DNA of 64,000 nucleotides from a virus: positions 1 through 64,000 of the IMG/VR virus record IMGVR_UViG_3300032896_000001; one strand, written 5' to 3'. A program made the position numbers and the translations under genes. The notes below the pieces were generated by a model, which ran no database searches, was not told the DNA's origin, and saw nothing but the letters and a program-made list of their open reading frames with translations. This document shows, piece after piece, positions 1-64,000 of the stretch (positions are counted from its first letter, which is position 1; each line of letters starts with the position of its first letter).

Positions 1-489
1 CCTCCCCTGCAAGGAAGGCAGCAGCACTCGGGAAGCCATCTGCAACAGGCCCGCACTCAGACACGCACCGCCCGACCAGCACCAGCCCGAAGATGATCTC
101 CGCCACCTACAAAATTGACGCACACCCCCCTCGGCCGCCCCCGCGAGCCATGCCCGCGCCTCGTCGCACGCGCCGCCCGTCATGGCGTGATGGTGCGCCT
201 CCTGCCGGATCCGGCCGCCGTGCAGGTACCCGCAGGGCGCGTAGTCGGCTCGCTCGTCCTCGTCCATCCCCGCCCACTCGGCAGGGCAGGGCATCGTCCG
301 CAGCGGCCCCGGCCGCCAGAACACGACAAGCGCGCCGAAAGGAGGCAGGACGAGGGCGGCCGACTCGTCGCACCACTCGTTGGAGCCCCTGAAGGCGCAC
401 GGCTTCCACCAGTCGGTGACCGACCAAGGGAACCACCACTGCCAGCGGCGGCGGTAGACGCCGCCCTTGCGGAACGTGCCGTCACTCAG
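1..489 (-). CDS. Hypothetical Trp-rich protein, runs off the window edge; possible CTG start
   Basis: Manual translation (L)SDGTFRKGGVYRRRWQWWFPWSVTDWWKPCAFRG... with GC-rich third positions. No stop before position 1, so absent from the ORF track. Confidence 0.6.
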   Translation of the reverse strand, partial: MSDGTFRKGGVYRRRWQWWFPWSVTDWWKPCAFRGSNEWCDESAALVLPPFGALVVFWRPGPLRTMPCPAEWAGMDEDERADYAPCGYLHGGRIRQEAHHHAMTGGACDEARAWLAGAAEGGVRQFCRWRRSSSGWCWSGGACLSAGLLQMASRVLLPSLQGR

Positions 490-677
490 AAGATCACCTG
501 ATGCTCGTACAGCCCGGTTCCGCCGCAAGCGGGGTCCGGGTGCATCTCGCCGTCGCAGCCGGGTGTGCAGCATTGGATGGGGTCATCGCACTCGACCCAG
601 ATCTCACCTTCGCAGTGCGTGCAGCGCGGGTCGTCATCGTCGCCGTCATACGGGTCGTTGTCGATGTCCGTCGTCAT
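486..677 (-). CDS. Small acidic Cys-rich protein (zinc-finger-like)
   Basis: MTTDIDNDPYDG..CTHCEG..C..CC..C..ACGGTG; paralog at 32918-33109. Confidence 0.75.
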   Translation of the reverse strand: MTTDIDNDPYDGDDDDPRCTHCEGEIWVECDDPIQCCTPGCDGEMHPDPACGGTGLYEHQVIF

Positions 678-847
678 TCGGTACCCCACTCGTACCACCA
701 GGCTTCGGCGCAGTAATCGTGGCAGAACATGCGCCCGTCGTAGCTGACCTCCGGGTTAATGCTCCCGCACCAGGCGCAGGTTTCGTCGTGGTCGTCGTCC
801 AGGGCATCGTCTGCACCAAGGTAGTTTCCCCGGCTGCTCACGCTCAC
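674..847 (-). CDS. Small Cys-rich protein (TRASH/zinc-ribbon-like)
   Basis: CAWCG...FCHDYC; 4-bp overlaps with both neighbours; paralog at 33106-33279. Confidence 0.7.
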   Translation of the reverse strand: MSVSSRGNYLGADDALDDDHDETCAWCGSINPEVSYDGRMFCHDYCAEAWWYEWGTE

Positions 848-1014
848 GAGGCAGCCAGCTCGTCCGGGCAGTCCGCGCACGGCTCGCTGCCGAGGATAAG
901 CGGCTCGAAGTGGCACTTCTCGGCGCGGGACTCCCAGAACCAGCATGTTTCCCGGCTGTCGGGCGCCGGCTCGTCGTCCACCTCGTCGTCAAGGGTGCTA
1001 CGGCTGTCGGTCAT
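844..1014 (-). CDS. Small acidic Cys-rich protein
   Basis: MTDSRSTLDDE..CWFW..CHF..PCADCP; paralog at 33276-33446. Confidence 0.7.
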   Translation of the reverse strand: MTDSRSTLDDEVDDEPAPDSRETCWFWESRAEKCHFEPLILGSEPCADCPDELAAS

Positions 1015-1211
1015 GCCGGCATTCTCCCTGTTTCCCGCGCCCACGGCGCGATGTCCTCGTTCCAGTCCCATGCGTCCTGCCCGCTGACCGTCCACCGGGC
1101 GGCCGGCAGGAGGCCGCGCTGCTTCCACATCGCCACCGTCTCGCGGCGCACGCCGAGCCGGCCGGCCACCTCAAGGGCGCCGACCGGCTCGCAGGGGCGG
1201 GGCTGCGTCAC
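1011..1211 (-). CDS. AlpA/excisionase-like HTH regulator
   Basis: PVGALEVAGRLGVRRETVAMWKQRGLLP...WDW. Confidence 0.8.
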   Translation of the reverse strand: MTQPRPCEPVGALEVAGRLGVRRETVAMWKQRGLLPAARWTVSGQDAWDWNEDIAPWARETGRMPA

Positions 1212-1357
1212 AGTTCGCCGCGCTTTACGAGCTCGCACTGAGCCGCGAACCCGGCCGCCATGTGCGCCAGCTCGGCGCTCTCGGCGAGGGCGCGGAGCTG
1301 GGGGACGGTCAGGGTGGCCATGTACTCGGGGCTGTTGACGTCCATCGTGCGGGCCAT
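1208..1357 (-). CDS. Small hypothetical protein, first gene of a cassette
   Basis: GGAGGAG RBS, ATG at 1357, directly behind a promoter. Confidence 0.65.
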   Translation of the reverse strand: MARTMDVNSPEYMATLTVPQLRALAESAELAHMAAGFAAQCELVKRGEL

Positions 1358-1393
1358 TGCGGGCTCCTCCTGTAGTTCCTGCTGACAAGAACA

Positions 1394-1440
1394 ACTGTAT
1401 ACCCCGAATCTACAGCTTGTCAACCTCGGATCTACAGTTC
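1394..1440 (-). promoter_or_regulatory. SigA-like promoter with direct-repeat operator
   Basis: TTGACA-N18-TACAGT on the minus strand; two CTGTAGAT repeats flank the -35 box. Confidence 0.7.
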
Positions 1441-1449
1441 AGGACGCGC

Positions 1450-1875
1450 TCACGGGTTGGCCCGCTTCCACTCGCACCTGCGCATGGTGTGCCTACGGCC
1501 GAGCTCAGGCTCCCAGATCCCCGGCTTCCACGGGCCGGACGGCGTGTCCGACTCCGGAGTCATGGCGACGAGCGTGCCGCAGCACTCGCACCGGATCGGC
1601 TCGCCCCGGTCGCTCACTAGGACGAGGTACGGATACGACTCGTGCAGCGAGCGGAGGTCCTCGGCTACGTCCTCGTCGTTCTGCCCGGCCGGCGGCGGAT
1701 CCTGACGGCTGACCGTTCGAGCGATCTTCATGGTGCCTGACTCGAGCATGACGACGCCGGGCGGGATCTCGGGATCGACGCGGATGCCGTCGCGCAGCTG
1801 GCGCAGCCAGTCATAACGGGATACCCAGTTGCTCACGGCCGCCACTTTGCTCGCGGAGGGTGTCCGGTCAGTCAC
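1450..1875 (-). CDS. Hypothetical protein with C-terminal Cys/His motif
   Basis: ORF track, coupled to neighbour; CECCG...HTMRRC. Confidence 0.6.
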   Translation of the reverse strand: MTDRTPSASKVAAVSNWVSRYDWLRQLRDGIRVDPEIPPGVVMLESGTMKIARTVSRQDPPPAGQNDEDVAEDLRSLHESYPYLVLVSDRGEPIRCECCGTLVAMTPESDTPSGPWKPGIWEPELGRRHTMRRCEWKRANP

Positions 1876-2377
1876 GGGAAGGCTCCGGTTCGATCTCCCA
1901 GCCGGTCAGGAGGTTCACGGCGCGCGTCGGACGGTCCCCGTAGGTGTGAACGTGCGGGTAGCCGAGGTCTTGCCCGCAGTCCTCCCCGTCGCACCACCAG
2001 CGTTCATCGGCGGTGAACTCGGAGACCCGCTTGACCTTGCCGTCCGGGTCCACGGCCATGCGGTCGTCAACGACAGCCGCCGCCGTGTGCTTGATGACTT
2101 CCGGCGGCTCGGGCTCGTCATCGAAGTCGGCCGGCTGCGTCATGCTCGCTGGGCGCAGATCAGTTCCGGGCCAGGCGGCCTCGCCGCGCTTGACGCGCCC
2201 GCCGAGCCGCATCAGGCTGGCGAGAGCCCGGTCGATGGCGCGCCGGTCAACGGCCGGGAGCTCGTGCCGCCATGCGATCTTCGCACTGCCGAGGTGATCG
2301 GCGACCGACCACAGCTGCTCGGCCAGGCGGTCGCGCTGCTGCTGCTCAGTCTCGGCCGAAGCCGCCGGCGACGTCAC
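1868..2377 (-). CDS. Hypothetical protein
   Basis: GTG start overlapping the upstream stop; GC-rich third positions. Confidence 0.55.
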   Translation of the reverse strand: MTSPAASAETEQQQRDRLAEQLWSVADHLGSAKIAWRHELPAVDRRAIDRALASLMRLGGRVKRGEAAWPGTDLRPASMTQPADFDDEPEPPEVIKHTAAAVVDDRMAVDPDGKVKRVSEFTADERWWCDGEDCGQDLGYPHVHTYGDRPTRAVNLLTGWEIEPEPSRD

Positions 2378-2757
2378 CGGCCCCGCCTTCTCCTGGCGAG
2401 GCTTCTCCGCCTGTACTCCAGTCTCATCGCCGAGCCCTCCAGGCGCCTCGCCTCGATCGCGGGCTGCAACGCCGCGGCGAGCCCGCACATCGACTTGCAC
2501 GCCTCAACCAGGATCGGCCGCATCGCCTCCGCAAGCCCCCGCATCGAAGCCATGTACGCCTCGGCGGCCCCGATCGCCCACGCCAGGGTCCGCGCCTCGA
2601 TGTCGGTCACGGCGTCCATCTCGAGGGACCCCTCCGCCGTCGCGGCCCGGTTCTCCGGCGGCGCCCACCGCATCGCGTCGTTGCTGGTCTCGTAGTCCCG
2701 GAGCGCGCCGTCGATCGAGTCGAGGACGCCGGAGGTGCTGTCGGTCATGCAGGTCAT
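2374..2757 (-). CDS. Hypothetical phage protein
   Basis: LDSIDGALRDYETSNDAMRWAP; tightly packed in the operon. Confidence 0.65.
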   Translation of the reverse strand: MTCMTDSTSGVLDSIDGALRDYETSNDAMRWAPPENRAATAEGSLEMDAVTDIEARTLAWAIGAAEAYMASMRGLAEAMRPILVEACKSMCGLAAALQPAIEARRLEGSAMRLEYRRRSLARRRRGR

Positions 2758-2761
2758 TCTC

Positions 2762-3265
2762 CTAGATCGCCGACGCGCGCTCGCGCCTCAGCTGCGCGAT
2801 CTCGGCCCGCAGCCTCTCGGCTTCGGCGCGCAGCTCGTCCCGCTCGGCCTCGGCTTTCCGCCGCGCCTCGTGCGGGGTGAGCTTCCCGACCTTCTGCACG
2901 ACGAACGAGTACCGCTGCGCGTCCTCGGGGATCTTGAAGTCCCATTCCAGCGTGGTCTCGGAGTAGTTCTCAGCCCCTTCGAGCAGCGCCCGGGCGGCGC
3001 CGACCCAGTAGGCGATCATGTCCCGCGCTGGCTCGATCTCCAGGTGGGCGCCGTTGCGGAAATCCATTGACCGCAAGTTCGTCTTGCTGATGTGGTCGGC
3101 GCACAGAGCGCGGACGCACTCGTCGTCTATCACCGAGAGAACGGCGTCGGTGACCTCTTCCGCCAGGTTCTCGATCTGCTCGGCGTCCTCGAGGACTTCG
3201 GTCACCGCCCGGAGCGCGTCGGAACGGAGCGTTTCCCAGTCTCGCGGTTCGTCGGCCGTGGTCAT
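2762..3265 (-). CDS. Hypothetical phage protein with coiled-coil C-terminus
   Basis: ENYSE...VQKVGKLTPHEARRKAEAE. Confidence 0.7.
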   Translation of the reverse strand: MTTADEPRDWETLRSDALRAVTEVLEDAEQIENLAEEVTDAVLSVIDDECVRALCADHISKTNLRSMDFRNGAHLEIEPARDMIAYWVGAARALLEGAENYSETTLEWDFKIPEDAQRYSFVVQKVGKLTPHEARRKAEAERDELRAEAERLRAEIAQLRRERASAI

Positions 3266-4362
3266 CGGGCCATCCTCTCGCACAGCGCCTCATGCCGGCG
3301 GACGGCGCGGCGCTGGACTACCGCGCTCACGACGACCGCCGCGGCGATGAGCGCCGACGGCAGGCCGAGCGCGAGCGGGACGCTGCCGGCCCACGCCCAC
3401 AGCAGCGGAGCGCCCGCCGATGCCAGGACCGACACGGCCCCGACGCCGATCAGGGTCCAGTTGCAGACACGGCCGACGCGGGCGTTGGACCGCAGGATCT
3501 CGTTCACGCGCTCATCCCGGCCAAACAAGGCGCGGCCTGGCCATGCGCGAGCGCATCGCCGCATCCGCCAGCACCCTGACGGCAACCGGCGGCGGGCACG
3601 CCCGGATCGCCTTCATCGCCTCGATGACCTGATGGCGGGTCTCGGGGTCCATCTTGAGCAGGGTGTCGCGGATGAGCTCGAAATCGCCCTGCCGGTCTTC
3701 GGTAGCCATGGGCCCCATCTTCTCAGCCGAGCAGGTGCGCGGGCGGAAGCTCGCCGAGCGGCACGACGACGGGCTCTGGTTCGAGGGCGCGCGGGCCGCC
3801 GGGGTAGACGGGATGGCGGGCGTAGTAGCGGACGAGGGCGACAGGACCGTCCGGCGTCTGGTAGAACTCGGCGCGCAGGGCCTCATTGGCGCGGTCGATG
3901 TGCGCCTTGGCCCACTCGATCTTCTCGTAGACGTTGCGGTCCACCCAGCCGGGAGTGTGCGGCCCCCATGCGGCGAGCGGCTCCAGGCCCTCCGGGATGG
4001 TCACGACTTGCCCTCCCCCAGGATGCGCCGCACCTCGGCGATGGGGATCTTGAACCGGCGGGCGATGAGCATCCGCCAGTTGGTGACTCCCGGAAGGTTG
4101 CCGCCGTACTCGTTCTGCTGACGGTAGAAGCCGTTGCGGGCGCTCCGCTTCATGGCCCGGACGCGCTGCTCGACGCTCACCGCCGCCCCCGCTTCCTGCC
4201 GCCGAGGGACTCCGACATCCCCAGCCACCCACGGCGGCCGACCCTGACTCCCTCCCATGCCCTCGCCCGGCCCCTGCCGAGAGGGACGCTCGCGCCGACC
4301 CGGAACGGACCGAAGCCGACCGACCCGCCGATGCGGAAGGTCGCGCGCCTGCGTCGCGTCAT
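3262..4362 (-). other. Cluster of about five small overlapping early ORFs, one with two transmembrane segments
   Basis: ORF track stops at 3262, 3512, 3723, 4001, 4177; start codons uncertain. Confidence 0.55.
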
Positions 4363-4811
4363 GACTCGCCGCCTTCCCGCAGAATCCGCTCCACGATCGG
4401 GGCTATCTGGCTGACGTAGATCTCGATCACCTTCCCGTCGTCGGCGTCCCAGTCCGAGATCGCGGCAGCCTCGAGCGCCTTCGCGATGGCATGCGCCTGT
4501 CCGGCCGTCTTCTCGGTCACAGGTCGCGCCCAGTCGAGCACCTCCTTCAGAGCCCGCGCTCGGGGGGTCTCCTCGGGTGATTCCACCGGCTCGAATTCCA
4601 TGCACTTGTCGCAGCCGCAGTGAGCCGGGGTCGGCGCGAACGGCGGCACAACCCACGCTTCGACGGCTTGGGCGGCCGCCTCGAAGCCCTCGCGCGCCAG
4701 CGGGTCCATGTCGTCCCACGCGACGCGCTGGCGTCGGTCGTTGAAGCCGTAGATGCCGCCGCCGCCAGCCTCGTAGGCGATCTGGCCCAGTGTCTTTTCC
4801 TCGCTCACCAC
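4359..4811 (-). CDS. Hypothetical protein
   Basis: KTLGQIAYEA...HCGCDKC. Confidence 0.65.
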   Translation of the reverse strand: MVSEEKTLGQIAYEAGGGGIYGFNDRRQRVAWDDMDPLAREGFEAAAQAVEAWVVPPFAPTPAHCGCDKCMEFEPVESPEETPRARALKEVLDWARPVTEKTAGQAHAIAKALEAAAISDWDADDGKVIEIYVSQIAPIVERILREGGES

Positions 4812-5056
4812 GCGACCCCTGTCCCGTTGGCGAGCATCGCCTCAAGTGTGTCGTCTGAGGCGTCCTCAATCCCGGCGATCATCCGCTGGCGGAGGTAGCC
4901 AAGAACAAGTGCCCGCATGTCTGCGAACGGGACCTCAAGCTCAAAGCGCCCGTCTTCGAGAACCTCGCCCTTGCGGGCGCGAATCTGGACGGGGCCGCTG
5001 TAGTCGCCGTTGTGGATGAACACCGTCCCGCCGGCAGTCTCGGTCGTGTGGCTCAT
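4805..5056 (-). CDS. Hypothetical phage protein
   Basis: MSHT...FIHNGDYSG; ATGA overlap with the HTH gene. Confidence 0.7.
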   Translation of the reverse strand: MSHTTETAGGTVFIHNGDYSGPVQIRARKGEVLEDGRFELEVPFADMRALVLGYLRQRMIAGIEDASDDTLEAMLANGTGVAW

Positions 5057-5298
5057 GGCTTGCCCTCCGTTGTCGTTGCCTGCTGGTTCTTCGGCCTGCG
5101 CCCCGCCTTGCGCGGGGTGGCCAGATACTCAAGAACATCCGCCTCCCGCCAGACCGGCCCCATGGCGAGCCGGGCGACGGGCTCGGGGAAGTCATGGCGC
5201 TTGGACACCTCGCCGGCCCTCGGCCGGGACACGCCCGCGAGGGCGGCTATCTCGGCCACCCCCGCGAGCGGCGGGACGGGCGCCCGCTTGCCCGGCAC
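5053..5298 (-). CDS. AlpA-like HTH regulator
   Basis: LAGVAEIAALAGVSR...DFPEPVARLAMGPVW; paralog of 33655-33903. Confidence 0.85.
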   Translation of the reverse strand: MPGKRAPVPPLAGVAEIAALAGVSRPRAGEVSKRHDFPEPVARLAMGPVWREADVLEYLATPRKAGRRPKNQQATTTEGKP

Positions 5299-5299
5299 G

Positions 5300-5548
5300 T
5301 CAGGCGACCCACTGGGCGGGGCACATGACCAGCGCGTTCGGGAAGTCCTTGGGACAGTCGTCGAACTTGTGGCGGAGCCACGGCTTGCCGGCGAACGTGA
5401 GGTGCTCGACCTTGGCGGCGGGCAGGGTCACGTGGACCCTCCCACTGTCGTCGGCGCGCCCGTTGTGGCGCTTGATCCACGCGGCGTCCTTGGTGCGGAG
5501 GGCGAACCCGGTGGTGTCCGCGGGTGCCGCGGTCTGCGTCGTCGTCAT
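5300..5548 (-). CDS. Small leaderless hypothetical protein (MTTTQT...)
   Basis: ATG 6 nt downstream of the -10 box. Confidence 0.7.
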   Translation of the reverse strand: MTTTQTAAPADTTGFALRTKDAAWIKRHNGRADDSGRVHVTLPAAKVEHLTFAGKPWLRHKFDDCPKDFPNALVMCPAQWVA

Positions 5549-5554
5549 GTCTTC

Positions 5555-5583
5555 AAAGCACATCATCAGGGGGATAACGTCAA
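5555..5583 (-). promoter_or_regulatory. SigA-like leaderless promoter
   Basis: TTGACG-N17-TGCTTT-N6-ATG. Confidence 0.65.
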
Positions 5584-5589
5584 GGTATT

Positions 5590-6129
5590 TCACGACGCCT
5601 CCAGATCGAACAGCGTCGGCTGCCACCCGGGGACCGGGACCGCCTCGGGCATCCGCTCCGACCGCCGGCCGACCCGTCGGCCGGGCAGCTGCTGGAACGC
5701 CCAGAGCCCGTCCTCCTGCGTGAACCCGACATGCGACCACCCGGCCCGCCGGTAGCACCAGCCGGGAACGTCCTTCGGCTCCGTCTTCGACGCGTCGACG
5801 AACGAGACGATCCCGAGGTCCGGCACCTGCGGCCACTTCGCCCGGGTGTGAGCGACCGCCCAGCGGATCAGGTCCGACGACCGCATGCCACCCTCGTTGC
5901 GGAACAGCGAGTTGACGAACGCGCCCGCCCACGCATGCCGGGCGTACTCCGCGAACGGCCACGACGTGATCCACGCCGCCGACCCGTCGAACGTCTTCAG
6001 CACCAGGCACCGCCCCGGCGGGACGAACTGCGCCGCCCCCGGCTTCTGCCGGTTGTAATGCCGGTCCGCGATCGCCCGCGTAACCGGGTCGGCCCGCCAC
6101 GACAGCCGCCACGGGGACTCGCCAGTCAT
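5590..6129 (-). CDS. Mom/XF1762-like GNAT-fold putative DNA-modification protein
   Basis: N-terminal RHY and C-terminal IVSFVD...PGWCYRRAGWSHVGFT, resembling the Mom-family signature; RBS GAAAGGA. Confidence 0.55.
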   Translation of the reverse strand: MTGESPWRLSWRADPVTRAIADRHYNRQKPGAAQFVPPGRCLVLKTFDGSAAWITSWPFAEYARHAWAGAFVNSLFRNEGGMRSSDLIRWAVAHTRAKWPQVPDLGIVSFVDASKTEPKDVPGWCYRRAGWSHVGFTQEDGLWAFQQLPGRRVGRRSERMPEAVPVPGWQPTLFDLEAS

Positions 6130-6147
6130 ACGCCCATCCTTTCCCGA

Positions 6148-6798
6148 TCATGCTGCCGAACTGTCCGGACGCCTCGCGCGCCCGCGCGTACTACCCGCAG
6201 TGGTGCTCTCTGCGTCGTTGGTGGGGAAGTGGGGAGCGTCGTCAGCCACTCCCCCCGGTCCATCGGGAAATCGCCGGTCTTGCGATTTTGCGATGGGTTG
6301 CCCTTGATCTTGGGGTTGATCTTGTTCTTTAGGGTCGGGAGGGCGATAGCCCGACCCGTCCCGTCCCGGGTAATGTGTTTCGTTGCGCATGTCGTCGCGC
6401 GTCTCGTAATGCATTACATCGCGCGTTACGGCCAGGCAGTTCCCGGCGATGCAGATCGAGTGATCCCCTGCCTTGTGCAGCCGGGAGCGCCGCACCCGAA
6501 GCGCGTTCGCCTCTTTCCGCTGGACGACGACGACGCGCTCCAGCTGCCACTCCGCGAAGCGCAGGCCGACGTTCCAGCGGTCACCCTCGTCGGCCCACCA
6601 GTCCTTCGCGACCAGGCCCTCGACCGCGGCCTCCACATCCGGCGACTCGGCGAACTTCCGCAGGTCGCGCTTGGGGATCAGCAGGTCAAGGCCGCGCCGG
6701 TTCGACCAGATGAGGGCATCAGTGTGGGTGCGGTACTCGGCGTCGGTCAGGTCCCGCGCCTCGTCGCTGTACTCGTCGCCGAGTTTCGTCCACGTCAC
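6148..6798 (-). CDS. Putative phage replication initiator (O/RepA-like)
   Basis: N-terminus TWTKLGDEY...AEYRTHTDALIWSNR, coiled segment KEANALRVRRSR, then a repeat-bearing linker. Confidence 0.6.
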   Translation of the reverse strand: MTWTKLGDEYSDEARDLTDAEYRTHTDALIWSNRRGLDLLIPKRDLRKFAESPDVEAAVEGLVAKDWWADEGDRWNVGLRFAEWQLERVVVVQRKEANALRVRRSRLHKAGDHSICIAGNCLAVTRDVMHYETRDDMRNETHYPGRDGSGYRPPDPKEQDQPQDQGQPIAKSQDRRFPDGPGGVADDAPHFPTNDAESTTAGSTRGRARRPDSSAA

Positions 6799-6930
6799 GG
6801 CATCACCCGGCCGCCCGCAGGCGCCGGGCGCTGGCCCCAAAAGATCCACGCCGGGCATGACCGCGCCGCGTGCGGGCACATAGAATGAGAAATCATGGGT
6901 CCGGCCTCTCTGGAAGGTTCGGATTTCATA

Positions 6931-6967
6931 GAAGCCGCCGCGGCGTCGCAAGCGCCGCGGCGGCTTC
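6931..6967 (-). terminator. GC-rich hairpin terminator
   Basis: GAAGCCGCCGCGGCG / CGCCGCGGCGGCTTC inverted repeat just after the XRE stop codon. Confidence 0.75.
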
Positions 6968-6974
6968 GTTCTCG

Positions 6975-7844
6975 TTAGGGGTTGCGCAGGTCGCCTAGCG
7001 CCCGCCGGATGATCGCCTCAGCCTCGTCCCCGGTGCTGGCCGCCTGGCGCAGCTCGTTGAACGCCTCGAGGAACGCCGCCACCTCGTCGCTGTCGCCGTC
7101 GGCGGTGTAGTTCTGCTCGGCGACGATCGACTCCGTGACCGCCAGCTCGTTGTCGTAGACGCGGAAGCCGAGCGGGTAGACGGGCATCTTCCGCCCGAAC
7201 TCGATGACGCCGAGCTCGAGCGACGGCAGCCGCAGCACCGACAGCAGCTTCCCGAGCTGCCCGGCGAGGATCTCCGGCGGCACGACGCGGGTCCGGAGGG
7301 CGCCCTCGCCGAGGATGATCTGAACGCGCTTCCCCGGGTCGTGGAGGATTTCCTGGCGTCGCAGCCGCGCGTTCACCGCGGCGTCGAGCGCGCCCTCATC
7401 GTCATCCCAGGTGCGCACCCCGGAGGGGAGGCTCATGAGCTCGCGGGCGTACTCCGCGGTCTGGAGAAGGCCGGGGATGAGCGCCACCTGGAACTCGCCG
7501 ATCCTCGTCGCCTGCTCTTCGACGCGCCGCACCTGGTCCTGGTACGCGGCCGCGCCGCTTCTGCGGAGCACGGCGCTGAACGCCTGCTCGCCTCGCGCCT
7601 CGGCTAGTGCTTCCATCAGCCTCTCGGCCTCCTGTTCGTTTCCGGTCTCCCGGGCCCACGCCCGGATGTCTTGTTCGGTGGGCAGCAGGACCCGGTTCTC
7701 GATCTTCCAGACGCGCGACTGGACGACTCCCATCTGCTTCGCCAGCGCGTTGCCTGACAATCCCGCCGCCGCGCGCATCTCGGTGAGACGCGCGGCGAGG
7801 GCGGCCCGGGCCGTGTTGCCGGGCTTAGACGGCGGGATTGTCAA
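6975..7844 (-). CDS. XRE-family HTH + DUF5753 regulator
   Basis: RLTEMRAAAGLSGNALAKQMG...KIEN and IPGLLQTAEYAR...RLRRQEIL...GEGALR; start uncertain (TTG 7844). Confidence 0.88.
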   Translation of the reverse strand: MTIPPSKPGNTARAALAARLTEMRAAAGLSGNALAKQMGVVQSRVWKIENRVLLPTEQDIRAWARETGNEQEAERLMEALAEARGEQAFSAVLRRSGAAAYQDQVRRVEEQATRIGEFQVALIPGLLQTAEYARELMSLPSGVRTWDDDEGALDAAVNARLRRQEILHDPGKRVQIILGEGALRTRVVPPEILAGQLGKLLSVLRLPSLELGVIEFGRKMPVYPLGFRVYDNELAVTESIVAEQNYTADGDSDEVAAFLEAFNELRQAASTGDEAEAIIRRALGDLRNP

Positions 7845-7854
7845 GGCGTGTTCC

Positions 7855-8580
7855 CTACTGCGCCAGACGGCACTGGAGATCCGGGCGGGACGTGATGTAA
7901 GCACGCCAAGGAATAGCACCCTGGAGGGCCGCGTCGCGCGCACGGCACGCTTCCACGATCCGCTGCGGGTCGCTGACCCGGGTCGCGCCGGCCCATGAGC
8001 CGTCCGTGTTGTACCGCATGAGGTAAAGCCTGCTGGAGTCGAACAGCCAGAAGTCGGCGTGGGGCACGCCGGCCGGCCACTCGTCCGTGACGGGGATGAT
8101 GCCGATCTCCTCGCCGGCCGCCGCGTTTCCCGGGTACCCCTCGGTGAGCTCTTCCCGCATGGAGGAGGTGAGGGGCTCGGTGACGACGTGGACGCGCTGG
8201 TGGGTCTTGCCCCACCGGCGGTTCGCCTTGACGAGCGCCGCCCATTCGGGGGCCGGGCCGGTCCCCTCGTAGTGCTGGAGCTGCTCGAGGCGGAACGCCG
8301 ACCAGGAGAACGTCTCGAACTGCGCGCCGAACTCGGCCGCGTCCACGTCCTCGTCGCGAGGCTGTAGAGCCTCGCTGACGGTCGCGCGCTTGATGATGAC
8401 GGCGTTCTCGTCGCCGGCGACCCCGGTGAGCCGCCCGAGCAGGTCAGGGCCTGCCTGCTTGCCCTGGACCACCAGGTCTCCGGGCAGTTCGTCCAGGTCG
8501 TAGACGGCGGGGCAGGAGCCCCCGGTGCAGCCGTCCCGGGCGAGCATTCGAGGATGCATGGCGCGATCCTTCCTATCCAT
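7855..8580 (-). CDS. DUF6879-family protein with fused small N-terminal domain
   Basis: SAFRLEQLQHY...RVHVVTEPL...AGEEI...DFWLFD; N-terminus CPAVY...LVVQG. Confidence 0.75.
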   Translation of the reverse strand: MDRKDRAMHPRMLARDGCTGGSCPAVYDLDELPGDLVVQGKQAGPDLLGRLTGVAGDENAVIIKRATVSEALQPRDEDVDAAEFGAQFETFSWSAFRLEQLQHYEGTGPAPEWAALVKANRRWGKTHQRVHVVTEPLTSSMREELTEGYPGNAAAGEEIGIIPVTDEWPAGVPHADFWLFDSSRLYLMRYNTDGSWAGATRVSDPQRIVEACRARDAALQGAIPWRAYITSRPDLQCRLAQ

Positions 8581-8789
8581 GGATTATCCACACCAGCATC
8601 GTGCCGCCGGCCCCAGAGGGTCAAGCCGTCTCGTGCGATCGGACCGCGCCATGCCCCTGACCTGTCCCTTCCGTTAATCCCAAAGTAAACCATGAGAGCG
8701 CTTGACGCTAGGTTAACGGTTTGGTTCACTGGGAGGTGTCAGGCGGTTGCAGCGCCTGACGCGCCAGCCGAGCGAGAGGAGCCAGCCGG

Positions 8790-9065
8790 ATGCCGGACGA
8801 CGTGACCGCCGTCGCTGATGAGTGGATCGAGGTCGGCGACGCCGCCACCATGCTCGGGTTCGACGCCGAGACCATCCACCGTCTCGTCCGCGACAAGTCA
8901 TGGCCGTCGATCGGCATCGCCGGCAACGGGCGCACCGCCCGCCGCATCCCCCGCGCCCTCGTCATCGAGGCCCGCCGCGCCGTGTTCTCCGGTGAGACGG
9001 TGGAACTCCGCGACTTCGCCCGCACATGGTCGGCTCGCAACGCCTCACCCGAGGCGGTGGCGTAG
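8790..9065 (+). CDS. Excisionase/Cro-like HTH, divergent from the regulator pair
   Basis: WIEVGDAATMLGFDAETIHRL; upstream TTGACG-N17-TTCACT at 8702-8730. Confidence 0.75.
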   Translation: MPDDVTAVADEWIEVGDAATMLGFDAETIHRLVRDKSWPSIGIAGNGRTARRIPRALVIEARRAVFSGETVELRDFARTWSARNASPEAVA

Positions 9066-9242
9066 ATGGGCCGCCTTGAGCTGACCGACGTCTGCGCGGG
9101 CTGCGGGGCCGTGCTCTGGATCGGGCAGGCGCATTCCTGCCCGCGCCGTGCACTGGCCCCCGAAACGCAACGGCCCGCCTCGGCGATCTCAGCGCCGGGC
9201 GGGCCATGGACATCCCAATCGCCTCCCGATCGGACATCCGAC

Positions 9243-10753
9243 ATGAATCTAACCGCTGAAGCCCCCGCCCGCACCCAGGACGCCGACGACACGCCCGCGC
9301 TTGACGCGGGCCGCACCAGCCGCATGGCGGCGACCCTCCTCCGGAGGGGCTGCTCCCCGGAGAGCGTCCGCGAGTACGCGGCATCCCGCCCCCGGTTCGC
9401 TTACATGTGGGACGCGATCGCGGGCGCGATGACCGCGCTCGCCGACGACGCGCCTGCGGTGCCCGCCCAGCGGACCGCCCCCGCACCCGAGACGGCCCCG
9501 TCATGAGCGCCGTGACGATCGCCTACGCGCGCACCGCGACGGAGGGCGGCCGGGTCGTCGCCCGGGAGGAGCGCGTCACCGCGCTGCCCGGCCGCGTCTG
9601 CATCCGGAAGTTCCGCGACGGCCGCTCCCGGCCCGGCCACGGCCTGGAGATCCGGACCCGCTTCCCGGCTTTCACGGCCTGGCGGGTCGGCCGGGCGCTG
9701 AGGCGAGACGGGTACGTGCGCCGTGGCTAGCGTCCTGCGCTCGTCCGCGACCACCGCCGCCGAGCTCAACCAGTGGTTCGCCGGCATCGACGCCATGCGC
9801 GAGTCCGACAACCCCGGCGGGGAGCACGCCGGCGAGGCGACCCTGGAAGCCGGGCAGGCCGCGGTCGACGCCCTCAACGCGAGCAGGGGGAAGCGGTGAA
9901 CGCCGAGGCCCTGTACGACGCTCTCATGTGCGCGGCCGAGGCCGTCATCGCGGGAGAGGTCGGCGAGACCGGCAGGCAGGAAGCCGCGCTGATGGAGGCG
10001 TCCATCGCATCCGTCGGCGCTTTCCCCGCCGGGAGCCGCGAGGCCGACGCGCTCGGGATCATCCTCGAGGCCGCAGGCCGGATACGCGAGGCGACGCCGT
10101 GAACCGCAACAGCCAGACGCCCCCGGATCCGCGTGACTGCATCCTTTGCGCGAGCCTAACCGGCCCCGGCTGCCCTCACCACCCGAGGAGTTCGTCATGA
10201 CCGACATCATCGACACGTCCGACTTCAAGGCGCTGCGCAGCCTCGCCGCCCGGTGGCGCGGAGGCATGCTGTCCGCCCGGTTCGCGAAGGAGCTCGACTG
10301 CGTCCTGGACGTGATCGCGGCCCGGCGCGAGGTGGGCGGCGACGTCTTCTACACCGGCACCCACGGCGACAGCATCACCGAGCTCCGCGAGGACGCTCTG
10401 TCCCAGGCGATGGCCCTGTGGGGCGAGAAGGCGCGCTGCGAAGTCGAGAGCGTCGGCAGCGTCCAAGGCTTGCGCCACAGCGCGTTCCGCTTCGGGGCCA
10501 CGGTCTGGGTGCGGTGCCTCAACTACGAGGAGGTCCGCAAGTGACCGCCTCCGACTTCATCCGCTCGGTCCTCGCCGGGCTCGCGATCTCGGCGATGTTC
10601 GCCGCGGTCTTCTTCGCGGTCAGGCCCGCGCCGCCGGCCCCGGTCTGGGTCTTCGTGCCGTCGGCCTTCAGCCCCGCCGCCGTCCCCTCGGCGTCGCCGA
10701 CGTGCCCTGCCGCGATACCCGGCCTGACCGAATGCGGGAGGACTGCGCGATGA
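9243..10753 (+). other. Cluster of about six small hypothetical ORFs
   Basis: Overlapping stops and starts; ORF track stops at 9506, 9730, 10102, 10544, 10753. Confidence 0.55.
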
Positions 10754-11058
10754 CCGCCCCGGCCCTGATCTTCCGCCCCGGCTCCGCTGACCCCTGGTCG
10801 CGCCGGGAGACCCCGCTGGACTGGCAGGCCCACGCGGCGTGCCTGAACACGGGTCCGGACCTGATGTTTCCCGAAAAGGGCGACAGGAGCCCGGCCCCCA
10901 AGCGGATCTGCGGCTACTGCCCCGCCCGCCGCGAGTGCCTTGAGTACGCGCTCGAGAACGACGAACGGCACGGAATCTGGGGCGGACTGACGCTGCGCGA
11001 GCGCCGTCGGCTGCCCCGCCCCGCCGCCCCGCAGATCGCCAGGAGGCTAGCAGCATGA
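10750..11058 (+). CDS. whiB: WhiB-family Fe-S transcription factor
   Basis: WQAHAAC...FP...ICGYCP...CLEYAL...GIWGGLT; four Cys plus GIWGG. Confidence 0.95.
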   Translation: MTAPALIFRPGSADPWSRRETPLDWQAHAACLNTGPDLMFPEKGDRSPAPKRICGYCPARRECLEYALENDERHGIWGGLTLRERRRLPRPAAPQIARRLAA

Positions 11059-11273
11059 CCGCACGCGCCCTCGACCTCGAGGTGCTCCGCAACGGCAGGC
11101 CGCAGGACACGTTCCAGGCGAACGGCGACCCTGAGGATCTCGCGTGGCTTCAGAAGCGGCTGCAGGGCTGGCTCGAGGCGAAAAAGTGGGACCGGCCGCT
11201 GTGGGGCGCGTTCGAGATCGTGGCGCGCGAGGCCGGGAAGTCCCGCCAGCTCGCGAAGGCGAGGGCCGTGTGA
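11055..11273 (+). CDS. Hypothetical protein
   Basis: ATGA coupling to whiB. Confidence 0.6.
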   Translation: MTARALDLEVLRNGRPQDTFQANGDPEDLAWLQKRLQGWLEAKKWDRPLWGAFEIVAREAGKSRQLAKARAV

Positions 11274-11818
11274 TGCCGTACGCCCGCGACCGGATCGCGC
11301 CGGCGAGCAGCGAAAGCGCCCGCCGCCGCCGGGACATGTTCGGGTATCTTCACGCACCCGGCAACCCCGGCGACTGGGAAGATCGTTTCCACTCCGCCAT
11401 CGCCTGGCTCGGCTCGGCGCTCGTGTACTCGCGGCGCCGCAGCTACCCGTCCGCCGCCCGCCGGGAATGGGCGCACGCCCGGCGGCTGCAGATCATCGCC
11501 GACGCGGCCGCCGCCGTTCAGGAAGCCGGGAACGCGGTGGACGCCGCCTTCCCGGAGCACCGCTCGTCATGGGATCGCCGTCAGGCGCTCCGGGGCGCCT
11601 ACCACCGGGCGCGCGAGACGCGCTCCGTCGACGAGCGGCCGTGGCGGCTGGACGCGTCTCGCGCCTGGCTGATGACCGGGATGCGCCAGGCCGAGCGGTA
11701 CGCCGCCCGCCGCGGCGCCCCCGAGGCGCTGGCGGAGGTTGCGCGGATCGTGAACGAGGTCGCCGGCAGGCTCGCCGCATGGGCCGAGGAGATGGACTCT
11801 GATGACTACGGCCAGTGA
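11273..11818 (+). CDS. Hypothetical protein
   Basis: TGATG coupling; GC-rich third positions. Confidence 0.6.
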   Translation: MPYARDRIAPASSESARRRRDMFGYLHAPGNPGDWEDRFHSAIAWLGSALVYSRRRSYPSAARREWAHARRLQIIADAAAAVQEAGNAVDAAFPEHRSSWDRRQALRGAYHRARETRSVDERPWRLDASRAWLMTGMRQAERYAARRGAPEALAEVARIVNEVAGRLAAWAEEMDSDDYGQ

Positions 11819-12251
11819 CGAGCTGGGGCTGAGGGAAGCAGGGAAGGCAGTCGAGCGGGATTCCCTGCCGGAGTCTCTACGCGGGCAGGTGCGGACGTGC
11901 GCGAGCAGTCTACCACTTCCCTCCGCGACCGCCCTCCCTCCCGTCACGGAACGTGCCCGCGCTGCGGCTGCCATGGCGGTCCGCGCAGGCGCGAAGGCGG
12001 CCGAGCTCGCCGACCGCCCGGGCTCGCTGGTCCACGCCCAGCCGCCGACTTTCGCCCAGGCGCTGGCACGCCACCATGAGCGCGCGGCGGCGCACCAGGC
12101 ACCGCTCCTCCGGGGCCTTCGCCTCGTCTGGGGATACGCCCACGTGCTGCTCGTCAAGCCGCCGCTGAACCTGCTCGAGTGGGTCACCGAGACGCCGCTG
12201 CGCGCCCTCGGGGCCGTGGCCCTCGTCCTGATCGTCTACTTCTTCCGCTAG
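11802..12251 (+). CDS. Membrane protein of the transfer module
   Basis: C-terminal hydrophobic helices; located upstream of traB. Confidence 0.6.
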   Translation: MTTASDELGLREAGKAVERDSLPESLRGQVRTCASSLPLPSATALPPVTERARAAAAMAVRAGAKAAELADRPGSLVHAQPPTFAQALARHHERAAAHQAPLLRGLRLVWGYAHVLLVKPPLNLLEWVTETPLRALGAVALVLIVYFFR

Positions 12252-12260
12252 GAGCCACCC

Positions 12261-12686
12261 GTGAACCTGACCGTCGCCGAGCTGGGAGTGCTGCTGCTCC
12301 TGCTGTTCGGCCTGTTCCACTACCTGCGGATACTCGCCAAGACAAGATCCGTGCTCGCGTTCCTCGGCGCGGTCGCCGTCGGGCTGACCGGGACTGTCGG
12401 GCGCATCGCGGCGGGCGTCGCGGACTGGGCGCAGCACGCGGTCGGGTCGGTCACGGCGTGGGCGTTCGGCTCCGCGGTGTCCGCCGCGCTGTTCATCGCC
12501 CTGGTCATCCTGCTCGCCCATGACCTGCACCCGAGGAAGTCGGCCAGCGCCCGCACCGGCTACCTGGCGCTCGCGGCCGGGGTGCTCCTCGTCGCGGGCG
12601 TCTCGCAGATCCCCGCGCTCGCCCCCGCGGCCGGCGCCATCCGCTCGCTCCTGGCGCAACTCGCCCAGTTCGTGAACACCCTGTGA
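12261..12686 (+). CDS. Four-transmembrane Spd-like membrane protein
   Basis: Four hydrophobic stretches; context upstream of traB. Confidence 0.65.
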   Translation: MNLTVAELGVLLLLLFGLFHYLRILAKTRSVLAFLGAVAVGLTGTVGRIAAGVADWAQHAVGSVTAWAFGSAVSAALFIALVILLAHDLHPRKSASARTGYLALAAGVLLVAGVSQIPALAPAAGAIRSLLAQLAQFVNTL

Positions 12687-12693
12687 GGCCGCC

Positions 12694-14088
12694 GTGCAGC
12701 TCATCGTCCTGATCATCTTCATCTACGCCGCGAAGTCCGCGTGGGAAGACGCGCGCAAGGCGTGGCGCACGTCGAAGACCGCCTACATGAAAAGCGCCGA
12801 CGCCCGGTTCCCCGGAGCCCCGAAGTCCCGCCGGGCGGCGTGGGCGATCCGGCATGACGCCGGGTACTGGGCGTCGCAGCTGGCGAACGGCCTCCCGTCG
12901 GCCCGGCACGGGTTCGCCGCCGGATGGCACCAGGGCCGCGACGCGCAGACCGCCGCGCGGACAGCGCGGGAGGAAGCCCGCACGCGGCGCCTGGAGAACC
13001 AGGCTGACCACGCCGAGCGCCTGTCGGGGTTCCGCGAGCGGCAGCAGGACGCGCTCCGGCGCTGGCGGGAGGCGATGAACGCCGACCGGGAGCGGGAAAC
13101 CGAGGGCGCCGTCACGGGGGAAGGCAGCGCAGGAAGCGGGGAAGGCAGTCCCGATTTCCCTCGCCTCATGCACGTCAGGAGCAGGAGCGGCCAGCCGCTC
13201 AACATGTTCACAGGCGACCCCTTCGACACCATCACCGTCTACGACGCCGACGACCTGCGCCGCCGGCAGGAAGCCGCCGCCGGGAACCCGGACATCGAGA
13301 TCACGACGGAGCCGCTGCCCGAGCCCGAAGACGGCGCGGTGAGCCGGACCGACTGCTGCCTGTGCGGCCTCCCCCTCGCGGCGGGCGACGGCAACGACGG
13401 CTACACCCACGCCCGTTGCGACGACGTGCACGAGCGGGACAACGCCGCGCACAACATCGGCGACAACCGCGACCTTGACGAGGTCGAGGCCGACATGCGG
13501 GAGCAGGGCATGTGCCCGTGGCAGATCCGGGCGCCCGGGTGGGACGGCTGCGGCCTCTACTGCGGCCGGCCGATCACCGGCACGGGCGGCGACCGGCCGG
13601 ACGAGTACTGCCTCCTGCACCAGGCGCAGGCGGACGGCGACGACGAAGGGGCCGCGCAGGAGCTGAACGAGCACGTTCAGGGGCTTCTTCGGAAGGCGGA
13701 CCGGCAGGAAAGCCCTGCATCCGCGCAGGCAGCACCATCAACCCAGGGAGAACAGCACATGGCATCCGACGTCACCTACGACAGCGTGATCACGAGCATG
13801 GCGGCCGAGCAGGCAAGCGCCGAGCAGCGCGCGGCCGAGCAGCAGCAGGCCGTCGCCCGCGCGAGCGCGATGGCCGACCAGATGCAGGGCCTCGAGGTCG
13901 ACTCCGCGACGCTGAGCGCGATGTACGACCACCTCGAAGCGCAGGACGCCGCCAGCAAGGCGCAGGCGCGCGTGCTGGAGACCGCCGCGGCGGTCGGCGC
14001 GACCCTGAGGCGCGGCCACGCCGGCCTCGCGGAAGCTCACCAAAGCGCCCCGGTTCAGGCCGCGACTCGCGACTTCTATCAGGGTTGA
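12694..14088 (+). CDS. Multidomain transfer-associated protein (N-terminal TM, Cys motifs, C-terminal helical domain)
   Basis: Hydrophobic N-terminus; CCLCG and CGLYCG; C-terminal MASDVTYDS...RDFYQG with its own possible RBS near 13745. Confidence 0.65.
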   Translation: MQLIVLIIFIYAAKSAWEDARKAWRTSKTAYMKSADARFPGAPKSRRAAWAIRHDAGYWASQLANGLPSARHGFAAGWHQGRDAQTAARTAREEARTRRLENQADHAERLSGFRERQQDALRRWREAMNADRERETEGAVTGEGSAGSGEGSPDFPRLMHVRSRSGQPLNMFTGDPFDTITVYDADDLRRRQEAAAGNPDIEITTEPLPEPEDGAVSRTDCCLCGLPLAAGDGNDGYTHARCDDVHERDNAAHNIGDNRDLDEVEADMREQGMCPWQIRAPGWDGCGLYCGRPITGTGGDRPDEYCLLHQAQADGDDEGAAQELNEHVQGLLRKADRQESPASAQAAPSTQGEQHMASDVTYDSVITSMAAEQASAEQRAAEQQQAVARASAMADQMQGLEVDSATLSAMYDHLEAQDAASKAQARVLETAAAVGATLRRGHAGLAEAHQSAPVQAATRDFYQG

Positions 14089-14103
14089 GAGAAGCCAGCG
14101 GTC

Positions 14104-14457
14104 ATGCCCCGGAGCACCAGGAAGCCGGATGTTCCGGGGCTGGCCGTCCGGCGTCACTACTGCGGGCAAGGCTGGGAGATCATCCACGAGCCGTCAGGAG
14201 CGACACTCGGCCTCTGGCTGAGGCTTCGCCGTCAAGCCGAAGCGGCCATGTCTGACTTCGGCGGTACCGGCGAAGACTTCACCCTCACCCGCGATGAACT
14301 GCAGAAAAGCCAGAAATTCCGAGAGATCGGGACAGTACTCAAGGATTGGCGCGACCGGCAACGGCACTGCTGCCGGGATGGCGAGCACTACTCAGTCCAC
14401 TCGTACGCGATGGAAGGCCGCTGCACCGGAGACAACGGGGCCCCTCGCCGTTCGTGA
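14104..14457 (+). CDS. Hypothetical protein, lower GC than neighbours
   Basis: GWEIIHEPSG; atypical codon usage. Confidence 0.5.
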   Translation: MPRSTRKPDVPGLAVRRHYCGQGWEIIHEPSGATLGLWLRLRRQAEAAMSDFGGTGEDFTLTRDELQKSQKFREIGTVLKDWRDRQRHCCRDGEHYSVHSYAMEGRCTGDNGAPRRS

Positions 14458-14500
14458 CCGACGACCCGCAATCAGCTTTATTCGAGAAAGGAACACGACG

Positions 14501-16513
14501 ATGCCGCGACGGCGAACGCGGGAAGTGCCGCGCTGGAAGCGCGGCAAGACCACGCAGCATCCCGCGCAGGTCATCCAGCTGCGCGGCCGCGACGCCCGCT
14601 CCCTCGTCCGGGAGCTCGCAGTCCGCGACGCAGGGCAGGCAGGGAAGGCAGGCAGCGGGGCTGCGCCCGTCAACGACGCCCTCGCCCGCACCGGGGCGTG
14701 GCGGCGCCGGCGGTCGCTCCCCCCGCTCGCCTGGGGCGCTGGCATCGCGGTGCTGGGCGCGGCGATGCGCGCCACCCCGAACCCGGTCCTGTTCGGCATC
14801 CTCGGCGGCATCGCGGCGTCCGCCCTCGAGGTGCTGCTCACCCGCCACCTGTCGGCGTTCGCCCGGCACTGGCACAACGCCGGCGCGTTCCTCGCCCTCG
14901 CCTGGGTGCCGACGCTCGCCGCCTTCGGGTTCGGCGCGCCCGCCCCCGCCGCGCTCGCCCTCACGTGGCTCGTGCCGTCCGCCTTCTGGTGGCGGCACTA
15001 CCGCATCAGGCAGGAAGGCAGCGCAGAGCAGGCAGTGCAGCCGGGCGATTCGCCTGACCAGGTCATATGGGAGCGGCTCGCCGCGAAACGCCGCTGGGCC
15101 GGCCGCCTGCAGAACCCCGAGGGCATCCCCGACGGGCGGAAGTGGGAGATCGTCCTTGACGGCTCGGAAACCAACATCGGCGAGGTGCTCTCGCAGCCGC
15201 GCGCCCTCGCCGCCGCCTACGACAAGGCCATGACCGAGGCGTACGCCGAACCGCACCCGACCGGGGTCGAGTCGCGCGGCGTGCTGACTCTCCTGAAGGC
15301 CGGGACGCTGCAGGCCGGCCATGACTGGGACGGCAGGGGATTCAACGAGCAGGGAATCGCCCGCGTCGGGCGGTTCGCCGACAGTCAGCCGGTCCGCATC
15401 CGGGTTTTCGTGCCCCGCGACGGCACCAGGCACAGCCTGATCGCCGGAACCACAAGGGCGGGCAAGTCAGAGCTGCTGAATCTGATTCTGTGGCTTGCGG
15501 TCCGGTCCGAGGTCCCGATCGTGCCCGTGATCCTGGACCCGCAGAACGGCCAGTCGCTCCCCCAGTGGGCCGGCAAGGTCATCTACGCCGCCGGCGCGGA
15601 GGAGTGCGCCCGCCTGCGGCGAGGGCTGAACGCCGGCATGATGGACCGCTCGCGCCGCCTCGCGTCGATGAGGTGGGATGACGACGGGCACACGGCTAAG
15701 GGCTTCAACTTCTTCGACGCCCGCCTGTCCGGCCTGCCGATCGTCATGGTCATCACAGACGAGGCGCCCGTGCTGCTGTCCGGCGGCGGCAACGCGACCC
15801 TCGCCGCCGAGATGATCCGCCTCACGGCCGAGAGCGGCAAACTCGGGGGCAAGGTCGGCGACAGCGAGATCGTCGTCGCCCAGGTGCCTTCCCTCGGCGA
15901 GCTCGGCGACCAGGCGCTCCGGTCGATGCTCGTCGGCGGCAACGTCATCGGCCTCCGGACGGGCGACAAGGTGTCCGGAGGCATGGCCGGCCTCGAAGCC
16001 GACCCGCACGCCCTGCCGAAGTACTTCCCGAACGGGGAGCCGACCTACGGGCTCGGCTACGCGGTCACGATGGACAACCGGCAGGCCCCGATGCGGACCG
16101 ACATCGTGCCGTCACGCATGCGGCACCAGCCCGTCACCGTTCCCTCGCTGGAAGACGAGTTCCTCGAGGCGATGGACCGGGCGATGGGCGCTCAGGGCGT
16201 CCTACTGCCTTCCCTGCCTGCGCTGCCTTCCCTCCCCCCGCCGGCGGACACGGACGTGGACGGCCCGGAGGGGCGCCGCTGCACCGACGCCGTCCTCCAG
16301 GTCCTCGCGGACAGGGGGAAGGAGATGGAGCGCGGCGAGATCATCAAGTGGGTCGGGAAGCTCGCCGTGACCGGCTGGGGCCGCGCGAAGCCGTTCAGCA
16401 TCAAGTCCGTCGGCGACGCCCTCAGGAAACTCACCGAGGCCGGGACGATAACCAGGGTCCGGGGCGGCGTGTACCAGGCGGCTAGCACGCAGGAGGCCAG
16501 GCCTTCCCGGTAA
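14501..16513 (+). CDS. traB: TraB/FtsK-SpoIIIE-family conjugative DNA translocase
   Basis: N-terminal TM segments, Walker A HSLIAGTTRAGKS, ILDPQ, Walker B VMVITDEAP, C-terminal winged helix; RBS GAAAGGA. Confidence 0.85.
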   Translation: MPRRRTREVPRWKRGKTTQHPAQVIQLRGRDARSLVRELAVRDAGQAGKAGSGAAPVNDALARTGAWRRRRSLPPLAWGAGIAVLGAAMRATPNPVLFGILGGIAASALEVLLTRHLSAFARHWHNAGAFLALAWVPTLAAFGFGAPAPAALALTWLVPSAFWWRHYRIRQEGSAEQAVQPGDSPDQVIWERLAAKRRWAGRLQNPEGIPDGRKWEIVLDGSETNIGEVLSQPRALAAAYDKAMTEAYAEPHPTGVESRGVLTLLKAGTLQAGHDWDGRGFNEQGIARVGRFADSQPVRIRVFVPRDGTRHSLIAGTTRAGKSELLNLILWLAVRSEVPIVPVILDPQNGQSLPQWAGKVIYAAGAEECARLRRGLNAGMMDRSRRLASMRWDDDGHTAKGFNFFDARLSGLPIVMVITDEAPVLLSGGGNATLAAEMIRLTAESGKLGGKVGDSEIVVAQVPSLGELGDQALRSMLVGGNVIGLRTGDKVSGGMAGLEADPHALPKYFPNGEPTYGLGYAVTMDNRQAPMRTDIVPSRMRHQPVTVPSLEDEFLEAMDRAMGAQGVLLPSLPALPSLPPPADTDVDGPEGRRCTDAVLQVLADRGKEMERGEIIKWVGKLAVTGWGRAKPFSIKSVGDALRKLTEAGTITRVRGGVYQAASTQEARPSR

Positions 16514-16567
16514 GCACCATCGGCGAGCCCAACCGGGGCCCGCCGAAAAACCAAGAGGAGAGAACGA

Positions 16568-16879
16568 ATGTCACTACCCAACCTGACCCCCGACCAGCGT
16601 GCGCAGGCACTCCGGAAGGCCGCGGTCGTCCGCAAGGAGCGCTCCGAGGTGAAGAACCGCATCAGGCGCGGGACCCTGACGCTCGCCGAGGTCATCGGCG
16701 CCGAGGGCGACGTGGTCGGGAAGATGAAGATCTCCGCCCTGCTGACCGCTGTTCCCGGGGTGGGGAAGGTGAAGGCCGCGCAGATCATGGAGTCGGCGGG
16801 GATCGCCCCGAACCGCACTGTGCGGGGTCTCGGCCGGAACCAGCGGGCGGCCCTCGAGCAGGAGTTCAGCGCCGCCTGA
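16568..16879 (+). CDS. mihF: Actinobacterial integration host factor (mIHF/sIHF)
   Basis: LPNLTPDQRAQALRKAA..R.E.K...GKMKISALL..VPGVGKVKA..IM...IAPNR.VRGLG.NQR. Confidence 0.95.
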   Translation: MSLPNLTPDQRAQALRKAAVVRKERSEVKNRIRRGTLTLAEVIGAEGDVVGKMKISALLTAVPGVGKVKAAQIMESAGIAPNRTVRGLGRNQRAALEQEFSAA

Positions 16880-16980
16880 CGCCCCGCAGTCGTGGCCGGC
16901 CCGGACGGAAGCGGCCCCCGGACGGGCCGGTCACCCGAAACACCGAAATCGACGGACATGATCATTAAGGACGGGAGAGC

Positions 16981-18066
16981 ATGGACGACATGAGCCCTGC
17001 GAAGCACGCCGCGAGGAACTGGCACGGGACCGCGCTGGCGGCCCTCATCGCCCTGATCGCGCTCGGCCTGGCCGCGTACGCCGCCGCCGCGTCCTACGAC
17101 ACCGTGTCCGCGCAGGCCGTCATCCACGGGGTGTCGCTGCCGCGCCTGAACCCGATCGGGATAGACGGCGGCCTGTTCGGCATCATCATCTTCGACATCG
17201 CCCTCACCTGGCAGGGCCGGGCGATCTGGTGGCTGCGCCTGGCCGCCCGCGTGTTCGCGCTCGGCACGGTCGCCGCGAACGCCGCCGCCGGGTGGCCCAG
17301 CGCCTACGGCGTCGGGCTCCGCATCGCGGCCCCGGCGCTGTTCGTCCTCATCGTGGAGGGCGGGCGCAGGGTCCTGCTCCACGCCCGGCACGCGGACGAG
17401 CGGGAAAGGCGGGAGGCGCGCAGGGCGGAGCGCCGCGCAGAGCGGGAGCGCCGCCGCGGCGACCGCATCCCGGCGATGCGATGGCTGCTCGACTTCCGCG
17501 GCACCCTCGCCATCTGGAAGCGCATGCAGCTGTGGCGGGAGCCCTCCTACGCGAAGGCGGTCGGCATGGAGCTGGAGCGGCTCGCCGCGATCGAGAAGCT
17601 CGCCGCCCGGTACCGCCCGGGCGCGTGGCAGGACAAGGCCCCCGCCGACCTGGTGTGGATGCTGACCGCCGGCGTGCGGATGGCCGAGGCGCTCGAGCGG
17701 GTGGCGGAACTGACCCGGGCCGAGCCCGCGGTAACGCCGGTCCTCGCCGTGGTGTCCGCCCGGAAGGCCGCCGGTTCCGCGCGGCGGACCGGTACCGGCC
17801 CCGCCCGGTCCGGTTCCGCCCCCCGGCCCGATACTCGTACCGCGCCCGAGGACGACCTCGAGCTTGAGGCGCGAGCATTGAAACTGCTGGCCACGAACCT
17901 GAACATGACCGGCGGGGAACTCGGGCGGAGGCTGGGCGTCAGCGAGGGCTACGGCCGCAAGCTGCGCCGTCGCCTGACCGATACCGGTCCTCTTGAAGCG
18001 GCACCGGACCGCTCCGATGACCGGACTGGTTCCGCTGCGGCGGACCGCAGCGAGGGCCGGGCATGA
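16981..18066 (+). CDS. DUF2637-like membrane protein with C-terminal HTH (Spd-like)
   Basis: ASYD...PIGIDG, four TM helices, coiled coil, MTGGELGRRLGVSEGYGR. Confidence 0.8.
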   Translation: MDDMSPAKHAARNWHGTALAALIALIALGLAAYAAAASYDTVSAQAVIHGVSLPRLNPIGIDGGLFGIIIFDIALTWQGRAIWWLRLAARVFALGTVAANAAAGWPSAYGVGLRIAAPALFVLIVEGGRRVLLHARHADERERREARRAERRAERERRRGDRIPAMRWLLDFRGTLAIWKRMQLWREPSYAKAVGMELERLAAIEKLAARYRPGAWQDKAPADLVWMLTAGVRMAEALERVAELTRAEPAVTPVLAVVSARKAAGSARRTGTGPARSGSAPRPDTRTAPEDDLELEARALKLLATNLNMTGGELGRRLGVSEGYGRKLRRRLTDTGPLEAAPDRSDDRTGSAAADRSEGRA

Positions 18067-18614
18067 GCGGTCCGGGCGACGGCGAGTTGGAACTTCCGCC
18101 CGAGCTCTTGGGCGGCACGGAGAGGTACGCGGTCTATCACTGCTACAGCGACTCGGGGGAGTTGCTCTACATCGGCGAGTCGGGTGAGCTCGGCAAGCGG
18201 ATCGCCAGTCATGCGCAGAAGCTGTGGTTCACGCAGGTGCGCGGCATCACCCTTGACTGGTACGCCGACGAGCTCGACGCCCTCAACGCCGAGCGACGGG
18301 CGATCCACGTTGAGCACCCGAAGTACAACAAGCAGCACCGCCGCAAGACGAGCGCCCAGATCGCCAAGCCCAGGAGCGGCGCCCGCAGAAAGCCCGCTCC
18401 GCGCCGGCCTGCGCCAGTTGACGGAGAGGCGACCATGCGGCGCGCTCTGGCGATTCTCGCCGCCGAGCCGGCAATCAGCGCCTCGGAGCTTGGCCGCAGG
18501 CTAGGCCTGTCCGACAGCCGGGGGCGGCAGATCGTCCGGGAATTGTCGAAGACGGCACCCCGGGGGATGGACCTTAGCGGGGCTGAAGCCGAGCCGGAGG
18601 CATCGCGCGAGTAG
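18063..18614 (+). CDS. GIY-YIG nuclease-like domain + C-terminal HTH
   Basis: AVYHCY...LLYIGES...R...H...W...AE..AI..EHPKYN; ISASELGRRLGLSDSRGR. Confidence 0.85.
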   Translation: MSGPGDGELELPPELLGGTERYAVYHCYSDSGELLYIGESGELGKRIASHAQKLWFTQVRGITLDWYADELDALNAERRAIHVEHPKYNKQHRRKTSAQIAKPRSGARRKPAPRRPAPVDGEATMRRALAILAAEPAISASELGRRLGLSDSRGRQIVRELSKTAPRGMDLSGAEAEPEASRE

Positions 18615-18677
18615 CCCGCCACCGAGACTTTTTACACGTCCTGAACTGAAGCCTCGCCCGTCAGGGGCCGGGCGACG

Positions 18678-18716
18678 AAGAGCCCCCCTCGCCATCATCG
18701 GGCGACGGGGGCTCTT
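18678..18716. terminator. Hairpin between convergent genes
   Basis: AAGAGCCCCC / GGGGGCTCTT inverted repeat. Confidence 0.7.
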
Positions 18717-18731
18717 GGCTTTCCCGGACGC

Positions 18732-19004
18732 TCAGCCCTCCCAGGAGACGAGGTGCTTGCTCTCGCCGCCGCACCGCACCGCCGCCGCCCGGTCCGCCTC
18801 GGTGAGGAACGTCTGCGCGCTCTGCGGGATGAGGTTCAGGTCCCCGGCGCAGTAGAGGCGGATCATCTCCGCGTCGAAGCCGTCCGGGTTCCCGAGCGCC
18901 TCCCGCACGACCCGGACGGAGACGAACCGGCCGTCGCCCTCGGCAAGGAACCCGATGATGGCGCGGATCCGGTCCTCGGTGGTCCTGGTGGCCGTGGCGC
19001 TCAT
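18732..19004 (-). CDS. Hypothetical protein in an antisense cassette
   Basis: RBS AAGGAG; LNLIPQS.Q..LT.ADRAAAVRCGGESKHL. Confidence 0.7.
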   Translation of the reverse strand: MSATATRTTEDRIRAIIGFLAEGDGRFVSVRVVREALGNPDGFDAEMIRLYCAGDLNLIPQSAQTFLTEADRAAAVRCGGESKHLVSWEG

Positions 19005-19050
19005 ATCCCGCTCCTTATGTCCGTTCTGCCTGACATGCCTGACATGCCTG

Positions 19051-19079
19051 ACAGTACCCCCGTGGGGTATACGTGTCAA
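19051..19079 (-). promoter_or_regulatory. SigA-like promoter with palindromic operator
   Basis: TTGACA-N17-TACTGT; TACCCC-acg-GGGGTA palindrome; a triple 9-bp TCAGGCATG repeat follows. Confidence 0.75.
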
Positions 19080-19201
19080 GCCTGAACGTGAATAGTCGGG
19101 CGTGGTCGGGCGATCGTCATGGACGGACGCGAATCACCGCAGAACAGACGCCCCGCGAGCCGCGTTGTCACCACTGCTCGCCGTGGGTGATCATTGGGCG
19201 C

Positions 19202-19921
19202 ATGAGCGAGCACGCCTGCCCCGGAACCTGCAACGCCCGCTACCGCGACGCCCTCGAGGAGTACGCCGCCGCCCTGCAGGACTACGACCCGCTCGACTCC
19301 GCCACCTCGCGCCCCGAGCCCCCCTCCATACAGCCCTGGCCCGGGGAGCCCGTCTGGTGCTCCAACTGCTCCCCGAAGATCACCGTGAAGCTCGCCGAGC
19401 TCGACGACCTCGCCGCCCTCCTCGCGGCCACCGCCGACGGGCACCGGCACGCCGACGCAGCCGAGCGCGTCTCCGGCTCCCCCGAGCCCCCCTCCGCCTC
19501 CCCCGAGCACGACGACCTCGACGACCTCTCCACGATGCTCGGCGGCTGGGAATCCGCCTACCGCGACCTCAGGGGCTGGCCGTCACCGCCCCGCCGCGGA
19601 GACCTCGCCAGCACCATGACGACCTGCATCGCCTGGCTCGGCTCCCACCTCCGCGGCATCCTCGCCTCCGACATCGGCGCCGACTTCGGCCGGGAAGTCC
19701 TCCAGTGGCACCGGGAGACCGCCGCCCGCGCCAAAGCCGGGGTGCGGACCCTCCGCAAGCCGCTCCGCTGCCCCACGTGCGGGATGCTGACCCTGTTCTG
19801 GACCGAGGGCGAGACGAACGTCTACTGCGCCGACCCGAACTGCGCCCGCGTCCTGTCCCTCCCGGACTACGAGAACGAAGTCGAGCGGATCACAGCCGAC
19901 GCCACCCGCCGCGCCGCGTGA
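19202..19921 (+). CDS. Cys-motif protein upstream of the terminase (possible late regulator)
   Basis: CPGTCN, WCSNC, C-terminal RCPTCG...YCADPNC; function inferred from position only. Confidence 0.65.
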   Translation: MSEHACPGTCNARYRDALEEYAAALQDYDPLDSATSRPEPPSIQPWPGEPVWCSNCSPKITVKLAELDDLAALLAATADGHRHADAAERVSGSPEPPSASPEHDDLDDLSTMLGGWESAYRDLRGWPSPPRRGDLASTMTTCIAWLGSHLRGILASDIGADFGREVLQWHRETAARAKAGVRTLRKPLRCPTCGMLTLFWTEGETNVYCADPNCARVLSLPDYENEVERITADATRRAA

Positions 19922-20064
19922 GCCGGGACGCCGCCAAACTCGCCCGCGCGCCGACTACCGGAGAACCTGTTACACGGGTTAAGCTCTTTTCCGGATCTTC
20001 ATGTCCTTCGAAGCCCCCTGGCCAGCGCGCCGGGGGGCTTTCGTCGCGTTTGCGAGGTGATCCC

Positions 20065-20337
20065 TTGACCGGCCCGGCGCTCGACATGAACGCCCTCCTG
20101 ACGGCCACCGAGGCGGCCGCCTACGCGGGCGTCACCGTCGCCGCGATCTGCAACTGGCGCAAGCGCGGCTACCTCCCCGTCGCGGTCAACGACAACGGCC
20201 GGGAGATCACCGACGCCCGGGGCCGCCCCCGCTACCGGCTCATCGACGTCGCCAAGGCGGAGTACGCCACCAAGCGGCGCGGCGACCAGATGGCCCGCAC
20301 CGCCGGGCAGCGCAACCTGTCCGCCATCGCCGCGTGA
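20065..20337 (+). CDS. MerR-like HTH DNA-binding protein
   Basis: LLTATEAAAYAGVTVAAICNWRKRGYL...PRYRLIDV. Confidence 0.8.
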   Translation: MTGPALDMNALLTATEAAAYAGVTVAAICNWRKRGYLPVAVNDNGREITDARGRPRYRLIDVAKAEYATKRRGDQMARTAGQRNLSAIAA

Positions 20338-20538
20338 CCGTCGAAGTCGCCGAGACGGACGGCAGGCACCGCGCTATCGTCCCCGCCGACGGAGGCGAGT
20401 CGTTCCCCTGCTGCGAACCCGGCCACCCGGATCCGGGGTCGGCGGCGCTCCACGCATGGACGCTGACGAGAGCGATAGCCCGGCTCGAGGCGAAGGCGGG
20501 CTGACGGGCAGCGCGGGCGGAGGGACCATACGAACACC

Positions 20539-21141
20539 ATGGCCATACGAACGCGGGACGGGAACGGCCGCTACATCCGCACCATCAAGACGACGAAGCG
20601 CGACTTCGACGCGGCCGAGCTCCGGGCGCGCGGCTGGAGGCTCGAGCGGATCGCCGCGGAGCTCGGCTTCGCGTCCCGGGGTCACGTCCACGACGCGGTC
20701 AGCCGCGCGCTCCGCGAAACCCCCTACGACGGCGCCGAGGACGACAAGCTCCTCGACCTGATGCGCATCGACCGGCTCATCGAGCAGGCGTGGGACGTCA
20801 TGCACCGCAAGCACGTGACCGTCTCCCACGGGAAGATCATCACCCGCCAGGTCGGCGTCGAGTGCGATGAGGACGGCATTGAGCGCCTTGACCTCGACGG
20901 CAAGACGATCCCCGTCTACGAGGACGTCCTGGACGACGCGCCGGTCCTCGCCGCAATCCGGGAGATCCGGTCCCTGGTCAAGCGCCGCGCGGAGATCATC
21001 GGCTACGACGCCCCCCTGAAGACGCGCATCGAGGTCATCACCGAGGACGCGGTCGACGCGGAGTGCGAAAGGCTGCTCGCCGAGATCGCGGAGCGGGAGA
21101 AGCGTGAAGCCGCCGCCGCTGATACTGGCGCCGCCGGGTAA
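20539..21141 (+). CDS. terS: Terminase small subunit (HTH type)
   Basis: ELRARGW....IAAELGF...KRRAEIIGYDAP; immediately upstream of terL. Confidence 0.75.
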   Translation: MAIRTRDGNGRYIRTIKTTKRDFDAAELRARGWRLERIAAELGFASRGHVHDAVSRALRETPYDGAEDDKLLDLMRIDRLIEQAWDVMHRKHVTVSHGKIITRQVGVECDEDGIERLDLDGKTIPVYEDVLDDAPVLAAIREIRSLVKRRAEIIGYDAPLKTRIEVITEDAVDAECERLLAEIAEREKREAAAADTGAAG

Positions 21142-22792
21142 AGTCCGCAGGCTCGCCGAGCTCCGCGCCCGCAGGCGCCAGCTGGCCGAGCGGTCCCGCC
21201 GCTCCTGGGCCACGCCGGGGGAGCTCCAGAAGGCGATCGACCCGTCGACAGTCCAGACCCCCGCGCTGGACCTGATCGACGAGGCGATCGTCTGGGCGTA
21301 CAGGACGCCCGGGGCGCGCCTCGCCGTGTCCATCGGGCCGCAGGAGGGCAAGAGCACCCGCGTGACCCGCGGGGGGTCGCTGTGGAAGCTGACCGACGAC
21401 CCGGAGACCCGGATCGGGATCGTCTCCTACGCGCAGGCGCTCGCCGACGGGTTCAGCCGCGACATCCGGAACGCGATCGCCTCCAACAACGGCGACGACG
21501 GGACCCTTGACCTCGGCCTCCGGATCGCCTCCGACTACGGGTCGGCGCGACGCTGGCAGCTCGACGGCCACCGCGGCGGCGTCGTGGCCGCCGGCGTCGG
21601 CTCGGGCCTGAACGGCCGGCCGCTCGACTGCATGGTGGTGGACGACCCGTTCGCCGACGCGGTCCAGGCCGGGTCGGCCTACTACCGCGACCGGGTGTGG
21701 GACTGGTGGCAGACGGTCGGGTCGACGCGACTCGCGCCGGACGGGCCGGTCCTGGTCATCTGCACGAGATGGCACGAGGACGACTTCGTCGGACGGCTCG
21801 TCAAGGCCGAGGACGGCCACCGCTGGCGGGTCGTCAACATCCCGGCCATCGCCGACCACGACCCGGCTCAGGGGCAGTCCGACCCGCTCGGCCGGGAGCC
21901 CGGCGAGTGGCTGACGTCCGCCCGGGGCCGCACGCCGGCCCAGTGGGAGCAGATCCGCATCCAGGCCGGGTCCCGCGCTTTCGCCGCCCTGTACCAGGGC
22001 AGGCCCTCGCCCGACCAGGGCAACGTCTGGCAGCGCCAGTGGTGGCGCTACTACCCGTCGCCCCTGTGGTCCCAGCATCCGGAAGCGCCCGGCGCATGGC
22101 TGGTCGACGCCGACGAGGTACTGATCTCAGTCGACGCCGCTTTCAAGGACACGAAGTCGAGTGACTTCGTGGTCATGCAGGTTTGGGCGCGGCGCGGCGC
22201 GACCGCGTACCTGCTCGACCAGGTCCGCAAGCGGCTGACGTTCACCGAGACCCTGACCGCGTTCACCGCCTTGTGCGCGAAGTGGCCGCAGGCGACCCGG
22301 AAGCTGGTGGAGGACAAGGCCAACGGCACGGCGATCATCGACTCGCTGAAGTCGAAGATCCCCGGCCTGAAGCCTGTGAACCCGACCGACTCCAAGTACG
22401 GGCGGGCGGCGGCGGTCGCCCCGGTGATCGAGTCCGGGAACGTGCTGCTGCCCGATCCGCTGATCGCGCTGTTCGACACGGGGGAACTGGTCACGGAAGC
22501 GGCCCAGTTCCCGAACGGCGCGAACGATGACATGGTCGACGCGACCTCCCAGGCTCTCGCGGAGATGTTCTTGGACGGGACCGGCGGGGCGGCGTGGATT
22601 GCCTGGATCAAGCGCAAGGTCGAGGCCCAGGCTGCAGCGGAGCACGGTGATCGGCCTGGCCCGGAACCGCAATCGGAAGGCGCGAAGACGCCCGATCCTG
22701 AACCGGAAATCCCGGCCGCCCCCCTCAGTGACGCGGAACGCAGGCGGCAGGCCCGCAATGAGATGTACCGCCAGCAGCAGGAGCGCCAATGA
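21104..22792 (+). CDS. terL: Terminase large subunit
   Basis: GPQEGKS, VVDDP, TRWHEDD, ALYQGRP, ISVDAAFK..SDF, VEDKANG, FPNGANDDMVDA. Confidence 0.97.
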   Translation: MKPPPLILAPPGKVRRLAELRARRRQLAERSRRSWATPGELQKAIDPSTVQTPALDLIDEAIVWAYRTPGARLAVSIGPQEGKSTRVTRGGSLWKLTDDPETRIGIVSYAQALADGFSRDIRNAIASNNGDDGTLDLGLRIASDYGSARRWQLDGHRGGVVAAGVGSGLNGRPLDCMVVDDPFADAVQAGSAYYRDRVWDWWQTVGSTRLAPDGPVLVICTRWHEDDFVGRLVKAEDGHRWRVVNIPAIADHDPAQGQSDPLGREPGEWLTSARGRTPAQWEQIRIQAGSRAFAALYQGRPSPDQGNVWQRQWWRYYPSPLWSQHPEAPGAWLVDADEVLISVDAAFKDTKSSDFVVMQVWARRGATAYLLDQVRKRLTFTETLTAFTALCAKWPQATRKLVEDKANGTAIIDSLKSKIPGLKPVNPTDSKYGRAAAVAPVIESGNVLLPDPLIALFDTGELVTEAAQFPNGANDDMVDATSQALAEMFLDGTGGAAWIAWIKRKVEAQAAAEHGDRPGPEPQSEGAKTPDPEPEIPAAPLSDAERRRQARNEMYRQQQERQ

Positions 22793-22906
22793 GTTCCTGC
22801 GGCGCGAGGACGTTCCGCGGGCGCGTGGCGGCAACACGGAAGCGTCCGGGTTTAGGCTTACCGGGTGAGGAAGTCGAACGGGCCTTACAGGGCGCGGCAC
22901 GGGTCG

Positions 22907-23080
22907 ATGATGAACATGCAGCGTCATCGCGAGGCGGTAGAGGTCACCTGTCCCGAGGGGCACTCATTCCACGTCCAAGCGCGAAACGGCGCGCTCGTAA
23001 AGTGCGCGGTCTGCCTTAACGATGACGGCATCGTCCGGTGGCTGACCGTCCGCCGAGGACGTTCCGAGGGAGCGTCGTGA
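22907..23080 (+). CDS. Small zinc-ribbon protein
   Basis: TCPEGH...KCAVC. Confidence 0.55.
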   Translation: MMNMQRHREAVEVTCPEGHSFHVQARNGALVKCAVCLNDDGIVRWLTVRRGRSEGAS

Positions 23081-23873
23081 CAGAAGATCTTCTGACCAGG
23101 CGCGAGGCGGCGGTACGGCTCGGCGTCTCGGTTGAGGACCGTGATCCGCTACGAGGATCTCGGGCTGCTTGACGCCCGCCGCGTCGGCCCGAAGTTGATC
23201 CGCGTCACCGCCGACTCGGTTGACGCCCTCGCCGGGCAGCAGCAGCAGGCGCCCGAAGAAGCGCCGCAATCTGCGCCGCACCCCGCAGGGCAACTCGTAG
23301 CCGCTTTCGCAGAGCAGTCTTATGAGTGGGCTCTCGGCTGGGCCGCGAGCCGATACTCGCGCAGCCCTTTCCCGGAGACTCCCGAGGAAGTCGCGGCGGA
23401 TTTCGCGCCGGCATTTCTCGGCGCGGTGACGGCTGGCCTGTTCGAGTGGAACCGCCGGGTGGGCTGGCGTGACGACGATCCGCGCTGGAATGATCCCGCA
23501 GCGGTGCTGGCCGGGCAGGCTACCGTCGCACGGCCCGGCGATCGTCATCGACGTCCACGACAGCACGGTGATGACCGACGAGGACGTCGACAAGCTGGTG
23601 TCGAAGCTCGGCCCCGCCGTGACGAAGGCACTCAGGCAGGCAGGCGTGAGGACGAGGATGCCCGACACGCCGCCCCCGCCATCGGAGCCGCCGGAGCCGT
23701 CACCCCCGCCGCCGTCGTCCTCGCCGCAAGAGCCCGGCCGGTCAATCGCCAGGATGCTGGCCGAAGGGCTGGCCAAGGGACTGCCCCGACCCGGCGACGA
23801 TGACGGCACCGCATCGTGCCCTGCCGTGCCGCCCCGGCCGCCTAAGCCGCTCACGCCGCGGGTGATCCTGTAA
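23077..23873 (+). pseudogene. Xis-like HTH protein with tape-measure-like C-terminus, broken by one or two +1 insertions (real or assembly error)
   Basis: VTEDLLTRREAAVRLGVS continues as RTVIRYEDLG only after removing one base near 23132. Coding-like codon usage changes frame again near 23518. Confidence 0.6.
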
Positions 23874-24231
23874 CGAACGGCGAGTCCCCGGCCCACTTGA
23901 CCGCTCCGTTGTTGACGCCTCTCCCGACCATCTCGCTTACCGACGTGGCCCCGATGAGCGCCCCTGAGGGCAGCGTTACGGCCAGGTCTTCGCCAGCGGG
24001 CCGCATGAGCGAGCCGATCGACGTCTCGAGCGCCCAGGCGAGTCCGAAGACCTCCTCGACAGTTATCCGCCGGCGCCGCCTCTCCGTATCGCTGACCGTC
24101 TGGCGCAGCCATGCCGAGTAGCCGAGGGCGCGCATGCGGGCTGCCAGGCTCTCCTGGTTGATGTCTAGACGGCTGCGCGCCGCGCGGATGTTCCTCGCGA
24201 GCACGGCACCGTAAGTCGGCGTGAAGTCCAT
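23851..24231 (-). CDS. XRE-family repressor-like protein
   Basis: LARNIRAARSRLDINQESLAARM...W.RQTVS..E..RRRITVEE...LA.AL. Confidence 0.85.
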   Translation of the reverse strand: MDFTPTYGAVLARNIRAARSRLDINQESLAARMRALGYSAWLRQTVSDTERRRRRITVEEVFGLAWALETSIGSLMRPAGEDLAVTLPSGALIGATSVSEMVGRGVNNGAVKWAGDSPFVTGSPAA

Positions 24232-24264
24232 CCGCTCATCATCCCGCAACCCGAGAGGGGTGCC

Positions 24265-24531
24265 GTGGCTGACGCCGAGGCCCCGCCCGTTTTCGAGACG
24301 GATGGCCAGTGGCCGTTTTCCGGGACCGTGAAGGTCAACGGGCATCCGCTCGCGTCCGTCTCTTCCTGGTCCGTCACAGCCGCCATCGACGGCGTCCCGA
24401 TTGTCACGCTCGGCCTCGTCGACCAGGGGGCGCTCCGCCTCCTGCTGTCCCCGGGGGCGGCGTCGGTCCGGGTGACCGACGCGACCCGGGATGCGCTTAT
24501 CTCCCTCGGCTGGACTCCTCCGGCGGGCTGA
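24265..24531 (+). CDS. Hypothetical protein
   Basis: ORF between the repressor and the portal; RDALISLGWTPP end. Confidence 0.6.
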   Translation: MADAEAPPVFETDGQWPFSGTVKVNGHPLASVSSWSVTAAIDGVPIVTLGLVDQGALRLLLSPGAASVRVTDATRDALISLGWTPPAG

Positions 24532-24586
24532 CGGCCGCGAACGGCACTGATAACGGCCGCCAGGCGGCGCGCGGGGAGGGCACCGC

Positions 24587-27500
24587 ATGAGCGTCCGATC
24601 CCGCGCCGCCTTCGCCACGGCCCCGACCGTCGAGGTCGCCAAGGTCTTCGGCCCGGGGGTTCCGCCGGCGATCCAGGCGGCTGAGGCCGAGGCGCAGATG
24701 ACGCCGACGAGCCCGTTCGGCCCCGGCACCCCGATCGGCCCGTACGACGGGTTCTCGCGGCAGCCGCGCAGCCAGAATTTCGTCACCGGGGTCAACATCG
24801 CGACCCGGCCGCGGACGCATGAGCGGGTCAGCTTCGAGACGCTCAAGGGCCTCATCGACGCTTATGACATTGCATCTATTGCGATCTGGCATCGTATTGA
24901 CTCGATCCGCAGCCTGGATTGGCAGCTCATCGCGGCGCCGCATTTCCAGGGCAATGTGACCGACATTATCCCGCTCGGGGTCAAGGCGCTCAAGAAGCCG
25001 GACCGGATCAACTCGTTCAGCTCATGGCTGGCGAAGTGGCTTTTCGATGTTCTCGCCTATGACGCGGGGGCGCTTTACAGGCTCCGCAACCGGGCGGGCC
25101 GGTGCATCGGCCTCCTGCCGATTGACGGGACCTCGGTGGCACCGCTGCTCGATTACTGGGGCAACCCGCCGGGTGCCTTGAGCGCCCCGGGCGAGGTGCT
25201 TCCCGAGGCGTACGTCCAGTATGTCAACGGGCTGCCGTGGAACTGGCTGACGCGCGATGACCTGATCTACCAGCCGTTCCGGCCGCGCACCAACTCGCCG
25301 TACGGGCACGCGCCGCTCGAGTCGATAATTCTGAATGCAAACACCGATATTCGCTTTCAGCTTTTTTTCCTTCAAAGATTCACCGAGGGGAATATCCCGG
25401 AGGCGTTCGCGGCCGCCCCCGAGACGTGGTCGCCGGATCAGATAGAGCAATTCCAGGAATACTGGGATGGCTTTATGTACGGCGATCAGTCGCGGAAGCA
25501 CCAGATTCGGTGGATGCCGGGCGGGTCGAAATTCGCGTGGTCCAATGAGAAGGACTTCAGCGACACGTTCTCGCTGTTCCTGATGCGGAAGACTCTCGCC
25601 GCGTATCACACGGTCCCGGCCGACATCGGATTCACGGAAAATGTAAACAAATCGTCCGGGGAATCGCAGGCGGACGTTCAGCACCGCGTCGGCGAACTGC
25701 CCCTCGACGCCTACGTCGAGGCCGTCCTGACGGACTTCCTGCAAGACGACCTCGGCCTGCCGCTCCAGTTCGAGTTCGACAAGGGCGAAGAACAGGACGA
25801 CCGGCTCGCGGTCGCGCAGGCCGACGAGATCTACATGCGCAACGCCGTCATCGGCTCCAGCGAGATCCGGGAGATGCGGTTCGGCCTCCCCGAGCCCGAC
25901 GGGCAGGTCGTCCCCCGCGGGTTCTTCACCGAGCGGTCCGGGCTCATCCCGATCAACTCGGTGCTCGCCGTGGCAGGGCCGATCGACCCCGCGACCGCCG
26001 CGCCCGAGCCGGGCGCCCCGCTGCCCCACACCGTGTTCGGGGGCGTCGAGGGCGTCCTGCCGAACCCGCCGATCAAGGTCCCGAGCCTCGCCGAGCAGGA
26101 GTACGGCCCGGCGGCGATGCCCCCTGCGCCGCCCCCTCAGCCGAAGATGACCGCCGCCGACGCCACGCCCGAGCTGGCCACCGGGGCGGTCTCCAAGGAA
26201 GGCGAGGGAGCGGGAGGGAACGTCACCGGGGGCATCACGACGGCGACGGGCCTGTACTCCTACGACCTCCAGGGCCAGGACGACGAGGACGGCCCGGTTG
26301 ATCAGGCGGCGGTCGCGAAGGAGATGCAGGCGTTCCGGCGGTTCGCGAAGGCGCGCCGCAGGGACGGGGAATGGCGGGACTTCGAGTTCCGGGCGGTCCC
26401 CGCAGGCAGGGCGCGGCAGCTGAACGCCGAGGGCTTCACCGCCGCCCGCAAGGCGGCCGTGCCCGGTCTCACGTCCCGCTCCGGCATGATCTCCCTCGAC
26501 CTGCCGCCGGGAACGCTCAGCCCGGTACCGGGCGGCGTGGACGACTTCCACGTGACCGTCGTGTACCTCGGCAAGGACGTGGACGACGACGCGTTCGCCG
26601 CAGTCTGCGAGCGGGCGCGCCAGGCCGCCGCCCTGGTGCCCGGCCCGCTTCAGGGCACGGTCTCCGGCGTGGGCGCGTTCCCTCCGTCGGACTCGAGCGA
26701 CGGCAAGGTGCCCGCGTGGGCCGCCGTCGGCATCCCCGGCGCGGAAGCCCTGCGGAACGCGCTCGCCGACCTGTCTGCGAGCGAGCACAAGGACTGGACG
26801 CCGCACGTCACCCTCGCCTACCTCGACCCGGGCGACCCGCTGCCGGCCCCGCTGGAGCCGGTGCCGGTGACGTTCGCGTGCCTGTCGGTGCACCGCGGCG
26901 ACCAGGTGGAGCTGTTCCCGTTCGGCGGCGATGACGTGGCCAAGGCGGCGAGCACGATCCCAAAAGCGCCGACGGGGACCGGTGACGCCGCCCCCGCCTG
27001 GCACGGTTGGACTCTCGACGGGAAGACCGCCGCGCACTGGGCCCCGAAGGTCCGCGACTCGGTTAAGGCGGCGGTCCCGAGGGCGAAGGCCCGGGACATG
27101 GGCCGCGACTATCTCGCCGACCACCCGGATCAGGACGGCGGGGCGCCGGACAAGCGGGACCGGAACAAGGGTGCCGCGGCGTGGGTGGCCGCGTGGCTCG
27201 CACGGCACGGGATCACTCTCGTCCCGTCGGCGGTGGCCGAGGCGATCGCCGTGGACGGCTACGCGATCGGCGCCGTCTCCGCTCAGCATCAGGTCACCGG
27301 GGAGCGCCCGGCGGCGCAGAAGCCGGGCGACACCGACCGGGCGCTCGAGGCGGTCGGCGCGGCCGGGCTCCTCGCCGCCCTCGCCGCGGCGATGCGCGGG
27401 GAGAACGGCGCCCCGGCGGCCGAGGCGGTCGCCGACGGGATTGCCCGCGGGTACGGGAACGCCCTCGCGATCATCCTCGCAGGGACCGACGCCGACTGGG

Positions 27501-36113: not shown

Positions 36114-37415
36114 TCAGGACCACAGCGGCATCTGCCCCCTCGTCGGCCGCCTCGCCGCACGCCCGAACTGCTTGAACTTCGGCCGCCCCTCCCTGGTGCC
36201 CCTCTGGGCCGGGCCGAGCAGATCGGCGAGCTCAAGCCCTGACGCCTCGCGCACGCGGGCGAGGATGAGCTGCCCGACGTTCCGCGCGGCCTTCACATCG
36301 CACTCGGCAAGCCGCACGATCGTCCATCCCTCGGCGCGCATGCGGGCGTCCCGCTTCGCGTCCTTGACAGCGCGGACCTTGTGCCAGAAGTCGCCGTCCG
36401 CCTCGATGGCTAGCTTGTGCTTCGGCACAGCGAAGTCGATCGACCAGCGGAGGAACGGGTACTCCTGCGCGAAGCCGACGCCCAGCAATTCGAGCGCAAC
36501 CCGGACGCTCGCCTCCAGCTGCGTCTCGCCCATGAACTGGCGAACGCAGGAGACCGAGCAGAACCGCCTCTTCACGTCACTCGCATGCGTCCGGAATTCC
36601 TTACCGCAGTTGTGGCACGCCATCATGAGCGGCGGCCGGCGGCACTCCTCGGAGCAGAAGCGCCTGTGCCAGCCCTCGCGGGTGTAGTCGGGTAGCCGCT
36701 TGCCGCAACGCTCGCAATCGACGTACACAGTATTCACGTTCTGACAGGCCCACCCGCATGTCTGGTAGCGGTCCTCGTTCGACCGCGCGATTGTGAAGTC
36801 CCTGCCGCACACAGGGCACGTCTTGGTGATCGTCCGGCCCCCGCTGCGGCACCTCATGGAGCAGAAGGGCCAGCCGCTCGTTATCACGTAGTCCCTGGTG
36901 AAGGACTTGCCACATCTCGCGCAGTCGTAGGCGTAGACCACGGGCTCCGGGTTAAGCCGAAGGTGCCGGGGATTCACGCACCTGTTGTGCGGGTCGCTGC
37001 CGCCGGAAGTCGGACAGTCCTTTGGACAGCACGTGTGGCCGACCTCCCGCCCCTCGGGGATGGGTCCGATGAAGAACTCATACGCCCATCGGTGCGCCTT
37101 GCGCTGAGGCGGCTTGCCGTCCTTGACGTAGATGTTCGCGTGACCGCTTTTCGGGTGAATCGAGTTCGTGTACAGCCAGCAGGCGTTCGGCCCGCCGGAT
37201 CTGTCGGAGTAGCCGAGGAACCTGACGATCACGGGCACATAGGTGTGCGGCCTGAAGGCCGCAACCTGCGGCAGCAACGGCTCGATGTAGTGCTCCAGGC
37301 ACAGGCCGTCGATTATCGGCCCGTCGATGCAACCAGCACCCGGGCATGTAGATTCGAGCACGGCGACTCCTTCCAGTCGTCCAAGCCCCGGGCCGGGACA
37401 ACGAATGCGCCACAT
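36114..37415 (-). CDS. HNH endonuclease with repeated zinc ribbons and a C-terminal DUF559/Vsr-like nuclease domain
   Basis: CWLYT..AHRWAYE..GH.C..CVNPRHL; several CxxCG..FCS..C; IDFA..LAIEADGDFWH..D..RD..GW.IVR; start uncertain; TATAAT near 37452. Confidence 0.85.
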   Translation of the reverse strand: MWRIRCPGPGLGRLEGVAVLESTCPGAGCIDGPIIDGLCLEHYIEPLLPQVAAFRPHTYVPVIVRFLGYSDRSGGPNACWLYTNSIHPKSGHANIYVKDGKPPQRKAHRWAYEFFIGPIPEGREVGHTCCPKDCPTSGGSDPHNRCVNPRHLRLNPEPVVYAYDCARCGKSFTRDYVITSGWPFCSMRCRSGGRTITKTCPVCGRDFTIARSNEDRYQTCGWACQNVNTVYVDCERCGKRLPDYTREGWHRRFCSEECRRPPLMMACHNCGKEFRTHASDVKRRFCSVSCVRQFMGETQLEASVRVALELLGVGFAQEYPFLRWSIDFAVPKHKLAIEADGDFWHKVRAVKDAKRDARMRAEGWTIVRLAECDVKAARNVGQLILARVREASGLELADLLGPAQRGTREGRPKFKQFGRAARRPTRGQMPLWS

Positions 37416-37518
37416 TCGCCGGTCGTGGGGGTTTCGCGTGCTAATTCGATTATACCGAATTGAACTGGCCTATAAAGCCCGATCAGCGCTTTCGCCGCCG
37501 AATTGCGGGAGGTGCCGA

Positions 37519-38175
37519 ATGGGCGATGCGAGCCTGCTTGGCCCCTTCGGCGAGACCGACTGCCGGCAGCCGCACATGTACGCCCGGGACATCCGCTCGG
37601 CCGCGGGGAACTGCGTGTGCAAGGCGGCACCCTGGGATGCCCGGCATGAGGCGATCGCCCCGGGCCTGGGTGCCTCTGAGCTCCGCGCGGCGATCCGGAA
37701 GTGCATCGGCGGGGAGCCCGTCCGGGAGTTCTCCGAGGAGATCCAGCGCGGCGTGGTCCGGCAGCTGATCCCGGTCGCCAAGAGCGCCGAGAAGCAATTT
37801 CTGCTCGGCCTGGCCTATGTCGCCGGCCGTGATCCGCGTATCCGCAAGGGCATGGACGGCGGCCGTGATTTTCTCGACCCCGAAGACCTCGAGCGCGCCT
37901 GCTGGTCCTTCCTCCCGGGTGGCGGCCAGGTCGGCATCGGGCACATCGACGGCACTCTCGGGCACCTGACCGTGACCGAGAACTACATCTACCGCGGCCC
38001 GGACTGGGAGCAGCCGTCCGGCTTGGTCCTGAAGTCCGGCATGGCGTGGCTTATCGGGGGCCTGTGTGATGACCATGCCTGGCGGATGGCCAAGGCCGGG
38101 CATGTGAACGGGTTCTCCCCCCAAGGCGGGGGACGGCGGCTCAAGGTTCCGGCCATGGCGGGAGGTCTGTCGTGA
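37519..38175 (+). CDS. XkdF-like putative prohead protease
   Basis: FLLGLAY...D...LERACW...H...ENY...W..G...W...K.G..NGFSPQG; upstream of scaffold and capsid. Confidence 0.75.
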   Translation: MGDASLLGPFGETDCRQPHMYARDIRSAAGNCVCKAAPWDARHEAIAPGLGASELRAAIRKCIGGEPVREFSEEIQRGVVRQLIPVAKSAEKQFLLGLAYVAGRDPRIRKGMDGGRDFLDPEDLERACWSFLPGGGQVGIGHIDGTLGHLTVTENYIYRGPDWEQPSGLVLKSGMAWLIGGLCDDHAWRMAKAGHVNGFSPQGGGRRLKVPAMAGGLS

Positions 38176-40445
38176 CAATGCTCCCCGACATCGACGACGA
38201 CGAGTTCACCCAGCTCACCGACGTGAACACCCCCAGGGCGGACATGGTCGGCCAGCCTGCCCACGGGTGGCCCGGCTGGCTGGTGATGAAACAGGACGCA
38301 GAGGGCGCGCTGCTCGACCCCGAGTTCGTCCGGGACCTGCTGTCAAAGAACACCGAACAGGAGGCCCCCGTGCCCCAAGCGACCGACGCGGGAGAGACGA
38401 CCCTCCCTAACGGCATCACCCTCAAGGGCTCCCCGGCTGCCATGGCCGCGTTCATCCACGCCTCGTCGGTCCGCAAGCAGGAGCAGCGGGCCGAGGACGA
38501 GCCGGGAGACGGCGACGTCGCCAAGGCCGACATGAGCGCGAAGAGCATCAACGACCTCGACGACTCCGACTTCGCGTACATCGAGCCGGGCGGCAAGAAG
38601 GACGACGAGGGCAAGACGACGCCCCGGTCGCTGCGGCACTTCCCGGTCAACGACGCCGCGCACGTCCGCAACGCCCTGTCCCGCGCCCCGCAGTCCCCGT
38701 TCGGCGAGAAGGCCATGCCCAAGATCAAGGCCCGCGCGAAGGCGCTCGGCATCGACGTAGCCAAGGAGGCCGGCGTGGCCGAGCCAGTGACCAAGGACAT
38801 GATGGACGCCGCCGGGGACGCGATGCCCCTCGATGACGGCGAGGACGGCCTCGACCCGACGGTCCCCCTCGCGATGCCGGAGGAGATGGCCCCGGGCGAC
38901 CCGACCGACCCCGGGTCCCCCGCGTGGGAGTCGGTCGACGCGGCGACGGCGATGAAGTGGACGACGATCCTCGCCCGCGCCGGCGCCGCGATCTCGATGA
39001 TGGCGGACCGGGAGATGCTCGAGGCCGCCAGCGCCGACCCGTCCGACGCGGAGAACGCGATGGACCTGCAGGACGTGCGCTGCGCGATCGACTACGCGAT
39101 CAGCGTCCTGGCCCCGTTCGCCGTGTCCGAGCAGTCCGAGGCTGACTGCGGGGCGATGGAGATGGAGGCGATCGGGAAGGCCGCCGCCGCCCTCGAGGCG
39201 TCCCCGCTGGCCGAGATCGAGGGCCTGGCCGCGATCCGGAAGGCGGGCCGGGTCCTGTCGTCCGCGAACGAGGCGAAGATCCGGGACGCCGCGAAGGCGC
39301 TCGGCGACGTCCTCGCGTCGCTCCCGTCCGCACCCGCGGCCGACACGGTCGCCAAGGAGAAGGAGGCCGTCATGGCCAGCCACACCATCGACGTGCGCGG
39401 CCGGGAGATGGCGCAGGGAGCCTCCGCGGCGACTCTCGCCAAGCCCGGCCCCGTCGTCAAGACCGCCATGCCCCCCGAGGACCAGGCCCGGAACACGGGC
39501 CCTGTGAACGCGGGCGGCACGACCGGCATGGGCCAGCCCCGCACGACCGGCCCCGACTCGGCGCTGCCCGGCGACGGCCCGCAGGAGGCCCGCCCCGGCG
39601 ACGCCCCCGGCCGCGCCGTCGTCAAGGGCGCCCTCCGGGTCGCCGTGTACGACCAGGGCGGCTCCCTCGCCGGGATCGTCGACCCCGGCCGTATCGTCGA
39701 GAAGGTCGCCAAGGCCGACTCCGACGCCCCCCCGAAGACCGCGATGCAGGCGGTCTTCGACGAGGACGGCAACCTCGTCGGCATCGTCGACCCCGCCGAC
39801 ATCACCCCGGTAGCCGGGGCGGGCGGCGGGTCGTCCGACAGCGACGGCGACGGGGACGGCATGCAGGCCGGCCCCGCCGCCGCAGCGGCCCCCGCGGACG
39901 GCGACATGACCCCGCAGCCCCCCGCCGACGCCGGCACCCCCGCCGACGCCGTGGGCAAGGCCGCGGACGAAAACGTGGACAGCCCTGGCACCGAAGCGCT
40001 CGACAGCATCATCGCGAAGGCAGTGGCAGCGGCAGCCGGCACGTTCGCCCCGGCACAGGAGGTCGTCGCCAGGCAGGCGGCCGACCTCGCCAGGGCGCTC
40101 GAAGAGGTCGAGCTGCTCAAGGCCCGCGTCGAGGTGGTGGAGGAGCACCCGGCCGCGCCGGGCGTGTTCACCAACGGGGCGCAGCCGCCCACGACAGCCG
40201 ACGGGCGCCCGCTCCCGCCGCCCGGCCAGCTCCGCGGGCAGGACCAGGGCCGCAGCGCGCCCGGGCAGATCAACATCGCCAAGGCGATGGAGCGCCGCAA
40301 GGAGCTCTACACGGCCCCCGACGCGGCGACCCAGAACACGATCGCCAAGGAGATGCAGGGCGACGCCATCGGCGCCCTGCAGGCCATTCACGCGGCCGGG
40401 CCGTCCCCGGTCCGGCTGGCCCCGGCGGAACTCGCCGCCCAGTAG
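38172..40445 (+). CDS. Scaffold/capsid-maturation protein (DUF6582-like segment)
   Basis: Acidic, low complexity; DSDFAYIEPGG...RHFPVNDAAHVRNALSR; KAGRVLSSANE. Confidence 0.7.
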   Translation: MTMLPDIDDDEFTQLTDVNTPRADMVGQPAHGWPGWLVMKQDAEGALLDPEFVRDLLSKNTEQEAPVPQATDAGETTLPNGITLKGSPAAMAAFIHASSVRKQEQRAEDEPGDGDVAKADMSAKSINDLDDSDFAYIEPGGKKDDEGKTTPRSLRHFPVNDAAHVRNALSRAPQSPFGEKAMPKIKARAKALGIDVAKEAGVAEPVTKDMMDAAGDAMPLDDGEDGLDPTVPLAMPEEMAPGDPTDPGSPAWESVDAATAMKWTTILARAGAAISMMADREMLEAASADPSDAENAMDLQDVRCAIDYAISVLAPFAVSEQSEADCGAMEMEAIGKAAAALEASPLAEIEGLAAIRKAGRVLSSANEAKIRDAAKALGDVLASLPSAPAADTVAKEKEAVMASHTIDVRGREMAQGASAATLAKPGPVVKTAMPPEDQARNTGPVNAGGTTGMGQPRTTGPDSALPGDGPQEARPGDAPGRAVVKGALRVAVYDQGGSLAGIVDPGRIVEKVAKADSDAPPKTAMQAVFDEDGNLVGIVDPADITPVAGAGGGSSDSDGDGDGMQAGPAAAAAPADGDMTPQPPADAGTPADAVGKAADENVDSPGTEALDSIIAKAVAAAAGTFAPAQEVVARQAADLARALEEVELLKARVEVVEEHPAAPGVFTNGAQPPTTADGRPLPPPGQLRGQDQGRSAPGQINIAKAMERRKELYTAPDAATQNTIAKEMQGDAIGALQAIHAAGPSPVRLAPAELAAQ

Positions 40446-40532
40446 CGGCGCCCCTTCAGCAGCACCACCCGAAGCCCTCGCAGGCAAAGCGCCGCGGGGG
40501 CTTCTTGCATGCCCCCCGAAAGGAGGCAAGCG

Positions 40533-42026
40533 ATGACCGCACCAGCGCAGAACATCAGCGAGGAGACCCTCGCGGAGATCCAGAAGGCCCAGACGCCGGG
40601 CATCTACGAGTCGACCGGGATCTGGTCGTACGACCTGTCCGGCCTCGTGTCCCTCGTCCCGGTCGTGACCCCGTTCCGGGATCTCGTCGCACGCGAGAAG
40701 GTTACTGACGGTAACCCATTTGCCGTGTGGCGCGCATTGATGAACGTCAATAGCTCCCAGCTAGACCCGGCAATGGGCATCGACTACGCCGCGAACGAAG
40801 CCACGTTCAGTGAGCAGGACTTCCAGGCGAAGTACGCCCCAACCGGCTACGCCGGCCTCGTCACCCAGGACGCGTTCGACTTCGCGACCGGCTACGCGGA
40901 CCCCTACGCCGTCGCGACCTTCCAGACCCTCAACCAGGTGCTGATCGGCGACGACCGCAAGCAACTCGGCGCGCAGTCCTTCGCCCTCGCCGCCGCCGCC
41001 GCCCCGTCGATGACCACCGCCACCACCGGCGGCACCATCGCCCTCAACACCACCGTCTACATCGGCGTCGCGGCCCGCACCGGCTCCGGCTTCTACTACG
41101 GCTCCGGCAACAGCCAGGGCAACAGCAACAGCGTCGAGACCGGCGGCAGCACCTCCACCAACACCGTCACCGGCACCGTCACCGCCATCCGCGGCGCCGT
41201 CTGCTACGACTGGTTCCAGAGCAGCAACGGCACCGTCTGGTACTACTACACGACGACCACCGTCAACTCGGTCACGATGACCAAGGTCATCACCACCAAC
41301 CAGGCGCTCCCCACCACCATCCCCGACCTGTCCGCCAACTGGAACGGCGTCGCCGGCGTCCCCACCTACAACGCGGCGGCTGACAACGGCTCCGCGAACG
41401 CCGACGACTACGACGGGTTCCTCGCCAGCCTCTCCGGCGACTACTCCTCCACCGGCCAGTGGGTCAAGCCCGGCACCGGCACCGCCAACCCGTCCCAGTG
41501 GACCTCCCTCAACGGCGCCGCCCTCACCCTCGGCGGCGGCACCGTCAACGAGATCGAGGAATACCTCTTCCTCACCCTCTGGAACGCCGTCAAGTGCTCG
41601 CCCACCGCGATCATGATGAACGCAGCCCAGGCGCAGGAAGTCGCCAACCTCATCCTCGCCAGCGGCAGCGCGACCACCTTCCTCAACACCGACGCCTCGG
41701 GCCGCATCAGCGTCACCGCCGGCGGCCGCGTCGGGGAGATCGTCAACGCCCCCGCCGGCGGCGCCACCGTCCCCATCGAGGTCCACGTCTCGCTGCCCCC
41801 GGGCACCATCATCGCGAGGACCGACCGGGTGCCCTTCCCGCAGGCCAACATCAGCAACGTCCTCGCGATGCGCTGCCTCCGCGACACCGCCCAGTTCGAC
41901 TACGGCATCGCGCGAGTCGCCGGGACCAAGGGCGGGGGGCCCCGCAAAGAGTTCGAGATAAGGTCAGTCAGTGCCCTGGCGAACCGCGCGCCGGTAGCCA
42001 TGGCTGTGCTGTCAAACGTCTCCTAG
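40533..42026 (+). CDS. Major capsid protein
   Basis: Strong RBS GAAAGGAGG, highly biased codons, position after scaffold, YDL...LVPVVTPFR. Confidence 0.8.
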   Translation: MTAPAQNISEETLAEIQKAQTPGIYESTGIWSYDLSGLVSLVPVVTPFRDLVAREKVTDGNPFAVWRALMNVNSSQLDPAMGIDYAANEATFSEQDFQAKYAPTGYAGLVTQDAFDFATGYADPYAVATFQTLNQVLIGDDRKQLGAQSFALAAAAAPSMTTATTGGTIALNTTVYIGVAARTGSGFYYGSGNSQGNSNSVETGGSTSTNTVTGTVTAIRGAVCYDWFQSSNGTVWYYYTTTTVNSVTMTKVITTNQALPTTIPDLSANWNGVAGVPTYNAAADNGSANADDYDGFLASLSGDYSSTGQWVKPGTGTANPSQWTSLNGAALTLGGGTVNEIEEYLFLTLWNAVKCSPTAIMMNAAQAQEVANLILASGSATTFLNTDASGRISVTAGGRVGEIVNAPAGGATVPIEVHVSLPPGTIIARTDRVPFPQANISNVLAMRCLRDTAQFDYGIARVAGTKGGGPRKEFEIRSVSALANRAPVAMAVLSNVS

Positions 42027-42179
42027 CTGGGGCGACAAGACAATTCAAGGGTTTTCATCGCACCGTACACGTGTTCTACCTCGGCATGATAGGCTCTTGG
42101 TAGTAATCAGGCGGCCCGGTCGGTGAGTCACCACCGGCCGGGCCAAGCCTGCCAACCCGCCATCACCGGGAGACAGACC

Positions 42180-43250
42180 GTGATCAACCCTACGGAAGAA
42201 AACCCTGCTCGCAAGGGCGAGCCGTGCCCTCTCGTGGAGAACGGCAAGATCTGCGGGGAGCCCGTGTTCGCGCGCGGGTGGTGCTCGAAGCACTACACGA
42301 CCGCGAGGCGCTTCGGCGACCCGCTGTTCCCTGTGAAGCGCCGCGGCAAGCAGGGCGGCAAGTGTCTCGCGCCCGAGGGGTGCGACAAGCCGGCCAAGGC
42401 GCACAATCTCTGCGAGAACCACCGCAGGCTGATGGCCAAGTACGGCGAGACGACACCCTCGCGCGAGCGGCGTTTCTGGGCGAAGGTCGACAAGAGCGGC
42501 GGCCCCGACGCCTGCTGGCCTTGGACCGGCTGGTGTCAGAAGAACGGCTACGGCCAGTACGGCTCCACTCGCAACGGCTCGAACCTGGTCCACCGCATCG
42601 CCTACGAGTACCTAGTCGACCCCATCCCGGACGGCCTCGTACTCGACCACCTGTGCCACACGGCCGACCCGCAGTGCGCAGACAACGACGCCTGCCCGCA
42701 CCGCAAATGCTGCAACCCGAAACACGGGGAGCCCGTCACCAGGCGCGAGAACATCGCCCGAGGTCGAGGCGGCGACTCGTGGGGCTACGTGCCCGATCCC
42801 ATCCCGGCCCCGGCCGAGAAGCCGATCAACTGCGTCAAGTGCGGCCGCACGGACAAGCCCGTCTACAAGAGCGGCATGTGCCGCCTCTGCTACCGCAAGC
42901 GTCACGAAGACCCCGCTTTCATGCCCCGGGCGGAGCGAACGCTCGAGGTCCGCTTCTGGTCCAAGGTCGACAAGGACGGCCCGCTCCCTTATGAGCGGCT
43001 TGACCTGGGGCCGTGCTGGATCTGGACCGCCGGCATCAATAAGACGACCGGCTATGCCCGATTCGCCGTCAAGCATGGCGAGATGATGGACGGCCACCGC
43101 CTCTCGTACCTAATGGCCCACGGCTCGATCCCCGAGAAGCACGACGTGCATCACGTGTGCCTCCGGCGGGCCTGCGTTAACCCGGCCCACCTCGAGGCCG
43201 TGACTCGATCTGTCAACCTCGCCGAGCGGAAGAACCGCCGGAGCAGGTAG
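42180..43250 (+). CDS. Homing endonuclease with two HNH domains
   Basis: Two RFW.KVDK..CW.WT..HR..Y..H.C..C.NP.H blocks. Confidence 0.9.
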   Translation: MINPTEENPARKGEPCPLVENGKICGEPVFARGWCSKHYTTARRFGDPLFPVKRRGKQGGKCLAPEGCDKPAKAHNLCENHRRLMAKYGETTPSRERRFWAKVDKSGGPDACWPWTGWCQKNGYGQYGSTRNGSNLVHRIAYEYLVDPIPDGLVLDHLCHTADPQCADNDACPHRKCCNPKHGEPVTRRENIARGRGGDSWGYVPDPIPAPAEKPINCVKCGRTDKPVYKSGMCRLCYRKRHEDPAFMPRAERTLEVRFWSKVDKDGPLPYERLDLGPCWIWTAGINKTTGYARFAVKHGEMMDGHRLSYLMAHGSIPEKHDVHHVCLRRACVNPAHLEAVTRSVNLAERKNRRSR

Positions 43251-43259
43251 GCGCAGCGG

Positions 43260-43296
43260 AACGGCCCCGGCGGGACTGCTCCGCGCCGGGGCCGTT
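43260..43296. terminator. Hairpin between convergent genes
   Basis: AACGGCCCCGGCG / CGCCGGGGCCGTT. Confidence 0.75.
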
Positions 43297-43307
43297 CGCT
43301 GTCGGGG

Positions 43308-44201
43308 CTAGGGCAGGTCGGGCTCCTGGCTGTCGTCCCACGGGCCGAATTCCTCCGGCGGGAACATGATCTCCGCGACGTCGGCCGGGGTCATCCCGAG
43401 GTCGCGGGCGACCTTCTTGACGGGCGACGGGTGACCTTCGGGGACCTCGTTCCAGGCGTCCCAGACGTCCTTGAACATCTGCTTCGTGCGAATGAAGGCG
43501 GCCTCTTCCGCGTCCTCGGCCGTTGTGGCGTCGTCGGGGACCGCGAACCGGGCGGCCTCGCGCTCCACGTCCGGGACGTCCTCGGCGGACTCGAGGACGA
43601 GCTCGGCGGCGCGCGTGAGCCGGTTGGCGATCAGGAGCGCCTCCTCGGGCGACAGCATCGCGTACGCCTGCTGGCGGTCGTCCCCGTCGATTCCAAGCCC
43701 GACCATGCCGGGGGTCATCCCGAGGTCGCGGGCGACCTTCTTGACGGGCGACGGGTGACCTTCGGGGACCTCGTTCCAGGCGTCCCAGACGTCCTTGAAC
43801 ATCTGCTTCGTGCGAATGAAGGCGGCCTCTTCCGCGTCCTCGGCCGTTGTGGCGTCGTCGGGGACCGCGAACCGGGCGGCCTCGCGCTCCACGTCCGGGA
43901 CGTCCTCGGCGGACTCGAGGACGAGCTCGGCGGCGCGCGTGAGCCGGTTGGCGATCAGGAGCGCCTCCTCGGGCGACAGCATCGCGTACGCCTGCTGGCG
44001 GTCGTCCCCGTCGATTCCAAGCCCGACCATGCCGGGGTCGTGGCCGGGCGCGCCGCAGTCGTCGCATTCGAAGGCGCCCTCGGGGGCGAAGACGTGCTCG
44101 ACGGCGATGCGGTCTCCGCCGCAGTCCCCGAAGACGACTCCGATCGTGCGGGTGCGCATCGGGATGCCCTTGCTGGCGGCTTCGGGTTCGCTCTCGCTCA
44201 C
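43308..44201 (-). CDS. Acidic hypothetical protein with internal 108-aa duplication
   Basis: ORF track; contains the 324-bp tandem repeat. Confidence 0.7.
   Translation of the reverse strand: MSESEPEAASKGIPMRTRTIGVVFGDCGGDRIAVEHVFAPEGAFECDDCGAPGHDPGMVGLGIDGDDRQQAYAMLSPEEALLIANRLTRAAELVLESAEDVPDVEREAARFAVPDDATTAEDAEEAAFIRTKQMFKDVWDAWNEVPEGHPSPVKKVARDLGMTPGMVGLGIDGDDRQQAYAMLSPEEALLIANRLTRAAELVLESAEDVPDVEREAARFAVPDDATTAEDAEEAAFIRTKQMFKDVWDAWNEVPEGHPSPVKKVARDLGMTPADVAEIMFPPEEFGPWDDSQEPDLP
43387..44034. repeat. 324-bp tandem duplication, apparently perfect
   Basis: 43387-43710 matches 43711-44034; landmarks 43471/43795 and 43701/44025. Confidence 0.95.
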
Positions 44202-44572
44202 GGGTTCTCCTTGGGGTCGATGATTCGAAGGTTGGACAGGTCGTTGTTGCGCGGGTCGCCGTCTATGTGGTGGACGACGCGCCCGTCTTGCGGAGTGATG
44301 CCTGCGCGGCGGCGTCCGGCCCGGAGCGCGGCGGCCTTGTCGCGGTACTCTTCCGCCGCCTCCACGTCGGCCAGGAGGGCGTCAAGGCCGGCGAGCCAGT
44401 CGGCGCTGACGAGGACGGCCGTCCCGTCGAGTCGCAGGCGGGCGCTGTCGAGCGCGGCCACGAGGACGTCGTTCATGCCCGCTCCGCGCTGCGCCGCCGA
44501 GACCTTGAGCCAGCGGTGGAGCTCTGGCGGCAGTTTCGCGAGGAACCTAACCCGCTTATCTTCATTACTCAT
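44198..44572 (-). CDS. Ribbon-helix-helix-like protein with C-terminal HNH motif
   Basis: RFLAKLPPELHRWLKVSAA...MND; VHHIDGDPRNNDLSNL; leaderless TAAGCT-N7-ATG. Confidence 0.7.
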   Translation of the reverse strand: MSNEDKRVRFLAKLPPELHRWLKVSAAQRGAGMNDVLVAALDSARLRLDGTAVLVSADWLAGLDALLADVEAAEEYRDKAAALRAGRRRAGITPQDGRVVHHIDGDPRNNDLSNLRIIDPKENP

Positions 44573-44601
44573 GTAATCAAGCTTATCAGATAAGGAGCGC
44601 C

Positions 44602-45069
44602 ATGGACCTCTACTCGAAGGTCGGCGCCGACTCTCACGTCGACCCCGTGCACGGCCGGTTCACCCCAGACGAGGAGACCGGCGCGTTCCACTTCCCCGAC
44701 GAGGTGTCGGACGCGATCGGCGGGTTCGCCGTCAAAGGGAAGAAGTTGTGGGAGAACGAGACGGAGCGGGCCGACCGGATGCACGGCCTGGACCTCGCCC
44801 GCCGGCGCGATCCCGCGACGATGCTGACGATGCAGGAGGAGAACGTCGCGCTGATGCGGCAGCTGACGCAGCTGACCGCGCAGCTCGCCGCAGTCCAGAT
44901 CGGCCAGGCCGCGCCCGCGGCCCCGTCCGAGCCCGCCGTCGCCGCCGAGGCGACCGTCGAGCCCGTGGCCGAGCCTGGGGTCGAATCCGCCCCCGAGCCG
45001 TCGCCTGAGCCGCGCGCAGCCGCCGTGAAGGCCTCCCGCACGCCGAAGGTCGCGGCGAAGCCCGCATAA
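44602..45069 (+). CDS. Putative head-associated protein
   Basis: RBS TAAGGAG; late-strand position; Pro/Ala/Lys-rich tail. Confidence 0.6.
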   Translation: MDLYSKVGADSHVDPVHGRFTPDEETGAFHFPDEVSDAIGGFAVKGKKLWENETERADRMHGLDLARRRDPATMLTMQEENVALMRQLTQLTAQLAAVQIGQAAPAAPSEPAVAAEATVEPVAEPGVESAPEPSPEPRAAAVKASRTPKVAAKPA

Positions 45070-45202
45070 CCCCGCAGCACCCCGTTTCCGCCCCCGCGAG
45101 CGCCCGCTCCGGAGGTTTCGTCATGCCCCGCCTCCGCGGCCGGGCAGCCGCCCCAGCCCGACCCGCGCGGCATTCCCCGCGCCAGCCCACCGGAGGTAAA
45201 CC

Positions 45203-45862
45203 ATGCCGAACTCAGTGCTCGTGACCGGCGGCAACAACGGCCCCCTCGCGACGGAGAACATCAGCACCCCGGCGACGTTCAACGCCGAGATCACCGCCCT
45301 CGGCGGCATCAACACGCAGCAGCTCCCCGCCGGGTACCTCGGCCAGTCGATCAGCTCCGACGTCCTGTCCGCCACGGCGGTGGTCCTGACGACCGCCTAC
45401 GGGTACCTCACCCGGGTCGTCGTCCCCGTCGCGGGCGTCACCTCCTACCTGGACGTGATCCTCACCGCGTACGGTTCGCCGACCGGGGCGATCTGGGGGC
45501 TCTACACCGGCTCCGGCGTCAACCCGGTCGCCTGGACGGCGGAGTCCCACGCGAGCATCACCGGCAACGGGCTCACGTCCGTCCCCTGGGTGACGCCGGC
45601 GAGCATCGCGGCGGGGACGTACTACGTGTACCAGTGCTACACGGCCACCACCCCGTCGATGCCGGGCGTCACCGCGACGTCCACCGGGTCCGCCGGGGCG
45701 GCGATCATGAACCCGAACTGCTCGCTGTCCGCCACGGTTCCCACCCTGAACTCGGCCGTCCTGACATCGGGCGCCCCGACGACGATCGGCTCGACGACCC
45801 AGCTCACCTGGGGCACCTCGTGGGCGTTCGCGGCGACCAAGCTGTGGTACGGGATCCGGTAA
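45203..45862 (+). CDS. Putative virion structural/decoration protein
   Basis: RBS GGAGG; Thr/Gly/Ser-rich beta-type composition. Confidence 0.65.
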   Translation: MPNSVLVTGGNNGPLATENISTPATFNAEITALGGINTQQLPAGYLGQSISSDVLSATAVVLTTAYGYLTRVVVPVAGVTSYLDVILTAYGSPTGAIWGLYTGSGVNPVAWTAESHASITGNGLTSVPWVTPASIAAGTYYVYQCYTATTPSMPGVTATSTGSAGAAIMNPNCSLSATVPTLNSAVLTSGAPTTIGSTTQLTWGTSWAFAATKLWYGIR

Positions 45863-46746
45863 CCGCCTGCACCGGCAGTCCGGCTTGACGTGCACCATGA
45901 TCCCGCCCGGGGTCCGGTGGCAAGGGCCTGCGGGCTGCGGGATGACGTTGCGGAACGGCGTGAAGACGACCGGCTTGTACCGGGGCGCCTCGCCGACCCG
46001 CGCGCCCGCAGCGTAGGCCCAGGTCTTCTCCAGACCCGCGCGCCCGCAGTGACCGCAGGTGTCCTCTTCCTCGGTCACCGTCCAGACGGACCAGCATTCC
46101 CGGCACCGCCACGACTCGCCGACGGCCAGCGTCTCGAGGCGGGGCCGGGATAGGCAGCGGTGGCGGGTGACGGCCTCGTCGCACGTCTTGCACCCGCTGT
46201 CGCCCGTCATCAGCCACCGGTTGCCGAGAGGCGTCCCGCACTCCGGGCAGCACGCCGGGGCCAAGTCGTAGGCGAAGATCCCCGTCTCGTTCTCGCTCAC
46301 GGGTGCAACTCCAGCGTGAAGCCGTGTGCCCGGGGCTCTCGCACGAGCATCCCCTGCCCTCCGGTCATGTCCGCGTCGTCGATGTCCGCGCTTCCGCCCA
46401 GCTTCCGGACCAGCGCGGCGACGATGTACGACGAGTCGACGGCCTCGCGCCGCATCTTCCGGTCTGCGCAGTCAAGGCTCTCCAGCGTCGCAGTCAACTC
46501 CTCGCGCAGCCGCATGACCTCCTGCGCCCATTCCAGCAGCGTGTGGGTTTCCAGGTGCGCCCTGACGACCTCTTCGGCCGCCATGGCGCGGTCGCGGAGG
46601 AACCGCCAGATGTCCGCATCCGAGGTGATCGCCTCGCCTGGTGGCGGCGGCGGGCCGGTCCCCTTCCAGGGGCATGCGGCCAGCGGGCACTCGTAGATCG
46701 TCACCGGCATCGTGACCTCAGCCCGCGGCGGCGTGCTCTCGCTCAT
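45859..46746 (-). other. Two antisense Cys-rich ORFs (starts 46746 and 46300)
   Basis: ORF track 46297-46746 and the 5' part of 45212-46300; 3' end of the second is uncertain. Confidence 0.55.
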
Positions 46747-46786
46747 GCCGTCAATGATGGCGCAAGCCGGGAGGTGGCCTCCTCCC

Positions 46787-47770
46787 GTGCCCTTGACTAC
46801 GCCCTACGTTTCCGTCCAGATGCTGGTTGACGCGCCTACCGGTGTGAGCTGGTCGCTCCTCCCGAAGCCGAAGGCGACTACGGCCCAGAATTACGCCGAG
46901 CTCAATAACTGCCTGTGGCGCGCGACGAGCATGGTGGATACCTACTGCCGGCAGGCGCTCCGCTCCACCCTCGCCGTCGAGTACCTCAACGGCCCCGGCG
47001 TCCCGCGGTGCAACGTCGACCCGAACACCGGCAACGGGGTGCTGCAGACCCGATGGTGGCCGGTCACGGAGATCCTCGCGATCCAGGTTTCCTCCAGCCG
47101 GAACTTCGACAACAACTACACGCCGGTCACCGCAGGGCAGTGGCGCATCCGCCACCCGCTCATCTCGATCGGCGACTCGGCCAGCGCGACGGCCCCCGAC
47201 GGCGGCTGGACGATCGACGTCGCCCCCGGGTGGATCACCTGGTCCGCGTGCGGGCGCGGGCCCGTCCCGGGGTCGTGGTCGGGCGGCGGCGGACGGGGCG
47301 GCACGCTGGTGCAGCTCGCCTACTTCAACGGCTGGCCGCACACCTCGCTCACCGGGGACGCCGAGGCGGGCGATACCGAGATCAACGTCGACGACGTGAC
47401 CGGCTGGACGAACGCGTCCGGGTTCGTGTACGACGGCTCCGCGACCGAGGCCATGTCGGGCGCGTCCGTCGCCGCGACGACCCCGGTCACGCTGCCGTAC
47501 GACGCCGGCACCGCGCAGGCCGGGCCGGGGACGATCACCCTGTCCTCGCCGCTGAACTTCGGCCACCAGGCGGGGACGGTCGTCTCCGCACTGCCGGCCG
47601 ATGTCATCTACGCGACGATCCTCGCCGCGGCGGTGCAGGCGCTCACGGGCGGGACGGACGCGATCACGATCCAGTCGATCGGCGGCGAGCACTCCTCGCC
47701 GCAGCCGACGGCCGACGGGATGACGAAGCAGTACCAGGCGCTCCTGAACGAGTACCGCCGGGTGATGTGA
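46787..47770 (+). CDS. Head-tail connector/adaptor
   Basis: TPYVS...RATSMVDTYC...ALLNEYRRV; position. Confidence 0.7.
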   Translation: MPLTTPYVSVQMLVDAPTGVSWSLLPKPKATTAQNYAELNNCLWRATSMVDTYCRQALRSTLAVEYLNGPGVPRCNVDPNTGNGVLQTRWWPVTEILAIQVSSSRNFDNNYTPVTAGQWRIRHPLISIGDSASATAPDGGWTIDVAPGWITWSACGRGPVPGSWSGGGGRGGTLVQLAYFNGWPHTSLTGDAEAGDTEINVDDVTGWTNASGFVYDGSATEAMSGASVAATTPVTLPYDAGTAQAGPGTITLSSPLNFGHQAGTVVSALPADVIYATILAAAVQALTGGTDAITIQSIGGEHSSPQPTADGMTKQYQALLNEYRRVM

Positions 47771-47779
47771 GGGGGCCGG

Positions 47780-48283
47780 GTGCTCGACAGCGTCCAGTGT
47801 TACGTCCGCGGCATTCTCGACAACCTGCCGATCCCGGTCGCGGGCATCCCGCCTCTGACCGCATGGGTCACGCCCCCGGCGCTCGAGCAGGCGGACGGCC
47901 CGAGGGCTCACGTGTGGGGCGGCACCGTCCCTGTGAGCAGGCAGACGGCGCCGCGCGGCCAGGGTTTCAAGAAGTTCCCGTGGACGATCGACGTCTACCT
48001 TGTGTACCTCACGACCCCGGACGACGGGCTCGCGTCGGAGCCGTTCCCGAAGATCATCGACGCGGTGATGTGGGCGTTCTTCACGACGACGATGCCGTTG
48101 TTCATCAGCGCCGAGGGCGTCCCGATGGGGCCCAATGCGGTGAACGAGACCGACACGCAGATCCAGAAGATAGGCGAGTCGCCGCGCCTGCAGTACCCGC
48201 CGGAGAAGATGGTCGGCCCGATGCAGATGCTCTGGTACACCGCGTTGCTGCAGGTCGACGTCGAGGAGGTCGTCCAAGCGTGA
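47780..48283 (+). CDS. Putative head-tail joining/tail completion protein
   Basis: Position and size. Confidence 0.55.
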   Translation: MLDSVQCYVRGILDNLPIPVAGIPPLTAWVTPPALEQADGPRAHVWGGTVPVSRQTAPRGQGFKKFPWTIDVYLVYLTTPDDGLASEPFPKIIDAVMWAFFTTTMPLFISAEGVPMGPNAVNETDTQIQKIGESPRLQYPPEKMVGPMQMLWYTALLQVDVEEVVQA

Positions 48284-48738
48284 GCATGACCATGACGGTC
48301 TCCGGCGCGGACCGGTCGCTGAAGTTCGACTGGCAGGCCGCGAGCCGGGCGTGGGCGGCGGACGTCGAGCCGCTCGCGTCGAGGGCGGTGAAGATGGCGT
48401 CCCCGGTCGGGGCCGGGCCGACCGCGGGGAAGCTGCGGCAGTCGATCGGCTCCCGCCTCGAGCCCTCTCCGTCGCAGATGTGGGTGGTCCTGTTCGGCAC
48501 CGTCCCGTACCTGCCGTACGTCATCGGGGGCACGAGGGCTCACCCGATCGCCGCGAGGAACGCGAAGGCGCTGCGCTGGCTCGAGAACCGGGGGCACGGG
48601 CCGATCGCGTACGCGAAGAGCGTCCAGCACCCCGGGACCAAGGCCAACGACTTCCCCGAGCGGGCCATCTCGCCGCTGACGAGCCTGATCCTGCAGAGCT
48701 TCGCCGACGCCGCGAGGGAGGCCGTCATTGTCGAGTAA
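48280..48738 (+). CDS. HK97 gp10-like neck/tail protein
   Basis: SPV...GKLRQSI...Y..YV..GT.AH.I...V.HPGTKANDF. Confidence 0.7.
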   Translation: MSMTMTVSGADRSLKFDWQAASRAWAADVEPLASRAVKMASPVGAGPTAGKLRQSIGSRLEPSPSQMWVVLFGTVPYLPYVIGGTRAHPIAARNAKALRWLENRGHGPIAYAKSVQHPGTKANDFPERAISPLTSLILQSFADAAREAVIVE

Positions 48739-48970
48739 CGAACGGGTGCGGCTCCGGTACACCGGAGGCCACCCGACCACGTTCACCCACCACGGCATCG
48801 GCGAGGTAGAACCCGGGGCGGAGTTCGAGGTCCCGGCGGCCGACGCCGGCCGGTACACCCGCAGGGCGGACGTCGAGCCCGTGACGGCCAGCGGCAAGCG
48901 GAAGCCCAAGGGCGCCGCCGCGCAGGCCGACGGCGGCGCGGACGGCGCCGAAGGCGCCGAAGGCGAGTAG
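48728..48970 (+). CDS. Small putative structural protein
   Basis: VRLRYTG...EVEPGAEFEVP. Confidence 0.6.
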   Translation: MSSNERVRLRYTGGHPTTFTHHGIGEVEPGAEFEVPAADAGRYTRRADVEPVTASGKRKPKGAAAQADGGADGAEGAEGE

Positions 48971-49144
48971 CGAGGCGCTAGCCGAGGTGCGCGGCGGACC
49001 AGAACGCCATCGGGACGGCCGCCGCCTCCCCGATGAGCAACCCGGTCACGGCGACTGAGATCGACGCCCGCAGCAGCCCCCGCGCGAACAGCGCGCAGCC
49101 GCCGGGGAACAGGACGGCGGCGAGCGCGAGCTCCCACCATCCGC

Positions 49145-49534
49145 TCACAGCCGTATCACCGCGAAGTCCACCCGCAGGCTGATCGCGCGCTGGACCGCAG
49201 GCTTCACCAACTCCCCGGCGAGCGTGCGGACCAGCGGCGTGAGGCTGCCGTCGAACCGCATCCGCGGGCACTCCGACAGATGCCACCCGGCAGGCTCGAG
49301 CGCCGCCAGGGCGTCCTCCGCCCTCGCCAGCAGCGCCGCCCGGACCCCCCTAGCGGTGGCCGGCATCTCGTCTGCGGCGATGACGACCGACTCGAACTCG
49401 TACGGGCCGAACGGCAGATCGATTCGCAGCGCCGGGCGCCTGATGTCCTCGACGTGCAGCCATGGCCTGACCAGCTCGGCAATCGCCGTGATCTCGCTTG
49501 CTCCCGTGATCTCAGGCCAGCTCACGGCTTCCAC
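49145..49534 (-). CDS. Hypothetical protein (antisense insertion)
   Basis: ORF track; coupled to the DUF6221 gene. Confidence 0.55.
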   Translation of the reverse strand: MEAVSWPEITGASEITAIAELVRPWLHVEDIRRPALRIDLPFGPYEFESVVIAADEMPATARGVRAALLARAEDALAALEPAGWHLSECPRMRFDGSLTPLVRTLAGELVKPAVQRAISLRVDFAVIRL

Positions 49535-49896
49535 CCCGGCTTGTACTCCGGGTGCTTGTCGTAGGCGGACACGAGCGACATGAGCGTCCGGAACGCCAGG
49601 TTGGCGTGTGGCGCCGGGAACGGCGACCCGTACCGGGCATGGCCGGCGTTGAACCCCGGCTGCCTGCTCATGGCCCGCTCGCAGTCGGCGACGATGCGCC
49701 GCTTGGCCGCGATCTCGCGCAGCGTGCGGGCAGGGCGGCCGCAGTTGCAGTCAGGGTCACGGCGAGCCGCGTCCGCCATGTCTTCCGCGTACAAGAGCGC
49801 GTCGCACTGCCCCACGTCGTGGACGGCCCATGCTCGCGCCTCTTCCTCGTCGAGCCTCGCCGCGTAGAACGCCGCGATCTCGCCTGTCTCGTCCAT
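49522..49896 (-). CDS. DUF6221-family protein
   Basis: IAAFYAARLDEEE...PARTLREIAAKRRIV...YDKHPEYKPGWKP. Confidence 0.8.
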   Translation of the reverse strand: MDETGEIAAFYAARLDEEEARAWAVHDVGQCDALLYAEDMADAARRDPDCNCGRPARTLREIAAKRRIVADCERAMSRQPGFNAGHARYGSPFPAPHANLAFRTLMSLVSAYDKHPEYKPGWKP

Positions 49897-49962
49897 GCCG
49901 CCAGCATGCCATTCCCGGCACGCGCCCCGCCCACGCACGCACCAGAGCAAAGGAGGAGCGCC

Positions 49963-50946
49963 GTGGCTTACCCAGCCCTAACAGAGCGCCCAGGATCGCT
50001 GTCCGCCACCGGCTTCGCGGTGGAGACCGACTTCGGGGAAGCGGTCAGCGCGACCACATTTCTCCCCATGACCAGCAACGGGATGGAGTACGACCCGGGC
50101 TGGTTCTCCCCGACGCTGATGATGGGCGACCGGGACAAGCAGGTTTTCAACCTCGAGGGCGAGGCGAAGAACGTCGGGACGATCGAGGGGCCGCTGTTCC
50201 CCTCGAACGCGATCCCGCTGCTGGTCGCGGCGATCGGCACGGACGCGGTGACGGGCTCGTCGCCGTCGTACACGCACACTTTGAGCCAGGCGAACACGCT
50301 CGCGTCGCTGACGGTCGAGAAGAACCTCGGCAACTACCAGAGCCTGCAATTCGCCGGGTGCAGGGTCGGGAAGTTCTCGGTCAAGGCGCCGGTCGGCAAC
50401 GACCCGGTGATGATCAGCGCGGACATGTCCGGGCAGTCGGTGGCGATCCTCACCAGCCCGACCGCGATCAGCGTCACGAACGAGCTGCCGTGGGTGTTCT
50501 CCGAGGCGTCGTTCTCCCTCGGCGGGTCGGCCCGCGCGGACATCACGAACGTGACGCTCGACATCGACAACGGGCTGAAGGAGACCTGGACGTACTCGGG
50601 CGAGCACGGGCCGTCGTTCATCACCCCGGTCAGCCTTCACGTCTCCGGCACCTGCGACGTCGTGTGGACGAGCCTGAACGCGGCGACGTACGGCGACTTC
50701 ACCACGATGCTCGACCAGACCCTCGGGGCGCTGTCGCTCTCGTTCACCCACCCCGGGGGGAGCGGCGCGTCGGTCACGTTCAACTGCCCGCAAGTCGTCC
50801 TGAGCAAGTTTGGGGCAGATCTAAAATTCGACGACGTAATCATGTCGAGCTGGTCCTGGGAGGCGAGCCGCCCGCTAAGCGGCGGCAGCGAGTACACCAT
50901 CCAGGCGGTCGTGGTGAACTCGGTTTCCACCGCCTACACCGGCTGA
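49963..50946 (+). CDS. Major tail (tube) protein
   Basis: RBS AAGGAGGAG; ETDFG, YTHTL, SLTVEK, F.GC.V, IDNGL. Confidence 0.85.
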   Translation: MAYPALTERPGSLSATGFAVETDFGEAVSATTFLPMTSNGMEYDPGWFSPTLMMGDRDKQVFNLEGEAKNVGTIEGPLFPSNAIPLLVAAIGTDAVTGSSPSYTHTLSQANTLASLTVEKNLGNYQSLQFAGCRVGKFSVKAPVGNDPVMISADMSGQSVAILTSPTAISVTNELPWVFSEASFSLGGSARADITNVTLDIDNGLKETWTYSGEHGPSFITPVSLHVSGTCDVVWTSLNAATYGDFTTMLDQTLGALSLSFTHPGGSGASVTFNCPQVVLSKFGADLKFDDVIMSSWSWEASRPLSGGSEYTIQAVVVNSVSTAYTG

Positions 50947-50969
50947 CCTGCGTCTTCCTAGCCATTCTC

Positions 50970-51000
50970 AGCCCCTCGGATAACCGTCCGAGGGCTTTTT
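50970..51000 (+). terminator. Intrinsic terminator/attenuator after the tail tube gene
   Basis: CCCTCGGA-loop-TCCGAGGG followed by a T run. Confidence 0.75.
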
Positions 51001-51028
51001 CATTCCCGCACAAGAAAGGCTTTCCCGC

Positions 51029-51529
51029 GTGGGCTTTCTCGCCGCATCCGGTTACGAGGGCACCGAGGAGATAGACCTCGGCAACGGGTACTGGGTGAAA
51101 ATCAAAAAGTGCATCAGCCACGCCGAGTACCAGCGGGTCCAGGACCACCTCGGCGGCGGCAAGATGAGCGTGAACATGGACGGGAACCGGTTCGCGCAGA
51201 TGGACGTGGGCGCCTCCCAGGTGGAGCTCGTCGCCGCCTCCGTCGTCGACTGGAACCTCGACGACGACAACGGGGAGAAGTGGCCGCTGACCCCGCCGGC
51301 CGCCCTGAAGGCGAGCCTCGCCCGCCTGCCGGCCCCCGCGTTCATGAAGGTCTACAAGGCGTGCGACGAGCTGAACGGCCCCCGCAAGGGGACTGATGCC
51401 GTCAACTTTCCTGACGAGCCTGTCGGCGGCGATACGGATGGGGACGGCGGGGCCTCCGATATTCCAGAAGTTCCTGATGGAGCGGGAATGGTGGACGCAG
51501 CTGGGGATGGCGGGCACGCCGCTTTCTGA
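51029..51529 (+). CDS. Tail assembly chaperone (G)
   Basis: ASVVDWNL.D.NG..WPL; located between tube and tape measure. Confidence 0.8.
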   Translation: MGFLAASGYEGTEEIDLGNGYWVKIKKCISHAEYQRVQDHLGGGKMSVNMDGNRFAQMDVGASQVELVAASVVDWNLDDDNGEKWPLTPPAALKASLARLPAPAFMKVYKACDELNGPRKGTDAVNFPDEPVGGDTDGDGGASDIPEVPDGAGMVDAAGDGGHAAF

Positions 51530-51626
51530 GCGGCCCCACCGGGAAGTCGCCGACTACGAGCTGATCATCGCGATGCTGCGGCGAGACGAGAACGCCCGCG
51601 CCGCGCAGGCGAACAGGCGCAAGTAA
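51407..51626 (+). CDS. Tail assembly chaperone extension (T), reached by a +1 frameshift
   Basis: Overlapping +1 frame with GC-rich third positions beginning at AAC-TTT-C-CTG. Confidence 0.65.
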
Positions 51627-51664
51627 GCCGCACCGGCCCCCCTTACCCCGTCTGGCGGTGAGCG

Positions 51665-54600
51665 GTGGCAGGCGCCGAGAGCTTTACCGTGCTTGCGATC
51701 CTCGAGGCCCGTGATGCGGCCAGCGAGATCTTCGCCAAGATCGACGAGTCTCTCGACAAGTTCGGCGAGACCGCGGCGAAGGCGGCGGAGACCGCCAGGG
51801 GCGCGGGCGACAGCATCGACGAGTCGCTGCTCCACACCGCCTCCGGCGCCGACGCCCTGGACCTCGCGACCGCCCGGGTGGTCGCGACCCAGGAGAAGGC
51901 GACGCGGACGGCGGAGGCGCAGGCCGATGCCGAGCGGGCGCTGCTGGAGGCGTACCGGGCCTCGCAAGGGGCGGCGGACGACGATGTCGCCTCGCAGTAC
52001 CGGCTCCTGGAGGCCCAGCAGCTGCTGACCGCCAAGTCGAAGGAGAACGCGGCGGCGCAGAAGGACCTGAGCGCCGCGCAGAAACTCCAGGCCGACACGG
52101 CCGAGGCGGCGGCCGCGAAGAACGACGAGGCGGCCGCCAGCACGACCGCCGTGAAGGACGCCAGCGAGGCCGGCGGGATCAGCCTCGGCACGATGGGGAA
52201 GGTCGCGGGCATCACCGCCCTGGGCCTCGGGGTCGCGGCGGCGGTCATGGTCAAGGCCGCCGGGAACTTCCAGTCCAGCACCACCCACCTGGTCACTGAC
52301 GCGGGCGAGTCCGCGTCGAAGCTCGCCATGGTGCAGGCCGGGATCCTGAACGTGTCGACGGCGACCGGCACCGCGGCCTCCGACGTCACGACCGCGATGT
52401 ACCACATCGAGTCCGGCGGGATGCACGCCCAGGAGGGGCTGAACGTCCTGAAGGTCGCCGCGGAGGGCGCGAAGGTCGGCAACGCGGACCTCGGCACCGT
52501 GTCCCAGACGCTCGTCGGCACCCTGAACGCCTACTACGGCAGCACGATGAACGCGGGCAACGCGACGCAGCGGTCCACGTCGATGATGAACGAGCTCATC
52601 GCGATCGTCGGGTCCGGCGACATGACGATGCAGCAGCTCGCCTCCTCCATCTCCTCTGTCGCGCCGATCGCGTCGAAGGCCGGCATCAGCCTCGCCCAGG
52701 TCGGCGGCGCGATCGCCACGATGACCAGCCAGAACATGTCCGCCAACCAGGCGACGCAGGATCTCGCGCACACCATCAGCGCCCTGCAGAACCCGTCGTC
52801 GATCCAGACGGCGGAGATGGCTCAGCTCGGCCTGAGCTCGACGAAGGTCAGCCAGAACCTCGGCAAGGAAGGGCTCACCGGGACCATCGCCACGCTGACC
52901 GGCGCGATCACATCGCACATGGGACCGGCCGGCACCGTCCTCATGAACGCCTTCAACCAGAGCAAGACCGCCTCGGCGGACGCGAACACGATGCTGTCGA
53001 AGCTGCCCGCCTCGATCCAGTCGGTCGCCAAGGGGTACCTCGACGGGACGGTCAGCTACAACACCTGGTACGCGGCGACGAAGAGCCTGCCGCTGGTGGC
53101 GCGGACGATGGCGGACCAGTTCGCGTCGACCGCCGGGAAGGCCCACGGGTTCAACAGCATCCTGGCCGCCGGGGGCCCCGCGGCGCAGACCTACAGCGCG
53201 GCGCTGTCGAAGATGATGGGCGGCCAGATGGGCCTCAACACGGCCCTGATGCTGTCCGGGAAGAACCAGGGGACTTTCGACAAGAACGCCGCGACCGCCG
53301 CGAGGGCCGCCGCCGCGGGGGGGTCCGCCGTCCAGAACTGGGCGGCGATCCAGGGGACGTTCAACCAGAAGGTCGACGTCGCGAAGACCGGCATCGAGAA
53401 CACCGGCATCGCGATCGGGACCGCCCTGCTGCCCGCCGTGACGTCGGTCCTGTCGGCGATCACCCGGGTCATCATCCCGATCGCGGAGTGGACCGCCAAG
53501 CACCGGACCCTCACCGAGGTCATCTTCGTCTCGGTGACCGCGATCGCCGCCGTGATCGCGGTCATCGCGATAGCGAAGAAGGCGTTCGACGCCGTGTCCG
53601 GCGCGGTGAAGACCGTGCAGGCCACCCTCAAGGCGCTCGGGATCATCTCCAAGGAGACCGCCGACACGCAGGCCGCCTCGGCCGAGTCCGCCGCGGCGGC
53701 GCAGGAGTCGTCGTCGGCGGAGGCCTCGGCGGCGATGACGGCGGACGCCGAGGAGGTCGCGGCCGCCAACGACGAGGCGGCCGCAGAGTCGTCGGCGTCC
53801 TGGCTGACGGCCGCGACCGAGCAGATCGCCACGGCCGCCGGGTGGGTGGCCGAGCAGGCGGTCAAGGTCGCCTCGGTCGTCGCGTCCAACGTGGCGGCCG
53901 CCGCGACGACCGCGGGGGCGTGGGTCGCTGCGGGGGCGCAGCAGGTCGCCGGGGCGGCCGTGTGGGTGGCGCAGACCGTCGCGAAGGTCGCCGTCATCGT
54001 CGCGAGCAACGTGGCCGGGGCGGCCGTCACCCTGGCGGCGTGGGTCGCGGCGAACGCCGCGATGCTGCTGGGGATCGCCCTGATCGTCGCCGCCGTCGTC
54101 GCGGCGGTCCTGTTGATCGTCAAGTACTGGAAGCAGATCTCGGACGCCGCCAAGGAGGCGTTCGATTTCGTGATCCAGATCGCCGAGACCGTATTCGACT
54201 GGGTGAAGGCGCACTGGCCGCTGCTGCTCGCGATCCTGCTCGGGCCGTTCGCCGTCGCGGCGCTGGAGATCGCCGCCCACTACAAGCAGATCCTCAAGGC
54301 CGTGTCCGACGCGATCGACTGGGTGAAGTCCAACTGGCCGCGCCTGCTGGAAATTCTTACCGAGCCGATCGATTCTGCTGTCACGTGGATAGAACAGAGA
54401 TTCGATCAGATACGGTCCGGGGCGGCGTCCCTCGTCGGCGACCTGGTCCATTTCTTCACCACGCTTCCCTCTCGCATCATCGGCGCCCTCGGCAACGTCG
54501 GCTCGATGCTGTTCGGCGCCGGCGAGAAGATCATCCAGGGGCTCATCAACGGCATCGAGAACATGGTCGGCTCGGTGGGGTCCGCGATCGGGTCGATCGC

Positions 54601-54985
54601 CTCGACCATCAAGTCGTTCCTGCCGTTCTCCCCGGCCAAGCGCGGCCCGCTGTCCGGGGCGGGCGACCCGTCGAACTCCGGCAAGTCGATCGCGAAGAAG
54701 CTCGCGCAGGGGATCACCGCCGGGAAGGGCGAGGTCGCCGCGGCCGCGCACGCGCTCGCCGGGTCGGTGACGACCGGGACGTCCGGGGGCATGGGCGGGC
54801 TCGCGCTCAGCGCCGCCGGCGGCGCGGGCGCGGCGGCCGCGGGCGCGGGGGGCGTGAACCTCACCATCGACCTGCGCGGGGCGTCGATCATGAGCGACAG
54901 CGACGTCAACAACCTGGTGCGCAAGCTCGGGCCGGCCGTTGTGAAGGCTCTGAACCAGGCCGGGATCAAGGTGAGGATGCCTTGA
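51665..54985 (+). CDS. Tape measure protein
   Basis: 1106 aa, Ala/Gly-rich helical, Trp-periodic repeats, C-terminal FLPFSPAKRGPLSG. Confidence 0.95.
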   Translation: MAGAESFTVLAILEARDAASEIFAKIDESLDKFGETAAKAAETARGAGDSIDESLLHTASGADALDLATARVVATQEKATRTAEAQADAERALLEAYRASQGAADDDVASQYRLLEAQQLLTAKSKENAAAQKDLSAAQKLQADTAEAAAAKNDEAAASTTAVKDASEAGGISLGTMGKVAGITALGLGVAAAVMVKAAGNFQSSTTHLVTDAGESASKLAMVQAGILNVSTATGTAASDVTTAMYHIESGGMHAQEGLNVLKVAAEGAKVGNADLGTVSQTLVGTLNAYYGSTMNAGNATQRSTSMMNELIAIVGSGDMTMQQLASSISSVAPIASKAGISLAQVGGAIATMTSQNMSANQATQDLAHTISALQNPSSIQTAEMAQLGLSSTKVSQNLGKEGLTGTIATLTGAITSHMGPAGTVLMNAFNQSKTASADANTMLSKLPASIQSVAKGYLDGTVSYNTWYAATKSLPLVARTMADQFASTAGKAHGFNSILAAGGPAAQTYSAALSKMMGGQMGLNTALMLSGKNQGTFDKNAATAARAAAAGGSAVQNWAAIQGTFNQKVDVAKTGIENTGIAIGTALLPAVTSVLSAITRVIIPIAEWTAKHRTLTEVIFVSVTAIAAVIAVIAIAKKAFDAVSGAVKTVQATLKALGIISKETADTQAASAESAAAAQESSSAEASAAMTADAEEVAAANDEAAAESSASWLTAATEQIATAAGWVAEQAVKVASVVASNVAAAATTAGAWVAAGAQQVAGAAVWVAQTVAKVAVIVASNVAGAAVTLAAWVAANAAMLLGIALIVAAVVAAVLLIVKYWKQISDAAKEAFDFVIQIAETVFDWVKAHWPLLLAILLGPFAVAALEIAAHYKQILKAVSDAIDWVKSNWPRLLEILTEPIDSAVTWIEQRFDQIRSGAASLVGDLVHFFTTLPSRIIGALGNVGSMLFGAGEKIIQGLINGIENMVGSVGSAIGSIASTIKSFLPFSPAKRGPLSGAGDPSNSGKSIAKKLAQGITAGKGEVAAAAHALAGSVTTGTSGGMGGLALSAAGGAGAAAAGAGGVNLTIDLRGASIMSDSDVNNLVRKLGPAVVKALNQAGIKVRMP

Positions 54986-55007
54986 CGCGCAGGGCGGGGG
55001 GGTCTGC

Positions 55008-56390
55008 GTGGTCGCCAGGCCGAACCTGACCCTGACCCTCACCCCTCCGGGCGGCAGCCCGGTCCAGGTTCAGTCGATGCTCGCCTACGAGGGCCACAGC
55101 AACGACTTCACCATCACGCAGAACTTCGGCCGGCAGGGCGACACCGCGTCGTTCCCGCTGGTCGACGAGTACTCGGGGACGCCGAACCTGGCCTATGTCG
55201 AGCCGATGACGCTGGTGTCGCTTTACGACGGGAACTGCTCGCAGACGCTGTTCGCCGGGGTCGTCAGCGACCCGAACCTGTCGCCGACGAGCCCGACCCG
55301 CAACGAGTGGACGCTCAACTGCACCGACTACACCTATTACGCGGACAAAGCGATCGTGCACGGCGTCTACAACGGGCTGACCGCGGACGTGGTGATCGTC
55401 GACCTGGTGGCGCAGGCGAACTGCGGGATCAGCGCCGCGACGGTCGCGGACGGCGGGTTCGTCGCCCCGGGTCCGGTGCTGCCGAACCTGATCCTCAACT
55501 ACGGCAGCCTGAGCGACGCGTGGCGGAAGCTGGCGACCCTCGCCGGGGCGGCGACCCCGTACGGGTGGTACGTCGACCAGAACCGGGCGCTCCACTTCTT
55601 CGACGCGAGCACGGCGATCGACTCCGGGGTGACGGTCACCACGACGCCGACCGTCGGCGGGTCGACGACCCAGTGCCACATGCTGCTCGACAATACGAAC
55701 AATTACGAGTGGGATGGCACATCATTGCACAATAAGGTACTTGTGCAGGGCGCCACCCAGACGATCTCGCAGCCGACGAGCGGGCCCGCCACGGACGTGT
55801 GGCTCGCCGACGGCGCGCAGCAGGCATGGCCGCTCCGCTACACCGTCTCCGGCACCCCGTCGCTGACCGTCGGCGGCGTCAGCCAGACCGTGACGTCGGT
55901 GACGCCCGGGACCGCCTCCCCGTCCGGCTGGTCATGCCAGCAGAACGCGTTCGGCCAGTACTTCCTCTGGTCGTCGACCCCGCCCGGCGCCGGGAACGTC
56001 ATCGAATGCTGGTACTCCTACCAGGTGCCCGTCGTCGCCCAGGCCACCGACTACAGCTCCGTCGCCACCTACAACGGGCCGAACGGCGGGGTCTTCGCCG
56101 AGTTCATCTCCGACACGACCCTCACGACCGCGCCGATGGCATTGGCCCGCGCGCAGCAGGAACGGCAGGAGTACGCGTTCGCCGCCGAGAAGTGCACCTT
56201 CAACACCAGCGAGGACTTCCTCGGCTGGGTGAGGGCCGGCGACACCTTCACCTACGTGAACCAGTTCATCCCCGACTCCGAGCGGTCATGGGCGCTCGGG
56301 GTGAACGACACGTTCATCTGCACCGCGAACACCATCACGTTCGGCACCGGCGGTTATCGCCAAATGCAGCCGACCGGGGTCCGGCTCTGA
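55008..56390 (+). CDS. Minor tail protein (baseplate hub-like)
   Basis: Follows tape measure; GWYVDQNRALHF. Confidence 0.75.
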   Translation: MVARPNLTLTLTPPGGSPVQVQSMLAYEGHSNDFTITQNFGRQGDTASFPLVDEYSGTPNLAYVEPMTLVSLYDGNCSQTLFAGVVSDPNLSPTSPTRNEWTLNCTDYTYYADKAIVHGVYNGLTADVVIVDLVAQANCGISAATVADGGFVAPGPVLPNLILNYGSLSDAWRKLATLAGAATPYGWYVDQNRALHFFDASTAIDSGVTVTTTPTVGGSTTQCHMLLDNTNNYEWDGTSLHNKVLVQGATQTISQPTSGPATDVWLADGAQQAWPLRYTVSGTPSLTVGGVSQTVTSVTPGTASPSGWSCQQNAFGQYFLWSSTPPGAGNVIECWYSYQVPVVAQATDYSSVATYNGPNGGVFAEFISDTTLTTAPMALARAQQERQEYAFAAEKCTFNTSEDFLGWVRAGDTFTYVNQFIPDSERSWALGVNDTFICTANTITFGTGGYRQMQPTGVRL

Positions 56391-56485
56391 CGTGAAGAGC
56401 AAGGGCGGGGCTTAACCGGACGTGACCCGGAGGCGCTCCCGCCGCCCAAGCCACGCCTACATGATAACCGGGGGTGGCCTGACCG

Positions 56486-64000: not shown

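Follow-up and report, generated by a model that had tools for sequence, protein, structure and literature searches.

A TraB-like ATPase module upstream of the packaging genes of a 105-kb actinomycete phage and its possible role in DNA transfer between hyphae

Why should a tailed phage carry, upstream of its packaging genes, a set of genes resembling the transfer apparatus of actinomycete plasmids? The question is raised by a virus record of 105,095 bp, whose opening 64 kb form the window analysed here; the element is a 105-kb tailed phage, and its host group is the filamentous high-GC actinomycetes. An initial annotation had read the locus as an AICE- or plasmid-type TraB conjugation module. 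Our analysis leads us to lean towards a related reading, in which filamentous actinomycetes are hosts to a lineage of large tailed phages and phage-plasmids carrying a module that is centred on a TraB-type translocase of double-stranded DNA and would move element DNA between or along hyphae. The module is native to the phage genome and is not an AICE.

Gene content and genomic context

The gene string comprises whiB, o72, o149, o141, o464, the gene of a 671-aa ATPase, mIHF, a DUF2637 gene and a GIY-YIG/HTH gene, all co-oriented (Table 1). The whiB, mIHF and DUF2637 genes are present as first annotated, according to their scores against PF02467, NF041260 and PF10935, and the string is indeed mostly tightly packed, with 4-nt overlaps at whiB/o72 and DUF2637/GIY-YIG and gaps of 9 nt between o149 and o141 and 7 nt between o141 and o464. 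The WhiB product shares 43% identity with its counterpart in a Streptomyces plasmid module and is kept upstream of the module in four related viral loci (L007 to L009 and L013); mIHF, whose gene has a GC-rich hairpin on its 3' side, is common among the relatives to L007 only. The DUF2637 protein carries three hydrophobic helices in its N-terminal part and shows, at its C-terminus, an HTH-like stretch that Pfam leaves unscored; its family HMM matches the DUF2637 members of two plasmid modules from Streptomyces (E 1e-29 and 7e-27).

Table 1. Positions of the module genes, motif copies and first virion genes in the window
Feature	Position	Strand	Evidence or remark
WhiB-family regulator, head of gene string	10702..11058	+	PF02467 82.5 bits
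o72, small conserved soluble protein, first of conserved core	11055..11273	+	homologues beside module
o149, one C-terminal TM helix	11802..12251	+	hydropathy
Motif copy GGGAAGGCAG	11841..11850	+	
o141, small integral membrane protein, ~4 TM, invariant HDLHPR motif	12261..12686	+	hydropathy, alignment
o464, N-terminal TM anchor, long charged Cys-rich middle, helical C-terminus	12694..14088	+	hydropathy
Two motif copies, 21 bp apart, within o464	13118..13148	+	
TraB-like ATPase, 671 aa	14498..16513	+	AF2 model, Foldseek, tree
Motif copy, 5' part of ATPase gene	14642..14651	+	one-mismatch copy at 15012-15021
Two motif copies, 18 bp apart, linker-coding 3' part of ATPase gene	16205..16232	-	one-mismatch copy at 15884-15893 (-)
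mIHF/sIHF-type actinobacterial integration host factor	16568..16879	+	NF041260 125.2 bits (cut-off 60), PF22525 89.7 bits
DUF2637 membrane protein, C-terminal HTH-like tail	16981..18066	+	PF10935 40 bits (gathering score 22.8)
GIY-YIG nuclease domain and winged HTH	18063..18614	+	PF01541, PF13412; phrog_3312 endonuclease
Large terminase, first of virion block	21104..22792	+	PF17289, PF03237; phrog_38 E 1e-98
Portal fusion protein	24587..27829	+	phrog_2662 E 6e-48

The four proteins encoded between WhiB and the ATPase found no match in Pfam, PHROG, NCBIfam or PADLOC. In 10 viral loci homologues of o72 adjoin the module, and three of these (L010, L011 and L013) have them on the opposite strand; o149 is kept in 7 related loci and o464 in 11, and o141 has 12 homologues in viral loci. 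The o141 HMM weakly matches (E 0.008) the ORF that precedes the ATPase gene on a Streptomyces plasmid, and on the linear plasmid NZ_CP108716.1 the o464 HMM matches the ORF just before that of the ATPase (E 7e-9); the Atlas model of o464 is of low confidence (pLDDT 0.51), and an ESM Atlas search with this protein gave no usable lead. The initial annotation spoke of Spd-like membrane proteins. The transmembrane helices of o149, o141 and o464 agree with the membrane part of that description, whereas HMMs of all four proteins found nothing on pIJ101 (SpdA, SpdB, KilB), which was the sole reference for the very diverse Spd proteins, and the label would hold by analogy only.

The core from o72 to the ATPase lies at the same place, upstream of the packaging genes, in the related viral genomes L007, G004, G002 and G007, and on a pZL12-like plasmid a homologous ATPase is encoded directly upstream of the terminase. 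Terminase, portal and tape measure genes (the last at 51665-54985) follow downstream as first described, although not immediately: terminase, portal and tail genes are separated from the string by 4.6 kb when counted from the end of the ATPase gene, and 2.5 kb of other genes (18732-21141) stand between the module and TerL. That the module is instead an independent AICE or plasmid that entered the phage genome by insertion, or the product of a chimeric assembly, might be argued from the plasmid location of ATPase relatives and from a 540-bp direct repeat at 475-1013 and 32909-33445. This repeat, however, reflects the duplication of two small Cys-rich genes and encloses the terminase and portal genes too; moreover, neither integrase nor resolvase (PF00589, PF00239) was matched anywhere in the 105-kb record, no att-like repeats were found around the module, GC3 is even across the junctions, and the same core recurs at the same position in independent viral genomes. 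A contig of 21,115 bp, built by a different assembler, covers 8000-22048 with 0 differences, and three wetland samples contain the module-spanning sequence. Insertion or chimerism is thus barely credible: the initial annotation was right that no att sites or integrase set the module apart, its AICE label does not survive the same absence, and the flanking repeats or misassembly that would have undone its reading were not found. Apparent joints in the aligned contigs had sides of 20-23 nt throughout and were taken as spurious matches from other organisms. Among the matches listed for sequencing runs carrying the sequence there was no RNA run.

The 105-kb record likewise gave no match to ParA or ParB profiles (PF02195, PF13614), and Pfam searches with 20 further proteins from the 64-105 kb arm returned no replication or lysogeny genes. 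With neither integrase nor ParAB, a persistent donor state, whether episomal or lysogenic, such as mating would require, is not evident from the sequence.

The ATPase and its relatives

The order of parts in the ATPase is a basic N-terminus, four transmembrane helices (hydrophobic, within residues 71-176 of the 671-aa form), an FtsK-fold motor with Walker A GTTRAGKS and Walker B VITDE, a Pro-rich linker and a C-terminal winged helix; hydropathy, Walker motifs, the AF2 model and Foldseek all agree with the full membrane-motor-winged-helix architecture initially proposed. Its start is most likely at 14498 and not at 14294, as annotated earlier, because ~120 homologues are all ~640-690 aa long and conservation begins at MPRRxxREVPRW. 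The best Foldseek matches of the AF2 model (pLDDT 82) are FtsK 6T8O (E 7e-13) and the conjugation coupling protein TcpA 6O1W (E 2e-12). It is therefore by its predicted fold that the protein counts as an FtsK/SpoIIIE-like motor, and not by the Pfam model FtsK_SpoIIIE (PF01580), against which it scores 15.8 bits, under the cut-off of 24. The C-terminal domain is modelled as H-H-H-strand-strand with pLDDT about 90, and winged-helix domains head its Foldseek matches (TM reaching 0.89, at E values of only ~2e-3), FtsK-gamma not being among them. The nearest named Atlas clusters are those called 'plasmid transfer protein TraB' (0.97), and a PDB sequence search gave chance-level matches only.

Relatives of the ATPase occur on 90 actinomycete plasmids, and on four of these, the pZL12-like plasmid NZ_CP108500.1 included, the relative is the sole FtsK-like ORF. 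NZ_CP108500.1 represents the pZL12 type throughout this work, and its 751-aa homologue is presumed to correspond to pZL12 tra because it is the only such ORF. The family HMM scores 265 bits for the PhiNon1 protein, 217 and 70 bits for Streptomyces plasmid ATPases, and 65.8 bits (E 3e-21) for the 751-aa protein, which is 27% identical to the phage ATPase over 307 aa; tblastn against 50,697 GenBank phage records found no match, and a genome-contig search returned just 3 loci, in two Streptosporangiaceae MAGs and a 1.7-kb contig. In the tree, the ATPase and the actinomycete plasmid and phage-plasmid ATPases, including those of PhiNon1 and the pZL12-like plasmid, form one clade (support 100/99). 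This clade joins pIJ101 Tra and AICE Tra, away from chromosomal FtsK, with moderate support on long branches (85/91), and forcing it with FtsK costs 8.9 lnL (AU test, p 0.026, for a group named after the tree had been seen). The TraB identity originally assigned holds for architecture, fold and grouping with plasmid ATPases; it does not extend to sequence of the pIJ101 type, since the family HMM gives pIJ101 Tra -0.3 bits and the Pfam score lies below threshold.

On some other elements the ATPase has similar neighbours. On PhiNon1 (Nonomuraea gerenzanensis plasmid III, NZ_LT559120.1), which supplies the best database relative (31% identity over 504 aa), DUF2637, three small genes and the ATPase form a similar string on an element that also has phage genes. 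PhiNon1 is 59 kb long, integrates at a tRNA-Val gene and replicates autonomously too, and no role is given there for its module (PMC5431353). Linear and circular Streptomyces plasmids (for example NZ_CP108716.1, NZ_CP106800.1 and the 292-kb plasmids of S. rimosus) encode the same ATPase clade with WhiB and DUF2637, and with an o464-like ORF just upstream of the ATPase as in the phage; their DUF2637 gene, in contrast, lies upstream of the ATPase and not downstream, and their genes are annotated 'hypothetical protein'. The order of transmembrane region, FtsK-like motor and C-terminal winged helix is shared with TraB of pSVH1, Tra/KilA of pIJ101 (an FtsK domain and a MarR-type wHTH) and TraA of pWTY27, and chromosomal FtsK/SpoIIIE also combines the motor fold with four N-terminal transmembrane helices and a C-terminal DNA-reading winged helix.

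A clustered, polar motif

The most clustered 9-mer of the genome is GGGAAGGCA, 7 of whose 8 copies fall in the module within 5.3 kb (p 6e-9; the best 9-mers of 10 simulated genomes reached 1e-7 to 3.5e-5). The copies occur in three reading phases, and their orientation switches inside the ATPase gene. The same pattern is found in L007 (69% identity), with 7 copies in the module and 0 outside: one occupies the same position (+146/+149) in the 5' portion of the ATPase gene, and the 3' copies keep position and strand both there (+1732 to +1751) and in L008 (+1750). The 7-mer core of the motif is enriched in L008 to L013. By our own estimate, an 18/19-nt repeat at 11834/13132 is by itself within chance expectation, only the multi-copy clustering being significant.

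KOPS and SRS, the sequences that orient FtsK and SpoIIIE, are G-rich polar 8-10-mers like the phage motif. Those sequences are skewed along the whole genome, however, whereas the motif is confined to the module. Streptomyces TraB loci likewise carry small membrane-protein genes beside the ATPase gene and a short repeated motif, of 7-9 bp in a cognate clt bound by the protein, at or close to its 3' end. The clustered, polar GGGAAGGCA is a candidate clt. In described clt loci the repeats are packed into ~50-175 bp (PMC3583192); such compact loci differ from the present dispersal of copies over 4.4 kb. From pIJ101 the phage is further set apart by the polarity switch in the motif, by its lack of SpdA, SpdB and KilB homologues and by the failure of the ATPase family HMM to detect Tra. 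The two genomes in which the motif stands out most also have the DUF2637-HTH and GIY-YIG-HTH genes in common, and a protein other than the ATPase may therefore bind it; the recognition helix of the winged helix is too conserved among the relatives for a covariation test against the motif.

Possible roles of the module

We propose that the winged helix would recognise the GGGAAGGCAG copies clustered within and near the ATPase gene that encodes it, that these would serve for loading in the manner of a clt, where mIHF may bend the DNA, and that a hexameric motor, anchored in the membrane alongside its partners, would pump the double-stranded phage genome across the hyphal wall or cross-wall. The element could in this way spread between or along hyphae without virions, a mode of spread demonstrated in Streptomyces plasmids and reported of the plasmid-phage pZL12. 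TraB is known to bind short repeats, with Spd proteins acting alongside it at septa (PMC5133688).

The combination of transfer and virion genes has a precedent, as the initial annotation recognised. The plasmid-phages pZL12 and pFP4 are reportedly due to Zhong et al. in 2010 and Chen et al. in 2012. [quoted passage not shown] The idea of an element that may spread by virions and by hyphal conjugation alike, as we infer for this phage, is thus already known. The pZL12-like plasmid likewise unites virion genes and an FtsK-like ATPase on one replicon, the ATPase being co-oriented upstream of terminase, and, judged from gene content, the phage has this same pZL12-type layout of virion genes with a homologous tra ATPase next to packaging genes. 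The precedent thus stands for a homologous ATPase of one clade beside the terminase; it does not stand for ParA and ParB, which the plasmid has and the 105-kb record, also devoid of integrase, does not, nor for the accessory genes, which show no detectable homology to those beside the pZL12-like ATPase. The virion genes are distant as well (TerL 32%).

The same motor could instead serve vertical inheritance, clearing element DNA through closing cross-walls or sporulation septa in the manner of FtsK or SffA and replacing the absent ParAB. The FtsK-type fold, the lack of ParA and ParB and, by analogy with polar loading sequences, the converging polarity of the motif would fit such a role, as would the parallel between the small membrane partners here and SmeA-SffA; yet the ATPase groups, with moderate support, apart from chromosomal FtsK, the motif is local where orienting sequences are genome-wide, and plasmid relatives coexist with ParAB, and we consider this role unlikely. 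Still less probable is a function confined to the infection cycle, such as superinfection exclusion, handling of DNA that enters or leaves at the membrane, or defence or anti-defence, with no movement between cells. In its favour, several phages carry the module co-oriented and immediately before the packaging genes, and a GIY-YIG nuclease gene lies downstream, but PADLOC gave no meaningful match, a normal terminase is present, and close ATPase relatives, together with DUF2637 and WhiB, reside on a linear plasmid, NZ_CP108716.1, whose full record has no annotated virion genes.

If the module transfers DNA as proposed, phages of mycelial actinomycetes would have a second, particle-free route of spread, altering our view of host range, phage resistance and gene flow in antibiotic-producing soil bacteria. 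Beyond pZL12, the present data add a TraB-like ATPase clade, invisible to Pfam, that is found alike in phages, phage-plasmids and linear plasmids; a lineage of phages in which the module occurs with no recognisable genes for integration or partition; and a concrete candidate recognition motif with conserved polarity. A bolder form of the proposal, which we hold to be doubtful, is that a phage with neither integrase nor partition genes uses the TraB-like pump, membrane partners and polar docking motifs to pass replicating double-stranded DNA through cross-walls or into touching hyphae. This would amount to a phage spreading from cell to cell within a multicellular bacterium without making use of virions, beyond the plasmid-style mating of a resident prophage. 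One module-bearing plasmid also has a MobF relaxase and an ATP/GTP-binding protein, and transfer there may therefore use another route.

Genomic setting of the module

The window covers positions 1-64000 of one 105,095-bp IMG/VR virus record, which CheckV scores at 100% completeness, without a terminal repeat. The same sequence occurs in wetland metagenomes from three studies (three runs). GC content is ~70% throughout the window, and third-position GC delineates one unbroken + strand gene string at ~10.1-18.6 kb. The WhiB, mIHF and DUF2637 genes named in the initial annotation are all present, as is a GIY-YIG plus winged-HTH gene, each exceeding its curated threshold. Between WhiB and the ATPase gene come o72, a likely ORF that is not conserved (~11279-11818), o149 (a C-terminal transmembrane segment), o141 (four such segments) and o464 (an N-terminal segment, charged and Cys-rich), none of which matched any family library searched. 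Some 410 bp (14089-14497) separate o464 from the ATPase gene; this stretch shows weak codon bias and may be a regulatory insert or internal promoter; no homologue of its 117-aa ORF was found in relatives, and the stretch is missing in the IMG/VR locus L007, where the o464 and ATPase genes abut.

Table. Coordinates of module genes, virion genes and exact motif copies
Feature	Position	Strand	Remark
WhiB	10702-11058	+	above curated threshold
mIHF	16568-16879	+	above curated threshold
DUF2637 protein	16981-18066	+	above curated threshold
GIY-YIG plus winged-HTH protein	18063-18614	+	above curated threshold
Terminase	21104-22792	+	3' of module
Portal fusion	24587-27829	+	3' of module
Minor tail protein		+	3' of module, same strand
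Tape measure	51665-54985	+	3' of module
GGGAAGGCAG copies	11841, 13118, 13139, 14642	+	
GGGAAGGCAG copies	16205, 16223	-	

ATPase relatives are encoded at 14 IMG/VR loci, nine of which keep the core o72-o149-o141-o464-ATPase, each except L014 retaining three or more of the four partner genes, and several having WhiB upstream of the core. L007, whose ATPase is 69% identical, retains mIHF, DUF2637 and GIY-YIG, with portal next. The initial annotation had proposed comparison with related phages, and these retain the module upstream of the packaging genes: a relative of 105.7 kb, its ends overlapping by 99 bp, shares collinear gene order with the window genome from WhiB through the tail genes and has its module ~10 kb 5' of terminase. 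Two more genomes that carry terminal repeats (71.7 and 51 kb) have the module on the same strand as portal, 7-12 kb 5' of it. A lack of integrase and att sites had also been noted, and searches found no integrase or resolvase across the 105,095-bp record and no att-like repeats flanking the module. A contig of 21,115 bp, produced by an independent assembler, covers 8000-22048 with zero differences. From the conserved core, the collinear relatives, the missing integrase and att repeats and this contig, we therefore reject a separate AICE insertion or assembly chimera, the counter-case raised at the outset.

Two direct copies of a 540-bp sequence (475-1013 and 32909-33445, 92% identical) represent the duplication of a pair of small Cys-rich genes, and they bracket terminase and portal too, not the module alone. 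These paralogous pairs lie on the - strand and encode small Cys-rich zinc-finger-like proteins (70 aa and ~90 aa). Within a - strand ORF (43308-44201), 331 bp are duplicated in tandem almost perfectly (99.7%; 43384-44037).

The ATPase and its plasmid relatives

Although annotated from 14294, the large ORF most likely starts at 14498, because ~120 homologues measure 640-690 aa and conservation opens with MPRRxxREVPRW. The AlphaFold model (pLDDT 82) places four long hydrophobic helices at residues 71-176, followed by an alpha/beta P-loop domain and a disordered linker rich in Pro; the C-terminal domain, of three helices and two strands, is a generic winged helix when modelled alone. In structure it most resembles FtsK motor domains (6T8O, E 7e-13), followed by TcpA of pCW3, an FtsK-like conjugation coupling protein (E 2e-12), with EccC and HerA below. 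Pfam placed DUF87 and FtsK_SpoIIIE at the Walker A motif, both sub-threshold, whereas pIJ101 Tra passes PF01580 and has a MarR-type winged helix.

In a motor-domain tree of 24 sequences and 382 columns, the window ATPase family and the plasmid and phage-plasmid proteins formed a single clade (100/99), and three FtsK sequences a separate one (99/98). The former grouped with pIJ101 Tra and four AICE-type Tra proteins, away from FtsK, at 85/91 and with long-branch warnings; constraining it to unite with FtsK lowered the log-likelihood by 8.9 (AU p 0.026). A profile of the family gave 265 bits for PhiNon1, 217 and 70 bits for Streptomyces plasmids and 65.8 bits for the pZL12-like protein, and just 14-22 bits for AICE-type Tra, FtsK and EccC. 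The original assignment to TraB has moderate support from the tree; against the profile, pIJ101 Tra scores -0.3 bits. The nearest ESM Atlas clusters are auto-named 'plasmid transfer protein TraB' (score 0.97), which we treat as a lead only.

A search of GenBank phage records found no ATPase relative in any. Relatives occur on 90 actinomycete plasmids, 78 of them from Streptomyces and the rest from Kitasatospora, Micromonospora, Nonomuraea and Verrucosispora. The top plasmid match is 'plasmid III' of Nonomuraea gerenzanensis, that is, PhiNon1, a chimeric prophage, self-replicating and integrating, reminiscent of pZL12 (PMC5431353). Streptomyces plasmids show the order WhiB, DUF2637, two to four unknown genes, ATPase. 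Besides its virion genes, the circular, 88.5-kb plasmid-phage NZ_CP108500.1, which is pZL12-like, has ParAB, an integrase and a type III PKS; its PKS, ParAB and virion genes agree with the description of pZL12 and pSLE1 (PMC4487206). Its 751-aa ATPase homologue lies immediately 5' of terminase. Because this ATPase type is the sole FtsK-like ORF on each of four plasmids examined, what has been reported as the 'major tra gene' of pZL12 (PMC3583192) is most likely, by analogy, a homologue of the window ATPase.

On NZ_CP108500.1, the 751-aa FtsK-like ATPase is the last gene of a six-gene string (25473-35559) preceding terminase; a Pfam search of it gave no match, and PGAP labels it 'type IV secretory system conjugative DNA transfer family protein'. 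The linear, 77-kb Streptomyces plasmid NZ_CP108716.1 has the WhiB-DUF2637-ATPase string and ParAB, Ku and telomere-type helicase genes, with no virion genes among its annotations. Because it additionally encodes a MobF relaxase, a replication-relaxation protein and an 891-aa ATP/GTP-binding protein, it may hold two distinct DNA-transfer systems.

A clustered polar DNA motif

All six window copies of the 10-mer GGGAAGGCAG fall within the module. With one mismatch allowed, 11 of 17 window sites fall in 11544-16232; shuffled sequence gave 6.0 ± 2.4 sites per whole window. The 9-mer GGGAAGGCA, with seven of its eight whole-genome copies packed in 5.3 kb, was the top clustered among 3951 tested 9-mers (p 6e-9), the best values in ten simulated genomes being 1e-7 to 3.5e-5. 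Because its copies fall in three reading phases or strands (AGKA, GEGS, antisense LPSLP), the signal, as judged from sequence, resides in DNA and not in the proteins. L007 carries seven copies in its module and none elsewhere, matching the window in position and polarity: + strand 5' of the ATPase gene and within its 5' part, - strand in its linker-coding 3' part. In L008-L013, 20 of 26 copies of the 7-mer core GAAGGCA lie in the modules, which make up ~29% of the sequence.

In clt loci described to date, each plasmid has its own set of 5-9-bp repeats, to which the winged helix binds (PMC3583192, PMC5133688), and from this likeness the motif is a candidate clt. Those repeats lie in or beside the 3' end of the tra gene, whereas the window copies spread over 4.4 kb. 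The ATPase winged helix is one candidate binder, but the DUF2637-HTH or GIY-YIG-HTH protein may bind instead, because the motif is most numerous in the two genomes having both HTH genes, and their HTH segments resemble each other. These HTH-like C-terminal segments (17881-17973 and 18432-18548) share ELGRRLG[VL]S...GR, and both proteins may recognise a common DNA site.

The sequence ATGCCTGAC is repeated three times in tandem (19040-19066) in the divergent region between a - strand gene (18732-19079) and a + strand gene (19073-19921), and this array looks like an operator. Outside the window, at 67.8-73 kb, a second strongly clustered 9-mer set, GGCGGGGAA and CGGGGAACG, surrounds a repeat-rich - strand ORF (71033-73081) and probably represents coding tandem repeats.

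Candidate function and its rivals

We give somewhat better than even credence to a TraB-type pump that, joined by membrane partners, would load at a cis-acting site of the element and move its double-stranded DNA between or along hyphae. The main rival, in which the same machine would serve inheritance through septa, appears unlikely. As mating needs a living donor, persistence as a prophage or plasmid matters to the mating reading; no ParA or ParB was found in the 105,095-bp record, and Pfam searches of 20 far-arm proteins returned no replication or lysogeny genes. Beyond the pZL12 precedent, three features distinguish this case: its divergent ATPase clade, a record in which searches found no integration or partition genes, and a dispersed, polar motif. 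Action of the module within the infection cycle is improbable, and an inserted element or artefact, given the synteny and the independent contig, highly improbable; both are less likely than transfer or septal inheritance.

The putative membrane partners had been called Spd-like, a likeness confined to their being small membrane proteins; their profiles match nothing in pIJ101. The same accessory-protein profiles gave only weak matches to ORFs flanking the ATPase on two Streptomyces plasmids.

Follow-up and report, generated by a model that had tools for sequence, protein, structure and literature searches.

Why would a phage with a full-length tape measure protein (TMP) carry the end of such a protein a second time, in a short gene between terL and the portal gene, unlike TMP genes in general, whose place is between the tail chaperone genes and Dit? 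We addressed this question in a window of 64,000 nucleotides at the start of an IMG/VR virus record of 105,095 bp, which is rated complete by CheckV. The source is an uncultured actinobacterial phage, and the G+C content of the window is approximately 70%. The features that bear on the question are collected in Table 1, in which the coordinates of the parts of the short gene were checked by script.

Table 1. Coordinates of the genes, motifs and regions discussed in the text (window positions)
Feature	Coordinates	Strand	Basis or remark
terS-like gene	20539-21141		late operon
terL	21104-22792		phrog_38, E = 1e-98
Accessory cassette, ~1.45-kb insert between terL and the 88-aa ORF that precedes the portal gene	22793-24243		comparison with related phage G001
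71-aa Cys/His ORF (CxxGH ... CxxC, zinc-ribbon-like)	22865-23080	+	ORF list, GC3 ~0.8
Xis/MerR-like HTH gene, interrupted at 23131-23134 by a +1 frameshift, then orphan Trp-rich region	23077-23500	+	frameshift-corrected translation P0016
Mini-TMP gene, product P0002, 134 aa	23469-23873	+	ORF list, BLASTP, GC3, homologues
Copy of TMP C terminus (strand IVIDVHD, helix ...KLGPAV..., end ...RMP)	23538-23663	+	BLASTP
Proline-rich linker	23664-23732	+	translation; low-pLDDT coil
Second TMP motif, PGRSIARMLAEGLAKG, which in TMPs lies upstream of the C-terminal end	23733-23780	+	match to TMP 987-1020
Family-specific Pro-rich tail (DDDG..C..PPRPPKPL...)	23781-23870	+	family alignment
XRE-type HTH gene, 126 aa	23851-24231	-	PADLOC "control protein", E = 6e-5; sub-threshold Pfam HTH_3 match, E = 0.034
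Conserved 88-aa ORF before the portal gene	24265-24531	+	flanks the cassette, outside it
Portal gene, fused to further domains	24587-27829		PF04860
Tail tube gene	49552-50946		Phage_tube_2
TMP, 1106 aa	51665-54985		PF10145 (PhageMin_Tail), E = 4.6e-19
TMP motif SGKSIAKKLAQGITAG	54677-54724	+	BLASTP, script-checked
Last 41 codons of the TMP plus stop, LTIDLRGAS-type end	54860-54985	+	BLASTP, script-checked
460-aa protein in Dit/hub position	55008-56390	+	directly after TMP; candidate docking partner
Other tail-tip proteins	56486-60506		downstream of the 460-aa protein

The short gene reproduces the extreme C terminus of a TMP

A sequence-only reading of the window had described the ORF at 23469-23873 as a mimic of the extreme TMP C terminus, with motifs in swapped order, situated between terL and the portal gene. 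BLASTP comparison of its product, P0002, with the phage's own TMP bore out this description by returning two matches. Residues 25 to 65 of P0002 correspond without gaps to TMP residues 1066 to 1106, the extreme C terminus (23 of 41 residues identical, 78% positives, E = 3e-14), and residues 71 to 104 correspond to TMP residues 987 to 1020, including the PGRSIARM.../SGKSIAKK... motif (E = 5e-5). In P0002, the C-terminal motif precedes the SGRSIAR-type motif, whereas the TMP has them the other way round. The profile matches of the two flanking genes confirmed the location. The SGRSIAR-type motif is conserved in the TMPs of 108 actinophage records, from Mycobacterium, Gordonia, Streptomyces and Corynebacterium phages, and it is also kept in three of the homologues described below (P0003, P0013 and P0017).

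The start codon of the mini-TMP gene is a GTG at 23469, with the sequence GGGTGG 6 nt upstream; an alternative ATG is found at 23490. Over positions 23480 to 23780 of this frame, third-position GC is 0.87 to 1.00 and second-position GC is as low as 0.30, showing that the frame is coding from approximately 23480 to 23800. P0002 has a mass of 14.1 kDa and a pI of 8.8, and 21% of its residues are Pro. It has no transmembrane segment (maximal Kyte-Doolittle hydropathy over 19 residues, 0.48), inspection of the sequence revealed no N-terminal signal or lipobox, and neither PhageMin_Tail nor any other Pfam domain matched it at E <= 1.

The copied segment is 56% identical to the end of the phage's own TMP, which is of the LTIDLRGAS type, and 71 to 73% identical to those of the related phages G001 and G002, whose TMP ends belong to the IVIDVHD type. 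The TMP-end copy is neither a chance match nor a fresh duplicate. Its synonymous sites have diverged from those of the resident TMP (dS of 0.52), relative to which it is old.

The mini-gene is an ORF of its own, next to a frameshifted HTH gene

The same reading had left two options for the mini-gene, either an ORF of its own or a fusion to an upstream Xis-like HTH gene if two single-base insertions were errors. The first insertion is supported: when the GTTG at 23131 is read as one codon, the resulting translation, P0016, contains a contiguous HTH domain (MerR, 27.5 bits, E = 2.8e-6, for a cut-off of 28.2; HTH_17, E = 3.8e-4). As one skipped base restores the HTH, the gene is frameshifted in this sequence, by mutation or by error. 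The second insertion, at approximately 23518, is unneeded because a close homologue, P0006, starts in the P0002 frame before that site is reached and because other members of the family stand alone; in P0017, a Met of its own lies 5 residues ahead of the strand. The proposed fusion is therefore unsupported at the second site, and the mini-gene reads as an independent ORF.

The 3' end of the HTH gene is undefined, as its frame stays open to 23803, across the mini-gene. The GC3 signal departs from the 23132 frame at approximately 23500, and residues 1 to 128 of that frame have no homologues. The middle region, P0004, gave only a weak match to phrog_28156, over the HTH part, and none to the N terminus of P0019, a larger protein described below. 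An extension of the TMP homology into the 23132 frame, upstream of the copy, was hinted at by a DNA alignment but was rejected, as in-frame BLASTP gave no match.

Homologues of P0002 form a family of small proteins

A HMMER scan of 1.84 billion representative proteins recovered TMP C termini, with library-wide E values of 4.6e-8 to 4.5e-4, together with four kinds of short proteins, to which a profile search added four more. The small homologues have E values of 1e-36 to 1e-14 over both searches, and of 1e-30 to 1e-36 in the HMMER scan, showing that the similarity is far beyond chance. The TMP-end module is common to approximately 10 metagenomic small proteins that are distinct and intact and have their own starts. 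Two objections that could be raised against the mimic, an insignificant similarity and a lack of intact homologues in other sequences, thus do not hold.

We define the mini-TMP family as P0002, P0003, P0006, P0010/14, P0013, P0017, P0018 and P0020, each encoded by an ORF of 60 to 134 aa with its own start codon and the core M[ST][DE]ED..L..KLGPAV..[AS]L. The layout of P0002, i.e., TMP-end copy, linker, SGRSIAR-like motif and Pro-rich tail, is found again in P0003 and P0017, and P0020 corresponds to its C-terminal half. P0006, from an ENA assembly, is 96% identical to P0002. P0013 and P0018 have both motifs in the TMP order. P0010 and P0014 have retained the helix and the tail and nothing else; P0010, which is encoded by G001, has no strand, no ...RMP end and no second motif, and its similarity to the two TMP types is about equal. 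In P0019, the module is located inside a 215-aa Cys/His-rich protein. The tail of P0002 shares 78% DNA identity with that of P0010, and it ends approximately 8 residues short of the tails of P0003, P0010 and P0017. A possible relationship of the family tail to the portal linker was dismissed, the similarity not being significant.

We estimated the selective pressure on the core, which comprises 23 codons only. P0002 and P0010 differ there by a dS of 0.85 and a dN of 0.13, P0002 and P0013 have an omega of 0.39, and among the mini-TMPs omega ranges from 0.15 to 0.39 and dS from 0.57 to 0.85. These values suggest that purifying selection acts on the core, with the reservation that the estimate comes from 23 codons. 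In addition, DED or EED is present in all mini-TMPs, while six of the seven TMPs compared have DSD and one has ERD, a shared feature that points to one origin and separate descent of the mini-TMPs. On sequence grounds, they constitute a conserved, selected gene family rather than junk.

The family is unannotated and belongs to uncultured high-GC siphophages. Its members have no match in Pfam, PHROG or PADLOC, and a search of the locus with PADLOC 2.0.0 (2023) gave none to the mini-gene. In the phage GenBank collection, neither a DNA match to 22790-24590 nor a protein match to P0002 was found; the last 41 residues of the TMP are also absent from that collection, where only the SPAK/SGRSIAR region matched actinophage TMPs. 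Scans of viral contigs with P0002, P0017 and P0019 returned no match, and no relative was found in GTDB genome contigs.

The mini-gene resides in an accessory cassette

In the 132-kb related phage G001, terL is followed directly by an 86-aa ORF and then by the portal gene, with no insert (locus L012). This 86-aa ORF is the homologue of the 88-aa ORF of the window, and blastn homology between the two phages restarts at window position 24244, corresponding to position 226 of L012 (84% over 1260 bp). The absence of the insert from G001 and the position at which homology restarts define 22793-24243 as an insertion of approximately 1.45 kb.

G001 has a cassette at another site, between the gene that follows the TMP gene and the next tail gene, where the mini-gene for P0010 is accompanied by a Cys-rich ORF and a minus-strand XRE gene. 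At the same post-TMP site, the metagenome contig L008 has the mini-gene for P0013 together with a Cys-rich ORF and, again on the minus strand, an XRE gene. No cassette follows the post-TMP gene in G002 or in the window. All three cassettes thus combine a mini-gene, an XRE-type gene on the opposite strand and a small Cys-rich ORF, and the position of the mini-gene relative to the XRE gene differs among them. In the window, the mini-gene and the XRE-type gene are convergent and overlap by 23 nt. This pattern of presence and absence at sites among otherwise syntenic relatives, with movement even relative to the cassette neighbors, marks the mini-gene as an accessory gene.

The Cys-rich ORFs and XRE genes of G001 and L008 are homologous to each other (E = 2e-24 and 1e-35). 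Those of the window, in contrast, showed no significant similarity to the cassette ORFs of G001 and L008, the Cys-rich ORF having been compared with those of the L003 and L008 cassettes; their likeness to the other cassettes appears to be one of arrangement only, and analogous. Against Pfam, the 71-aa ORF gave only a sub-threshold match to Zn_ribbon_Brz (E = 0.13). The idea that the Cys-rich cassette proteins are diverged copies of the TMP end was rejected (BLASTP E = 0.39, hhalign probability 0.2). A scan of 22700-24700 for sigma-70-type promoters and intrinsic terminators gave no match, with a consensus poorly suited to high-GC actinobacterial phages. The cassette of the window is partly decayed, as its HTH gene is frameshifted and the tail of P0002 ends early.

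Predicted structure and candidate docking partner

An AlphaFold2 model of P0002 has a helix at residues 37 to 57 (pLDDT 72 to 83), over the copied segment, a short helix in the second motif and coil elsewhere (mean pLDDT 62, pTM 0.21). The product is thus predicted to be soluble and mostly disordered, and one helix in an otherwise coiled chain is as expected for a peptide that folds on a partner.

The sequence-only reading had pointed to the protein encoded directly after the TMP gene as the partner to model. We predicted the complex of P0002 residues 18 to 110 with this 460-aa protein. The prediction scored 0.35, for 0.00 with the best control, which is a weak pass; according to the tool, such passes are wrong in most cases, except where the guess was likely beforehand. 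Of 80 solved complexes, 58 reach the passing mark, as do 2 of 110 mismatched pairs; passes with scores of 0.60 or under comprise only 7 of the 80 solved complexes and both of the mismatches. The runs agree in at least 30% of the contacts, with a partner pLDDT of at least 42. We regard this result as a hint only of contact between P0002 and the post-TMP protein.

Homologues of the 460-aa protein, 73 to 91% identical, follow the TMP gene in G001 and G002 and are also present in L008. The protein has no match in Pfam, PHROG or PDB sequences. In the Atlas, the only lead was a weak one, to YQBQ, shared by 12% of one cluster, and an AlphaFold2 model built from 4 sequences has a mean pLDDT of 28.7. 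A PDB search with the 194 C-terminal residues of the TMP returned only a weak match to a TMP chain (9d93, E = 0.027), in the upstream helical part and not at the C-terminal end.

The docking of a TMP end has been visualized in mycobacteriophage Douge, in which the last 42 residues of the TMP form a trimer in the lumen of DTP-BHP (Dit-hub) (PMC13033339). This segment buries about 3,564 Å2 against the hub (PMC13033339). The TMP-end copy of P0002 resembles the Douge segment (residues 1658 to 1699; PMC13033339) in its length and terminal position, a parallel that is positional.

A proposed model of interference with the tails of related phages

We consider it very probable that P0002 is a selected, stand-alone mimic of the docking end of a TMP, borne by a moron-type cassette. 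The gene would have originated as a 3'-end fragment of a TMP gene that became an independent ORF, the motif order of P0013 and P0018 still being that of the TMP. The swapped order of P0002, P0003 and P0017 would be a circular permutation, generated for instance through a tandem duplication whose outer copies were then lost.

What P0002 does is a more tentative matter. The sequence-only reading had offered three functional ideas, a dominant-negative inhibitor of tail assembly in related phages, a decoy for host sensors and a regulator that senses tail-tip proteins. Among these, competitive or dominant-negative interference appears to be the best fit because the copy matches the Douge lumen segment in length and position and resembles foreign TMP ends more than that of its own phage. 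P0002 may, on analogy with such docking, compete for the TMP-end docking site and so interfere with the tails of IVIDVHD-type relatives, although we hold this with less than even confidence. In this model, the mini-protein would displace the full-length TMP from its docking site on the hub or from a different partner of the TMP end. Its targets would mainly be co-infecting or superinfecting relatives, whose tail assembly would be blocked at initiation, yielding tail-less or defective particles, while the diverged TMP end of the resident phage would escape inhibition. We propose an action mainly on relatives because the copy is of the IVIDVHD type and not of the phage's own LTIDLRGAS type. Several points run counter to this model. 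The mini-gene is co-oriented with the late operon and may be expressed during assembly of the phage's own tails, which would be awkward for an inhibitor, and the argument that the copy is closer to the TMPs of others than to that of its own phage comes from one phage. The G001 mini-protein, with neither strand, ...RMP end nor second motif, shows no such preference for one TMP type. The partial decay of the window's cassette, the lack of detectable homology of its XRE and Cys-rich ORFs to those elsewhere and the 23-codon basis of the selection estimate likewise count against the model.

The same orientation of the mini-gene inside the late structural operon, which is common to all three contexts, would suit a self-directed tail accessory, i.e., a temporary plug or chaperone on the Dit-hub initiator until the arrival of the TMP, or a device that times the initiation of the tail. 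The lack of a separate promoter or terminator in the consensus scan of 22700-24700 and the weak pass of the complex prediction with the phage's post-TMP protein (0.35 versus 0.00) point the same way. An essential assembly factor would, however, be expected at a fixed site, whereas the mini-gene is sporadic and variable in position among close relatives, being absent after the post-TMP gene in G002 and between terL and the portal gene in G001, and its copied end is closer to foreign TMP types than to its own. We therefore regard a self-directed role as unlikely. It is somewhat less likely still that the gene is a nonfunctional by-product, a 3' fragment of a TMP gene carried along by illegitimate recombination of the moron cassette and now decaying together with the HTH gene. 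The broken state of that adjacent gene, the truncation of the P0002 tail relative to the family, the small size of the family and its restriction to metagenomes, and the largely disordered model would fit such decay. They must be set against some 10 distinct intact ORFs with their own starts, an omega of 0.15 to 0.39 at near-saturated synonymous change, a GC3 of 0.9 to 1.0, and the survival of both TMP motifs through the rearrangement.

The other two functional ideas seem improbable to us, to a similar degree. In a regulatory checkpoint, the mini-protein would pair with the HTH or XRE proteins and be titrated by free tail-tip complexes, following the logic of FlgM and sigma-28, so that expression of the cassette or of the late genes would be coupled to tail assembly. 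An XRE-type gene does stand beside the mini-gene in all three cassettes, the HTH gene is immediately upstream in the window, and P0019 holds the module within a larger Cys/His-rich protein; yet the XRE protein of the window has no detectable homology to its counterparts in G001 and L008, XRE genes are ubiquitous in phage morons, and the mini-gene shifts position relative to the XRE gene. As an anti-defense decoy, the peptide would absorb a host immune sensor that recognizes the TMP C terminus. At least one STAND family, Avs18, senses TMPs (bioRxiv 10.64898/2026.01.04.697583) and is the sole TMP sensor that our literature searches turned up, and the phage also has a stand-alone copy of a segment of its portal, a class of proteins targeted by Avs. 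The decoy idea is weakened because the reported binding of Avs18 involves a central helical segment of ~130 residues rather than the C-terminal end. Moreover, a faithful copy of an activating ligand would be expected to trigger the sensor and not to blunt it, and no defense-related match was obtained with PADLOC.

Relation to known systems

Interference between tails has a precedent in the Tai systems of prophages, PICIs and P4-like satellites, which block tail assembly of rivals via tail-tip proteins (He et al. 2024, PMC11364771). Tai and the mini-TMPs would share the same outcome, in that a small protein of a mobile element acts on a rival while the carrier must avoid self-inhibition; this likeness lies in the function proposed for mini-TMPs. 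In contrast to P0002, which copies a TMP, Tai proteins are not described as copies of virion proteins, and Tai escape mutations map to the central fiber or needle, not to the TMP (PMC11364771). Compared with the TMPs themselves, P0002 is a stand-alone protein of 134 aa that lacks PhageMin_Tail, coiled coil and transmembrane segments, has permuted motifs and possesses its own Pro-rich tail.

The parallel can be extended to two morons that act on another step of infection. HK97 gp15 and TP-J34 Ltp are membrane proteins or lipoproteins acting at DNA entry. They are TMP-directed superinfection exclusion morons (cited in PMC11364771 and PMC3952083). Like the mini-TMP gene, theirs are accessory genes in or near structural operons, and they interfere with a TMP-dependent step of another phage, as is proposed for P0002. 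Unlike them, P0002 has neither a signal peptide nor a transmembrane segment and is a copy of the TMP itself.

In our literature searches, TMP-end mimics were nowhere described. Should the mini-protein compete for the docking site, it would represent a simple, mimicry-based form of interference between phages. Sequence data alone would suffice to recognize it, by the homology of a short ORF to the final ~40 residues of a TMP. Through it, one could learn which contacts of the TMP end actinobacterial siphophages require for starting tail assembly or for gating DNA release, and it would account for a class of orphan small ORFs that recurs in phage genomes. In the broader reading, such ORFs would form a previously undescribed, sequence-recognizable class of inter-phage interference genes. 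If the gene is instead a helper or a relic, it would be a minor curiosity of the evolution of phage gene fragments. More speculatively, and with greater doubt than we attach to the competition model, phages of many lineages might carry selected copies of hub-docking TMP ends as a mimicry weapon against, or checkpoint on, tail-tip assembly, and perhaps fragments of other virion proteins likewise; the case described here would be a permuted, rival-tuned form that hops in an XRE-regulated cassette.

The TMP is not the only virion protein represented twice in the window. The stand-alone copy of a portal segment mentioned above is located at 30138-30407 of the same phage (39 of 70 residues identical, E = 2e-22). 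With the TMP-end copy, at least two ORFs of this phage thus duplicate fragments of its own virion proteins.

Additional features

A stand-alone copy of part of the portal protein was found in this phage. An 89-residue ORF resembles an internal segment of the portal (39 of 70 residues identical, E=2e-22), and represents a second free-standing virion-protein fragment copy within the phage. The portal ORF itself matches PF13563 at residues 655 to 754 (E=5.6e-8).

Upstream of P0002, the 134-residue mini-TMP that copies the end of the tape measure protein (TMP), the HTH gene is broken, as read in this sequence, by a +1 frameshift at 23131-23134 (GTTG). Its frameshift-corrected translation matched MerR (E=2.8e-6) and HTH_17 (E=3.8e-4).

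Elsewhere, a minus-strand small Cys-rich ORF of L008, the metagenome locus carrying mini-gene P0013, lies just upstream of a homologue of the post-TMP gene, at the expected TMP-end position; the region may be a further insertion site. In P0019, a 215-residue JGI metagenome protein from a 3.8-kb contig, Cys/His-rich segments (CDCGGGH ... CGHC) flank an embedded TMP-end module (IVIDVH...KLGPAV...). This arrangement may hint at a fusion tying mini-TMPs to their accompanying small Cys-rich ORFs, to which P0019 showed no significant similarity.

In the related 132-kb phage G001, the two parts of the terL homologue (residues 3-181 and 175-559) and the ~1.36 kb between them occupy a single open frame of 1043 residues with zero stops. 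This interruption looks like an intein.

The 627-residue tail-region protein, whose Kelch-repeat match (PF24681, E=1.7e-6) was below the cut-off, may be a beta-propeller receptor-binding protein.

Coordinates of the features described
Feature	Source	Position	Strand	Remark
Portal-fragment ORF, 89 aa	window	30138-30407	+	similar to portal residues 160-229
Portal ORF, 1080 aa	window	24587-27829	+	additional 2H phosphoesterase / 2'-5' RNA ligase-like domain
Xis/MerR-like HTH gene, frameshifted	window	23077-23213	+	corrected reading matches MerR, HTH_17
Cys-rich small ORF	L008	1-162	-	metagenome contig Ga0302314_10065016
Split terL homologue	G001 (IMGVR_UViG_3300040759_000032)	86463-89525		two terL-matching parts; loci L009, L011
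Tail-region protein, 627 aa	window	58623-60506	+	Kelch-repeat matches
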